Source: an uncultured bacterium (lineage in GTDB: Bacteria; Margulisbacteria; WOR-1; JAKLHX01; JBAZKV01). From it: DNA of 47,241 nt. Shown piece after piece: positions 1 through 47,241 of the stretch. Location: NCBI GenBank assembly GCA_964443545.1, contig CAYUCV010000010.1, forward strand, positions 1 to 47,241. Direction: 5' to 3'. The notes under the pieces are model-generated. The model was not told the origin of the DNA, did not search any database, and saw only the letters and a program-made list of their open reading frames with translations. Both the position numbers and the translations under genes were made by a program. The number at the start of each line of letters is the position of its first letter. Within the stretch, counting starts at the first letter, position 1.

Positions 1-395
1 CCCAGCATGAACAGATCGCTCCTAAAATCAAAATCGCTCGCGACCGCAGGCCTTCCGCTTATCGCATCCAGTGTTGTGGCGCTAAAGCCCCCCATCTGAT
101 CGTTGCCGTATCCGGCAAAGAATTTCCCGTATTTTGTAGGCATTACATAGCCGAGCATCGTGTAGTTTACATCAGAATCCATTTGCCCATACATGCTCAC
201 TATCTCTCCTGTAACAACCCCTTTTAAACCCGCCGGATTACCAAAAATACCGTAAGGGTCCGCTTTTTGTCCCGCATATGTTCTCCCAAGCGAGATGGAC
301 CTTGCTCCATAGCCGATATCCAGGACTCCGGCCGCTAACGAGCTGCCCGCGATCAGGATTATTGCACAGATTCCGGGCACAAGATATCTTTTCAT
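1..395 (-). CDS. PorV/PorQ-like outer-membrane beta-barrel protein, N-terminal 131 codons (the gene runs off the window edge)
   Basis: Hand translation of the minus strand from ATG 395..393 gives MKRYLVPGICAIILIAGSSLAAGVLDIGYGARSISLGRTYAGQKADPYGIFGNPAGLKGV... It has a signal peptide followed by the GxGARxxxxG...D...NPAGL pattern I associate with PorV/PorQ/UPF0164 barrels. The ATG overlaps the TGA of the adhesin gene (ATGA at 392-395). It is absent from the ORF track because it is truncated. Confidence 0.6.
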   Translation of the reverse strand, partial: MKRYLVPGICAIILIAGSSLAAGVLDIGYGARSISLGRTYAGQKADPYGIFGNPAGLKGVVTGEIVSMYGQMDSDVNYTMLGYVMPTKYGKFFAGYGNDQMGGFSATTLDAISGRPAVASDFDFRSDLFML

Positions 396-3300
396 CTTGC
401 GCCGCCTTTCCAGATGAGCATCTTAGTCTTGCTGACCAGGCGTCCCGTCCCCTGCTCTACCACATTTACGATATACGCGTCGCTTGCAAGACTTCCAAAG
501 AGACCGACGGAATTCCAGTTTAGCTCGTTGTATCCCGCTTTCCCCCCGTTGGCGCCGCTCAAATAATTGTTCTTCCAGACCAGCCTCCCGGAAGTGTCAA
601 AAACATATATGCTGATGTCGTTGTCAACCGAAAGATAATAGGTTATCTTCAGGTCTCCCCTGAGCGGATCGTACGGGTTTGGGTACACAAGTGTCGGGCC
701 TGTTGCAGTAACGGAGCCCGACATCACTTTTAATCCCGTTCTTTCCAGCAGATATTCTGTCCCGGCGCTGTCGTAAGTAATTATCCTTATCGAATGCGTC
801 CCCACGGACAGTTCATCTTTCAGCTTAAGTGTGACCGCAGTATCGGTCAGGGTTATGATCTCGTAATCAGCCTCGACGCCGTCAACGTACACTTTTTTGA
901 CCCCGCCAACCGAAGCAGCGGTCCCGTTCTTCAGCGAGCTCAAAGAAGCCTCTCTGGTCAGAGATACAGTTATGGTGAGCTTTCCCGAGATCGTATCCCC
1001 GTCCTTTAAGTCCACTCCCGCTATATATGCCTCTGCCGTAACATACGCCTCGGTAGTTGCTTTACCCAGCTCTCTCCAGCCCGACTCATTTGTGCTCGAG
1101 GCTCTCGCTTTTACCCTGAAAGAATATTCGGTCAGGGCCTCCAACCCTTCGCTTTCCCAGCTTAAGGCAGTAGTCCAACCAGAATCTGTACCCGCCGTCT
1201 CATTTTCACAGAAATATTCAAATGTCGCCGGATTCCCGTTGGCCCCCCAGTTGGCTGTTATCCTAGACTGCTTTATCGAGCTAAAAGCCGCCGCTTCCGG
1301 TGTGTTAACTGTCAGACCTCCCCCGCCGGACAGAGTGGATTTGCTTCCGGCGTCCAATGTTGTTGAGATAGTTCCGTCGCCGTTCCTTGCCGTTATTTTG
1401 AACGAATATGAGGTTTCAGCCGCCAGCCCTGAACTTGTCCAGGTATTGGTCTTTATCCAGCCCGAATTTGTCCCCGCAGTTATATTCTCAAAGAAAAGGC
1501 CTGAATTACCCGCAGAAAGGTTTGAAGGTTCATTTACCGAATATATCGTTATCGAAGAAGAAGTGATCCCTTCCCAGGTTGCTCCTGTTGATGCTTCTAT
1601 CGATGTATATCTAGAGACCGCCGCCGAAGTAGCTGTTCCAGCAGAATTATATGCTTCGATTTTTCTCGCATATTGGGTGTTTGCCGCAAGCCCGCTCTCG
1701 CTCGTTGATACTGCCTCCGCCGTCACCAAAACCTTTACACCATCTGCCGCGTCAAGTATCCTGAACCCCGCCTCGTTTGTGCTGTTCCGTGTCCAGGTGT
1801 AATTTAGCTGCGTTGTTCCGCCTGATACTCCTGCAAAGTTTGAAAGCGCCTCGGGGGTGGGAACTTTTTCAGTTGTACGGCTCCCGACCTCCTCCGTTGA
1901 GGTTATCAGCCCGTCCCCGTTCTTTGTGGCTATCCTGAATGAGTATGATGTATCCGCTGCAAGATCGGAGCTAACCCATGTATTCGTCTTTATCCACCCG
2001 CTGTTCGTGCCTTTGGTCACGTTCTCAAAGTAGACGCCTGAATCACCCGATGAAAGATTTGAAGGTTCATTATTTGAGTGTATAGTTATTGAGGTTTCCG
2101 TTACCCCTTCGTATGTGGCTCCAGTTACCGCCTCTATTGATGTGTACCCGGATATGGGTTCCGAAGTTGAAGCCCCTGATCCATTATAAGCCTGCACTTT
2201 TCTTGTATATTGGGTGTTTGCCGCAAGCCCGCTCTCGCTTGTTGAGACTGCCTCCGCCGTTGCCAGAATTTTTACGACATTTGCCGCGTCAAGTATCCTG
2301 AACCCTGCCTCGTTTGTGCTGTTCCGTGTCCAGGTGTAATTTATCTGCGTTGTTCCGCCTGATACTCCTGCAAAGTTTGAAGGCGCCTCGGGGGTGGGCT
2401 GCTGCAAAGTGCTTTTGGACACTTCAAGCGTAGAGGTCACTATAGCGTCCCCGTTCCTTGACGTGATCCTGAAAGCATAAGCTGTCCCCGCCGTTAAGCC
2501 TGAACTTGTCCAGACGTTGGCCCTGACCCAGCCGGAATTAGTGCCCTGTATAACATTTTCAAAATAAACCCCTGAGCCTGCCGAAGAAAGATTTGACAAT
2601 TCGTTACCCGAGTGTATCGTTATCGAGGTCTCTGTCACCCCCTCGTAAGTTGCAGAGGAAGCGGCTTCAATAGAGGTGTATCTTGAAACAGCATCAGAAG
2701 TTGCCGCTCCTCCGTCGTTATAAGCCTGCACTTTTCTCGCATACTGGGTATTTGCCGACAAACCGGATTCGACAGTATAGGTCTCTGCCGAAGAAACAGA
2801 AACTTTTACCGCGTTCATGTCATCAAGTATCCTGAACCCTGCCTCGTTGGTGGAATTGTCCGTCCAGGTGAATGCAAGGCTTGCGGAAGAAGCCGCGGCC
2901 GGGACAAAATTACTGGGCGCTTCCGGGGTTGGATTAAAGACCCAGTTGGTATTGTAGCCTCCGTCATAATTGGTCCCGTTCTTTGCATTGATCTGTATCC
3001 CGCCTGAAGCATTGGAGTGCGACGCATTGACATAAGAAACACCTGTCAGCGTGGTAACATTAAAGTTCCAATCATTCGTGTCTGTGCTTGCCATAGTTAT
3101 TCTGGTGCCGGCAGCCTGTCCGTTTAGATTGACGTTATTCCAAGTATGAGTGGTGCCTCCGGTAAAGAACAATTTTGAGGACGCTGTTGTATCTACAAAG
3201 TTCCCGGTCACCGCAGAGCTATCCAGAAAGGTAACACCTGAAGCCGATGCGTTAGATACGGTTAAGTGCTTAAAGGATGTAGATGTAGAAGTAACATTTT

Positions 3301-3835
3301 GTGCGGCGGCTCCGTTCAAAACAAATGTGGGCGAATAGCCCCCTCCTATTGTGCCGCCGGTCCTTGTCAGGTTGCCGGCAATATTAAAGGTGCCGTTGTC
3401 GATATTTCCGGCTGACCATGTCGCGTTCCCCGCAACATTGAACGTTCCTCCGGATGCAGATATTCCGCCTCCTGTAATAGATAGATCACTGTTGACGGTT
3501 ACCGTGTTAGCCCCGGGATTAAACCCGTAGCCTCCCCCCGAAGCCGATACGGTATTATAAATCGACAGGTCCTGCACGGTCAGGTCCCCGGAAACGGCCA
3601 ATTTAGAGGTGCTGCCCGTGCTACCCATAACCTTTACAGCCAAATCTTGCAGGACATTGCTTCCTGGCGTAAGAGTGTTTGCACGTGCCAGATTATATCC
3701 GGCTTCAATGGTTATCTGTCCTGAAGTCACTGTAAATGTACCGGGAGCAAGGTCTACATTACCCTGTGCAAAATACGCATCATAGGTCGCCAGGATAACG
3801 GCGGATCCTGTTGTTAGAACAAGGCCTGATGGCAT
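392..3835 (-). CDS. Adhesin, C-terminal 1147-aa segment: beta-helix repeats, seven FN3-like domains, an Ig-like domain, and a C-terminal T9SS-CTD/FlgD-Ig-like domain
   Basis: Repeated G-rich beta-strand motifs (NVAGNATWSAGNIDNGTFNIAGNLTRTGG). There are three about 179-aa units, each a double FN3 (PTPEAPSNF...WTRNSTNEAGFRILD...YNxxG). The tail is VYPNPYDPLRGDLKITYYLSVDNDISIYVFDTSGRLVWKNN...GYNELNWNS. Confidence 0.85.
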   Translation of the reverse strand: MPSGLVLTTGSAVILATYDAYFAQGNVDLAPGTFTVTSGQITIEAGYNLARANTLTPGSNVLQDLAVKVMGSTGSTSKLAVSGDLTVQDLSIYNTVSASGGGYGFNPGANTVTVNSDLSITGGGISASGGTFNVAGNATWSAGNIDNGTFNIAGNLTRTGGTIGGGYSPTFVLNGAAAQNVTSTSTSFKHLTVSNASASGVTFLDSSAVTGNFVDTTASSKLFFTGGTTHTWNNVNLNGQAAGTRITMASTDTNDWNFNVTTLTGVSYVNASHSNASGGIQINAKNGTNYDGGYNTNWVFNPTPEAPSNFVPAAASSASLAFTWTDNSTNEAGFRILDDMNAVKVSVSSAETYTVESGLSANTQYARKVQAYNDGGAATSDAVSRYTSIEAASSATYEGVTETSITIHSGNELSNLSSAGSGVYFENVIQGTNSGWVRANVWTSSGLTAGTAYAFRITSRNGDAIVTSTLEVSKSTLQQPTPEAPSNFAGVSGGTTQINYTWTRNSTNEAGFRILDAANVVKILATAEAVSTSESGLAANTQYTRKVQAYNGSGASTSEPISGYTSIEAVTGATYEGVTETSITIHSNNEPSNLSSGDSGVYFENVTKGTNSGWIKTNTWVSSDLAADTSYSFRIATKNGDGLITSTEEVGSRTTEKVPTPEALSNFAGVSGGTTQLNYTWTRNSTNEAGFRILDAADGVKVLVTAEAVSTSESGLAANTQYARKIEAYNSAGTATSAAVSRYTSIEASTGATWEGITSSSITIYSVNEPSNLSAGNSGLFFENITAGTNSGWIKTNTWTSSGLAAETSYSFKITARNGDGTISTTLDAGSKSTLSGGGGLTVNTPEAAAFSSIKQSRITANWGANGNPATFEYFCENETAGTDSGWTTALSWESEGLEALTEYSFRVKARASSTNESGWRELGKATTEAYVTAEAYIAGVDLKDGDTISGKLTITVSLTREASLSSLKNGTAASVGGVKKVYVDGVEADYEIITLTDTAVTLKLKDELSVGTHSIRIITYDSAGTEYLLERTGLKVMSGSVTATGPTLVYPNPYDPLRGDLKITYYLSVDNDISIYVFDTSGRLVWKNNYLSGANGGKAGYNELNWNSVGLFGSLASDAYIVNVVEQGTGRLVSKTKMLIWKGGAR
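1320..2935. repeat. Three tandem, in-frame DNA repeats of about 534-537 bp inside the adhesin gene (each a double-FN3 unit)
   Basis: Near-identical stretches, e.g. tgctgttccgtgtccaggtgtaattta at 1780 and again at 2317 (537 bp apart), and aagtatcctgaaccctgcctcgtt at 2291 and 2825 (534 bp apart). Confidence 0.85.
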
Positions 3836-4454
3836 TCAGTGTTGAAGCCATAGTTATTGTTCTGGCTGTGTTTACCGTCAGATTGCACATCTTACCTGCA
3901 GGCGACCAGGTCTCGTTCCCGGCCTTGTTCCAGACTATCCTTCCTGAACCGTTACTAGTGGAGCCCGATGTCACATTTAGATCGCCGGCCAGGTTCAAGG
4001 TGCCTCCGTCTATCATGCCGCCGGAAAGATTAAGGTCGCCGGCCACATTATAAGTTCCTCTGCTCAAACCATTACCAGAGATGTTTAGGTCCCCGTTCAC
4101 TGTTATCGTGGTACCCGCTGCAGCAGCGCGGACCCCGTAGTCTATGGAGTTGGTAGTTCCTGACAGCACCAGCGTTTCTGCGGTAACGGCATCTGCAATG
4201 GCGATAGTCCCGATATTTCCCGCGTGAAGCTGGAGAGTATTAAATGTGTTGCCTGCCGCAGTCAAAGTCCTGGTATTGTTAAATCCTCCCACAAGCTTCA
4301 AAGTGCTTGTCTGGGCAGATACGACACACCCTGTAAAATTGGTAGCGTTGTTGCCGGTGGCATTGAATGTCCAGGTGCCAGATCCCATATAGAGCATCCC
4401 CCCTGAAAAGGTGGTATTGCCCGCTGGCAGTAACATCATATGAAACAGCATCAA
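3780..4454 (-). CDS. Adhesin, middle frameshifted fragment (beta-helix / autotransporter-type beta-strand repeats)
   Basis: NTTFSGGMLYMGSGTWTFNATGNN...NVAGDLNLSGGMIDGGTLNLAGDLNVTSG. It continues the sequence style of the flanking fragments. Its apparent TTG start is an artefact of the frame break. Confidence 0.6.
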   Translation of the reverse strand: MMLFHMMLLPAGNTTFSGGMLYMGSGTWTFNATGNNATNFTGCVVSAQTSTLKLVGGFNNTRTLTAAGNTFNTLQLHAGNIGTIAIADAVTAETLVLSGTTNSIDYGVRAAAAGTTITVNGDLNISGNGLSRGTYNVAGDLNLSGGMIDGGTLNLAGDLNVTSGSTSNGSGRIVWNKAGNETWSPAGKMCNLTVNTARTITMASTLNAIRPCSNNRIRRYPGDL

Positions 4455-4776
4455 AAGTTCCCGCGGCCTGAGTGATAGTTCCGGACATCGTCAAACTTCT
4501 GCCAAGGGTCAGAATGCCGTTAAAACCGCTGTTAATTGACAAAGTTGTCACGGTGCCTGTAAAAGCCGCATCAACCGTGGAAGACTTGGTCGAGGTCCCG
4601 TCAAACACAACAGCGTCCGCCGTTACAGGAACAGTATTATCGCTCCAGTTGGCAGCTTCGCTCCAGTTATTGGTAGTCCCTTCCCCGTCCCAGGTGCGGG
4701 TCGCAGCAAGGGACAGGTTGAATGAGGCGGCAAATAAGGCTGCCGCAAAGAGGATAGAAAAAAATCGTTTTGTCAC
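4279..4776 (-). CDS. Adhesin, N-terminal fragment with signal peptide
   Basis: GTG start at 4776 overlaps the TGA of the upstream R3H ATPase gene (GTGA). Signal peptide MTKRFFSILFAAALFAASFNLSLA, then TRTWDGEGTTNNWSEAANWSDNTVP, which is typical of the start of beta-helix adhesins. Only about the first 115 codons look real. Confidence 0.6.
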   Translation of the reverse strand: MTKRFFSILFAAALFAASFNLSLAATRTWDGEGTTNNWSEAANWSDNTVPVTADAVVFDGTSTKSSTVDAAFTGTVTTLSINSGFNGILTLGRSLTMSGTITQAAGTFDAVSYDVTASGQYHLFRGDALYGIWHLDIQCHRQQRYQFYRVCRICPDKHFEACGRI

Positions 4777-6299
4777 CTGGGGTATATCCTGACCCTTCTT
4801 TGGGGTTCCTGGCCCACTGCCTCCGACCTTAGGTCGTGTCGCTCGATCAGCTGGTGCTGAAGGCGCCTTATGTAAGAATTTTGAGGGGAAAGGTCAACGG
4901 TTTTATTTGTCCTGTTAACCTCTTCTATAGCGTTCTTAGTCTCGTTAAGAGAAGTCTCTTCATATTCTTCCTCTGTTTCTGAGATCCTAAAGTAATTTTT
5001 GAGGAACTTCATCACAGAGGCGGAGGTGTTGCTCTTTAGGATATGGACGGGAACATTATGGTTTTGCGCGGACTTGGTTATCTTTCCGCCTCTGGCGGCT
5101 TTAGGTTTTGTGGTGACCACGATATCCGCCTCGTCTAGCGAATCCACCATCCTGGCGCTGATGCCCATGGAAGCGATCCCTCTGTCAAACCTGCTTTTGT
5201 TGACGCCAAAAACAAATATTCTTGTCTTTGCCTCTGTCTTCTGCCGCGAAGCTTCTTCTATCTCTTCTTCCGTTATCTCGGGCATTTCTTCAGGAGGTTT
5301 TTCCATGACCTCAATTTTACCTTCTGCATTCCTAATCCTTACTTCGGGCTGGGGCTGCCGGCCTCTTAATAGTTTATCAACGGCATCCGCCACATTAGAA
5401 TAGATGGCCATAGTGTCGCGCTCTCTTATCTCCACCACAATGTCAAATGTGGGAGGGGCCTTGCGCTCGAGTATGGCTTTTTGAGTTCTTCTTCTCTTGG
5501 CTTCTTCATCCCCGAGGATAACGGTCTGGACTCCGCCTACCAGATCGCTCAGTGTCGGGTTGGACACCAGATTCTCCAGGCAGATGCCGTGCGCCGTTCC
5601 TATAAGGACAACACCTCTTTCGGCTATAGTCCTTGCAGCTTCGGCTTCGGCTGACGTTCCGATCTCATCGATTATTATGACCTCGGGCATATGGTTTTCC
5701 ACCGCTTCTATCATTACTGCGTGCTGTCTTTCGGGGCTGGGCACCTGCATCCTGCGCGATTTCCCGATCCCCGGATGAGGGATATCCCCGTCACCGGCTA
5801 TCTCGTTGCTGGTGTCAACAACGATCACCCTCTTGTTGAATTCTTCGCTCAAAACCCGGGCTGCCTCGCGCAATTTTGTGGTCTTACCTATGCCCGGCGG
5901 CCCCATAAAAAGTATGCTCTTATTGGATTCTATGATGTCCCTGATTATAGAGATGGTGCCCACCGCCTCCCTGCCCACCCTGCAGGTCAACCCTATTATT
6001 TTGCCGGTCCGGTTCCTTATGCATGAGATGCGGTGAAGCGATCTTTCTATGCCGGCCCTGTTGTCCGAAGTGAATTTGCCGACTTTAGTTATTATATGGT
6101 CTATGTCCTCCTGTGAAACGGTTTCATCCTCTATGGTGAACACTTTTTTCTCGAACCTGACCTCCGGATTTTTGCCAAGGTCGAGTATGACCTCTATCAT
6201 GTCGGAAAAGTCTATCCTGGAGTAAATTTTTTCTTTGATGTGCGGGGGCAGGATCTCAAGCAGGCTCTTTATCGTATCTGATATTTTTATATTAGGCAC
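4773..6299 (-). CDS. AAA+ ATPase with C-terminal R3H nucleic-acid-binding domain (SpoIIIAA / Ycf45-like)
   Basis: Walker A GPPGIGKTT, Walker B VIIIDEIG, the conserved GTAHG segment, and a C-terminal R3H-type motif (IRRLQHQLIERHDLRSEAVGQEPQRRVRIYP). Confidence 0.8.
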   Translation of the reverse strand: MPNIKISDTIKSLLEILPPHIKEKIYSRIDFSDMIEVILDLGKNPEVRFEKKVFTIEDETVSQEDIDHIITKVGKFTSDNRAGIERSLHRISCIRNRTGKIIGLTCRVGREAVGTISIIRDIIESNKSILFMGPPGIGKTTKLREAARVLSEEFNKRVIVVDTSNEIAGDGDIPHPGIGKSRRMQVPSPERQHAVMIEAVENHMPEVIIIDEIGTSAEAEAARTIAERGVVLIGTAHGICLENLVSNPTLSDLVGGVQTVILGDEEAKRRRTQKAILERKAPPTFDIVVEIRERDTMAIYSNVADAVDKLLRGRQPQPEVRIRNAEGKIEVMEKPPEEMPEITEEEIEEASRQKTEAKTRIFVFGVNKSRFDRGIASMGISARMVDSLDEADIVVTTKPKAARGGKITKSAQNHNVPVHILKSNTSASVMKFLKNYFRISETEEEYEETSLNETKNAIEEVNRTNKTVDLSPQNSYIRRLQHQLIERHDLRSEAVGQEPQRRVRIYPR

Positions 6300-6579
6300 T
6301 TTTAATCGCGCGTATGGCTTTTTTCAGATTGGAGCCGGCAACAAATGTTGCGCACTTAGTGGGAATTATTTCTATCGCCTCTCCGGTCCTGGGATTTCTT
6401 CCGAGGCGGCCCTTTCTTGTCTTGACGACAAAGTTGCCAAACCCAACCAGGCGCAATCTTTCGCCCCTGGCAAGCGCCTCGGTCATCATGGCCACCGCGC
6501 TGTCCAGCAGCTCTTCCACCCTTGTCTTTTTTTCGCCGAGTTTTTCGGCGAGCACAGCCGCGAGCTGTTTCTGGTTCAC
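6292..6579 (-). CDS. hup: HU family DNA-binding protein
   Basis: (M)NQKQLAAVLAEKLGEKKTRVEELLD...GFGNFVVKTRKGRLGRNPRTGEAIEIIPTK. I place the start at GTG 6579, preceded by GGAGAG. The longer ORF-track start at 6648 would overlap porB and add a non-HU extension. Confidence 0.9.
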   Translation of the reverse strand: MNQKQLAAVLAEKLGEKKTRVEELLDSAVAMMTEALARGERLRLVGFGNFVVKTRKGRLGRNPRTGEAIEIIPTKCATFVAGSNLKKAIRAIKSA

Positions 6580-6595
6580 TATATTGTCTCTCCGC

Positions 6596-7525
6596 TTACG
6601 GTTTAAAACACTCCGCTTTTTTTTGCAGCAGTTCCCAGTTCCTGTCAATTTCTGCCTGCAGTTCTTCTAGAAGGGATTTGTTCTCGGGCTTAAAAAGGTG
6701 CCTGAACCTGGCTTGAGGCTTAAGAAAGTCGACAAGAGGCCTTTTTTCCTTGGGCCTGTAACTTATGGTATATTTGCCGTTCTCTACCTCATAAAGGTTC
6801 CAAAAACAGGTATCAACTGCAAGTTTACCCATTTCTACGGTTTTTTCCATGGGGTAGCCCCAGCCAAGCTGGCAGGGCTGAAGCACATTGATGAACTTTG
6901 GCCCCTTGATCGACATGGATTTTTCAACTTTTTTTGTAAGGTCTCTCCAGTCGCCGCACACGCTCTGGGCCGCATACGGGATATTATGGGCAACCATGCA
7001 CTCTGTCAGGTCTTTTCTGCTCATCCTTTTGCCCTGCTTCACCTTTCCCGCCGGTTCTGTGGTCGTGCTTGCGCCTCTTGGTGTCGCGCTGGACCTCTGG
7101 ATAGAAGTATTCATGTAAGCTTCGTTATCGTAGCAGACATAAAGCATGTCATGTCCTCTTTCCATCGCGCCGGACAGGGACTGGAATCCGATGTCATACG
7201 TTCCGCCATCCCCGCCAAAAGCAATAAATTTGATATCTCCGGTCAGCTTGCCCTGCCTTTTCAGCGAAGTATAGGCCGCCTCAACTCCTGACATAGTTGC
7301 CGCAGCGTTCTCGAACGCGCTGTGCAAAAAAGGTGTTTTCCAGGCTGAATAAGGGAATATCGTGGTAGAGACTTCAAGACAGCCGGTGGCGCAAGCAACA
7401 ACAACCGGCTCTTTTACTGCCATAAGGACCTGGCGTACTATTATAGGAGCCCCGCAGCCGGGACACATCCTGTGCCCGCCCGTGAGACGGTCCTCTCTTG
7501 ATGTGAGCTCTTTAAGGGTTGCCAT
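6596..7525 (-). CDS. porB: Pyruvate/2-oxoacid:ferredoxin oxidoreductase, beta (TPP-binding) subunit
   Basis: CPGCG near the N-terminus and the GDGG TPP-binding motif (IAFGGDGGTYDIGFQSLSGA...YDNEAYMNT). Last gene of the porGDAB order. Confidence 0.92.
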   Translation of the reverse strand: MATLKELTSREDRLTGGHRMCPGCGAPIIVRQVLMAVKEPVVVACATGCLEVSTTIFPYSAWKTPFLHSAFENAAATMSGVEAAYTSLKRQGKLTGDIKFIAFGGDGGTYDIGFQSLSGAMERGHDMLYVCYDNEAYMNTSIQRSSATPRGASTTTEPAGKVKQGKRMSRKDLTECMVAHNIPYAAQSVCGDWRDLTKKVEKSMSIKGPKFINVLQPCQLGWGYPMEKTVEMGKLAVDTCFWNLYEVENGKYTISYRPKEKRPLVDFLKPQARFRHLFKPENKSLLEELQAEIDRNWELLQKKAECFKP

Positions 7526-8703
7526 TATCTTACTCCTTTGTACTGGACAAATTCTTTCGGGCTCTGACCGGACGCGATCTTTTCTATATCAGAAAATACT
7601 TCCTGTATGTGCGCAAGAGTTATTTCTCTGCCGCCAAGACCGGCAATATAATCAACTATGACCGGCTTCTTCTTTTTATCGTAAAGAGCGCTCCTTATTT
7701 CGGAGAACACAGGGCCTCCGGTTGCCGCAAATCCGTCGCTTCTGTCAATGACCGCCACCGCCTTGATATTTCCCAGCGCGGCTGCGATTTCTTCTTCAGG
7801 GAACGGTCTAAATACGCGGATCTTTAACAGCCCCGCCTTTTTCCCTTTTTCTCTAAGGTCATCAACCACCGCTTTTGCGGAACCGGCCGTTGAGCCCAGG
7901 CATACCAACGCAAAATCAGCGTCATCAAGCTTGTATTTTTCAAAAAATCCGTATTCCCGGCCGAATTTCTTTCCAAACTCTTTTCCTATCTCAAGGATAA
8001 CGGATTTCGATCTCTTCATCGCTTCCGAGACCTGCCTCTTATGCTCAAAATAATAATTTTGAAGGTCAAGCGCTCCTATAGTTACGGGATTTTTGAGGTC
8101 AAGAAGATTTGTGGAAGGAACAAATTTGCCTACAAACTCTTTTACTGCATTGTCATCAAGGATCTCGATCTTTTCAAGGCAGTGGCTGATGATAAAACCG
8201 TCGGTTGCCACCATTGCCGGAAGCTTTACGTCAGGATGTTCGGCTATCCTGACAGCCTGCAGCATATTGTCATACGCTTCCTGCGTGTTCTCGGAAAAAA
8301 TGTGCAGCCAGCCAAAATCCCTTGCGGCCATCGTGTCGCTGTGATCGCAATGGATGTTAATAGGGCCGGATATCGCTCTGTTGACCTCCGGCATAACGAT
8401 AGGAAGCCGCAAAGCGGAAACTATCGGAAGAATTTCATACATAAGGCACAGGCCCTGCGAAGAAGTCCCTGTCATAGCCCGGCAGCCCGAGGCCGATGCG
8501 GCAAGAGTGGCGCTCATCGCGCTGTGCTCTGACTCCACCGCTACAAATTCTGTGTCAACCAGTCCGTCAGCCACATATTGTGAAAAGATCATAACGATCT
8601 CTGTGGCTGGAGTTATCGGATAAGCGGCAACTACATCCGGATTTATCTGTCTCATGGCCTCTGCCATAGCCTCGTTCCCCGTTTTGGCAACTATCTGTGT
8701 CAT
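7525..8703 (-). CDS. porA: Pyruvate/2-oxoacid:ferredoxin oxidoreductase, alpha subunit
   Basis: N-terminus GNEAMAEAMRQINPDVVAAYPITPATEIV is typical of PorA/KorA. About 390 aa, with a 4-nt overlap with porD. Confidence 0.92.
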   Translation of the reverse strand: MTQIVAKTGNEAMAEAMRQINPDVVAAYPITPATEIVMIFSQYVADGLVDTEFVAVESEHSAMSATLAASASGCRAMTGTSSQGLCLMYEILPIVSALRLPIVMPEVNRAISGPINIHCDHSDTMAARDFGWLHIFSENTQEAYDNMLQAVRIAEHPDVKLPAMVATDGFIISHCLEKIEILDDNAVKEFVGKFVPSTNLLDLKNPVTIGALDLQNYYFEHKRQVSEAMKRSKSVILEIGKEFGKKFGREYGFFEKYKLDDADFALVCLGSTAGSAKAVVDDLREKGKKAGLLKIRVFRPFPEEEIAAALGNIKAVAVIDRSDGFAATGGPVFSEIRSALYDKKKKPVIVDYIAGLGGREITLAHIQEVFSDIEKIASGQSPKEFVQYKGVR

Positions 8704-8987
8704 TTATCTTTCTCCATTCTAACCGCTTTTACCGGCTTAACGGGACAGACATTTTCGCAGACCCCGCAGCCTTTGCAGTACCTGTAGTCAACGCCGTCAA
8801 ACTTTCCGTCCTTTACCTTGACCGCGCTGTCCGGACAGTAGATGTAGCAGAACAGGCAGTTTATGCAGAGTTTTTCGTCCTTTACCGGCTTTTTGGTCCT
8901 CCAGTCCCCTGTCTCAAATTCAAGAGCTGTGGCCGCTTTCAAAATATCGCCCTGCGGCAGCTCTTTCCAGCCCGGCTCTTTTGCCAT
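8700..8987 (-). CDS. porD: Pyruvate:ferredoxin oxidoreductase, delta subunit (2x[4Fe-4S] ferredoxin)
   Basis: Two Cys clusters, CINCLFCYIYCP and CKGCGVCENVCP. 95 aa, located between the gamma and alpha subunits. Confidence 0.9.
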   Translation of the reverse strand: MAKEPGWKELPQGDILKAATALEFETGDWRTKKPVKDEKLCINCLFCYIYCPDSAVKVKDGKFDGVDYRYCKGCGVCENVCPVKPVKAVRMEKDK

Positions 8988-8988
8988 C

Positions 8989-9579
8989 TTACTCCCCTTT
9001 CACTTGGTTGAAGGCGCCTTCAACTGCTTTCAGATTTCCGGCCACCACTTCCGGCTTTGACGCGAATTTTTTCTTAAGTTTGATCTCAAGGTCTTTTATT
9101 ACCAGATTAAAATCCAATAATCCGGAAGCTTTTATCAAAGCCCCCAGCATAGGGGTGTTCGGGATATCCCTGCCGATTGTTTCCGTAGAGATCTTTGAAG
9201 CATCAACTGTGAAAACCTTTCGCCCTTTAAGGCCTATTTTGTTCCTGACATCAGCCGGTGAATCGGAAGTATTGACTATCAGTATCCCGTCCTCTTTCAG
9301 CCCCGCAGTAACGTCAACCTTGCCCATCAGCGTCGGGTCAAGGACCAGGACGATGTTTGGTTCGGTTATTCCGTAATGTACCGTGATGTGGTCCTCGGCT
9401 ATTCTGTTAAATGAGGCAACCGGCGCCCCCATTCTTTCAGGCCCGTATTCCGGGAACGCCTGAATGTATTTTCCAAGGCTCATAGCCGCATCGCCGAACA
9501 AAAGCGCCGCGGTTTTGGCCCCCTGTCCTCCCCTGCCATGCCATCTTATCTCCGTAATTTTTTGCATCAGGAAATCCAC
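8989..9579 (-). CDS. porG: Pyruvate:ferredoxin oxidoreductase, gamma subunit
   Basis: EIRWHGRGGQGAKTAALLFGDAA...FPEYGPERMGAPV is the characteristic gamma-subunit N-terminus. Confidence 0.9.
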   Translation of the reverse strand: MDFLMQKITEIRWHGRGGQGAKTAALLFGDAAMSLGKYIQAFPEYGPERMGAPVASFNRIAEDHITVHYGITEPNIVLVLDPTLMGKVDVTAGLKEDGILIVNTSDSPADVRNKIGLKGRKVFTVDASKISTETIGRDIPNTPMLGALIKASGLLDFNLVIKDLEIKLKKKFASKPEVVAGNLKAVEGAFNQVKGE

Positions 9580-10265
9580 CTTTCTAAAGCGGGTAGGATC
9601 TTAATATCCGCCGCTATTATTAATAATATCACTATTAAAACCGGAATTAAAGTGAGGAGCACAGAAACTGTTTTGCCCGTCTTGTATATCTTTCTTGAGG
9701 CTATGCTCCAGAGGCCCCAAGCGTAAATGAGAGAAAGAACCATAACAATGTTGGCTCCTGTTGCAAAGTTCCCGAACGAAAGAGCCTTGTACCTTACCAG
9801 GACTGCCATGAAAAATATTAGGATAGAGAACAGCAGAACTCCGCTGGAATAAAAAAAGGCTTTGGCGCTTTCTTTTATATCGCTCTTTCCGTAAAAGAGA
9901 CGGAACACCGCGTCATTGATGACTGACAGCACCCCAAAACCGACAAAGGAGGCGGCAAAGACAAAAGCCCCGGTTATCAGGAATATTATGAAGACGAACA
10001 TGGCGCACAAAGCCGCAAAGACCGGCAGGATGATCAGGAACTTGAGGCCTGTGATCCCTGAAACGAGGCCAAGGAGTATCCATATGAGCTGTATGGCCAG
10101 TGCCGATGCCGAAATGAACAGCGCCAGTGTCCAGCTGACGGACAAAAGGAACGAAAGAGACATCTCCTTCCATCCGCTCTTTTCTATGAAAGTGTAAAAG
10201 TAGATCGGCCTTGCCATAAGTTTCCACCAGACGCCGAAAAATTCTTTAAGACCTTTTAGGTTCAC
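9567..10265 (-). CDS. Integral membrane protein, about 5-6 TM helices (possibly Yip1-like), function unknown
   Basis: Very hydrophobic 232-aa ORF. GTG start overlaps the recR stop (GTGA), and the 3' end overlaps porG by 13 nt. The family assignment is only a guess. Confidence 0.6.
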   Translation of the reverse strand: MNLKGLKEFFGVWWKLMARPIYFYTFIEKSGWKEMSLSFLLSVSWTLALFISASALAIQLIWILLGLVSGITGLKFLIILPVFAALCAMFVFIIFLITGAFVFAASFVGFGVLSVINDAVFRLFYGKSDIKESAKAFFYSSGVLLFSILIFFMAVLVRYKALSFGNFATGANIVMVLSLIYAWGLWSIASRKIYKTGKTVSVLLTLIPVLIVILLIIAADIKILPALERWIS

Positions 10266-10861
10266 AGTTCTCTCCTTCCTTCTATGGCTTTTGAGATAGT
10301 GGCTTCGTCGGCAAAATCCATGTCAGACCCGATTGGAAGCCCGGAGGCTATCCTGGTAAGGCGCACCCCCAGCGGCTTGAGTATCCTGGACAGGTAAAAA
10401 ATGGTGGTCTCGCTTTCGGTGGTGGGATTAAGCGCAACAAGGATCTCTTTTACGCCGTTCTTGAGCCTCTGCAGCAATTCCTTTATTCTAAGATTGTCCG
10501 GACCTATCCCGTCAAGGGGGGAAATTACCCCTCCCAGTATGTGATAAAGGCCTTTATACTCCTTTGTTCTTTCTATGGCTATCATGTCCTTGGGCTCTGC
10601 CACCACGCAGATCAGGCTCTTGTCCCTTTTTTCGTCCGAGCATATGGGACAGGGGTCCTCCTCTGTTATGTTAAAGCAGGAACTGCAGTGTTTAACGCTC
10701 TGCTTTGCCTTGACAACGGCATCTGCAAGCGCCGCTGCATCAGAAGGAGTTATAGAAAGGACATAAAACGCCAGTCTCTGCGCTGATTTGGGGCCTATGC
10801 CCGGCATCTTGCGGAATTCTTCTATGAGGTTCTCTATGGGACCGGGATAATATGAGGACAC
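10262..10861 (-). CDS. recR: Recombination protein RecR
   Basis: N-terminal HhH (LPGIGPKSAQRLAFY), zinc finger CSSCFNITEEDPCPIC, and a Toprim region. Follows ybaB as in the canonical dnaX-ybaB-recR arrangement. Confidence 0.95.
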   Translation of the reverse strand: MSSYYPGPIENLIEEFRKMPGIGPKSAQRLAFYVLSITPSDAAALADAVVKAKQSVKHCSSCFNITEEDPCPICSDEKRDKSLICVVAEPKDMIAIERTKEYKGLYHILGGVISPLDGIGPDNLRIKELLQRLKNGVKEILVALNPTTESETTIFYLSRILKPLGVRLTRIASGLPIGSDMDFADEATISKAIEGRREL

Positions 10862-10863
10862 TT

Positions 10864-11190
10864 TTAGCCGCCCAAAAGGCCGGACAACCCGGGGATATTA
10901 AAACCTCCGGCCGCTTCGTTCATTTTTTTGGCGGCAAAGTCCTTGGCCTTGCCAAGCCCTTCATTTGCAGCGGACCTTATCAGAGAGCCCAGTTTTTCAG
11001 GATCTGCCATGGGCGCCATCGAAGGATCTATCTTTACTTCAACCAGCTCCATTTCGCCGTTAACGGTCACTACCACCGCTCCCCTTGCGGCCCCGGTGGT
11101 AAAGGTCTGTTTTGAAAGTTCTCCCTGGACCCTTTTTATCTCGCCCTGCATCTGCTGCGCCTTTTTCAGCATCTCGCCCATGTCGAACAT
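10864..11190 (-). CDS. ybaB: Nucleoid-associated protein YbaB/EbfC
   Basis: 108 aa, MLKKAQQMQGEIKRVQGEL...VTVNGEMELVEVKID. Sits in the conserved dnaX-ybaB-recR context. Confidence 0.93.
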   Translation of the reverse strand: MFDMGEMLKKAQQMQGEIKRVQGELSKQTFTTGAARGAVVVTVNGEMELVEVKIDPSMAPMADPEKLGSLIRSAANEGLGKAKDFAAKKMNEAAGGFNIPGLSGLLGG

Positions 11191-11205
11191 TATTTGTCCT
11201 CCCTG

Positions 11206-12765
11206 CTACAGAACAACCTTCCCGTCAAACATATCGATTATATCATCAACCGAAATAGAGTTTTCTTCTTCTTTGCCTTTATTTTCGCTGCCGTCAAGCA
11301 GAACGCATTTTATGTTGATGTCGAGCCCGGCAACTTCCTTTATAGAGGACGCAAGGGCCAGTTTATTCTCGGCATCCTCGACCCTTGATTTATGAAAAGC
11401 AAAACCTTTGTTGAACTCAAGGACCAGAGCCCCCTTTTCGTCAAGCCCGGAAGGCTTTGCCTCGCAGAGCGAGACAAAACCGAAAAGGCTTTTTGACTTC
11501 ACCTTTTCAAGTATCTCTTTCCATTTTGACGCTACCGTTTCAAAAGCTCCGGAAGACGACTTCACGGCTATTTTTGCAGCGGGCTTTGCTTCCTTTTCTT
11601 CAGCCTTAAGCCTTAAGCCTTCGGGCTGAGGGCTGATGGCTGATGGCCTATGGCCTATGGCTGAGGGCTGATGGATAACGGCTGACGGCTTTGATGCAGA
11701 TTCAAGAAGCGCCACCTCCAGGACCAGCCTGCTGTTTGGGTGCCACTTCATATCTGTTTCCGCTCTCGAAACATCCCGGATCACTGCCTTTATCCTTTCC
11801 AGAGTATATTTCTGCGAATACTCCTTAAGCCTGGCAACCTGTTCTTTGGCCAGTTCCACCAGTTCGAGGCTGCCGATCTTTACAAGAAGCAGGTTCCTAA
11901 AATGGTAGATCAGGTCCTTGGCCAGCCTGGGAATGCTGACACCGTTTGAAATTGCCCTGTCAATAAGTTCCAGCAGGAGTTTTTCTTCGCCGTTAAGGAT
12001 AGCCTCGCCAAGGTCGAACAAAAATTCAGGCTCCGCGGTCCCAAGAACAGCCACAACATCTTTTACTGTTATCCTTCCGCTGCAAAAGGAGACCAGCTGG
12101 TCCATCAGCGATATGGCGTCCCTCATGGAGCCCTCGGAGGCCTTTGCAATAAGGATAAGAGCCTCCTCGTCTATCTCGAACTTTTCTTTTTTTGCTATCT
12201 GCTTAAGGTGCAGGGACACCTTTGCCAGGTCTATCCTGCCAAAATCGAATTTTTGGCAGCGCGACGAGATGGTGACCGGGACCTTTTGCGGCTCGGTGGT
12301 GGCAAGTATGAACACGGTACCTTTTGGAGGTTCTTCGAGCGTCTTGAGCAGGGCGTTAAAAGCCTCGTTTGAGAGCATGTGGACCTCATCTATAATGTAG
12401 ACCTTGTACCTGCCCTCAACAGGCTTGTACCTTATCTTTTCCCTGAGATCGCGGATGTCATCGATGCCCCTGTTGGAAGCCGCATCGATCTCTATCACAT
12501 TCATGGCAGAACCCTCGGTTATCTTGAGGCACTGCTCGCATTTTCCGCAGGGGGATGCCGTCATAGCCTCGCCGCAGTTAAGCGCTTTGGCAAAGATCCT
12601 GGCTATCGAGGTCTTGCCTGTCCCCCGCGGGCCGGTAAAAAGATAGGCGTGCCCCAGCCGGTTGTGCATAATGGCGTTCTTGATGGTGGTGACTATAGGC
12701 TCCTGCCCTATCACCTCGTCAAAGTTCTGGGAGCGGTATTTTCTGTATAAGGATATATGGCTCAT
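11206..12765 (-). CDS. dnaX: DNA polymerase III subunit gamma/tau
   Basis: LYRKYRSQNFDEVIGQE, Walker A GPRGTGKTS, zinc module CGEAMTASPCGKCEQC, DEVHML, SRC motif. Confidence 0.95.
   Translation of the reverse strand: MSHISLYRKYRSQNFDEVIGQEPIVTTIKNAIMHNRLGHAYLFTGPRGTGKTSIARIFAKALNCGEAMTASPCGKCEQCLKITEGSAMNVIEIDAASNRGIDDIRDLREKIRYKPVEGRYKVYIIDEVHMLSNEAFNALLKTLEEPPKGTVFILATTEPQKVPVTISSRCQKFDFGRIDLAKVSLHLKQIAKKEKFEIDEEALILIAKASEGSMRDAISLMDQLVSFCSGRITVKDVVAVLGTAEPEFLFDLGEAILNGEEKLLLELIDRAISNGVSIPRLAKDLIYHFRNLLLVKIGSLELVELAKEQVARLKEYSQKYTLERIKAVIRDVSRAETDMKWHPNSRLVLEVALLESASKPSAVIHQPSAIGHRPSAISPQPEGLRLKAEEKEAKPAAKIAVKSSSGAFETVASKWKEILEKVKSKSLFGFVSLCEAKPSGLDEKGALVLEFNKGFAFHKSRVEDAENKLALASSIKEVAGLDINIKCVLLDGSENKGKEEENSISVDDIIDMFDGKVVL
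11602..11693. repeat. Tract of about 10 tandem heptanucleotides (GGCTGAT-type), abutted by 3 copies of a partly complementary heptamer (GCCTTAA/GCCTTCG), inside dnaX
   Basis: Plus strand reads agccttaagccttaagccttcg ggctgag ggctgat ggctgat ggcctat ggcctat ggctgag ggctgat ggataac ggctgac. It encodes the heptad peptide PSAVIHQ PSAIGHR PSAISPQ. The two halves can pair as an imperfect hairpin. Confidence 0.85.
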
Positions 12766-12766
12766 T

Positions 12767-13885
12767 TTATCTGATATAAATCCTGGGGACCCTTTTCCCT
12801 ATCCCGCACACGACTTCGTAGTTAATTGAATCCATCAGGCCAGCAACTTCATCCGCAGTTATCTCTTCGCTGCCGTCCTTTCCGATGATCGAAACATCGT
12901 CCCACACCTCTATTTTATCATCTCCGGTTTCCACCAGGGTCATGTCCATGGTAACCCTGCCCACGATAGGATATCTTTTCCCCCTTATCAGCACCTGGCC
13001 CTTGTTGGACAGCTGTCGCGACAGGCCGTCGGCATATCCAACGGGCAGAGTTGCTATGGAAGTTTCTTTTTGGGTCACATATGTGGCCCCGTAGCTGAGA
13101 GGGGTCCCCTTGGGGACCCTTTTAATGTAGAGGACTTTTGTCTTTAATGAAAGTACTTTTTGAAGCACAACGGGGCATCTCTTTAGCCCCGGAGGATACA
13201 GCCCGTACATGGTTATGCCAAGCCTTACCATGTCCAGGTGGCTTTTTGGGAAGTTAAAGACGGCAGCGCTGTTTGCACAGTATTTAATGGGAATGGAAAA
13301 CCCTTCTTTCTTTATCAGGTCAAGAACCGACAGGAAAGCATCCAGCTGATTCTGAGTAAGGTTGTTTTCAAGGTCTTCCCCGCAGGAAAAATGTGTAAAG
13401 ATCCCCTCTATCTCGATAAAGGGAAGCCGTGCTATGTTTTTTATAAGCTCCGGCGCCCCGGAGGGGAAAACCCCTACCCTGCCCATTCCCGTGTCCACCT
13501 TTACATGGACCCTGGCTTTTTTACCCTGGAGGGAGGCACACCGGCTAAGCTCCTGAGCCATCCCAACCGTGTATACGGTCTGGGTGATGTCATGTTCTAT
13601 CACATGGCCGGCAAATGATGCCGGAGTCTCGCTCAATATGAGTATCGGGGTCTTTATCCCGCAGGAGCGCAGCTCCAGAGCCTCTCCAAGATAGGCCACT
13701 CCAAGATAATCGGCACCTGCTTTTTCGGCCGCTAGCGCCACCTCTTTTGCCCCATGACCGTACGCATTGGCTTTTACAATGGCCATGAATTTGGTGCGGC
13801 TTCCCAAAAAGGAGCGCAGGCTTTCGATATTCTTATCAAGAGCCTTTAGGTTTATCTCTGCGCGGGTAGGTCTAAAAGGTTCCAC
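12767..13885 (-). CDS. alr: Alanine racemase
   Basis: PLP-lysine motif AIVKANAYGHGA, 372 aa, with a conserved C-terminal beta domain (YEVVCGIGKRVPR). Confidence 0.93.
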   Translation of the reverse strand: MEPFRPTRAEINLKALDKNIESLRSFLGSRTKFMAIVKANAYGHGAKEVALAAEKAGADYLGVAYLGEALELRSCGIKTPILILSETPASFAGHVIEHDITQTVYTVGMAQELSRCASLQGKKARVHVKVDTGMGRVGVFPSGAPELIKNIARLPFIEIEGIFTHFSCGEDLENNLTQNQLDAFLSVLDLIKKEGFSIPIKYCANSAAVFNFPKSHLDMVRLGITMYGLYPPGLKRCPVVLQKVLSLKTKVLYIKRVPKGTPLSYGATYVTQKETSIATLPVGYADGLSRQLSNKGQVLIRGKRYPIVGRVTMDMTLVETGDDKIEVWDDVSIIGKDGSEEITADEVAGLMDSINYEVVCGIGKRVPRIYIR

Positions 13886-13887
13886 AT

Positions 13888-15735
13888 CTATCCTTTTGGC
13901 AGGGAAAAAATGAAGCTTGAGCCCTGCCCCGGGCCGGCGCTTTCCACTTTGATGCGCCCGCCGTGGGCCTCAACCAGTTCCTTTGCTATTGCAAGCCCCA
14001 ATCCTGCTCCCGATCCAAGGTCGCTTGTGCTTTTATCCACCTTAAAGTATTTGTCAAAGACCTTATTCTGGTCCTCGGCGCTTATCCCGATACCGTTGTC
14101 GCAGACCTCGACAAAGACATCCTTTTCGTCCTCGTAGGAGAGCACCCTGACAGAGCCACCGCTCTGCGTATATTTTATGGCATTGCGCACAAGATTGAGG
14201 ATGACCGCATGAACCTTTGCTTTATCGGCATGGACACTGCTTACGGACGGCGGCATCTCGTTAATAAGAGATATCTCTTTTTTCTGCGCCTGCGGCGCCA
14301 GCTCAAAAAGCACATCCCCCGCTATCTGAGAAACGGAGGCCAGCGTCATCTCCAGCCTGACCCTGTTTATGTCCGACCTTACCGCGGAAAAAAGCTCGTC
14401 TATAAGAACAACCATCCTTACCAGGTTCTGCTCCGCTATTCTTAAGAACTTTTCCTGGCCTGCGGCCACCGGCCCCATGATCCCGTCAAGGATAAGCCCG
14501 ACCGATTCTTTTATGGAAGCCAGAGGGGTTCTTACCTCATGCGACATCTTGGAAAGGAAGTCCTGCCTTGCTTCTTCCATTTTCTTGATCTCCGCCATGG
14601 CGGCTCTTTCTTTGCCCATCATCCTGGCATTGGACAGGGCCACCGCGGCCTGAGCCGCAAAGGTCATAAGAAGGTGTATCTCTTCCCTGTCTATAGGCCG
14701 CTTTGAGATAAGATTGTCAACGGCTATCATTCCGATGATATTTCCCTTGGCCCTCATGGGTACAACAGCGTTCTGTTTTACGCCCTCTTCAAGATACTGC
14801 TTTTGTATCTCCGTCAGGTCCTGATGGGCGTCTTCGGTAAAAAAGACCTCTATATCGCCGCGAGCCACTCTGGCAAGGCTGTTGCCTTCTTCGTTGAGAT
14901 CATAGACCTGATGTTCTATGTTCTCAGGTTTACCCCATCTGTCGACCCCAAGGCGCCCTCTGATTTTTGTCTCTTCTTCTTCAACCTCAAAGATGCCTAC
15001 CCTGTCATATCCAAGCCCCTCCTGGACACCTCTTATTATTGACCCAAGGACTTTGTCAAGTTCTATGTCCGAGGTAAGCTCACTTCCTATTTTGTAGACT
15101 ATCTCCATCTGTTTGTAGCGTCTTTTAACCTCAGCAGTGGCCTGGTCCACTTTTACTTCGAGTTCTTCGTTGAATTTTTTTACTCTCTCAAGCAGACGCT
15201 GGTTCTCGCACGCCACGGCCTCCGCCCGGTCTCTGGCCTTGCGCTCGAGATTAGAAAGATAGCAGGAAAGCAACAGTACAAATCCGACGGCGACCATTCT
15301 CCCGGCAAAAACAGGCAGATATGAAGCGTCCTGTGCCGAAGCGATAGTGCCTACAAAGTAAAGACCTGAAATAAAGATCAGAAGTTCTGCCCCGAGGGTT
15401 ACATTGACTATCATCGACGAGGAAACAGCGATCAAAAAGAACAGCGGCCAGAGTTCCGAGTTCATTCCCCCGGTGACAAAAACGGCAAGAGTGATAAGCA
15501 GCGAATCGACGGTCAGGGTAAGCGCGGACAGGGATGTCCGGTAGCGGGCTTTTAGAGCAAGTACCACTACCAGATTGTAAACAGCTCCAAGGACCAGGGC
15601 TATGGCGGCAAAAGGCAACGAAAATTCTGCTCCATGGGGAAGAAAGATCCAGACAAAAAGCCAGCCAAGGACTAACCATCTAAGACGCGACAGATAGACC
15701 TCTCTGAGGCGGAGCTGCTCAAAAGATGTGTTCAT
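13888..15735 (-). CDS. Membrane-bound sensor histidine kinase (multi-TM N-terminus, coiled coil, GAF, HisKA, HATPase_c)
   Basis: H-box FLSKMSHEVRTPLASI, N-box LVRNAIKYT, and G-boxes DNGIGI and GLGLAIAKELVEAHGG. No response regulator gene lies adjacent. Confidence 0.9.
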   Translation of the reverse strand: MNTSFEQLRLREVYLSRLRWLVLGWLFVWIFLPHGAEFSLPFAAIALVLGAVYNLVVVLALKARYRTSLSALTLTVDSLLITLAVFVTGGMNSELWPLFFLIAVSSSMIVNVTLGAELLIFISGLYFVGTIASAQDASYLPVFAGRMVAVGFVLLLSCYLSNLERKARDRAEAVACENQRLLERVKKFNEELEVKVDQATAEVKRRYKQMEIVYKIGSELTSDIELDKVLGSIIRGVQEGLGYDRVGIFEVEEEETKIRGRLGVDRWGKPENIEHQVYDLNEEGNSLARVARGDIEVFFTEDAHQDLTEIQKQYLEEGVKQNAVVPMRAKGNIIGMIAVDNLISKRPIDREEIHLLMTFAAQAAVALSNARMMGKERAAMAEIKKMEEARQDFLSKMSHEVRTPLASIKESVGLILDGIMGPVAAGQEKFLRIAEQNLVRMVVLIDELFSAVRSDINRVRLEMTLASVSQIAGDVLFELAPQAQKKEISLINEMPPSVSSVHADKAKVHAVILNLVRNAIKYTQSGGSVRVLSYEDEKDVFVEVCDNGIGISAEDQNKVFDKYFKVDKSTSDLGSGAGLGLAIAKELVEAHGGRIKVESAGPGQGSSFIFSLPKG

Positions 15736-15743
15736 TTACGCGA

Positions 15744-15772
15744 ATTATATCACGCGCTCAGGGTAGGTTCAA
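15744..15772 (-). promoter_or_regulatory. Sigma70-type promoter for the histidine-kinase/alr/dnaX unit. The -10 lies only 8 nt from the ATG (leaderless-type).
   Basis: Minus strand reads TTGAAC (15772..15767), 17 nt, then TATAAT (15749..15744) preceded by TGa (extended -10), then tcgcgtaa, then ATG at 15735. No Shine-Dalgarno sequence. Confidence 0.45.
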
Positions 15773-17058
15773 CGAGTCTCGTCCCTTCCGGTCCTGAGGC
15801 CGGCGCCCTGCTCGTTGAGTGCCCTGATAAGCTCAAGAGAGTTGAGGTCCTTTGGCAGTATCTGCTTCTTTACCGCCAGAGCGCAGGCTGCTCCCGCGGC
15901 CTGCCCCATCGCCATGCAGGTGGGCATGGTGCGCAGAGAGGACAGCGCCTCGTGCGTTGAAGAAACAGCCCTGCCTGCCACCAGCAGCCTCTTTATCTTC
16001 TGGGGCACCAGGCATCTGAAAGGTATCTCATAAAAAATGCCGGGCCCCAGCTTCTTGAACACGGTGGAACTGCCGGAGCCGGGATCGTGTATGTCGATGG
16101 GATAATTGCACCTTGCAATCGCGTCTTCAAATTTGCGGCCTTCGGTCACATCGTCTGCGGTAAGCGTGTAAAGCCCTTTTATCCTTCTGCTTTCCCGTAT
16201 GCCGGCCTGGCAGGCCACGCTGCTTATATAGGAAGCTTCAAATCCGGGAACGCTTGAGCGCAGGAACTCGAACAGGCTCTCGGCCTGTTTTCTGCCCTCT
16301 ATCTCCGCTTTGGAAAGGTCAAGCACATCTGTTGCGTCTATCCTTGGTATCCTTGTGGAGTTAAAATGCAGCGTCCCTTTTTGCGTTGTTTCGAACCAGA
16401 GCAGGTTCTCCCTGGGCGATCGGACACTGCCCTTCTTTTTTGCTTCAAGATATAGAGCGTCCATCTGTTCTCTTAAAGGCATCCTGGATTCGTCCACACC
16501 CGAGACCCTGAAGTTGAGCGTGGCAGGCTGACAAAGACGGTCTTTTTCCCTGCCCTGTTCAAAGGAACAGCCTGAAAGGGCCGCAACATCTCCGTCGCCG
16601 GTGGCATCGATCACCGCTTTCGCAAAGAACCTTAAGTCGCCGGACTTTGTACTGGCAACAACACCCTTTATTTCGTCGCCTTTCATGATAGAGCCGCAGA
16701 CAAAGGAATGATAGATGGTCTTGACCGAGGCCTTTTCAAGCAGCTCAAGAAGCAGCAGTTTTAGGACCTCAGGATCAAAAACGATGTGAGGCTGGCCGAA
16801 CAATTCCCCGTCAAGCGCGGCATTCTTTTCCCTTAGGGCCTTAACTATCTCTTCAAATATCCCCCTTACCAGGTCGCGCCCTTCAAATTTGGATACCATA
16901 AAAGGATTGACAAGACCCGCGGTAGCCATGCCGCCGGGAAAGCCGTATTTTTCTACAAGGACCACTCCGGCGCCGAGCCGGGCCGCACTGATGGCGGCAG
17001 CAACTCCCGAAGGCCCCGCACCGCAGATAAGTATATCGGTCGTTATGTCGTTTTTCAC
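15769..17058 (-). CDS. FAD-dependent oxidoreductase (FAD_oxidored / GIDA-like family), substrate unknown
   Basis: N-terminal dinucleotide fold DILICGAGPSGVAAAISAARLGAGVVLVEK...PGGMAT. 429 aa, with a 4-nt overlap with the upstream gene. Confidence 0.75.
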   Translation of the reverse strand: MKNDITTDILICGAGPSGVAAAISAARLGAGVVLVEKYGFPGGMATAGLVNPFMVSKFEGRDLVRGIFEEIVKALREKNAALDGELFGQPHIVFDPEVLKLLLLELLEKASVKTIYHSFVCGSIMKGDEIKGVVASTKSGDLRFFAKAVIDATGDGDVAALSGCSFEQGREKDRLCQPATLNFRVSGVDESRMPLREQMDALYLEAKKKGSVRSPRENLLWFETTQKGTLHFNSTRIPRIDATDVLDLSKAEIEGRKQAESLFEFLRSSVPGFEASYISSVACQAGIRESRRIKGLYTLTADDVTEGRKFEDAIARCNYPIDIHDPGSGSSTVFKKLGPGIFYEIPFRCLVPQKIKRLLVAGRAVSSTHEALSSLRTMPTCMAMGQAAGAACALAVKKQILPKDLNSLELIRALNEQGAGLRTGRDETR

Positions 17059-18506
17059 TGCAAAATTATATCACAGTCCGCCTCAAAGGTTCTGGGCCAG
17101 GGAAGAGCAATGTCCAATTTCCAGTTCCCGATTTCCAATTTTGAGAGGAACTCTTTGGACCAGTCAGCCATTTTTTGTTTTGCGATCATCTCGATATCCT
17201 TTTTTTGAGGGCCGAGGTCATATTTTGATATGCCCGTCTCTTCCAGATATTTGTTTATTTGAGGTCTTACAACGGCCTGATAACCAAGGTCATCGACAAA
17301 GCGCTCCAGCAAAAAGGGTTTATTTTCGGGCAGAACAGCCTGGGCAACAGCACAGCCGATAGAGTTGGAGGCTGTGTTCCATCCGGCATAGGCATCCAGC
17401 AGGTCCAGCCGGAAAACGCTTCCGAGCGTTTCCAAGAACTGGGCATCTGCTCCGTTGCAGTAATTGATGTCCGCAACAGCGGCTTTTTTGCCCAGGTCCT
17501 TTACCATGACAATTTCCGAGCAGAAATTCTTTAAAAGATGCAGCCGCTCCCCTTCCTTTAACTTTGGAGCTTCAAACAGCAGGTCCTTCTGTTTATCGTC
17601 GAAAAGATCAATGAACAGCACAATATCCGAGTCCGAGATCTTTTCCGTCATGACGGCCCCGGCCGCGCTTATGTGCTGCGCAACATTATCTGCCACAGAT
17701 GAATCCTCATACATCGCTGTTGCTTTCTCGTTCTTTGCGGAATATCTTACGGCTATTTTTGGCCTGTCCTTGGAGCGTTCACTGACCTGCCTGGCGGTAA
17801 GAACGCAGGAGAGTTCGTCCGCCCCGTTGGTGATAAGGACCTTTTCCTTGAGGCACAGAGAGCTGATCTGATCTTCAAGTAAAACGACCTCCCTAACTTG
17901 CAATCCTTCCGGAGCAGAATCCTCCTTGCCAAGCACAAGATAGTCGATCACTCCGCTGCCGGTCAGTTCAATACAGGCCCTGTTGATTTCGTGATTCCTT
18001 TTTCTTACAGAAATGAACTCTTCTATGACCTCACGGGGAAGCCCTTCCCCGGGCCTAAAAAGGTCTTCCGCTTCCTTTGCAAGAGCGGCGGACTTGAACA
18101 GCCTTTGCCAGATCTCCGCCTCTTTTTCTGACCCCGCTGTTATGGAAAGCCGGGTTATGATAGATAAAGCAAAGATCTTTATTTTTGGGTTGTCTTTCCT
18201 TATTTGCATTAAGCAGGACAGGTTATTTCTCGCCTCCTCAAGCGATGTTTTTGAAGAGCGCGAGGCAATAAGCCCGCCGTAAGAGAGCATGTCGGAAGAA
18301 ACTATAAGCCCGGAACAGGCGCCTGATATTTCCTTGATCCAATCGATGATCCCGGCAGTATCCGCAGGCTTTTTGAAGTAGTCCAGCAGCTCTGTGGGAG
18401 GAACAATAACATCAAATCCGGCTGCAGCTGCCAGCTTTACGGGGAATTTTAAGTTGCACGGCCTGCTGTCCAGGGGGACCAGGGCCATCTTGTTATTCAG
18501 CTGCAA
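17055..18506 (-). CDS. Uncharacterised protein, probably DUF4127 family
   Basis: N-terminal ALVPLDSRPCN resembles the conserved start of DUF4127 proteins as I recall them. TTG start at 18506 has GGAGG 9 nt upstream. An alternative ATG at 18488 has no SD. Confidence 0.55.
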   Translation of the reverse strand: MQLNNKMALVPLDSRPCNLKFPVKLAAAAGFDVIVPPTELLDYFKKPADTAGIIDWIKEISGACSGLIVSSDMLSYGGLIASRSSKTSLEEARNNLSCLMQIRKDNPKIKIFALSIITRLSITAGSEKEAEIWQRLFKSAALAKEAEDLFRPGEGLPREVIEEFISVRKRNHEINRACIELTGSGVIDYLVLGKEDSAPEGLQVREVVLLEDQISSLCLKEKVLITNGADELSCVLTARQVSERSKDRPKIAVRYSAKNEKATAMYEDSSVADNVAQHISAAGAVMTEKISDSDIVLFIDLFDDKQKDLLFEAPKLKEGERLHLLKNFCSEIVMVKDLGKKAAVADINYCNGADAQFLETLGSVFRLDLLDAYAGWNTASNSIGCAVAQAVLPENKPFLLERFVDDLGYQAVVRPQINKYLEETGISKYDLGPQKKDIEMIAKQKMADWSKEFLSKLEIGNWKLDIALPWPRTFEADCDIILQ

Positions 18507-19239
18507 GTTTGACGACCTCCGTATTTAATTTGCCTCTGTTCCATGTGGCTTTAATGTAGTGATGGAACCCTCCCGCAAAATGAGGAAGATGGAGCCTCCC
18601 CCCACCTCCGCCGGATAAAATGTAGGTTATGCCGTTTCTCTTTTCGTACACATAGCCGTGCACATGTCCGCAAAAGACCGCTGCGACCCGGTTATTTTCA
18701 AATAAAGAGATAAGTTCCTGAGCCTGTAAGGCGGGCTGCATCACCTCATCGGGAAAGGAACCCGCTATGTCAAAAAGCGGCTTGTGCATAAAGACGATCT
18801 TGGGTTTGTTTTTGTTGGCTCTCAGCTCCTTTTTCAGCCAGGCATATTGATCGCTGCCAAGACCTTTGCGGGAGGCATTATAAAGCGAGATAAAGCGCAC
18901 GCCTTCTACTTCCCAGGAGTAGTAAGGGGAACCAAAGTGCTTCCTAAACCTTTCCAGGCCGCCTTTTTTGTCGTCATGGTTGCCGGCAAGGTTATAGAAA
19001 CGGGCCTTGGCTGCCGACACAACGCTTTTGTATTTGTTGTATTCCCACTCTGTGCCATAGGGAGTTAGGTCCCCGGTATTTACGGCAAAAAGGAGCGAGG
19101 GGTCCCGGTTCATCAAGGCAATGGCTTTTCTGAAAGTGTCGTTATTACCCTGGACATCCCCTATTACGGCAAAAGAAAAGGCAAAAGCGCTGGAGCAAAG
19201 GACCGACAAAAAAAACAACAGCGCCGCCAGGTGCTTCAC
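18493..19239 (-). CDS. Secreted calcineurin-like metallophosphoesterase
   Basis: Signal peptide MKHLAALLFFLSVLCSSAFA. Metallophosphoesterase motifs GDVQG, NTGDL, GNHD and CGHVHGY. Confidence 0.85.
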   Translation of the reverse strand: MKHLAALLFFLSVLCSSAFAFSFAVIGDVQGNNDTFRKAIALMNRDPSLLFAVNTGDLTPYGTEWEYNKYKSVVSAAKARFYNLAGNHDDKKGGLERFRKHFGSPYYSWEVEGVRFISLYNASRKGLGSDQYAWLKKELRANKNKPKIVFMHKPLFDIAGSFPDEVMQPALQAQELISLFENNRVAAVFCGHVHGYVYEKRNGITYILSGGGGGRLHLPHFAGGFHHYIKATWNRGKLNTEVVKLAAE

Positions 19240-19922
19240 AGCTGATCGATCGCCTCTTTAAAGTTCCTTGTGGCTTCTTCTATGGATGCAGCGGTCTTGC
19301 CCGTTACGATAGCGCCTATCATGACGGATTTTACGCCGGTATCCGCAAGAATGGGGATCTCGTCCGGTTCTATGCGGCGCTGCGTCGGCACTATGACCGG
19401 CAATGCGGAAGAAATTGCAAGGCTGATGTAATACTGAAGGTCGCCCACGGTAAGGTTTTGACCGTACCCCAGGTGTGGAACGATCGCGGCCTCAAGCCCG
19501 TCTATATGCGAGGCCTTTAGGTGGACCACTTTGTCCATAGACTGCTTGCCGTCGACGGCAGCGATCTTGGTGATGTTCTTGATACCGAGCATAAAGGCGG
19601 GAATGTCATCGACATTCATGTCAAAATAATCAAAGCCCATCTTGACAGCTTCCTTCATATCGGCCTCCGTGGGCTTTACCTGGGCACCCGGCACTATGCC
19701 GACCGGTATCTTTGCTATCTTTAAGATCTGCTCAAACCTTGTTTTTTCTTGGGCAAAACTGCCAAAGGACACTCCGCTGGCCTTGTGCTGGATATTGCAG
19801 TGGACCTTTAGCGCATCGGCCCCTCCCGCAATTGCCGCTTTGGCGAATTCAATATCATTATCCGGAAGGCTTACTATCAGGGTCAGTTTTTTCTTTTCAA
19901 AATTATCGAGAAGCTTTACCAT
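19236..19922 (-). CDS. Phosphate-binding TIM-barrel protein, distantly NanE-like (putative sugar-phosphate epimerase/aldolase fold)
   Basis: Start placed at ATG 19922 (MVKLLDNF...) with AGGAAAGGA upstream. The pattern LIVSLP...GGADALKVHCN...IPVGIVPG...GFDYF...LPVIVP...VMIGAIVTG resembles the ManNAc-6-P epimerase layout. The first 52 codons of the ORF-track model translate a palindromic repeat. Confidence 0.55.
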   Translation of the reverse strand: MVKLLDNFEKKKLTLIVSLPDNDIEFAKAAIAGGADALKVHCNIQHKASGVSFGSFAQEKTRFEQILKIAKIPVGIVPGAQVKPTEADMKEAVKMGFDYFDMNVDDIPAFMLGIKNITKIAAVDGKQSMDKVVHLKASHIDGLEAAIVPHLGYGQNLTVGDLQYYISLAISSALPVIVPTQRRIEPDEIPILADTGVKSVMIGAIVTGKTAASIEEATRNFKEAIDQL

Positions 19923-19954
19923 TAATTTTATTCCTTTCCTTTCTATTGAAACTG

Positions 19955-20062
19955 CAACCCCGACCCTCACCCCTAACCCCTCTCCCCGCTTTGCGGGGCG
20001 AGGGGAACCGGCCCTGACTGGACTCCCCTCTCCCCCTGGGAGAGGGGCAGGAGGTGAGGGCT
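19955..20062. repeat. GC-rich compound palindromic (REP-like) element between glyQ and the TIM-barrel gene
   Basis: Outer arms are ccctcacc (19964-71) and ggtgaggg (20053-60). Inner hairpins are cccctc-t-ccccgc ttt gcgggg-c-gagggg (about 19977-20005) and cccctctccc cct gggagagggg (20025-47). No U-tract follows either hairpin. Confidence 0.7.
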
Positions 20063-20082
20063 TTTTGGCAACCCCCATTAAT

Positions 20083-20979
20083 TTATTTTATCTTTATCAG
20101 CGGAAATCCGAGTTCCTGCCTCTGGTCAAGGTATCCACGGGCGCAGATCCGGGCCAGCTTTCTTATTCTTCCTATATAATGAGCTCTTTCTGTAACACTT
20201 ATCGCTCCCCTTGCCTCAAGGATGTTAAAAATGTGCGAACATTTGAGTACATAGTCATAAGACGGAAGCACTAATCCTGATTTCAGGATGCGTCCCGCCT
20301 CTTTTTCGCAGCTGTCAAACATAAGCGAGAGCATGGCGATATCGGCTTCCTCAAAATTGTATTTGGAATGTTCCTTCTCCGCCTGGAGATGTATATCCCC
20401 GTATGTCGTATCCCCGCTCCAGATTATGTCATACACATTTTTCTTTTTTTGCAGGTACATTGCGATACGCTCAAGCCCATAGGTTATCTCAGCACTGATC
20501 GGCTTTAGATCGATGCCTCCGCATTGTTGAAAATAGGTGAACTGTGTTATCTCAAGTCCATCCAGCCAAACCTCCCAGCCCACACCCCAGGCCCCCAGCG
20601 TTGGGGATTCCCAGTTGTCTTCAATGAACCTTAGATCATGTTTTTCGGGCTCTATCCCGAGGCTCCGAAGACTGTCGACATAAAGGTCCTGAACCTCAAG
20701 AGGAGAAGGCTTAAGTATTACCTGGTATTGATAATAGTGGAACAGCCTGTTGGGGTTCTCTCCATACCTGCCATCGCCAGGCCGTCTTACCGGGTCCACA
20801 TAAGCCACCCTCCATGGCTCCGGCCCCAGCACCCTGAAAAAGGTCGGCGGACTCATGGTCCCTGCCCCTTTTTCTATATCATAGGGCTGCTGCAGAACGC
20901 AACCCTTTTTGGACCAGTACTGGGACAGGTTGAGTATTATCTCCTGAAAGGTCAGAAATTGTTTTTTATTTTTTGACAT
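20083..20979 (-). CDS. glyQ: Glycine--tRNA ligase alpha subunit
   Basis: [35 protein letters not shown]...[14 protein letters not shown] is highly conserved GlyQ sequence. 298 aa. Confidence 0.96.
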
Positions 20980-21002
20980 TTATTTTATTATACTCTAATT
21001 AT

Positions 21003-21060
21003 TAAATCCTAAATCCAAAGCTCTAAATCCTAAACAAATTCCAAATTCAAGATCCAAAAC
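21003..21060. repeat. Single arm of the TAAATCC-heptamer repeat element (related to 41737..41802)
   Basis: taaatcctaaatccaaagctctaaatcctaaacaaattccaaattcaagatccaaaac, compared with caaatcctaaatcccaagcactaaatcctaaacaatatctaaatccaaatgaccaaaatccaaaac at 41737. It overlaps the last codons and the stop of proS. Confidence 0.7.
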
Positions 21061-22300
21061 CCACAGTTCCGGCTACTTCCGCTAAGGCCACCAGTTTTTT
21101 TTCTCCCGTCTTCCTTACAGCCACCTCAGCCTTTCCTTCCTTAAGCGTCTTGCCGATAACTATCTTGTAAGGAATTCCGATAAGGTCCATATCCTTGAAT
21201 TTTACCCCTGCCCTTTCGTCGCGGTCATCCAGGATAGTTTCAACCCCCCTGTCCGTAAGTTCTTTGTAGATCCTCTGGGATGCCTGCATCTGCTCCGTAT
21301 CCGTGATATTGACCGGGACAACAGCGGCCTTGTAAGGCGCGATCGCTTCGGGCCAGATGATGCCGTTATCATCGTGGTTCTGCTCTATCGCGGCAGCCGC
21401 CGTCCTGCCTATCCCTATCCCGTAGCAGCCCATTATGAACGGTTTTCTTGCACCTGACTCATCAAGATAGGTCGCGTTCATTTTTTCGCTGTACTTTGTC
21501 CCCAGCTTAAAGATGTGCCCTACTTCTATCCCTCTTTCCACCTTTAGGACCCCGGTAGAGCATTTGACGCAGGAATTGTCGCTTTCTATCTTGGACATTT
21601 CTTTTGAGACCGCATAGGAACAGTCGCTGCAATAGGCTATTTCCTCTTCTCCAGTGCTTGCCACTACCATGAACTCCTGAGAAAATCCTCCTCCGATGGC
21701 CCCCGGATCGGCCTCAACCTCCCTATAGTTGAGCCCGCATCTCTTAAAGATGTTGCGGTAGGCCTGCCGCATTTTTTCATAACTTGCTTCCATCCCCTTA
21801 TCATCACCGTCAAAGCTGTAGCAGTCCTTCATCAAAAATTCCCTTCCGCGCATAAGGCCGAACCTCGGCCTTATCTCGTCGCGGAACTTTGTCTGTATCT
21901 GGTACAGCATCATGGGGAGTTCCTTGTATGATTTGACATTGTTCCTGACCAGGTCGGTTATCACCTCTTCGTGGGTGGGCCCCAGACAAAAGTCCCTTTC
22001 GTGCCTGTCCTTTATCCTCATCAATTCCTTTCCGTAAACATCCCATCTTCCCGTCTCTTTCCAGAGCTCCGAGGGCTGCACCGCGGGAAGGAGCAATTGC
22101 TGCGCTCCCGCTTTGTCCATCTCATCGCGGACAATATCTTCTATCTTTCTTATGACCTTCCATCCCAGGGGAAGAAGAGTGTATATCCCAGAGGCCAGCT
22201 TTCTTATGTAGCCGGCTCTCAGCATAAGCCTGTGGCTTACAACCTCGGCCTCTTTGGGGTCTTCCCTTAAGGTGGGGATCAGCAGCTGTGAATATCTCAT
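21047..22300 (-). CDS. proS: Proline--tRNA ligase, bacterial-type catalytic core and anticodon-binding domain, without the INS editing domain
   Basis: N-terminus [40 protein letters not shown], motif 2 [17 protein letters not shown], motif 3 [17 protein letters not shown]. Only 417 aa, against about 570 aa for INS-containing enzymes. Confidence 0.93.
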
Positions 22301-22315
22301 GTTCTCTCTTTCTGC

Positions 22316-24367
22316 CTAAATTACTATCTTTCCAAAATCAGCGAACCGCAGATACAGGCCGTTCAATTCGTTCAATAGTGCCAGCCTGTTCTTCCTTATG
22401 CTCTCATCCTGATGCATAACTAACACCTTTTCAAAAAACTCCTCTACCGCGGGCGTAAGATTGGCCAGGGTCAGCAGCGCTTTTTCGTATTGCTTTATAC
22501 CCATAACCTCTCTAAAAAGGTCCTTTGTCTGGACAAATGCGGAATACAATTTCTTTTCCCCGTCCTCGACAAAGAGGCTTGTGTCCGCCTTTGCGCCTTC
22601 CGCCTTTTGCGCTATCCTGCCTATCCTGTCCGCGCACATTATTATGCCTTTGACGCGGTTGTTTGCAAGTGAACTGTTAAGTATAAAAGCTTTGCAGTAT
22701 GTCTCTGTCAGGTTCGAGGCGTTGTTTATCACCGCGTCGCAGACGTCATGCTTTATTCCTTCGCCCTCAAGCACTGCCTTAAGCCTTTGCCCGATAAAGT
22801 CGGAGAGTTTTTTCTTGAGCTCATTTTTTTCGGCTGGGTTTTCCTCCAGCGCTTTGTCAAGCAGATTGCCAATGTCAATGGACAATTCCATAGCCAGGAT
22901 GATCGAGACTATACCCTGCGCCGCTCTTCTTAATGCATACGGGTCCTCGGACCCGGTCGGGATAAGCCCTGCTGCAAAGCAGGCGCATAAAGTGTCTATC
23001 CTGTCGGCAATACCGCAAATCGCCCCGTAGATCTCTTTGGGAGTGTCATCCCCCGAAAATCTCGGCAGGTAATGCTCGTAGACCGCTCTTGCAACACGGC
23101 TGTCCTCTCCCATGACAAGACAGTATTCCCTTCCCATTATGCCGGCCAGGGACGAGAATTCGCCGACCATATGAGAAGAAAGATCGAACTTAAGAAGGCT
23201 GCAGGCCCTTTCCACAATGCTCCAGAGGTCCTTTTTGTCAAGCAGGTCGTGGCAAATATACTTTGATATCTCGCTCACTCGGCTTGTTTTGTCGAACATG
23301 CTGCCAGCCTTTTCAAGAAAAGTGATCTTTTTGGTCTTTTCTATCATGGGGTCCAGCGTGTTCTTAAGGTCTTCGTCGTAGAAGAACTTGGCGTCGCTTA
23401 GCCTGGCGTTCACCACCTGTTCGTACCCTGCCTTCACATTTCCCTTTTCCCCTCCGTCCGACACTATCAAAAAAAAGGCCGCGCCGTCAGAGGGAAAGCA
23501 TTTCTGCTGCTTTTTGACCACCGTTGCAATAACATCCTGCGGCAGGACCAGAAGGAACTGCTGCAAAAAACTGCCCGCCACAACGGCTGGATTTTCGGTA
23601 AGATTTGCCGTCTCGTTAAGAAGTCCTGTGTCCAGCGGTATCTTTGCGTTGTTCTTCTTTTCGAAGTCTTTTATCTGCTCCTTTATCAGCTCTAGCCTGT
23701 CCTGTTTTGAAAGGACCACCCCGTGCTTTGCCAGGAAAGCTTTAAATTGGCCGATATCGGCTGCCCCGGCATAAGAGATCATTTTGTTGCCGGCCAGCAG
23801 GCGGTGCCCCCTGGACCTGCCGAACGAAACAACCCCTTTAAAGGACAGTTTGACAGGCTTACTGCCAAGAACAGCCAGCATATAGTGCAGGGGGCGTATA
23901 AAAGAGTGGGCGCCGTCACCCCACTTCATCGAAACTGGAAGAGGCAAAAGCTCCAGCAGTTTGGGAACGATCTCCTTAAGAATAGCTTCCGCGGTTTTTC
24001 CTTTTCTCTTTACTACGGCAAAAACATACTCGCCCGATCCGGTGTCCTTGATCTTAAGTTTTTTTGCATCAAGCCCCTGTGCCCTTGCAAAGCCTTCGGC
24101 AGCTTTTGTAAGGCCGCCTTCTTTATCATAGGCCGCAGATCTGGGAGGTCCTTTTATCTCAAGCACTTTGTCCTGCTGCTTATCCTCCAGGCCGTGGATA
24201 AAAAGCACAAGCCTCCTGGGGGTGCCGAGTGTTTCAACTGAAGAGAACTGCAGGTCGCTTTCCCGCAGCTTTTCTTCGGCAAGGCGCTTAAGGTCCAAAA
24301 GCACCGCATCCAAAAACCTTGACGGTATTTCTTCTGTACCTATTTCCAGCAAAAAATTGTTGCTCAT
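22316..24367 (-). CDS. glyS: Glycine--tRNA ligase beta subunit
   Basis: FLLEIGTEEIPSRF N-terminus, 683 aa, C-terminal DALR-like anticodon-binding region. The ATG shares one nucleotide with the fliI stop (TGATG). Confidence 0.95.
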   Translation of the reverse strand: MSNNFLLEIGTEEIPSRFLDAVLLDLKRLAEEKLRESDLQFSSVETLGTPRRLVLFIHGLEDKQQDKVLEIKGPPRSAAYDKEGGLTKAAEGFARAQGLDAKKLKIKDTGSGEYVFAVVKRKGKTAEAILKEIVPKLLELLPLPVSMKWGDGAHSFIRPLHYMLAVLGSKPVKLSFKGVVSFGRSRGHRLLAGNKMISYAGAADIGQFKAFLAKHGVVLSKQDRLELIKEQIKDFEKKNNAKIPLDTGLLNETANLTENPAVVAGSFLQQFLLVLPQDVIATVVKKQQKCFPSDGAAFFLIVSDGGEKGNVKAGYEQVVNARLSDAKFFYDEDLKNTLDPMIEKTKKITFLEKAGSMFDKTSRVSEISKYICHDLLDKKDLWSIVERACSLLKFDLSSHMVGEFSSLAGIMGREYCLVMGEDSRVARAVYEHYLPRFSGDDTPKEIYGAICGIADRIDTLCACFAAGLIPTGSEDPYALRRAAQGIVSIILAMELSIDIGNLLDKALEENPAEKNELKKKLSDFIGQRLKAVLEGEGIKHDVCDAVINNASNLTETYCKAFILNSSLANNRVKGIIMCADRIGRIAQKAEGAKADTSLFVEDGEKKLYSAFVQTKDLFREVMGIKQYEKALLTLANLTPAVEEFFEKVLVMHQDESIRKNRLALLNELNGLYLRFADFGKIVI

Positions 24368-25695
24368 CAGTAAAAGATCCCCATCAGTTGGTCCAGCATT
24401 TCTTCAAACTCCACCTGTTCAAAGGTGCCCTGCTTGAGAAAATCGTTGACCTGGTCGATCTTGGCTATGGCATCGTCTATCTTTGGATTGCTGCCCTTTA
24501 CATAAGCGCCTATGTTAATAAGGTCTTCTGCTTCCGAGTATCTGGCCAGGACCTCGCGGAGTTTGGCGGCAGCCTCTTTATGCTCGTCTGACACCAGGTT
24601 GGTCATAAGACGGCTCACGCTGTGCAGAACATCTATGGCCGGATAATGATTTTTGGCCGCCACATCTCTTGATAGGATTATGTGCCCGTCAAGGATGCTC
24701 CTGGACTGGTCCGAAATGGGCTCGTTAAAATCATCACCTTCTACCAGTATAGTATAAAAACCGGTGATAGAGCCCACCTCCGCGGTGCCGGACCTTTCCA
24801 TAAGTTTTGGAAGAAGGGCAAAAACGGAAGGGGTATAACCTCTTGTGGTCGGAGGCTCTCCGGTGGCAAGTCCCACATCCCTCTGCGCATAGGCAAACCT
24901 TGTAACCGAATCCATCATGAGAATGACCCTCATATCCTTGTCGCGGAAGTATTCGGCTATCGCTGTTGCCACAAAGGATGCCTTTAGCCTTATAAGAGGA
25001 GGCTGGTCGGAAGTAGCCACCACCACCACCGATTTCTTCATGCCTTCTTCGCCTAGAGATTCTTCTATAAAGTCCCTTACTTCTCTTCCGCGCTCTCCGA
25101 TCAGACCTATGACGTTGACATCAGCCTCGGCGTTCCTTGCTATCATTCCCATAAGAGTGGATTTGCCGACGCCGGAACCGGCAAAGATACCCATCCGTTG
25201 TCCTCTGCCGATGGTCAGGAGCCCGTCTATAGCTCTTATGCCTACTCTTAGAATGTCCGTCACCCTGGGGCGCTTGACAGGGTCTGGAGGATCGCCGTCC
25301 AGAGCCCTTTCTTCTTCGGCAACAACTGGACCTTTATCATCTATGGGCTCTCCTAACCCGTTGAGGACCCTTCCAAGTATAGACGGCCCCACCTTTACCG
25401 ACAGAGGCCTTCCTGCGGCAAGGACCTCTGCCCCGGGATGTATCCCGGAAGTGGTGCCAAGCGGCATGAGAAGGACCCTGCCTTCTTTAAAGCCTACGAC
25501 TTCACTGTAGGTAGAATTCCCCTCGTTCCCCAGTTTTACCACGCACAGGTCCCCGATGGAGACCCCCTGCACCTGGGCTTCGATTATAAGACCCACCACC
25601 TGGATCACCTTGCCGATGACTTTGACGTTTTCAGAGCGCTCTACTGCCTTGTGGTATTTTTCAAAATCGATCAGGAGGGATTCAAAGTTACTCAC
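24367..25695 (-). CDS. fliI: Flagellar export ATPase FliI
   Basis: Walker A GSGVGKST, Walker B VILMMDSVTRFA, F1/T3SS-ATPase architecture, 442 aa, follows fliH. Confidence 0.95.
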   Translation of the reverse strand: MSNFESLLIDFEKYHKAVERSENVKVIGKVIQVVGLIIEAQVQGVSIGDLCVVKLGNEGNSTYSEVVGFKEGRVLLMPLGTTSGIHPGAEVLAAGRPLSVKVGPSILGRVLNGLGEPIDDKGPVVAEEERALDGDPPDPVKRPRVTDILRVGIRAIDGLLTIGRGQRMGIFAGSGVGKSTLMGMIARNAEADVNVIGLIGERGREVRDFIEESLGEEGMKKSVVVVATSDQPPLIRLKASFVATAIAEYFRDKDMRVILMMDSVTRFAYAQRDVGLATGEPPTTRGYTPSVFALLPKLMERSGTAEVGSITGFYTILVEGDDFNEPISDQSRSILDGHIILSRDVAAKNHYPAIDVLHSVSRLMTNLVSDEHKEAAAKLREVLARYSEAEDLINIGAYVKGSNPKIDDAIAKIDQVNDFLKQGTFEQVEFEEMLDQLMGIFY

Positions 25696-26422
25696 TGGTC
25701 TGGACCTTTTTCATCTGCTGCTCTATCAGCGAAAGCTTGGTGCTTATCCTGGCATCCACATAACCGAGATTCGTTTCTATGATGCAGCCTCCGGCCTCGA
25801 TCTGTGAATCCTCAAGAATAGAAAGGTTCTTTATCCCGTCCACAAGTCCTGCTATCTTTTCCTTGTTCTGCTTTACCTGCTCAAAGTCATTCTTGCTGAC
25901 CTTGATTATGATGTTTTCCCTGTCGCTCACCCTGTTTATCGCCTCCGCCACCATGTTCATTATCACATCATTGTTGAGGGATACTTCGCTGCGGATTACC
26001 TGCTCCGCTATCTTTAGGGAAAGCCGCAGCAGCTCGCTTTCGGCATCCTTAATTATCTTTTTTCTTTCCTTGACCGCCTGGTTCAGCGTTTCCAGGGTCT
26101 CTTTTATGTTGTCATCCACCTGCTGCTGGCCCTGCCGCCTTCCTTCTTCAAAACCCTCTTCCCTGCTCTGTTTTCTTATATCTTCGGCTTCCTGTCTTGC
26201 CTGCGTCAGGATGCCTTCGGATTCTGCCCTGGCCTGGGAAAGAACATCCTGGGCCCTTGCTTCAAGCTGTCCCTGATCCTCCTGCCCGACAAAGTCCCTG
26301 CTTTCTACGAACGGCTCTTCTTCCGCCGCAAAAGAAGCGCGGTTAGAAGAGGCCGAGGACACATCCTGCTTTAGGTCGATAGTGCCTTTATCGAATACTT
26401 TTGTTCTTTTTATCAAGGCCAT
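25688..26422 (-). CDS. fliH: Flagellar assembly protein FliH
   Basis: Charged coiled-coil N-terminal half (EAEDIRKQSREEGFEEGRRQG) and a FliH C-terminal domain (LSLKIAEQVIRSEV...GGCIIETNLGYVDARI). Located between fliG and fliI. Confidence 0.88.
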   Translation of the reverse strand: MALIKRTKVFDKGTIDLKQDVSSASSNRASFAAEEEPFVESRDFVGQEDQGQLEARAQDVLSQARAESEGILTQARQEAEDIRKQSREEGFEEGRRQGQQQVDDNIKETLETLNQAVKERKKIIKDAESELLRLSLKIAEQVIRSEVSLNNDVIMNMVAEAINRVSDRENIIIKVSKNDFEQVKQNKEKIAGLVDGIKNLSILEDSQIEAGGCIIETNLGYVDARISTKLSLIEQQMKKVQTSE

Positions 26423-26425
26423 TTT

Positions 26426-26959
26426 TCAAACGCTCATCCTTTCCATTTTTTCGGCAAGGGTCTTAAGGAGAGCCTCGTCCAGTTTTTCCGCTATGGGCGG
26501 TTTTTTGAGCGCTCTCATAAGGCTCTCCATTTCTCTCCTGCGCTCCGGCATCAGGGACAGAACCTCGGCCGAGGCCACTGCCGGCATCAGGGACAGCACA
26601 TAGGCGCAGACCGGAGTTCTCTCAGAGGACAGGGCCATTGCGAGCTTTTTTGGGTGCGAGTACAAAACCTGGTCCGGAACGCTATTGCTAGCCTGGGGCG
26701 CTTCCGCTGCTGTCCCTGCCAAGTCCTCCGGCAGGGAGGTGATCCTCTCCTCAGAAGAGCCTTGCGGCAGTGCAACAAAGCCGGCAAATTCGTCCAGCAC
26801 GGTCTTGATAGCATCAGAAGAAGGCGTCGGAAGCCTGTTGATGCCTCCGGTGATAAGATCTGCCAGGTCTTCCGGAAGAAAGGACAGGATCCTTTCTGCC
26901 AGCTCAGAACCCAGCAAAGACAGCAGGATCGTTGCTTTTTCCCTTCCGCTTAACGGCAT
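26426..26959 (-). CDS. fliG: Truncated FliG-like rotor protein (N-terminal and middle domains only, 177 aa)
   Basis: Start placed at ATG 26959 (MPLSGREKATILLSLLGSELAERIL), 7 nt after the fliF stop. YSHPKKLAMAL...LSLMPERRREMESLMRAL matches the EHPQ/ARM_M segment. The ORF ends 4 nt before fliH. Confidence 0.75.
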   Translation of the reverse strand: MPLSGREKATILLSLLGSELAERILSFLPEDLADLITGGINRLPTPSSDAIKTVLDEFAGFVALPQGSSEERITSLPEDLAGTAAEAPQASNSVPDQVLYSHPKKLAMALSSERTPVCAYVLSLMPAVASAEVLSLMPERRREMESLMRALKKPPIAEKLDEALLKTLAEKMERMSV

Positions 26960-26966
26960 GATAATT

Positions 26967-28541
26967 TCACTTTTCCTTTTCCTCGGATAGCCATTTCTTA
27001 AGCAGTTCCGCAACCCTGTCCGGTGATTGTCCGACCATGTCCTTCATCTGCTCAATGGCGCCTCCGCCTGCAGTCTGACGCCTATCCTCTCCCCTTTTTA
27101 TTTCAACAGCCTTTTTCTTTCTTCCCGCAATAAGTCTTGATAAAACGAACAGCACAAAAAGCAGGACAACGCCTCCGCCCGCCCAGGTCAGCGGCTGCCT
27201 GTACCTGCTAAAAGTTTTGATAGCGCTTAGCAACGGGTCCCTGTCCGAAGAAAAAGCCTTGGGATCTATGGTCCCCTGCGAAAACTCGGTGGCATAATGG
27301 AACGGCACCTTTCTTAGGATTATCCTGTCCCCTCTCTTCCTGTTGTAAGGAAGAGCCCCCGCTATTGTTTCAAAAGTTGTCTTTTTAAGCGCCGCGGTCA
27401 GATTGAACCTGTTGTCGACAAGAACGATAACGGTTAGCCTCTTTACCGGAGCTGCTTTTACCTGCGATGGCTTTGGAACTGCACTTATTTTGGCCGGCAG
27501 TTGCTTTGCCGCTTTAGGCTTTTTTGCGGATGGTTTGGCTGCCGGCAGGTTTTTTGCCGCAGACCCGTATTCAACATTCACCTTTATCAGTATGCTGTTG
27601 GGAGGATAGAAATTGTTGACAAGGGTCTGCACCTTGCTGGACAGTTCATTCTCATAGGCCTCTTTCTGCTTAAGAGTTTCCATCTCGGCCGGCTTCACAA
27701 AGGGGACCGCTTTAGGAACAACAGGCACAGAGGCCACTTCTTTGGTAATAACAGGAACAACCTCGGACGCCTGAGACATAGGCTGTGCCTCCTGGCTTGG
27801 CGCTTCAAAAGGAGCAACAGCTTCGGTTGTTCTGGGCAGATAGATCTCCATTGGGGTTGTCCGCATCTCGGCCGGTCTTTCTGTAACTGCGGTCTTTGGC
27901 CCGCTCAAAATATTCCCGTAGATATCCACTATAATGACATTTTCCGGACGCAGATTTTCTACGCTGCCGGCCACCAGATGCACGATGCCGCTTATCTGTT
28001 CCTGGGAAAGAACCCTTCCGGGCTTTAGTTGAAGCAGTACCGAGGCAGTTACAGGAGCTTTTGTAACCTCAAACAACTCTGTCTTGGGTATTACTATCTG
28101 GATCCTGGCATCCTCCACCGCATCCACCCTGCTTATCGTGCGCGCAAGTTCTCCCGAGATAGCCCTGACGAACTGGACCCTCCTGTCAAAATCGGTAGTG
28201 CCCAGCTTGGACTGGTCAAAGATCTCCCAGCCCACCACTCCTCCCGAAGGTATGCTTTTTTCCGCCAGACCCAGCCTTGCCTCATCGGCTTTGCCCTTGG
28301 GTACTGCGATAGATCTTCCTTTATCCCTTATCTGGTAAGGTATCTTGAGAGCTTTAAGCTGCGTCACAACATTGGCGGCATCCTTAAGATCAAGGTTGGA
28401 ATAGACCACCGTATAGCCGGCATTGGGGTCCTTGGGGGCGCAGGATCGCACGGCAAGCACTGTTATGATTATGACGAACACAAGTCCCACCGATATAAAG
28501 ATCGGCAGCTGCCTGTTGTCCCTTAGAGATGTTTCCCCCAT
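26967..28541 (-). CDS. fliF: Flagellar MS-ring protein FliF
   Basis: N-terminal TM helix, then YTVVYSNLDLKDAANVVTQLKALKIPYQI...GGVVGWEIFD...FVRAISGELARTI. A second TM helix lies near the C-terminus. 524 aa. Confidence 0.93.
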   Translation of the reverse strand: MGETSLRDNRQLPIFISVGLVFVIIITVLAVRSCAPKDPNAGYTVVYSNLDLKDAANVVTQLKALKIPYQIRDKGRSIAVPKGKADEARLGLAEKSIPSGGVVGWEIFDQSKLGTTDFDRRVQFVRAISGELARTISRVDAVEDARIQIVIPKTELFEVTKAPVTASVLLQLKPGRVLSQEQISGIVHLVAGSVENLRPENVIIVDIYGNILSGPKTAVTERPAEMRTTPMEIYLPRTTEAVAPFEAPSQEAQPMSQASEVVPVITKEVASVPVVPKAVPFVKPAEMETLKQKEAYENELSSKVQTLVNNFYPPNSILIKVNVEYGSAAKNLPAAKPSAKKPKAAKQLPAKISAVPKPSQVKAAPVKRLTVIVLVDNRFNLTAALKKTTFETIAGALPYNRKRGDRIILRKVPFHYATEFSQGTIDPKAFSSDRDPLLSAIKTFSRYRQPLTWAGGGVVLLFVLFVLSRLIAGRKKKAVEIKRGEDRRQTAGGGAIEQMKDMVGQSPDRVAELLKKWLSEEKEK

Positions 28542-28554
28542 TTACTCCTCCGTA

Positions 28555-28902
28555 TTAGATCTGCATCTGTGTTATTTCTTTAAAAGTATTGACAGCCGAG
28601 GTCACCGTGGTCACCGCCAGCTGGACCGCGATGTTCATCTTTGCGGTAGCCACCATCACCTCGGAAACATCCATATCCCCTCTGACATAACTTTCCATGG
28701 CCTGATTAGCGGCTGCTTCTGTCTTGCTCACTCCTTCCAGAGCGTCCACCGCCCTGCTCAGCATATCGTCAAAGATAGAAGAAGAGGTCTTAATTTCTTG
28801 ATTGCCGGCGGGGCCTTTGGCCGGCTCAGCGGCAGAAGAACCCTCCGTTCCCATTATCTGGGCCATCAGTTCGGGACTTATCCTTCCTACCGGTTCTGCC
28901 AT
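28555..28902 (-). CDS. fliE: Flagellar hook-basal body complex protein FliE
   Basis: FDDMLSRAVDALEGVSKTEAAANQAMESYVRGDMDVSEVMVATAKMNIAVQLAVTTVTSAVNTFKEI is a typical FliE C-terminus. 115 aa. Confidence 0.9.
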   Translation of the reverse strand: MAEPVGRISPELMAQIMGTEGSSAAEPAKGPAGNQEIKTSSSIFDDMLSRAVDALEGVSKTEAAANQAMESYVRGDMDVSEVMVATAKMNIAVQLAVTTVTSAVNTFKEITQMQI

Positions 28903-28915
28903 CTTTTTTTACTCC

Positions 28916-29353
28916 TTATTGGATCTGCAGGGCATCCTGCCCCATTTTTTTTGCCGCGTTAAAGACGGTAATGTTGGCTTCATACAATTTGCTGGAATAG
29001 ATAAGGTCCGTCATCTCCGTTGCAAGGCTTACATTGGGAAGCGACACATAACCGTTGACATCGGCGTCAGGGTGCCCCGGGTTATAGACCTTTTGCATGG
29101 GCGAAGCCAGGTCGTCAACGACCTTGACCGAAACTCCCCCGGCTTTACCCGCAAGCTTACTCTGTGCCCTTGAAAGCTGGCTTTCAAAAGAGAGCGGGGT
29201 TTCCGAATACACCGCGACTTTTCTTTTATAGACGCCGCCGTCCTGGGTCCTGGTCGCATTTATATTGGCCATGTTGCTTGCTATCAGCTCCATGTGGGTT
29301 TTTTCCGCCAGTATGCCGCTGACAGAAATGTCCATAGCGCGGTTAATGCTCAT
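28916..29353 (-). CDS. flgC: Flagellar basal-body rod protein FlgC
   Basis: MDISVSGILAEKTHMELIASNMANINATRT...PGHPDADVNGYVSLPNV. 145 aa. Confidence 0.93.
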   Translation of the reverse strand: MSINRAMDISVSGILAEKTHMELIASNMANINATRTQDGGVYKRKVAVYSETPLSFESQLSRAQSKLAGKAGGVSVKVVDDLASPMQKVYNPGHPDADVNGYVSLPNVSLATEMTDLIYSSKLYEANITVFNAAKKMGQDALQIQ

Positions 29354-29356
29354 TTA

Positions 29357-29650
29357 TCACTTTCTCCCCTGGGTGACCACTGACCTAAGCACTGCCAGTT
29401 TTGCCGTCAGCATTTTGGAAAAGGCCGAATACCTGGCATTGTTCTTTGCCATGTCAGCCATCTCTTCCTCTATGCTGACATCCCTTTTTTCCAGGCGTTT
29501 TACCGCCTTGTCCAGTGTTTCGTCAAACTTCAGGGCTTCATAGCCTGGGGTCTTCGCGTTGGAAATGTTCTGGGCAACGACTTCCTGGATCTTGGAAGAA
29601 TTGGCCATCGCCTTTTCAAGGCTGCCGAAAGTCGGGTCAAAGATCTCCAC
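29357..29650 (-). CDS. flgB: Flagellar basal-body rod protein FlgB (short, 97 aa)
   Basis: VAQNISNAKTPGYEALKFDE near the N-terminus and NNARYSAFSKMLTAKLAVLRSV at the C-terminus. Sits directly upstream of flgC. Confidence 0.85.
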   Translation of the reverse strand: MEIFDPTFGSLEKAMANSSKIQEVVAQNISNAKTPGYEALKFDETLDKAVKRLEKRDVSIEEEMADMAKNNARYSAFSKMLTAKLAVLRSVVTQGRK

Positions 29651-29661
29651 TTCTTCCTCCT

Positions 29662-30414
29662 CTATTTCAGTTTCTCTCTCAGCTTATAGATCGCCCGTGC
29701 TATCACGCGGTTCACCTTGCTGCGCGACAGCTTAAGGTCTTTTGCTATGTCCTTCTGATTAACTCCCTTTCGGTAGAACAGCTTGAGTATCTTTTTTTCC
29801 ATGCCGGGCAGCTCTTCGATCGCTGCATTCAGCCTGTTCTGCAGGTCTTTCCATTCAAGCTCGTCCACCGGAGTTGTTTCGCCTGAAACCTGTATCTCGG
29901 ACCCGTCAAGCACCTGGTCAAGGGAAACAAGGTACATAAGGGCTGAGGCCGATACTATCCTTTTTATTTTTGAGACCGCGGTCTTGAACTCTTCTTCCGT
30001 CAGTTTTTTCTTCTCGAGCATCTTGACCTCTTTGGCTGAGAGGCCTTCCAGCTCGGCGCTCTTTTTTACAACAGCGCTGTACCCTTTTTTGGCGAGGTCC
30101 CGTATCATAACCTGGATCCTATAGGGGACGGGATTATAATATTTAAGTCCGTCAAGTATCTCTCCCCGGACCCTGTAAGATGCGTATGTCTCAAATTTCA
30201 CGCCCCTCTTGGGGTCAAAATTGTCCCAGGCTTTCATAAGGCCGATCATTCCGTCGCTTACCAAGTCGTTAAAATCAATGTTGGGGGGGAGTCCTTTTCC
30301 GGCTATCATCGCAGCAATGGAATGAACCAGAGGGACATAGACCTCAAGCGCCCCGGCCGTTCTGACCACCTGAGGCTGTTCCTTTTTTTTGGGCTTGGCT
30401 ATTTGTTTTGCCAT
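29662..30414 (-). CDS. fliA: Sigma-28 type (FliA/WhiG family) RNA polymerase sigma factor
   Basis: Region 2 DLVSDGMIGLMKAWDNFDPKRGVKFETYASYRVRGEILD and a region 4 HTH (QKDIAKDLKLSRSKVNRVIARAIYKLR). Embedded among flagellar genes. Confidence 0.85.
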   Translation of the reverse strand: MAKQIAKPKKKEQPQVVRTAGALEVYVPLVHSIAAMIAGKGLPPNIDFNDLVSDGMIGLMKAWDNFDPKRGVKFETYASYRVRGEILDGLKYYNPVPYRIQVMIRDLAKKGYSAVVKKSAELEGLSAKEVKMLEKKKLTEEEFKTAVSKIKRIVSASALMYLVSLDQVLDGSEIQVSGETTPVDELEWKDLQNRLNAAIEELPGMEKKILKLFYRKGVNQKDIAKDLKLSRSKVNRVIARAIYKLREKLK

Positions 30415-30419
30415 CCTTA

Positions 30420-30740
30420 TCAGAACATCCCTTCGGCGCTGCGCGCATCGGCCATTCTTTTTGCAACAGTTTCATTTATAAGTTCGTTAAAGCCGAACGC
30501 GTCGTCTGCGGCAAGCTGTTTTACCATCTGGCTGGTAAAGATCTCCGAATAAGAAGGGGACATGTCCGTGGAGCCCCAAAGGTCCGTTCCCTGGTCCTTA
30601 AAAGCCTGGGAAAACAGGTGCTGAAGAAAAACAGAAGAGAACTCTTTTGCCGCCGTCTGCCTGTCCAAAGACGGGCTCTGCAGCATTTCTGCCGCGCGAA
30701 ATCCGGCCATGGGATCTATTGACGGGATATATGTGCTCAT
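30420..30740 (-). CDS. flgJ: Rod-binding protein (FlgJ N-terminal domain only, no muramidase domain)
   Basis: 106 aa. AAKEFSSVFLQHLFSQAFK...IFTSQMVKQLAADDAFGFNELI matches the Rod-binding family pattern. Located immediately after flgI. Confidence 0.75.
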   Translation of the reverse strand: MSTYIPSIDPMAGFRAAEMLQSPSLDRQTAAKEFSSVFLQHLFSQAFKDQGTDLWGSTDMSPSYSEIFTSQMVKQLAADDAFGFNELINETVAKRMADARSAEGMF

Positions 30741-31943
30741 TTATATGACCTCTATCTCGGCGTTAAGCGCGCCTGAAGTTTTTATGGCCTGAAGTATGGC
30801 TATAAGGTCCCTCGGGGCGGCCCCTAGGCTGTTGAGAGCCTTGATAAGGTCATTAAGGCTTGAGCCGGAAGAGACCGCCGATAATTTTTTGATGTTCTCC
30901 TTAACCCTCAGGCTCGCGGTCGAAATATCCGAGCCTCCCAAGCCTTCGGAGGCAACAGTGACATTGCCTATCTGCACCGTAAAATTGCCGTAGGATACAG
31001 CCACCGGCGCTATCCTGATATTTTCTCCTATAACAACGGTCCCGGTCCGCTCGTTGACCACGATCTTTGCCTTAACATCCGGGACCACTCTGAGATTTTC
31101 TATTGTGGAGAGGAGAGACACCACATCCGTACCGGGCTCAACTATCACCATTACAGCAGAAGCATCGGCAGACCTGGCGTCGTAGCCTTTTTTGGCTATC
31201 GTATATGCCACTCTTGAGGCAGTGGTAAAATCCGGTTCGTTCAAGAGCACCGTAAGAGTAGAAAGGGTGCCGGAACCTTTGTATTTTGTTCCCTCCGGAT
31301 ATTCGGAGGACAGGGGTTCTTCAATGCCAACGCGCACTTCTTTCTCAACTATCCCTCCGCCCGGTATCCTTGCAACTGTCGTTACCTCCCTGTTCATCGG
31401 CAAAAGACCTGCGCCTGAAGAAGCTCCCCCCAATGACACGGAACCCTGTGCTAAGGCATACACTACCCCGTCGGGGCCTTGAAGCGGAGTAAGCAGAAGG
31501 GTCCCTCCCCTAAGACTGGTTGCATCCCCCACTGAGGACACCGTCACATCTATCTTCTGTCCGGGTTTCAAAAATGGAGGAAGCGTTGCCGTGACCATGA
31601 CCGCGGCCACATTCCTGGATTTAAATTCCTTGTTCTTGGGTATGTCCGAGTAGTTATAAATTGGATTGGTGTTAGACCTTGAGATCGGACTGGGCGCCTG
31701 AAGCCCCATAGCGCTTAACAGATTGGTAAGGGCCTGTTTTGTGAACTCCGTCTGCTGGCTGTCGCCTGAATGGCGAAGCCCCGCAACAAGACCAAAACCC
31801 ATCAACTGATTATCGCGGGCTTGTTGTATACTTGCAATGTCTTTTATTCTTACCTGCGGGGATGCACCATCGGAAACGGATGATGTAAAGCCAAGCCATA
31901 CCGCTAATGCCACGGACAATAACAAAAGACCACTTCTTTTCAT
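30741..31943 (-). CDS. flgI: Flagellar P-ring protein FlgI
   Basis: Signal peptide, then VRIKDIASIQQARDNQLMGFGLVAGLRHSGDS...LRGGTLLLTPL...INERTGTVV-type motif (VVNERTGTVVIG). Confidence 0.95.
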   Translation of the reverse strand: MKRSGLLLLSVALAVWLGFTSSVSDGASPQVRIKDIASIQQARDNQLMGFGLVAGLRHSGDSQQTEFTKQALTNLLSAMGLQAPSPISRSNTNPIYNYSDIPKNKEFKSRNVAAVMVTATLPPFLKPGQKIDVTVSSVGDATSLRGGTLLLTPLQGPDGVVYALAQGSVSLGGASSGAGLLPMNREVTTVARIPGGGIVEKEVRVGIEEPLSSEYPEGTKYKGSGTLSTLTVLLNEPDFTTASRVAYTIAKKGYDARSADASAVMVIVEPGTDVVSLLSTIENLRVVPDVKAKIVVNERTGTVVIGENIRIAPVAVSYGNFTVQIGNVTVASEGLGGSDISTASLRVKENIKKLSAVSSGSSLNDLIKALNSLGAAPRDLIAILQAIKTSGALNAEIEVI

Positions 31944-31953
31944 GCCGTTCCCC

Positions 31954-32556
31954 CTAAAAGATCATGTCCAGGATCCTGGTTATTACGCCGGGAGATGAAG
32001 CCGTCCCGACGGTGCCGACCCCTTTTACCGAAATATCCGCATCCGCCACCTGGTAAGAGTAGATAGTGTTCCAGCTTGTAATATCTTTGGTCCTGATCAC
32101 GCCTTTCACCACTATGTCCTGTTTTTCTTCGTTCACAGATACTTTGTGGTGCCCCATTATCCTGAGGTTGCCCCCCGGCTCTATGTCAGAGACCTGGGCT
32201 GATACAGCCGCGATCACATTGCTTGACCTTGTTGTTGCTCCGGCACCTTTGTATTTGTTGCCCCAGGCGGCGCTCGCCGAATTATTGGGAGCAATTGTGC
32301 CTGTTATCCTCTCTATAGTATGAGAAAAGCTCGCGCTTAGGTTGTCCTGGTTCTGCGTGTCGGTGCCCGCTTTTTGTACGGCCGAAGTTGTTTCGAGTAT
32401 CAGTATCGTTATTACATCTCCAACCTTGTATATTTTTTGCGTTGAGTAAGGCGATGGGAGGTCCTGCCTGAAAATAGAATCAGCACTGCAGTCAGGCGCA
32501 AAAAAGAACAAAGAGGCGATCAGAAGCAGAAAAAATGCCGGTGTTTGAGGTTTCAT
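31954..32556 (-). CDS. flgH: Flagellar L-ring protein FlgH
   Basis: Signal peptide, then [16 protein letters not shown]...[31 protein letters not shown]. 200 aa. Confidence 0.92.
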
Positions 32557-32936
32557 CTCCCTGCTCCTTTCCCGAATCTCATGGTCTTCTTGGCCCTGTT
32601 CTTTGCATCCACCAGCACGACCGTCGGTCGAAAGGATTTTATCTCGTCCTCGCTGACTGAGGCATAAGTTATCAAAATTATTATATCACCTCTTGCCCCA
32701 AGTCTAGCCGCCGCCCCGTTAAGGCACACCACTCCGGACCTCCTTCTGCCTTTCATGACATAGGTTTCAAGACGGCTTCCGTTGTTGACATTTACTATCT
32801 GGACCTTTTCCCCCTCCGTTATGCCCGCCAGGTCCAAAAGCTCCTGGTCCACTGTGATGCTTCCTTCGTAATCCAGTCTTGCCTCGGTGACCGTGAGCCG
32901 GTGTATCTTAGCCCGCATGAGTTGTCTGAATATCAT
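32553..32936 (-). CDS. panD: Aspartate 1-decarboxylase (pyruvoyl-dependent)
   Basis: [39 protein letters not shown]...[11 protein letters not shown]...[10 protein letters not shown] aligns along its full length with E. coli PanD. The Gly-Ser self-cleavage site (G25-S26), Lys10 and Tyr23 are retained. ATGA overlaps occur at both ends. Confidence 0.93.
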
Positions 32937-33634
32937 TGTATCTGCGCCTCCGAAGGCCCTGTTATATAGGCCTCGATCACCTTGTTCGAGGTGGGATTTT
33001 TGAACCTGATCTTCTGCCCTTTATAGCCGTCCTCCAGCGCGGTGCAGGAGACGCCGGCCAAAATATCCCCTCTTACAGAAAACACCGTGACCTCTCTTCC
33101 TTTTACCACATCCGGGGTCTTTCTTGCCATCCATTCCAGAACGAGCGTTCCCTTCGGCATCAGCGTAACAGACTCCTTGCCTTCAACCTTAGCCCTGTCA
33201 AAGATGACGCCTGCCGGAAGATGCGAAATATCTTTTTCGACATAATCCGTGTTCAAGGAAGTAAAGACCTCCCCTTTTCTTATTCTATCCGAAACTGCCA
33301 GAACATTCTTCATTATTCTTATCCTCGACTGCAGATAGACCGTTTCTTTATACTTGCCCTTTTCATATATCTTTAGCGGAAGGACCGCGCTGCCCGAGAG
33401 CTTCTGGTTAGCGGGATATTCGAGTTTTACCGAAAATCCCCCGCCGGTCCTTTTCTGATAACGGTCAAGGGCGCCGGAACTCTTGAGCTCGATCTCTATC
33501 CTCGAATCCTTTAGCCTGGCATCCCTTGCTGTAATACTGTCTTTGACCTGCTGCCTTACAGAATCCTCAAACCCTGCTTCGGCCTGCCCAAGAAGAGCTG
33601 TCAACAGCAAAAGGCAGGCTGCAAATCGCCTCAC
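32933..33634 (-). CDS. flgA: Flagellar P-ring assembly chaperone FlgA
   Basis: Signal peptide, and a C-terminal SAF-type domain ([11 protein letters not shown]...[43 protein letters not shown]). Confidence 0.85.
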
Positions 33635-33637
33635 GCT

Positions 33638-34438
33638 TTAACCTTTCATCCTTTCAAGGGTAGTGAGCATTGCCTCATAACTGGAAACCGCCTTTGTCAC
33701 TGTATCAAACACTCTCTGGACCATTATCATCCTCATCATTTCCGAGATAACATCGACATTGGACTGTTCAAGGGCCCCCTGCTGCAGGTAGCCAAAGTTG
33801 TCCTGAGTGGGGTTGCCAAAAATAGGCTCCCCGGAAGAATCCGTCTGAGCGAACAGGTTTTGCCCTATGCTCTTAAGTCCGGGAGCATTTGGGAATTTCG
33901 CAAGGACAAGCTGCCCTATTTCCGTGGCTTCCGAAGAATCATTTATGTAGACCAGGACCGTTCCGTCCTGCTTAACGAGCACAGAAGTAGTCCCCTCGGG
34001 TATCGTTATCGGAGGATCCATCATTCTTCCGTTGGGGTCCACAACATTGCCTTCATTGTCTATGTGGAAGTTGCCCGCCCTTGTATAGGCCGGAGTGCCG
34101 TCGGCAAGGGTCAGCTGAAAAAATCCTTCGCCCTGTATGGCCAGGTCCATGGGCTGATTGGTGGTCTCTATTGTGCCCTGCATAAAATCCTTGCGGGTAG
34201 AGGTCACTCTTACGCCCGTTCCGTATTCCAGTGAATCGGACGAAAGGCCGTTGGCCTTTTTTACCGCTTCGGCAAGCTTGGAATCAAAGGTCTTTTCCAC
34301 GTAAAGCAGGCTTTCTTTTTCGGTCCTGCCCTTTTTAAAAGCCACGGTCTTAGCATTTGCCAGATTGTTGGAGATGTCTATCATCTCGTCCTGGAAAGTG
34401 TTGAGCCCCGTTGCGGCCACATAAAGCGGTTGGAACAT
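33638..34438 (-). CDS. flgG: Flagellar distal rod protein FlgG
   Basis: MFQPLYVAATGLNTFQDEMIDISNNLANAKTVAFKK ... LEQSNVDVISEMMRMIMVQRVFD. 266 aa. Confidence 0.93.
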   Translation of the reverse strand: MFQPLYVAATGLNTFQDEMIDISNNLANAKTVAFKKGRTEKESLLYVEKTFDSKLAEAVKKANGLSSDSLEYGTGVRVTSTRKDFMQGTIETTNQPMDLAIQGEGFFQLTLADGTPAYTRAGNFHIDNEGNVVDPNGRMMDPPITIPEGTTSVLVKQDGTVLVYINDSSEATEIGQLVLAKFPNAPGLKSIGQNLFAQTDSSGEPIFGNPTQDNFGYLQQGALEQSNVDVISEMMRMIMVQRVFDTVTKAVSSYEAMLTTLERMKG

Positions 34439-34460
34439 GATCGCTACCTCCTTTTATGAC

Positions 34461-35210
34461 TCATTGGGCGGGACGCCCCATCTCAAGGGACCTGGAAAGA
34501 GCAGCATCCCTTGTTTGTATTATCTTGGCGTCAAAACCGTAAACCCTCTGCAAAAAGATCATCTGCATCATCTCGTCCATGATGTTGACATTGGAAGCCT
34601 CAATATAACCCTGCAGCACCCTCGGATTCTCGTTCACCGAATAGACAAGGGAGCCGCTCTCCGGAACTTTGAAGACCACATTGTTCACGGATTCCAGTTT
34701 GGACGGATCCTCAAAAACCACTATTTTAATGGCATCGATCTTGGCCCCGTCGGACATAATATCGCCGTTCTGCATTATCTCTATTGACGAGCCAGGGACC
34801 ACCGCGATGGAGCCACCCTGACCCAGCACAGGATTCTTGCCGGATATCGACTTTAGCACGCCGTTCTCATCCAGGGTGAACCTGCCATCCCTGGTATACA
34901 GCTCTCCGGAAGCTCCTTCGAGAGCAAAGTATCCATCTCCCACCACCGCAAGGTCTGTTGGAGAGCCTGTACGCAGAAGCGCCCCGTGGGTCTTGTCCTG
35001 CTGGACGCTTTTTACTTCTGGGACCATTGCCTGGGTGCCTCCGGCCTTGTTCTGGGCTTTCTGCAGCATAACCGGAAAAGAATTTACCTGCACCTGGCTC
35101 TTTTTAAAGCCCGGGGTCTGGGCATTGACTATGTTATTCATCATCGCCTTGACATTCTGGTCCGTTGTATCAAGGCCTCTTCTTCCTATTTCCAAGATCC
35201 TGTCGGTCAT
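34461..35210 (-). CDS. flgF: Flagellar proximal rod protein FlgF (FlgG paralogue)
   Basis: GLDTTDQNVKAMMNNIVNAQTPGFKK ... IEASNVNIMDEMMQMIFLQRVYG. 249 aa, first gene after a 117-nt gap, with GGAGA SD. Confidence 0.8.
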   Translation of the reverse strand: MTDRILEIGRRGLDTTDQNVKAMMNNIVNAQTPGFKKSQVQVNSFPVMLQKAQNKAGGTQAMVPEVKSVQQDKTHGALLRTGSPTDLAVVGDGYFALEGASGELYTRDGRFTLDENGVLKSISGKNPVLGQGGSIAVVPGSSIEIMQNGDIMSDGAKIDAIKIVVFEDPSKLESVNNVVFKVPESGSLVYSVNENPRVLQGYIEASNVNIMDEMMQMIFLQRVYGFDAKIIQTRDAALSRSLEMGRPAQ

Positions 35211-35249
35211 TTATAGTCTCCAGCTTCTCAGCTATATATATTTTTATAT

Positions 35250-35321
35250 ATTATACACAAGGGGCAAAAAAAAGCAAGAAATATCTGCCTGAATTATAGC
35301 ACGGGGGGGAAAGATAGCAAG
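35250..35321 (-). promoter_or_regulatory. Two tandem sigma70-like promoters upstream of flgF
   Basis: Minus strand: TTGCTA-16 nt-TATAAT with TGc extended -10 (hexamer 35298..35293), and TTGCTT-16 nt-TATAAT (hexamer 35255..35250). Both -35 regions read cTTGCT. They are followed by an AT-rich (TA)n stretch, then GGAGA and the ATG at 35210. Confidence 0.35.
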
Positions 35322-35327
35322 GAAAGA

Positions 35328-35648
35328 TTATTTCCGGCTGTCTTTTCTTATCTTCTTGAACAGTTTTTCTTTTTTAGCGGCCATCCGGTCGAGCTGGTAG
35401 ACAAAGAACAGCACTTCGGCCACGAGAACATAGAGTTCGGGAGGCACCGGCATGTCGATCTGGAGTTTTGAAAGCATTGATGCGAGGCCGGCATTTTCGT
35501 GCAGCGGGATCTTGTTCTCTTCCGCTATCCTGAGTATCTCGTCGGCAACAACCCCCTTGCCCGAAGCCACTATCAGAGGGGCCGAATCCTTGTCCATCTC
35601 GTATCGGATGGCTATAGCCGTCTTTTTTTTGTTATCTTCTTCCGCCAT
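35328..35648 (-). CDS. FlhB C-terminal-domain-like protein (EscU/YscU/HrcU family, stand-alone)
   Basis: AIAIRYEMDKDSAPLIVASGKGVVADEILRIAEENKIPLHENAGLASML...PPELYVLVAEVLFFVYQL matches the post-NPTH part of FlhB. 106 aa. Confidence 0.8.
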   Translation of the reverse strand: MAEEDNKKKTAIAIRYEMDKDSAPLIVASGKGVVADEILRIAEENKIPLHENAGLASMLSKLQIDMPVPPELYVLVAEVLFFVYQLDRMAAKKEKLFKKIRKDSRK

Positions 35649-36910
35649 TACGCCTCCGTATCTATCCTGAACAGATGCTCCAGTCCCAGGAGCGGTAAAA
35701 GATAGGGCTTGATCATTGCCATCGAGGGGCTGAGCTTCACCATGAGGTTCTGGACATTATAATCCTTGCTGTTGAGGGCCTTTTTAAGTGTTTTGCTCTC
35801 TTCCTCGACCAGCTTTTTGACATCCTCATACTCGGTGTTAAAAATGAACTTAAGGTCCTTGTTCTTAACGGTAAGAGAGACGACTATCTTCCCCAGGCTT
35901 TCTGTCTCAAGCCCTATGACCAGCTGGGTGTTCTTTGGATCTATCGAAGCGCTCCTGCCCTGCTCCTGCTTGATTATTATGTCCACAGTGCTGGGCGGCT
36001 TAACAAGGCTGTTTGGGACCTGGTAATAGAGATAATTTTCCTGGCCGAGGTTTTCTTTGGCCGGTTTCTGGCTCAGCAAAGCCTGGGCCACCAGATTATC
36101 CAGAAGACCGTTCATCTTGTTGATCGAAGACATTAGAGAGGAAATAAAGGATTCTCCTTCCAGCGTCGAACCTTGGGACTTGCCCATCGCTTTTTCCTGG
36201 AGCCCCTCGAGCAGTGCTTTCATGCTCCTTACATCGCTTAGAAGGTCTTGCCTGTCTATTAAAGGAAGCCCCTCTGAAGTGAACTTATACTTTTTGGGAA
36301 GGTCCTCTATCATGTTCATGAACTGCGAGATGAGAGCCGATACATTGGTCAGCACCGAAGCTGACAGCAGCGTCGGATTAGCTGCTATCGCCGCCGAAAG
36401 ATTGGCAAAGGATTCTTTGGCAGAAAGAAGCTGAGAAGCCATAGAAGGGTTTTCCGAAAACTGATTTGCCAGCGCTCTCAGCGCCCCTTTGGGTGCATCC
36501 ACGCCCTTAAGGATAAGGACCAGCGCAGCCTCCTGGGTGTTTACCGCCTTGTCGGTGCCGTCAAGCAGGGACAGGGCTCTGCCAAAGTTCTCTCTGGAGA
36601 GCTCGATGCCGAATTTAAGCATAAGGGAAGCAAGCTTAACATTTGCCTCTGTGTCGGGCAGCTGCATCGATAAAAGGTGGGCTTTTAGGTCTGATACTGT
36701 GAGCTGTCTTGCGACGCTTGTTCTCTGAGCGGTAAGCGGGGCGGCTGCCTGTGTCTGGGACTGCATCTCGGTCTGGGCAACCGGGGTCTTTGCGGCGGCC
36801 TCTTTTGCCGGAGCCGCATCTCCTGAAGTGTTGGCTTTTACGCCCGAAGGCCAGATCACCGGTTTGCCCGGGTGGATCCCTCCTCCAGCAGCAGCAAAAT
36901 TGTCCGACAT
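35648..36910 (-). CDS. fliK: Flagellar hook-length control protein FliK-like
   Basis: Low-complexity Ala/Gln/Ser-rich N-terminal half. The C-terminal segment LVIGLETESLGKIVVSLTVKNKDLKFIFNTEYEDVKKLVEEESKTLKKALNSKDYNV fits the Flg_hook domain pattern. Coupled to the FlhB-C-like gene by a 1-nt overlap. Confidence 0.6.
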   Translation of the reverse strand: MSDNFAAAGGGIHPGKPVIWPSGVKANTSGDAAPAKEAAAKTPVAQTEMQSQTQAAAPLTAQRTSVARQLTVSDLKAHLLSMQLPDTEANVKLASLMLKFGIELSRENFGRALSLLDGTDKAVNTQEAALVLILKGVDAPKGALRALANQFSENPSMASQLLSAKESFANLSAAIAANPTLLSASVLTNVSALISQFMNMIEDLPKKYKFTSEGLPLIDRQDLLSDVRSMKALLEGLQEKAMGKSQGSTLEGESFISSLMSSINKMNGLLDNLVAQALLSQKPAKENLGQENYLYYQVPNSLVKPPSTVDIIIKQEQGRSASIDPKNTQLVIGLETESLGKIVVSLTVKNKDLKFIFNTEYEDVKKLVEEESKTLKKALNSKDYNVQNLMVKLSPSMAMIKPYLLPLLGLEHLFRIDTEA

Positions 36911-36928
36911 ATCCTTTTACCCCAAAAA

Positions 36929-36957
36929 ATGATAACCCCAAATAAATATATTGTCAA
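36929..36957 (-). promoter_or_regulatory. Sigma70 consensus-like promoter for the fliK / FlhB-C-like pair
   Basis: Minus strand reads TTGACA (36957..36952), 17 nt, TATCAT (36934..36929), then ttttttggggtAAAGGAt, then ATG at 36910. Confidence 0.5.
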
Positions 36958-37029
36958 ACAAGGGGGTTCTAAGTATCTATCGTACTATGAGAGAAGAATC
37001 TTGCAGGAAAATACAACAGTGATGCCGAA

Positions 37030-37773
37030 CTATTTGCCTTGTTTCGGCGCGGCCTTTGCCTTGGCGTCAGTCTTTGCGGCTTCCGGCGCGGCAGTGGCTC
37101 CTGCAGCAGCAGGGGCTCCGGGAGCTGCAGCGGCACCGGCAGCACCGGCTTCAGCCGCAGGGACCTCCCCGGCAACGGCAGCGGCTTCAACAGGAGCGGC
37201 AACTTCTTCTTCCTTAGCGGGAGCAGAAACAGTGGCAACGACATCCTCACCAAAAGAAGTAATGGCAACCCCTTTGGGAGGGGTAACCTGGGAGACATGT
37301 ATAGAGGCTCCGATCTTAAGAGAAGAAATGTCAACTTCAATCTTGTCCGGAATACTTGTCGGGAGACATTTTACTTCAAGCTGTCTTATTGCCTGGACAA
37401 GAATGCCGCCGTCAAGCTTGACCCCTTCGGCTTCTCCGATAAGGACAACAGGCACCTTGGTGCGTATTTCCTTCTCAAGGTCCACTTTTAGGAAGTCTAT
37501 ATGCGTCACCTTATCTGTGATGGCATCGGACTGGATCTCATGGGCAAGAACGGGGAAGCTGGTCTTCCCGCTCTTTTGTTCAACATTAAGAGTGATAAGG
37601 GCATTCCTTCCGGCGCTCCCCCTCATCACCGCCATAAAACCTTTGCTGTCTACCGACACCGAAACAGGCTCCATCCCCTTGCCGTAGACTACGGCGGGTA
37701 TAAGATCTGCCCTTCGCACGGCTGCGGCTTTTTGGTCCCTTGACTTGGCCTCTATCTGGATCTTTTTCATCAT
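37030..37773 (-). CDS. rplY: 50S ribosomal protein bL25 (Ctc form) with an Ala/Pro-rich C-terminal tail
   Basis: IPAVVYGKGMEPVSVSVD...NALITLNV...VLAHEIQSDAITDKVTHIDFLKV, plus the second Ctc domain. The last about 55 aa are low-complexity A/P/E/K. Confidence 0.92.
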   Translation of the reverse strand: MMKKIQIEAKSRDQKAAAVRRADLIPAVVYGKGMEPVSVSVDSKGFMAVMRGSAGRNALITLNVEQKSGKTSFPVLAHEIQSDAITDKVTHIDFLKVDLEKEIRTKVPVVLIGEAEGVKLDGGILVQAIRQLEVKCLPTSIPDKIEVDISSLKIGASIHVSQVTPPKGVAITSFGEDVVATVSAPAKEEEVAAPVEAAAVAGEVPAAEAGAAGAAAAPGAPAAAGATAAPEAAKTDAKAKAAPKQGK

Positions 37774-37782
37774 ATATTGAAA

Positions 37783-38124
37783 TTATATCTTAATTTTTCT
37801 GTAAAAACAACTGCGGTTGCCAGTGTGGCACGCGGGTCCGGTCTGGTCTACTTTGAGCAGTATAGCGTCAATATCGCAGTCATAATAAATCTCTTTTACG
37901 GTTTGGATATGCCCCGACTGCTCCCCCTTCATCCAGAACTTGTTCCTGCTCCTGCTCCAGTACCAGGCTTTTTTCTCCTTGACCGTGCGCTCAAGCGCTT
38001 CCCGGTTCATGTAAGCAAGCATCAGCACCTCTCCTGTCTTTTGGTCCTGCGCTATGGCCGGGACCATCCCTTCTCCGTTAAACTTTATCTTAAGGTCCTT
38101 AAGCTCAGTCTGAATCTTGTCCAT
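37783..38124 (-). CDS. hisI: Phosphoribosyl-AMP cyclohydrolase (monofunctional HisI)
   Basis: [26 protein letters not shown]...[48 protein letters not shown]. Start placed at ATG 38124 with AAGGAG 8 nt upstream. The ORF-track TTG at 38142 overlaps dnaE. Confidence 0.92.
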
Positions 38125-38125
38125 T

Positions 38126-41100
38126 TTATTTCTCCTTATCAAAAGATATCCAGGCCGAGTCTTTTCCGCTGATCCTTTCTATCCTGTCAACAAGGTCCGG
38201 GGTTATATTGAACGCGAACCGATCGCCCGCCGAAACAACGCTTCCGTTCATGTGAAAAAATGCCCTGTCGGACCCTCCGTTAAAAGAAAGCAGGTCCTTA
38301 ATGATCTTAAGGTTTTCCACTTTAGACTTTTCGTCCAGCCTTATATGCAGGGACCTTGAAGCGCCGGGGCTGTCCAAAAGTTCGACCGACTCGCAGATAA
38401 GCTGGGGCTCGTCATCCTTAAAGTCCAGCCTGCCGGACAGGATAATAGGAGTGTCCTCTCCAAGAAGGTTCGAATATTTTTCGTAGGTCCTGGGAAACAC
38501 CACCACTCTCATTGCCCCGGAAAGGTCTTCCAGAACTGCGACCAGCATCAGGTCCTTCTTTTTTGTCGTGATTTTTTTTGACCCGACCATTATCCCGCCA
38601 AGCCTGACAACAGCGCCTTCCCCTTTCTCAAGCGCCTCGGCTATTGGAATGGCAGCCCTTTTTGTAAGCGCATCTCCTATATGGTGCAGAGGATGGTCTG
38701 ACAGATAAAAGCCCAGGACATCCTTTTCCATTCTCAGCAGCTGGGGAGGGGAAAATTCCGGCTCCTCTTCGCAGAGGTTTTCGCTGCCCCCCACAGAAAG
38801 TTTAAGATCAAAAAGAGCTGACTGTCTAGATTGCCCTGCTCCTTCTTTTTGAGCCCGGGAGGTCACTGACGAGAGCCCCGACAAAAGAGCTGAGCGCCTC
38901 AGTTTAAAGCTGTCCATGGCCCCCGCCTTGATCAGGCTTTCCATGACTTTTTTATTGGTCTGCCTCAAGTCCACCCTTCGGCACAGGTCCGAAAGTGAGG
39001 AAAAGGACCCGCCCTCCTGCCTTGCCGCAACAATGGACTCTATCGCGCCGATCCCTACATTCTTTATGGCTGCAAGACCAAAGCGTATCGCCTGCCCTTC
39101 CACAGTGAAATCCTTGGCGCTCTGATTGATGTCGGGAGGAAGGACCTTTATCCCCATCCTTCTACATTCGGACACATAAAAGACCACTTTGTCGGTTACC
39201 CCGGTAACTGAAGTAAGCAGGGCCGCCATAAACTCCACCGGATGGTTCGCCTTAAGATAGGCGGTCTGGTAAGAAATGACCGCGTAAGAAGTGCTGTGCG
39301 ATTTGTTAAAGCCGTATCCAGCGAATTTTTCGACCAGGGCAAAGAGCTCTTCCGCTTTTTTCTGGGGAGTTCCGTTCTTGACCGCGCCCTCTATGAATTT
39401 CTGCCTCTGCTTTGCCATGAGGGCTGATTTTTTCTTGCCCATTGCCCAGCGCAGGACATCCGCTTCCCCAAGAGTGAAGCCCGCCACGGAAGAAGCTATC
39501 CTCATTACCTGTTCCTGGTAAAGGATCACTCCGTAGGTCTCGCTAAGGACCGGCTCAAGCTGAGGGAGTTCGTACTTGACCGGCACTTTGCCGTGCTTTC
39601 TTTTGGTAAAATCCTCCACCATCCCGCTCTCAAGCGGCCCCGGACGGTAAAGCGCCAGCAGTGCGATAACTTCCTCAAACTTCTCCGGTCTCAGTTCTTT
39701 TATAAGGCGGCGCATGCCGTGGCTCTCAAGCTGAAAGATGCCGATGGTTTCTCCCCTGCACAAAAGGTCGTAGGTGCTGCGGTCATCCAGAGGCAGGCCA
39801 AGGACATCCAGTTCAATTCCTTTTGTGCTCTTAATGAGTTTGGTGGCATGGGCTATCATGGTCAGGTTGCGCAGCCCCAAAAAGTCCATCTTGAGCAGCC
39901 CGATCTTTTCGAGGTCTTCCATGGGATACTGCGTCACCGTCTGAGTCTCATTCATAAGTGAAAGCGGCACATATTCGGTAAGCGGCTTGTTAGAAATGAC
40001 CACTCCTGCGGCATGTACGCTTGCATGGCGCGTGAGGCCTTCAAGGGTTTTTGCCGTGTCGATGAGGTTCTTTACCGAAGTATCCGACTCGTACATACCC
40101 TTCAGCTCTTTCACCTCTTTCATGGCTTTATCTATCGACGCATCCGGTCCCTGGGGGATCAGCTTGGCTATCCTGTCAACTTCCGCCAGAGGGACCCTCT
40201 GAACTCTTCCCACATCCCTGATGGCGGCCCTGGCGGCCATGGTGCCAAAGGTGATTATCTGCGCCACATTGCTCTGGCCGTACTTTCTTGAAACATATTC
40301 TATGATCTCCTGCCTTCTTTCAAAGCAGAAATCCACATCTATGTCAGGCATGGTGACGCGGTCCGGATTTAGGAACCTTTCAAATATGAGCCCGTATTTG
40401 AGAGGTTCTACTTCGGTGATCCCTATAGAATAAGACACAATGCTCCCTGCGGCCGAACCTCTGCCGGGACCGACTTCTATCCCCTGCTGTTTGGCATAGT
40501 TCGTAAAATCAGACACTATTAAGAAGAAAGGGGCATACCCCACTTTTTCTATAACTCCCAGCTCATACTCAAGCCTGTCATTGGCCTCTTTGGGAGGTTT
40601 AGCTCCATACCGTTTTATCAGGCCTTCATTTGCCAGTTTTTTTAGATATGAGAATGAGGTGTAGCCCGCCGGCACTTCGTATTCGGGCAGGTGTAGCTTG
40701 CCGGTCTCTATCTCAAGCCTGCACTTTTCGGCGATCTCTTTTGTGTTGGTCAGTGCATCGGGACATTCCTTAAAAAGCTCATACATTTCCTGCGCCGATT
40801 TCAAATAGAACTCTTCGCCCCCAAAGCGCATCCGATCCTCTTCATCAATGAAGCGACCTGTTTGAATGCATAGCAGCACATCCTGCGCTTTTGCATCCTT
40901 TCTTTCCGTGTAGTGGGAGTCGTTCGTGGCGGCTACTTTGATGCCCAGCTTCTTGGATATCTTTAGAAGATCGCTGTTTATGGTCCTCTGCTCGGGGATC
41001 CCGTTATCCATCATTTCCAGGTAGAAATCTGAGCCGAACACTTCTTTAAATTCGGCCGCTTTGCGGCAGGCCTCCTCGCTCTTACCACCTAATATGAGTT

Positions 41101-41545
41101 TGGGTATGAGACCGGCTATGCAACCGGAAAGCACAACGAGCCCGTTTGAATGCGTATTAAGCAGCTCCTGATCTATCCTGGGTTTCTGGTAGAAGCCTTC
41201 AAAATTTGACGCTGTCACCAGTTTTATGAGGTTTAAGTAGCCGTCGGTGTTCTTGGCAAGGAGCGTAATATGGAACGGCTGCCTGTCCTCTTTTGTGGCT
41301 TTATCAAACCTGGTCCTGGGAGCCAGATAGGCTTCGCAGCCGATTACGGGATGGATGCCTTCTTTTTTTGCCGCCACAAAGAATTTTACCGCGGCGTACA
41401 TGTTGCCGTGGTCCGTTATGGCAACAGCATCCATCCCTAACCGTTTTACCGCTCTTACTATATCCTCGACCCGGCTCGCCCCGTCAAGAAGGCTGAATTC
41501 GCTGTGGACATGGAGATGAGCAAAATCCTTTGGACTAAAAGACAT
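38126..41545 (-). CDS. dnaE: DNA polymerase III alpha subunit
   Basis: PHP domain [14 protein letters not shown], polymerase core, HhH and OB regions. 1139 aa. Confidence 0.97.
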
Positions 41546-41689
41546 TTATTTTGCCGCTCCGATCCTGAACATCTTTGTCCCGCAGGACGGGCAGGCGCCC
41601 GAAGTCGCGGGTTTGCCGTTCTTAAGTTTCACTTCCTTGCAATCCTTCATCTCTTTCTTGCACTTGCATTTTACGCAGTACGCTTCCAT
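41546..41689 (-). CDS. 47-aa zinc-ribbon protein (DUF5679-like)
   Basis: Hand translation gives MEAYCVKCKCKKEMKDCKEVKLKNGKPATSGACPSCGTKMFRIGAAK, with CxxC...CxxC. Strong SD (AAGGGGGTGA) upstream. Its TAA stop is directly followed by the dnaE ATG (TAAATG). Too short for the ORF track. Confidence 0.7.
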   Translation of the reverse strand: MEAYCVKCKCKKEMKDCKEVKLKNGKPATSGACPSCGTKMFRIGAAK

Positions 41690-41712
41690 CACATCACCCC
41701 CTTTGCTCTGAT

Positions 41713-41721
41713 ATTTTAGCA
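41713..41721 (-). promoter_or_regulatory. Possible extended -10 promoter for the zinc-ribbon/dnaE operon
   Basis: Minus strand reads TGcTAAAAT (hexamer 41718..41713), 23 nt upstream of the ATG at 41689. The -35 is only weak (TTTGCT). Confidence 0.3.
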
Positions 41722-41736
41722 CACAATACGGAAAAG

Positions 41737-41860
41737 CAAATCCTAAATCCCAAGCACTAAATCCTAAACAATATCTAAATCCAAATGACCAAAATCCAAA
41801 ACAGTTTTGTATTTTGAATTTGGCATTTATTTAGAGTTTAGGATTTGGGATTTAGAGTTT
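41737..41860. repeat. Long imperfect palindrome (about 60-nt arms) built from TAAATCC-type heptamers. Terminator-like or MITE-like.
   Basis: The left arm 41737-41802 (caaatcctaaatcccaagcactaaatcctaaac...aaaatccaaaac) is the approximate reverse complement of the right arm 41804-41860 (gttttgtattttgaatttgg...tttaggatttgggatttagag). It abuts the NHL gene stop at 41862. Confidence 0.8.
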
Positions 41861-41861
41861 C

Positions 41862-44800
41862 TCATTCCAATACCGCTATCTTCCCTCTCCCCAACACCCT
41901 TGCGCCTGCAACTACCCTGAAAGGGTATATCCCGTTGCCGACTGTTGAACCAAAGTCATCCTTGCCATTCCATTCGACTTCGTTGTACCCAGCCTTGCCT
42001 CCCATGCTCCCTGACTGGCAGTTTCTTTTCCAGACAAGGGCTCCTCTAACATCAAAAAGATAGATCATGATATTGGTGTCAACCGTCAGGGTGTAAGTTA
42101 TCTTTGTAGTACCCGTTGCCGTGCTGAACGGATTCGGATGGTTAAGAGGAACTCCCTCCATGCGCACCTCTCCGGACTGGTCTTTTACCGTGAGCCCGAT
42201 TGCCTCAAAAGTTGCCCAGTTGCCAAGATAGTCCGACACTTCTATCTTAAAATCGTACACACCTGTCGGCAGTATGCTTTTACTCTTGAAGGTAAATATC
42301 CCGGTCGTTGAATTGTAAGAATCCGTAGAAGCATCAAATGAGGCATAAGTGTACAGGGAAGACCCTAGAGTTATCTTGAGATTATCAATAAAAACTCCTC
42401 CCACCGCCCCTTCGGCAGAGAGTTTTGCCTTTATGACCGGAGATGGTGTTATGATATCGCCCGAAACGACCCCCGCATCGTTCATTTTGACATCCGAAAT
42501 AACCGGGCGGCCGGATGACAATTCATAGATAAGGACCCGGCTGTTAGACTCATCTGCAACGCACAGCCTGGAAAGGTCGCTCCAGATCCCGGACGGGTTC
42601 TTCAAGGTATTTGAGCTTGGAGCTCCTCCCCGGTTAATGGAGCTTGAAGTAAAATCCGGCTGGCCGATAACAATATTTGCGGAGGCGTTGTTGCCGGTCG
42701 GCACAGTGTTATAGACAAGGACCCGGTTATTTGCCAGGTCGGTCACGAATAGTTTTGATCCGCTTACAGAAATACCGGTAGGAGCATACAAAGTGTTTTG
42801 CCCCGGATTGCCGCCCCGGTTCGCAGAATTCGAAGTGAAGTCGCTCTGGCCAATAACTACGTCCGCAGAAGCGTTATTGGCCGTCGGTATGCTGTTGAAT
42901 ATTACAACCCGATGGTTCCAGTCCGCTATGTACAGTCTGGTACCGTCCGCATGAACACCCGTGGGATAGTTGATCGTATTGGGTCCGGGCAAACCTCCCT
43001 GGTTAGACAGGTTCGAGGACATGTCCGGCTGGCCCAGCACAACATCCGCAGAAGCATTGTTTGCCACAGGGAACGAATTAAAAATAAGGACCCTGTGATT
43101 GCCCTGGTCTGAAATGAACAATCTTGTCCCGTCCGATGATATTCCCACGGGATAGTAAAAGGTATTGGCCGCAGGAATAAGACCTCCCTGGTTAGCCGAA
43201 TTTGAGATAAAATCCGGCTGGCCTATTACCAGGTCCGCAGAGGCATTATTGGTTGCCGGGATGCTGTTATATACGAGCACGCGGTGGTTGAGAGCTTCAA
43301 CGATCAAGAGCCTTGTGCCGTCACTGTAGGCAGCCGAAGGCCTGTACAGGGTATTTGGCCCTGCACCTCCGCCCTGGTTTGCCAGATTTGAAGAAAAATC
43401 CGGCTGCCCAATGACCACATCCGCTGAGGCATTATCTGAAGAAGGGATGGAATTATATACCAGGACCCTGTTGTTATATGAATCGCACACGATCATTTTT
43501 GACCCCGTCACAAAAACGTTCCTGGGAGCGGCCAGGACCCCGGCAGAAACGGCTTCTGCGGTCTGGTTTGCTGAGTTGCTAGTCATATTGGGCTGGCCAA
43601 TCACTGTGTCCGCAGGAGCATTATTGATGTCCGGTATGGAATTATAGATCAGGACGCGGTGATTGCGAAGATAATCCGATATAAAGAGCTTGGTCCCGTC
43701 GCTGTAGATGCGAGAGGGGGCGTGTAATCCGGATGCCGATACGGCTCCTCCCTGGTTGGCAGAATTAGAAGCAAAATCCGGCTGCCCGATCACTACATCT
43801 GCCTCTATCCTGGTGCCTGAGGCAATAAAAGCGCTTATTTTTGCATCAATATTCTTGTAAATCATGGCCCTGTTATTGCTCTGTTCAAGTACTATTAGCC
43901 TGTCGGTATCGGCGAAGAGTCCCACCGGTTTTGAAAGGCTTTTATTTGAGATACCGCCTGTGTTTGCGGTCCTGGTCGTCATATCCGGCTGGCCAAGGAC
44001 AGCGTCTGCAGCAGCAAAGTTCACCACAGGGATGGTATTGAACACAAGGACCCTGTTGTTCTGGATATCAGAAACAAAGAGACGGTTGCCTACGGTATAG
44101 ACCAGGCTTGGCTGGTACATGCTTTGAGCCGACAACCCGCCGTTATTGGCTGTGTTTGATGACATATCCGGCTGTCCCAGAACAATATCCGCCGCAGCAT
44201 TATTTGAAGAAGGAATGGCATTGTATATAAGTATCCGGTTGTTCATATCATCCCCTATGAATAATTTGTCCCCGTCAGAATAGACCGCATTAGGAGAGTT
44301 CACCGTGTTTGCAGCAGGAGAACCGCCCCGGTTTGCGGAATTGGAACTCATGTCCGGCTGTCCAACCACGAGATCAGCTTCAGCAAAGTTATGGGATGGC
44401 AGGCTGTTATAGATCAATATCCTGTGGTTGTCAGTATCTGCAATAAAGAGTCTTGTCCCATCGGTACCAAGTCCGGAAGGGCTGTCCAAGGATTTTGCCG
44501 ATATTCCGCCGTAATTTGAGGTATTTGACGCGAGGTCCGGCTGACCTATCACTATATCTGCGGCAGAATTGTCTGATGAGGGTACCGAATTATAGATGAG
44601 CACCCGGTTGTTACCCCTGTCGGCGATCACCAGTTTGCCCGCTATTTTGATTATCCCGCTCGGAGCATACAGGGTTTTTCCATATTGCCTCTGGTTCATC
44701 AGGTTAGAGGCCATATCCGGCTGTCCTACTACTATATCGGCTGTTGAGCCTGAAATGGAATCTATGGCACGTGGACCGATAGCCGGGACTATAACAGCAA

Positions 44801-44894
44801 TAGAAAAGGCGGCAATGACGGGAGCAATATACAAGCCAAGCCAAAGTCGCCTGGACTTTAGTTTAGTTATCGTTTTAGATAGGTTGTTTAGCAT
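41862..44894 (-). CDS. NHL-repeat surface protein: N-terminal TM/signal anchor, 12 NHL-type blades, Ig-like domain, C-terminal T9SS-CTD/FlgD-Ig-like domain
   Basis: Twelve repeats of about 60 aa of the form ADxVIGQPDxxSNxxNxGG...P.G......LF(I/V)(A/S)D..NnRVLIYN. The tail is NHPNPFSTATGTTKITYTLTVDTNIMIYLFDVRGALVWKRN...GYNEVEWNGKDDFGSTVGNGIYPFRV. Confidence 0.9.
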   Translation of the reverse strand: MLNNLSKTITKLKSRRLWLGLYIAPVIAAFSIAVIVPAIGPRAIDSISGSTADIVVGQPDMASNLMNQRQYGKTLYAPSGIIKIAGKLVIADRGNNRVLIYNSVPSSDNSAADIVIGQPDLASNTSNYGGISAKSLDSPSGLGTDGTRLFIADTDNHRILIYNSLPSHNFAEADLVVGQPDMSSNSANRGGSPAANTVNSPNAVYSDGDKLFIGDDMNNRILIYNAIPSSNNAAADIVLGQPDMSSNTANNGGLSAQSMYQPSLVYTVGNRLFVSDIQNNRVLVFNTIPVVNFAAADAVLGQPDMTTRTANTGGISNKSLSKPVGLFADTDRLIVLEQSNNRAMIYKNIDAKISAFIASGTRIEADVVIGQPDFASNSANQGGAVSASGLHAPSRIYSDGTKLFISDYLRNHRVLIYNSIPDINNAPADTVIGQPNMTSNSANQTAEAVSAGVLAAPRNVFVTGSKMIVCDSYNNRVLVYNSIPSSDNASADVVIGQPDFSSNLANQGGGAGPNTLYRPSAAYSDGTRLLIVEALNHRVLVYNSIPATNNASADLVIGQPDFISNSANQGGLIPAANTFYYPVGISSDGTRLFISDQGNHRVLIFNSFPVANNASADVVLGQPDMSSNLSNQGGLPGPNTINYPTGVHADGTRLYIADWNHRVVIFNSIPTANNASADVVIGQSDFTSNSANRGGNPGQNTLYAPTGISVSGSKLFVTDLANNRVLVYNTVPTGNNASANIVIGQPDFTSSSINRGGAPSSNTLKNPSGIWSDLSRLCVADESNSRVLIYELSSGRPVISDVKMNDAGVVSGDIITPSPVIKAKLSAEGAVGGVFIDNLKITLGSSLYTYASFDASTDSYNSTTGIFTFKSKSILPTGVYDFKIEVSDYLGNWATFEAIGLTVKDQSGEVRMEGVPLNHPNPFSTATGTTKITYTLTVDTNIMIYLFDVRGALVWKRNCQSGSMGGKAGYNEVEWNGKDDFGSTVGNGIYPFRVVAGARVLGRGKIAVLE

Positions 44895-44907
44895 ATCTTA
44901 TTTAAGA

Positions 44908-44961
44908 GCTGAAGGCTGAAGCCTGAAGGCAGACAGTATCATTAACTTCAGCCTTTCTGCC
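44908..44961. repeat. Heptamer repeat/inverted-repeat element in the proC-NHL intergenic region
   Basis: gctgaag gctgaag cctgaag (44908-44928), followed by the inverted copy cttcagcc (44946-53). ggcaga (44929-34) can pair with tctgcc (44956-61). Same heptamer style as the dnaX tract. Confidence 0.6.
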
Positions 44962-44990
44962 TATCCGCCTCTTTGCCTGATCAAGCGCCG

Positions 44991-45812
44991 CTATCCCGCC
45001 AGCTCCCGGCTTATGCCCCCTGCTCTTGCGGCAGCAGCATATACCGCATCCGCTACTATCTGAGAAAACCCGGCCTCTTCGAACACCTTAAGCCCTTCAA
45101 CAGTCGTTCCCCCGGGGGAGGCGACCATCTCTACCAGCTCTTTGTGGCTTTTGCCGGTTTCTTTTAGGGCCTTTACGGAACCTATGGCTGTCTGAACCGC
45201 CAGAAGATAAGCGGTCTGACGGTCAAGACCGGCCTTTATTCCCCCCTCGGCAAGTGCGGCAACGAACTCATAGACAAATGCGGGCCCTGACCCTGATAGT
45301 CCCGTAACGGCATCAAAGTGCTTTTCACTGACCACTACAGTTTTTCCAAGGCAGTCAAATATCTCCGTCGCCGTTTTTATGTCCGAGCTCCCGGCATTCT
45401 TCCCGGCTGCGATCGCAGTCATTCCCTCCCCTATCAAGCACGGGTTATTGGGCATTGTTCTGATTACCGGACAGCCCTTGAGCTCTTTTTCGAGAAAGGA
45501 AAGAGGGACCCCTGCTGCTATAGAAATTACAAGCTGCGAAGCTTTTATGTCATCTTTGATCTGCAGCAGGACTTGTGCCATGTTCTGCGGTTTAACCGCA
45601 AGAATGATTACATTACCGGCCCAAACTGCCCTGTTGTTGTCCTCGCAGGAAATGACCCTGAATTTTCGCGCAAGGGCCTTTGCCCTTTCGGCATCTTTGT
45701 CCGAGATATAGATGCGCCCGGGAAGATACAGTTTCTTTTTGATTATGCCTCCTATTATGGCCTCGGCCATCCTGCCGGAGCCTATAAAGGAGAGCTTTTT
45801 GCTTGAGGGCAT
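44991..45812 (-). CDS. proC: Pyrroline-5-carboxylate reductase
   Basis: FIGSGRMAEAIIGG Rossmann N-terminus, MPNNPCLIGEGMT, and the C-terminal dimerisation domain SPGGTTVEGL. Confidence 0.95.
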   Translation of the reverse strand: MPSSKKLSFIGSGRMAEAIIGGIIKKKLYLPGRIYISDKDAERAKALARKFRVISCEDNNRAVWAGNVIILAVKPQNMAQVLLQIKDDIKASQLVISIAAGVPLSFLEKELKGCPVIRTMPNNPCLIGEGMTAIAAGKNAGSSDIKTATEIFDCLGKTVVVSEKHFDAVTGLSGSGPAFVYEFVAALAEGGIKAGLDRQTAYLLAVQTAIGSVKALKETGKSHKELVEMVASPGGTTVEGLKVFEEAGFSQIVADAVYAAAARAGGISRELAG

Positions 45813-45815
45813 CCC

Positions 45816-46256
45816 CTACATCCTGTTATGGAGAAGGTTGTCCTGTGGGGCCGAGCCTTCCTGTCCGCTTGAGGAATTATCAGAGATGGAAATGCTGCTC
45901 GGCGAAAGAAGAAAGATAGTGTCGGATATCTTTGTCATGTGCCCGTCAATTGCAAAAGCCGTTCCGCAGACAAAGTCTATAAGGCGCATCCCCTCCGAAG
46001 AATCAAGGTATTTAAGATTGACGATGACCGGATCTCCCGCCCTGAGCCGCGCCGATATCTGCAGGGAATCTTCATATGCTCTGGGCTCGTACAGCATGAT
46101 CTCATAATCGCTGCTGGAAGCCTTTTTACTGGACCTGGGCTTGATGGGGCCAAGATCAACAGCCGTTTTTTCAGACTTGGGCATATAATCATCCGTTTGC
46201 CCATCATCAGCCAGGCCTATGAACGCTTTTGCCGTGTTCCAGATGTTCTCCACCAT
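45816..46256 (-). CDS. sepF: Cell division protein SepF
   Basis: N-terminal membrane-targeting helix (WNTAKAFIGL), linker, and core IMLYEPRAYEDSLQISARLRAGDPVIVNLKYLDSSEGMRLIDFVCGTAFAIDGHMTKISDTIFLLSP. Confidence 0.92.
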   Translation of the reverse strand: MVENIWNTAKAFIGLADDGQTDDYMPKSEKTAVDLGPIKPRSSKKASSSDYEIMLYEPRAYEDSLQISARLRAGDPVIVNLKYLDSSEGMRLIDFVCGTAFAIDGHMTKISDTIFLLSPSSISISDNSSSGQEGSAPQDNLLHNRM

Positions 46257-46276
46257 TACAGTTCTCCTTTCTTCTC

Positions 46277-46942
46277 CTAGGTTCCAAATATTGCGGTACC
46301 TATCCTGATCATGTCCGAGCCTTCTTCTATCGCTGTTTCAAAATCCCCGGACATGCCCATTGATAGACATTCTAAACCCAATTCCTTTTTAAGTAAAGAC
46401 ATTTTTTTGAACCAGGGCCTTGAATCTTCGGGGTCAGTAGAATATGGGGCCATTGTCATAAGCCCCTGCACTTTTATATTAGACAAAGTGCCGCATTGGG
46501 AAAGAAGTTCTTTTATGTCTTGCGGGCTCACTCCGAATTTTGAAGCTTCACCAGAGATATTCACCTCCAGCAGCACAGGGAACACAAGCCCTCTTTTGCC
46601 CGCTTCCTTATCGATCTCCTTGGCAAGCCGCAGAGAATCTACTCCGTGAATAAGGCAGAAAAGGTCAAGAGTCCTTTTTACTTTATTTGTCTGCAAATGA
46701 CCTATCATATGCCATCTAATGCCCTCTTGATCGGAAAGAGCCAGGATCTTCGGCTCCGCAGCTTGAAGCCTGTTCTCGCCAAAGTCCTCTATGCCGCAGT
46801 TCAAAGCTTCTTTTATCTGATCAAGTGTTGCGGTCTTTGTTACTGCCACAAATTTTATTTTAGAAGGGTCCCTGCCGGCTTTTTCGGCGGCTTTCTGGAT
46901 CCTTGCCCGTATCCGGACAATATTTTTTTCTATCTCCGACAT
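46277..46942 (-). CDS. yggS: YggS/YlmE family pyridoxal-phosphate homeostasis protein
   Basis: MSEIEKNIVRIRARIQKAAEKAGRDPSKIKFVAVTKT...FGENRLQ...HMIGHLQTNKVK aligns from residue 1 with E. coli YggS. I therefore prefer ATG 46942 over the ORF-track TTG at 46954. Confidence 0.9.
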   Translation of the reverse strand: MSEIEKNIVRIRARIQKAAEKAGRDPSKIKFVAVTKTATLDQIKEALNCGIEDFGENRLQAAEPKILALSDQEGIRWHMIGHLQTNKVKRTLDLFCLIHGVDSLRLAKEIDKEAGKRGLVFPVLLEVNISGEASKFGVSPQDIKELLSQCGTLSNIKVQGLMTMAPYSTDPEDSRPWFKKMSLLKKELGLECLSMGMSGDFETAIEEGSDMIRIGTAIFGT

Positions 46943-46952
46943 TTTGCTAACC

Positions 46953-46961
46953 AATATACCA
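46953..46961 (-). promoter_or_regulatory. Extended -10 element for yggS-sepF-proC, 10 nt from the ATG (leaderless-type)
   Basis: Minus strand reads TGgTATATT, then ggttagcaaa, then ATG at 46942. No SD. Confidence 0.35.
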
Positions 46962-47005
46962 CATATTCTTCGGCCTTGACTTTTGCTGTCCCGGCAGTAA
47001 ACTTA

Positions 47006-47014
47006 TGGTAGAAT
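47006..47014 (+). promoter_or_regulatory. Extended -10 element for the divergent plus-strand gene, 9 nt from the ATG (leaderless-type)
   Basis: Reads TGgTAGAAT, then ataggcaaa, then ATG at 47024. No SD. It mirrors the yggS arrangement (both end gcaaaATG). Confidence 0.35.
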
Positions 47015-47023
47015 ATAGGCAAA

Positions 47024-47241
47024 ATGAAAAAACCTCTGGTCATTCTGGCGCTGTGTTTGCTGCTTGGGGGTTCTGCTGTTTGCAACCCGTCCCCGCTTAA
47101 GATCGGGTCGCAGGTGCCGGAGCTAAAACTTCCGACGCTTTCCGGCTCCCCCTACGACCTTGCCTCCGACAGGGGCAAACCCGTTATCGTTGTTTTTTAC
47201 TCCACATGGAGCCGCTCCTGTTTGGAGCAGCTCGAGTTCCT
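47024..47241 (+). CDS. Secreted thioredoxin-fold protein (TlpA/ResA/AhpC-TSA-like), N-terminal 72 codons (runs off the window edge)
   Basis: Hand translation gives MKKPLVILALCLLLGGSAVCNPSPLKIGSQVPELKLPTLSGSPYDLASDRGKPVIVVFYSTWSRSCLEQLEF. It has a signal/lipoprotein-like N-terminus. The P.F.L....G....L.D..GK.V.V.FW.WC..C layout is present, but the active site reads WSRSC. Confidence 0.6.
   Translation, partial: MKKPLVILALCLLLGGSAVCNPSPLKIGSQVPELKLPTLSGSPYDLASDRGKPVIVVFYSTWSRSCLEQLEF

What the first reader, a model, noticed from the sequence alone, without database searches (positions are those of the whole stretch)
26426..26959. FliG is half-length: it has the FliF-binding and FliM-binding domains but no torque-generating C-terminal domain
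The only ORF between fliF (stop at 26967) and fliH (start at 26422) encodes 177 aa. Its regions compare to full-length FliG as follows:
- The N-terminus (LSGREKATILLSLLGSELAERILSFLPEDL...) matches FliG_N.
- YSHPKKLAMALS...VLSLMPERRREMESLMRAL matches the EHPQ/ARM_M part of the middle domain.
- The protein stops in the helix that normally leads into FliG_C.

The roughly 140-aa C-terminal domain, which carries the charged helix that contacts the MotA stator, is missing. There is no spare DNA or alternate-frame remnant for it. FliF, FliH, FliI, the rod proteins and the L/P rings all look full length.

Three explanations are possible. FliG_C may be supplied as a separate polypeptide (a split rotor protein). 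The C-ring/stator interface may be unconventional. Or the apparatus may not rotate and instead serves export or another role.
Basis: partly seen in the sequence, partly recalled or inferred. Interest (0 to 1): 0.7.

Follow-up and report, generated by a model that had tools for sequence, protein, structure and literature searches.

The report
Phylum-wide half-length FliG rotor protein
The flagellar rotor protein FliG in this genome, and in every Margulisbacteria/Saganbacteria relative examined, is a conserved half-length version that keeps the parts that dock onto the basal body but lacks the domain that normally receives torque, so this apparatus probably cannot turn in the usual way.

Summary
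The ORF at 26426-26959 (-) encodes 177 aa with FliG_N and FliG_M but no FliG_C. It sits 7 nt after fliF and 3 nt before fliH. No FliG_C remnant exists in any frame of the window.

It is not an assembly error or a pseudogene:
- At least 275 protein clusters carry the same two-domain architecture; the 120 listed are 148-185 aa, and 166 aligned family members span 141-188 aa.
- All 40+ relatives' loci examined (Saganbacteria/WOR-1, Riflemargulisbacteria, Termititenax, a marine SAG) place it in the same fliF-fliG-fliH slot.

Conserved parts:
- the 4-helix FliF-binding module;
- the FliF C-terminal helix it should bind;

Lost or degraded parts:
- FliG_C is gone.
- The rigid N-to-M connector is replaced by a variable, disordered linker.

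Best reading: an adaptor-only FliG that tethers a cytoplasmic ring/export platform to the MS ring and cannot receive or transmit torque. A published gene table for 26 Saganbacteria shows no canonical FliG, FliM, junction, cap, FliL or FlhF/G, which fits a non-rotating hook-basal body. Riflemargulisbacteria carry the same short FliG with full flagellar and chemotaxis sets, so a trans-supplied torque domain or second FliG remains open. I could not inspect whole genomes.

The parts
26426..26959 (-). Short fliG (177 aa + stop): FliG_N module, disordered linker, FliG_M (ARM_M) and the start of helix_MC; no FliG_C.
26768..26959 (-). Residues 1-64: a 4-helix FliG_N module, the predicted FliF C-terminus binding site and the most conserved part of the family (G5, K8, A9, L13, G17, L28, P29, P46 >=98%).
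   Evidence: Pfam FliG_N. Foldseek match to 5tdy_B, the FliF_C:FliG_N complex, rmsd 2.3 over 70 columns. Conservation.
26681..26767 (-). Residues 65-93: a Pro/Glu/Ala/Ser-rich linker that replaces the C-terminal half of FliG_N and helix_NM.
   Evidence: AF2 pLDDT <50 for residues 65-91. No conservation; gaps in 45-83% of 166 family members across most of the stretch.
26429..26680 (-). Residues 94-177: FliG_M (ARM_M) plus a terminal helix (157-176) equivalent to the start of helix_MC.
   Evidence: Pfam FliG_M profile positions 1-71 of 76. Foldseek match to 4fq0_C, the FliG_M:FliM complex, rmsd 2.0 over 80 columns.
26612..26623 (-). E113-R114-T115-P116, the equivalent of the canonical EHPQ FliM-contact motif (family consensus ERPQ).
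   Evidence: HMM alignment to Salmonella/Vibrio FliG. E113 100%, R 86%, P 75%, Q 77% in 166 sequences.
26967..28541 (-). fliF (MS ring, 524 aa).
   Evidence: Pfam YscJ_FliF E 1.4e-60; TIGR00206 200.5 bits, above its cut-off.
26982..27026 (-). FliF C-terminal helix SPDRVAELLKKWLSE, the expected docking peptide for FliG_N.
   Evidence: The motif NPEkvAeLLKkWLsE is conserved in all 31 FliF C-termini aligned.
25688..26422 (-). fliH (244 aa).
   Evidence: Pfam FliH E 8e-23; NCBIfam.
24367..25695 (-). fliI export ATPase (442 aa).
28555..29650 (-). fliE (28555-28902), flgC (28916-29353) and flgB (29357-29650).
29662..30414 (-). FliA/WhiG-like sigma factor inside the cluster.
   Evidence: Pfam. TIGR02479 140.8 bits, below its cut-off of 189.6.
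30420..30740 (-). 106-aa FlgJ-N-like protein (putative rod cap).
   Evidence: TIGR02541 22 bits, E 1.2e-4, aligned to the FlgJ N-terminus. The position after flgI is conserved.
30741..32556 (-). flgI P ring (30741-31943) and flgH L ring (31954-32556).
32933..35210 (-). flgA (32933-33634), flgG (33638-34438) and flgF (34461-35210).
35328..36910 (-). FlhB C-terminal-subdomain-only protein (35328-35648) and FliK-like protein (35648-36910).
   Evidence: Pfam. TIGR00789 flhB_rel 86 bits. The pair is conserved in relatives.

Best explanation
This is the orthologous FliG of the Margulisbacteria/Saganbacteria lineage, reduced to an adaptor.

**Proposed mechanism**
- The N-terminal 4-helix module clamps the conserved C-terminal helix of FliF.
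- A flexible 15-45 residue linker follows.
- The ARM_M domain presents the conserved E-R-P-Q surface to a FliM/FliN-type cytoplasmic ring, which in flagella also docks FliH-FliI for export.
- The protein has no FliG_C, so it has no charged torque helix and no ARM_C. Its N and M domains are joined only by a disordered tether. It can therefore neither contact MotA-type stators nor pass torque to the MS ring.
- The apparatus it belongs to (MS ring, rod, P/L rings, export ATPase, FliK/FlhB-type switch) is therefore most likely a non-rotating hook-basal-body type III export or envelope-spanning structure in most of the phylum.

**Shown here:** domain content, absence of FliG_C in any frame, phylum-wide conservation and synteny, conservation of the FliF C-terminal helix and of the EHPQ-equivalent, and linker disorder and variability.

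**Taken from a paper:** gene content of 26 Saganbacteria genomes.

**Inferred:** the binding partners, the inability to transmit torque, and non-rotation. What this particular genome encodes elsewhere is unknown.
For: **Architecture**
- FliG_N and FliG_M only.
- The fold matches FliG_N:FliF_C and FliG_M:FliM crystal structures.
- No FliG_C in six frames of the window or of 43 loci.

**Purifying selection on the short form**
- 22 homologues at 35-99% identity; 21 are 149-185 aa and one is a 103-aa partial entry.
- At least 275 clusters; the best 120 are all 148-185 aa with only the two Pfam domains.
- In an exhaustive HMMER scan of 1.84 billion representatives, ~57 short representatives score 230 down to 75 bits before any full-length FliG appears, at <=74 bits.

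**Orthology by position**
- Invariant order flgB-flgC-fliE-fliF-shortfliG-fliH-fliI in 31 GTDB species plus metagenome, Riflemargulis and Termititenax loci.

**Partner surfaces kept**
- FliF C-terminal helix conserved.
- E113 100% and the ERPQ consensus.

**Mechanical argument**
- Linker pLDDT <50; length and sequence are unconserved.

**Gene content (PMC6349859 Suppl. Data 2 and 4)**
- In 26 Saganbacteria genomes K02410 FliG, FliM, FlgK, FliD, FliL, FlhF, FlhG, FliW, FlgM, FlgN, CheC and CheD are all N/A; FlgL is N/A apart from one 'check_length' call and CheB apart from two 'reliable' calls.
- FlhA/B, FliOPQR, FliH/I/J, FliF, rod, rings, FlgE and FliN are present.
- A survey of 113,285 flagellins lists Ca. 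Margulisbacteria among the rare phyla but not WOR-1/Saganbacteria in that list (PMC7018530).

**Domain roles**
- FliG_N binds the MS ring, FliG_M binds FliM, and FliG_C contacts MotA (PMC4030992).
Against: - Riflemargulisbacteria carry the same short FliG in the same cluster (P0154). They also have FliM, FliN, FliL, FlgK/L, FliD, FlhF/G, FliW and CheC/D/R/B/Y in the published table. The authors predict motility by polar flagella.
- In two such loci a CheY-like regulator follows fliJ. This suggests a working, switchable motor that includes the short FliG, or a second FliG.
- The KO table gives false negatives. It lists FliK, FlgJ, FlgF and FliG as N/A in Saganbacteria, although divergent versions are in the cluster. 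FliM or the late genes may therefore simply be divergent.
- The conserved EHPQ-like motif implies a FliM-like partner that the table does not find.
- A FliA-like sigma factor and a FliK/FlhB_C pair are retained. These are usually linked to late-gene expression and substrate switching.
- MotA/MotB were not in the table.
- I could not examine any whole genome, including the one this window comes from. The window's clade (with L005 and L006) branches outside the Saganbacteria crown.
Confidence: 0.45

Rival explanations
1. Torque domain supplied in trans. Either a separate FliG_C polypeptide docks non-covalently on ARM_M (a split rotor protein), or a second full-length FliG encoded elsewhere (as with spirochaete FliG1/FliG2) shares the ring. 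In this reading the flagellum rotates normally, at least in lineages with full gene sets.
For: - Riflemargulisbacteria have the short FliG plus complete switch, filament, FliL and chemotaxis genes.
- K02410 is scored 'reliable' in three of their genomes and 'check_length' in two, although three of the GW genome records (GenBank accessions OGH98391.1, OGI01048.1, OGI09577.1) carry an identical 181-aa short protein.
- A CheY-like gene follows fliJ in L036 and L041.
- In canonical C rings ARM_C stacks on ARM_M of a neighbouring subunit (my own knowledge of the domain-swap model), so a non-covalent split is structurally conceivable.
- The cluster also carries a C-subdomain-only FlhB paralogue.
Against: - No FliG_C in any frame within the window or within +-10 kb of the cluster in 43 loci.
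- K02410 is N/A in all 26 Saganbacteria, including a curated complete genome, which argues against a second full-length FliG there.
- Searches seeded with short FliGs returned no full-length paralogue, though sensitivity was low.
- Torque taken up by a domain docked on ARM_M would still have to pass through the disordered N-M linker.
- A HEAT-repeat protein next to the cluster is not FliG_C-like (hhalign probability 6%).
Confidence: 0.3
2. Unconventional rotor-stator interface. The motor rotates, but stators engage another component (FliM/FliN, an extended FliH, FliF or a lineage-specific protein) instead of FliG_C.
For: - The rod plus P/L-ring bushing, the hook (published table), the FliK-like protein and the FliA-like sigma are all retained under selection.
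- FliH is unusually long (334-386 aa) in Riflemargulis-like loci and Termititenax.
Against: - To my knowledge no flagellar motor without FliG_C-MotA contacts has been described.
- No candidate protein was identified here.
- The extended FliH regions have no recognisable domain.
- The floppy FliG linker argues against torque transfer through the C ring.
Confidence: 0.08
3. Artefact or decay: a misassembly, a recent truncation (pseudogene), or a non-orthologous FliG-like paralogue of no functional importance.
For: Half-length genes are often truncations. The window's own motif (ERTP) deviates from the family consensus (ERPQ).
Against: - The same length class and architecture occur in at least 275 clusters from independent assemblies (NCBI, JGI, ENA, Logan). 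Identity falls to ~32% while N-domain residues stay >=98% conserved.
- Tight translational coupling to fliF and fliH.
- Always in the ancestral fliG slot.
Confidence: 0.02

Closest known systems
Canonical flagellar switch/rotor protein FliG (TIGR00207 / K02410; e.g. Salmonella FliG, 331 aa; Aquifex aeolicus 3HJL)
   Same: - Same gene slot between fliF and fliH.
- Homologous FliG_N (FliF_C-binding) and FliG_M (ARM_M with an EHPQ-type motif).
- The fold matches 5TDY and 4FQ0.
   Different: - Lacks the whole FliG_C (ARM_C plus the C-terminal helical bundle with the charged torque helix, my own knowledge).
- Lacks the second half of FliG_N and helix_NM, which are replaced by a disordered variable linker.
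- Has ERPQ/ERTP instead of EHPQ.
- Scores 29 bits against a 226.7-bit cut-off.
Spirochaete FliG1/FliG2 paralogue pair (my own knowledge)
   Same: One FliG is encoded in the flgB-fliE-fliF-fliG-fliH-fliI operon and a second one elsewhere. This is a precedent for two FliGs per genome. Some Margulisbacteria share spirochaete- and firmicute-type accessories such as FlgV (PMC11607428).
   Different: Both spirochaete paralogues are full length. No second FliG has been shown in Margulisbacteria.
Buchnera aphidicola filament-less flagellar basal bodies (my own knowledge)
   Same: A flagellar export apparatus, rod, rings and hook are kept without flagellin or motility genes. They are thought to act as protein exporters. 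This is the closest functional analogue if the non-rotating reading is right.
   Different: As far as I know Buchnera keeps a full-length FliG, and it is a reduced endosymbiont. Here the change is a specific domain loss in FliG that is conserved across a free-living phylum.
Injectisome sorting-platform adaptors (SctK/SctQ/SctL docking on SctD)
   Same: A cytoplasmic adaptor that tethers a FliM/FliN-like pod or ring and the FliH/FliI-like ATPase complex to the inner-membrane ring, without rotation. This is what the short FliG would work like.
   Different: There is no sequence or fold relationship to SctK. This system keeps the flagellar rod and L/P rings, and has no secretin or needle genes in the cluster.
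C-terminally truncated FliG mutants of E. coli/Salmonella
   Same: The FliG N-terminal and middle regions suffice for assembly functions. The C-terminal domain is specifically needed for torque.
   Different: Those are laboratory mutants. Here the truncation is the natural, conserved state of a lineage.

Membership tests
FliG (flagellar motor switch/rotor protein; TIGR00207, K02410) | N-terminal domain homologous to FliG_N that binds the FliF C-terminus | tested here: met
   Homology and fold are met, but only for a reduced ~62-residue module: Pfam FliG_N 42.5 bits and 5tdy_B rmsd 2.3. The FliF C-terminal helix is conserved. Physical binding was not tested.
FliG (flagellar motor switch/rotor protein; TIGR00207, K02410) | Middle domain (ARM_M) with the EHPQR FliM-binding motif | tested here: inconclusive
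   The FliG_M domain is present (43 bits; 4fq0_C rmsd 2.0). The motif is ERPQ in the family and ERTP in the window. E is invariant, H is replaced by R, and the distal R is not conserved.
FliG (flagellar motor switch/rotor protein; TIGR00207, K02410) | C-terminal domain (PF01706) with the charged torque helix that contacts MotA | tested here: not met
   No Pfam hit. The alignment to the fliG model stops at position 182 of 338. A six-frame FliG_C HMM scan was negative.
FliG (flagellar motor switch/rotor protein; TIGR00207, K02410) | Whole-protein score above the curated equivalog cut-off | tested here: not met
   TIGR00207 29.3 bits against 226.7; NF004260 29.2 bits against 550. K02410 is N/A in 26 Saganbacteria.
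FliG (flagellar motor switch/rotor protein; TIGR00207, K02410) | Encoded between fliF and fliH in the flgB-fliE-fliF-fliG-fliH-fliI operon (positional orthology) | tested here: met
   Window and more than 40 related loci.
MgtE N-terminal domain family (PF03448) | Score above the Pfam gathering threshold, together with MgtE CBS and transmembrane domains | tested here: not met
   17 bits against 25.9 and no other MgtE domains. The PDB MgtE match has E 0.13.
Complete motile flagellum (system level) | Stator (MotA/MotB), FliM/FliN switch, hook-filament junction, cap and flagellin encoded in the same genome | not testable with these tools
   None of these lie in the 47-kb window or within +-10 kb of the cluster in relatives. 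Whole genomes could not be scanned. The published KO table gives a mixed picture across classes.

The most novel reading that the evidence does not exclude
Most Margulisbacteria/Saganbacteria build a flagellum-derived machine that does not rotate. It would have an MS ring, a full rod, P/L rings, a hook and a type III export gate. Its FliG has been cut down to a flexible adaptor for the export platform.

This would be a free-living, phylum-wide intermediate between a motility organelle and a dedicated secretion or envelope-spanning device.

Its sister possibility is that motile Riflemargulisbacteria run a split rotor whose torque domain is a separate polypeptide.
Probability: 0.35. Interest if true: 0.85.

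Novelty: new variant of a known kind. Interest (0 to 1): 0.65.

Why it matters
- FliG_C is the one rotor element that every model of flagellar torque generation and switching depends on. A large lineage sister to Cyanobacteria in which the positional FliG orthologue has lost it under purifying selection is a natural experiment.
- One outcome is that the flagellar basal body can be kept for a non-motility purpose, namely export or envelope spanning. This bears on how injectisomes arose from flagella.
- The other outcome is that the rotor can be assembled from separate polypeptides or can use another stator interface.
- There is also a practical annotation consequence. KO and TIGRFAM-based pipelines score FliG as absent (Saganbacteria) or 'check_length' in these genomes. 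Motility predictions such as 'motile by polar flagella' for Margulisbacteria therefore rest on an unexamined rotor.

Tried and rejected
1. **Misassembly, deletion or pseudogene.** Rejected by conservation and synteny.
2. **FliG_C hidden in another frame or in a neighbouring gene.** Rejected:
   - the six-frame HMM scan was negative;
   - Pfam on all sizeable ORFs of the window's coding (-) strand found nothing;
   - long FliH variants show only the FliH domain;
   - the HEAT-repeat protein beside the Riflemargulis clusters is not FliG_C-like (hhalign probability 6%).
3. **An apparent FliF-FliG fusion ORF in L028.** This turned out to be a scaffold gap (a run of X).
4. **Finding a second flagellar locus or a full-length paralogue.** None of these attempts succeeded:
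   - the third homologue search, with the Riflemargulis short FliG, gave only 4 short hits;
   - look-ups of the window-edge proteins found nothing on record;
5. **Literature.** No held paper describes a FliG that lacks FliG_C in these phyla. One search was wasted on 'flig' matching 'flight'. Utami et al. 2019 (Termititenax genomes) is not held.
6. **MgtE_N relationship.** Below threshold.
Full report
**What is in the window.**
- The ORF at 26426-26959 on the minus strand starts at ATG and ends at TGA.
- It begins 7 nt after the fliF stop, and the fliH ATG follows 3 nt after its stop. The three genes are therefore tightly coupled, with no unassigned DNA.
- Pfam finds FliG_N (residues 3-61, 42.5 bits) and FliG_M (residues 103-174, covering positions 1-71 of the 76-position model, 43 bits), both above their cut-offs. 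It finds nothing for FliG_C.
- NCBI's equivalog model for FliG aligns only to model positions 9-182 of 338 and scores 29 bits against a cut-off of 227.
- I built a FliG_C HMM from 54 full-length FliGs and ran it with all filters off on six-frame translations of the window and 43 related loci. Nothing scored above 10 bits. The same HMM recovered 64 FliG sequences as a positive control.

**Surroundings.** Every gene in this stretch is on the minus strand. In transcription order they are:
1. a FliK-like protein;
2. a protein that is only the C-terminal subdomain of FlhB;
3. FlgF, FlgG and FlgA;
4. aspartate decarboxylase (PanD), which is not flagellar;
5. FlgH and FlgI;
6. a 106-aa FlgJ-N-like protein;
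7. a FliA/WhiG-like sigma factor;
8. FlgB, FlgC, FliE and FliF;
9. the short FliG, then FliH and FliI;
10. glyS, followed by other housekeeping genes.

Nowhere in the 47 kb are there genes for FliM, FliN, MotA/B, FlhA, FliPQR, a hook protein or flagellin.

**It is a conserved family, not an accident.**
- A single-sequence search found 22 homologues at 35-99% identity. Of these, 21 are 149-185 aa with the two Pfam domains, and one is a 103-aa partial entry.
- A profile search found at least 275 clusters, and the best 120 are all 148-185 aa with the same two domains.
- An exhaustive HMMER scan of 1.84 billion representatives shows a clean break. About 57 short representatives score from 230 down to 75 bits. 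Ordinary ~320-350-aa FliGs begin only at 74 bits and below.
- A scan of one genome per GTDB species returned 31 loci, including a curated complete 1.67-Mb genome. All that are assigned to a phylum are named Margulisiibacteriota, Saganbacteria or WOR-1; several carry no phylum name.
- Named members also include Riflemargulisbacteria (GWD2_39_127 and relatives), Candidatus Termititenax persephonae and a marine single-cell genome.
- In every locus long enough to show it, the order is FlgF-FlgG-FlgA-FlgH-FlgI-FlgJlike-sigma-FlgB-FlgC-FliE-FliF-shortFliG-FliH-FliI(-FliJ), flanked by housekeeping genes.
- A more distant sister group (L040, L042, L043) has the same cluster ending at a 184-249-aa short FliG.
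- This is therefore the positional orthologue of fliG, and the half-length state is ancestral to the lineage.

**Anatomy.**
- AlphaFold2 with the family alignment gives mean pLDDT 73:
  - four helices at residues 5-62;
  - a segment at 65-91 with pLDDT below 50;
  - helices at 94-150;
  - a final helix at 157-176.
- Foldseek matches the first module to FliG_N in the FliF_C:FliG_N co-crystal (5TDY, rmsd 2.3 Å over 70 columns). It matches the second to FliG_M in the FliG:FliM complex (4FQ0, rmsd 2.0 Å over 80 columns).
- In an alignment of 166 family members:
  - the N module is the most conserved part (G5, K8, A9, L13, G17, L28, P29, P46 at 98% or more);
  - the segment equivalent to window residues 66-99 has no conservation, and across most of it 45-83% of members carry gaps;
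  - the best-conserved element of the M domain is L..E-R-P-Q..A..LS.LP.
- The HMM alignment to Salmonella and Vibrio FliG places that element exactly on the canonical EHPQ FliM-contact motif. E113 is invariant. The window itself reads E-R-T-P.
- The C-terminal peptide of FliF, NPEkvAeLLKkWLsE, is conserved in all 31 FliFs aligned. This fits a retained FliF-FliG_N clamp.
- Compared with canonical FliG, two things are missing: the entire FliG_C, and the second half of FliG_N with the rigid helix that leads into ARM_M.

**How it most likely works.**
- In established models FliG_N binds the MS ring, FliG_M binds FliM and FliG_C contacts MotA (PMC4030992).
- A protein with only the first two modules, joined by a floppy tether, can anchor a FliM/FliN-type ring to FliF. 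In flagella that ring also docks FliH-FliI for export (my own knowledge).
- Such a protein cannot receive torque. A disordered, length-variable linker is also a poor shaft for passing torque to the MS ring.
- I therefore read it as an adaptor-only FliG.

**What the rest of the genomes hold.**
- I could not scan whole genomes, but Supplementary Data 2 and 4 of Matheus Carnevali et al. 2019 (PMC6349859) tabulate KEGG HMM hits.
- In 26 Saganbacteria genomes:
  - present in most: FlhA, FlhB, FliO/P/Q/R, FliH/I/J, FliF, FliE, FlgB/C/G, FlgH/I/A, FlgE, FliN, FliA and the FlhB-like K04061;
  - N/A in all: K02410 FliG, FliM, FlgK, FliD, FlgM, FlgN, FliL, FlhF, FlhG and FliW; FlgL is N/A apart from one 'check_length' call;
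  - CheC and CheD are N/A in all, and CheB is N/A in all but two genomes.
- This is the pattern of a hook-basal body without switch, junction, cap or chemotaxis, and it fits a non-rotating apparatus.
- Three caveats apply:
  - The same table calls FliK, FlgJ, FlgF and FliG N/A although divergent versions sit in the cluster, so other absences may be false negatives.
  - MotA/B were not tabulated.
  - Flagellin is N/A everywhere, even in Melainabacteria.
- In the same table the five Riflemargulisbacteria genomes have essentially the full flagellar and chemotaxis set. [quoted passage not shown]
- Yet these organisms carry the same short FliG in the same cluster (P0154), followed in two loci by a CheY-like regulator.
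- K02410 is 'reliable' in three and 'check_length' in two of those genomes, although three of the GW genome records share an identical 181-aa protein. That hints at, but does not show, a second hit.
- So in at least one class either a torque domain is supplied in trans, or a second FliG exists, or the motility prediction is wrong.
- On a FliI tree the window's clade (with L005 and L006) branches between the Riflemargulis locus and the Saganbacteria crown. Its gene content cannot be inferred from either group.

**Comparison with what is known.**
- By homology and position it is a FliG. It fails the defining C-terminal domain and the curated whole-protein thresholds, so it should be filed as a truncated variant rather than an equivalog.
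- Functionally it would resemble an injectisome sorting-platform adaptor. At system level it would resemble the filament-less basal bodies of Buchnera.
- The spirochaete FliG1/FliG2 pair is a precedent for a second FliG encoded elsewhere.
- I found no held paper that describes FliG without FliG_C in these or other phyla. The Termititenax genome paper was not available.

**Verdict.**
- The finding is real, conserved and apparently undescribed.
- The adaptor-only mechanism is well supported at the level of the protein.
- The system-level consequence (no rotation, a split rotor, or an unconventional interface) is unresolved. It is directly testable with whole-genome profile searches and cryo-ET.
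- Novelty: a new variant of a known kind. Interest: 0.65.

Noticed in passing
window 32553-32936 (-): An aspartate 1-decarboxylase gene (panD) sits inside the flagellar cluster between flgA and flgH. The same insertion is present in L005, L006, L021, L035, L036 and L041, but not in the Saganbacteria crown or in Termititenax.
   Followed up: partly
window 35328-36910 (-): A FliK-like gene is immediately followed (1-nt overlap) by a 106-aa protein that is only the post-cleavage C-terminal subdomain of FlhB (TIGR00789 flhB_rel). It starts just after where NPTH would be. The pair is conserved in at least 14 relatives. The published table shows a full-length FlhB as well, so this is an extra paralogue.
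   Followed up: partly
window 24367 (fliI/glyS junction): In the window's clade (window, L005, L006) fliJ is missing after fliI and glyS starts at the fliI stop. Most other relatives examined have fliJ there, followed in most by recG.
   Followed up: partly
window 26543-26599 (-), FliG residues 121-138: The hexapeptide VLSLMP occurs twice, 12 residues apart, in the two ARM_M helices. The DNA string CTGTCCCTGATGCCGG is identical in both copies. The window's EHPQ-equivalent is ERTP, whereas the family consensus is ERPQ.
   Followed up: no
window 392-3835 (-) and 41862-44894 (-): Two very large proteins that look like surface proteins. One (1147 aa) has three fibronectin-III domains and a weak Por_Secre_tail match. 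The other (1010 aa) has NHL repeats and a FlgD-Ig-like C-terminal domain. Neither is a flagellar component.
   Followed up: no
L036 13631-14536 and L041 13741-14645: In Riflemargulis-type loci fliJ is followed by a single-domain CheY-like response regulator and a 174-180-aa HEAT-repeat protein. The HEAT protein shows no similarity to FliG_C (hhalign probability 6%).
   Followed up: partly
L040, L042, L043: A more distant lineage has the same cluster order, but it ends at a 184-249-aa short FliG with no fliH/I/J adjacent and an unusually long FliE (204-244 aa). One of these MAG records is labelled 'Thermoproteota archaeon', probably a binning or label error.
   Followed up: partly
PMC6349859 Supplementary Data 2 versus loci L005-L035: The published KEGG-HMM table scores FliG, FliK, FlgJ and FlgF as absent in Saganbacteria, although divergent versions are encoded in the conserved cluster. 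Absences in that table are therefore not all real.
   Followed up: yes
one search hit list (e.g. P0179, P0187, P0188, P0195, P0220, P0237, P0264): Several FliG-like representatives of ~250-275 aa from unknown organisms hit the FliG_C HMM only weakly (16-21 bits). They may be another shortened FliG class or simply contig-end fragments.
   Followed up: no
L036 10521-11567, L038 10513-11544, L039 1465-2469, L041 10621-11781: FliH is 334-386 aa in Riflemargulis-like loci and Termititenax, against 218-272 aa in the Saganbacteria-type loci and 244 aa in the window. In the three scanned (L036, L038, L041) there are ~135-155 extra N-terminal and ~80-115 extra C-terminal residues with no recognisable domain.
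   Followed up: partly
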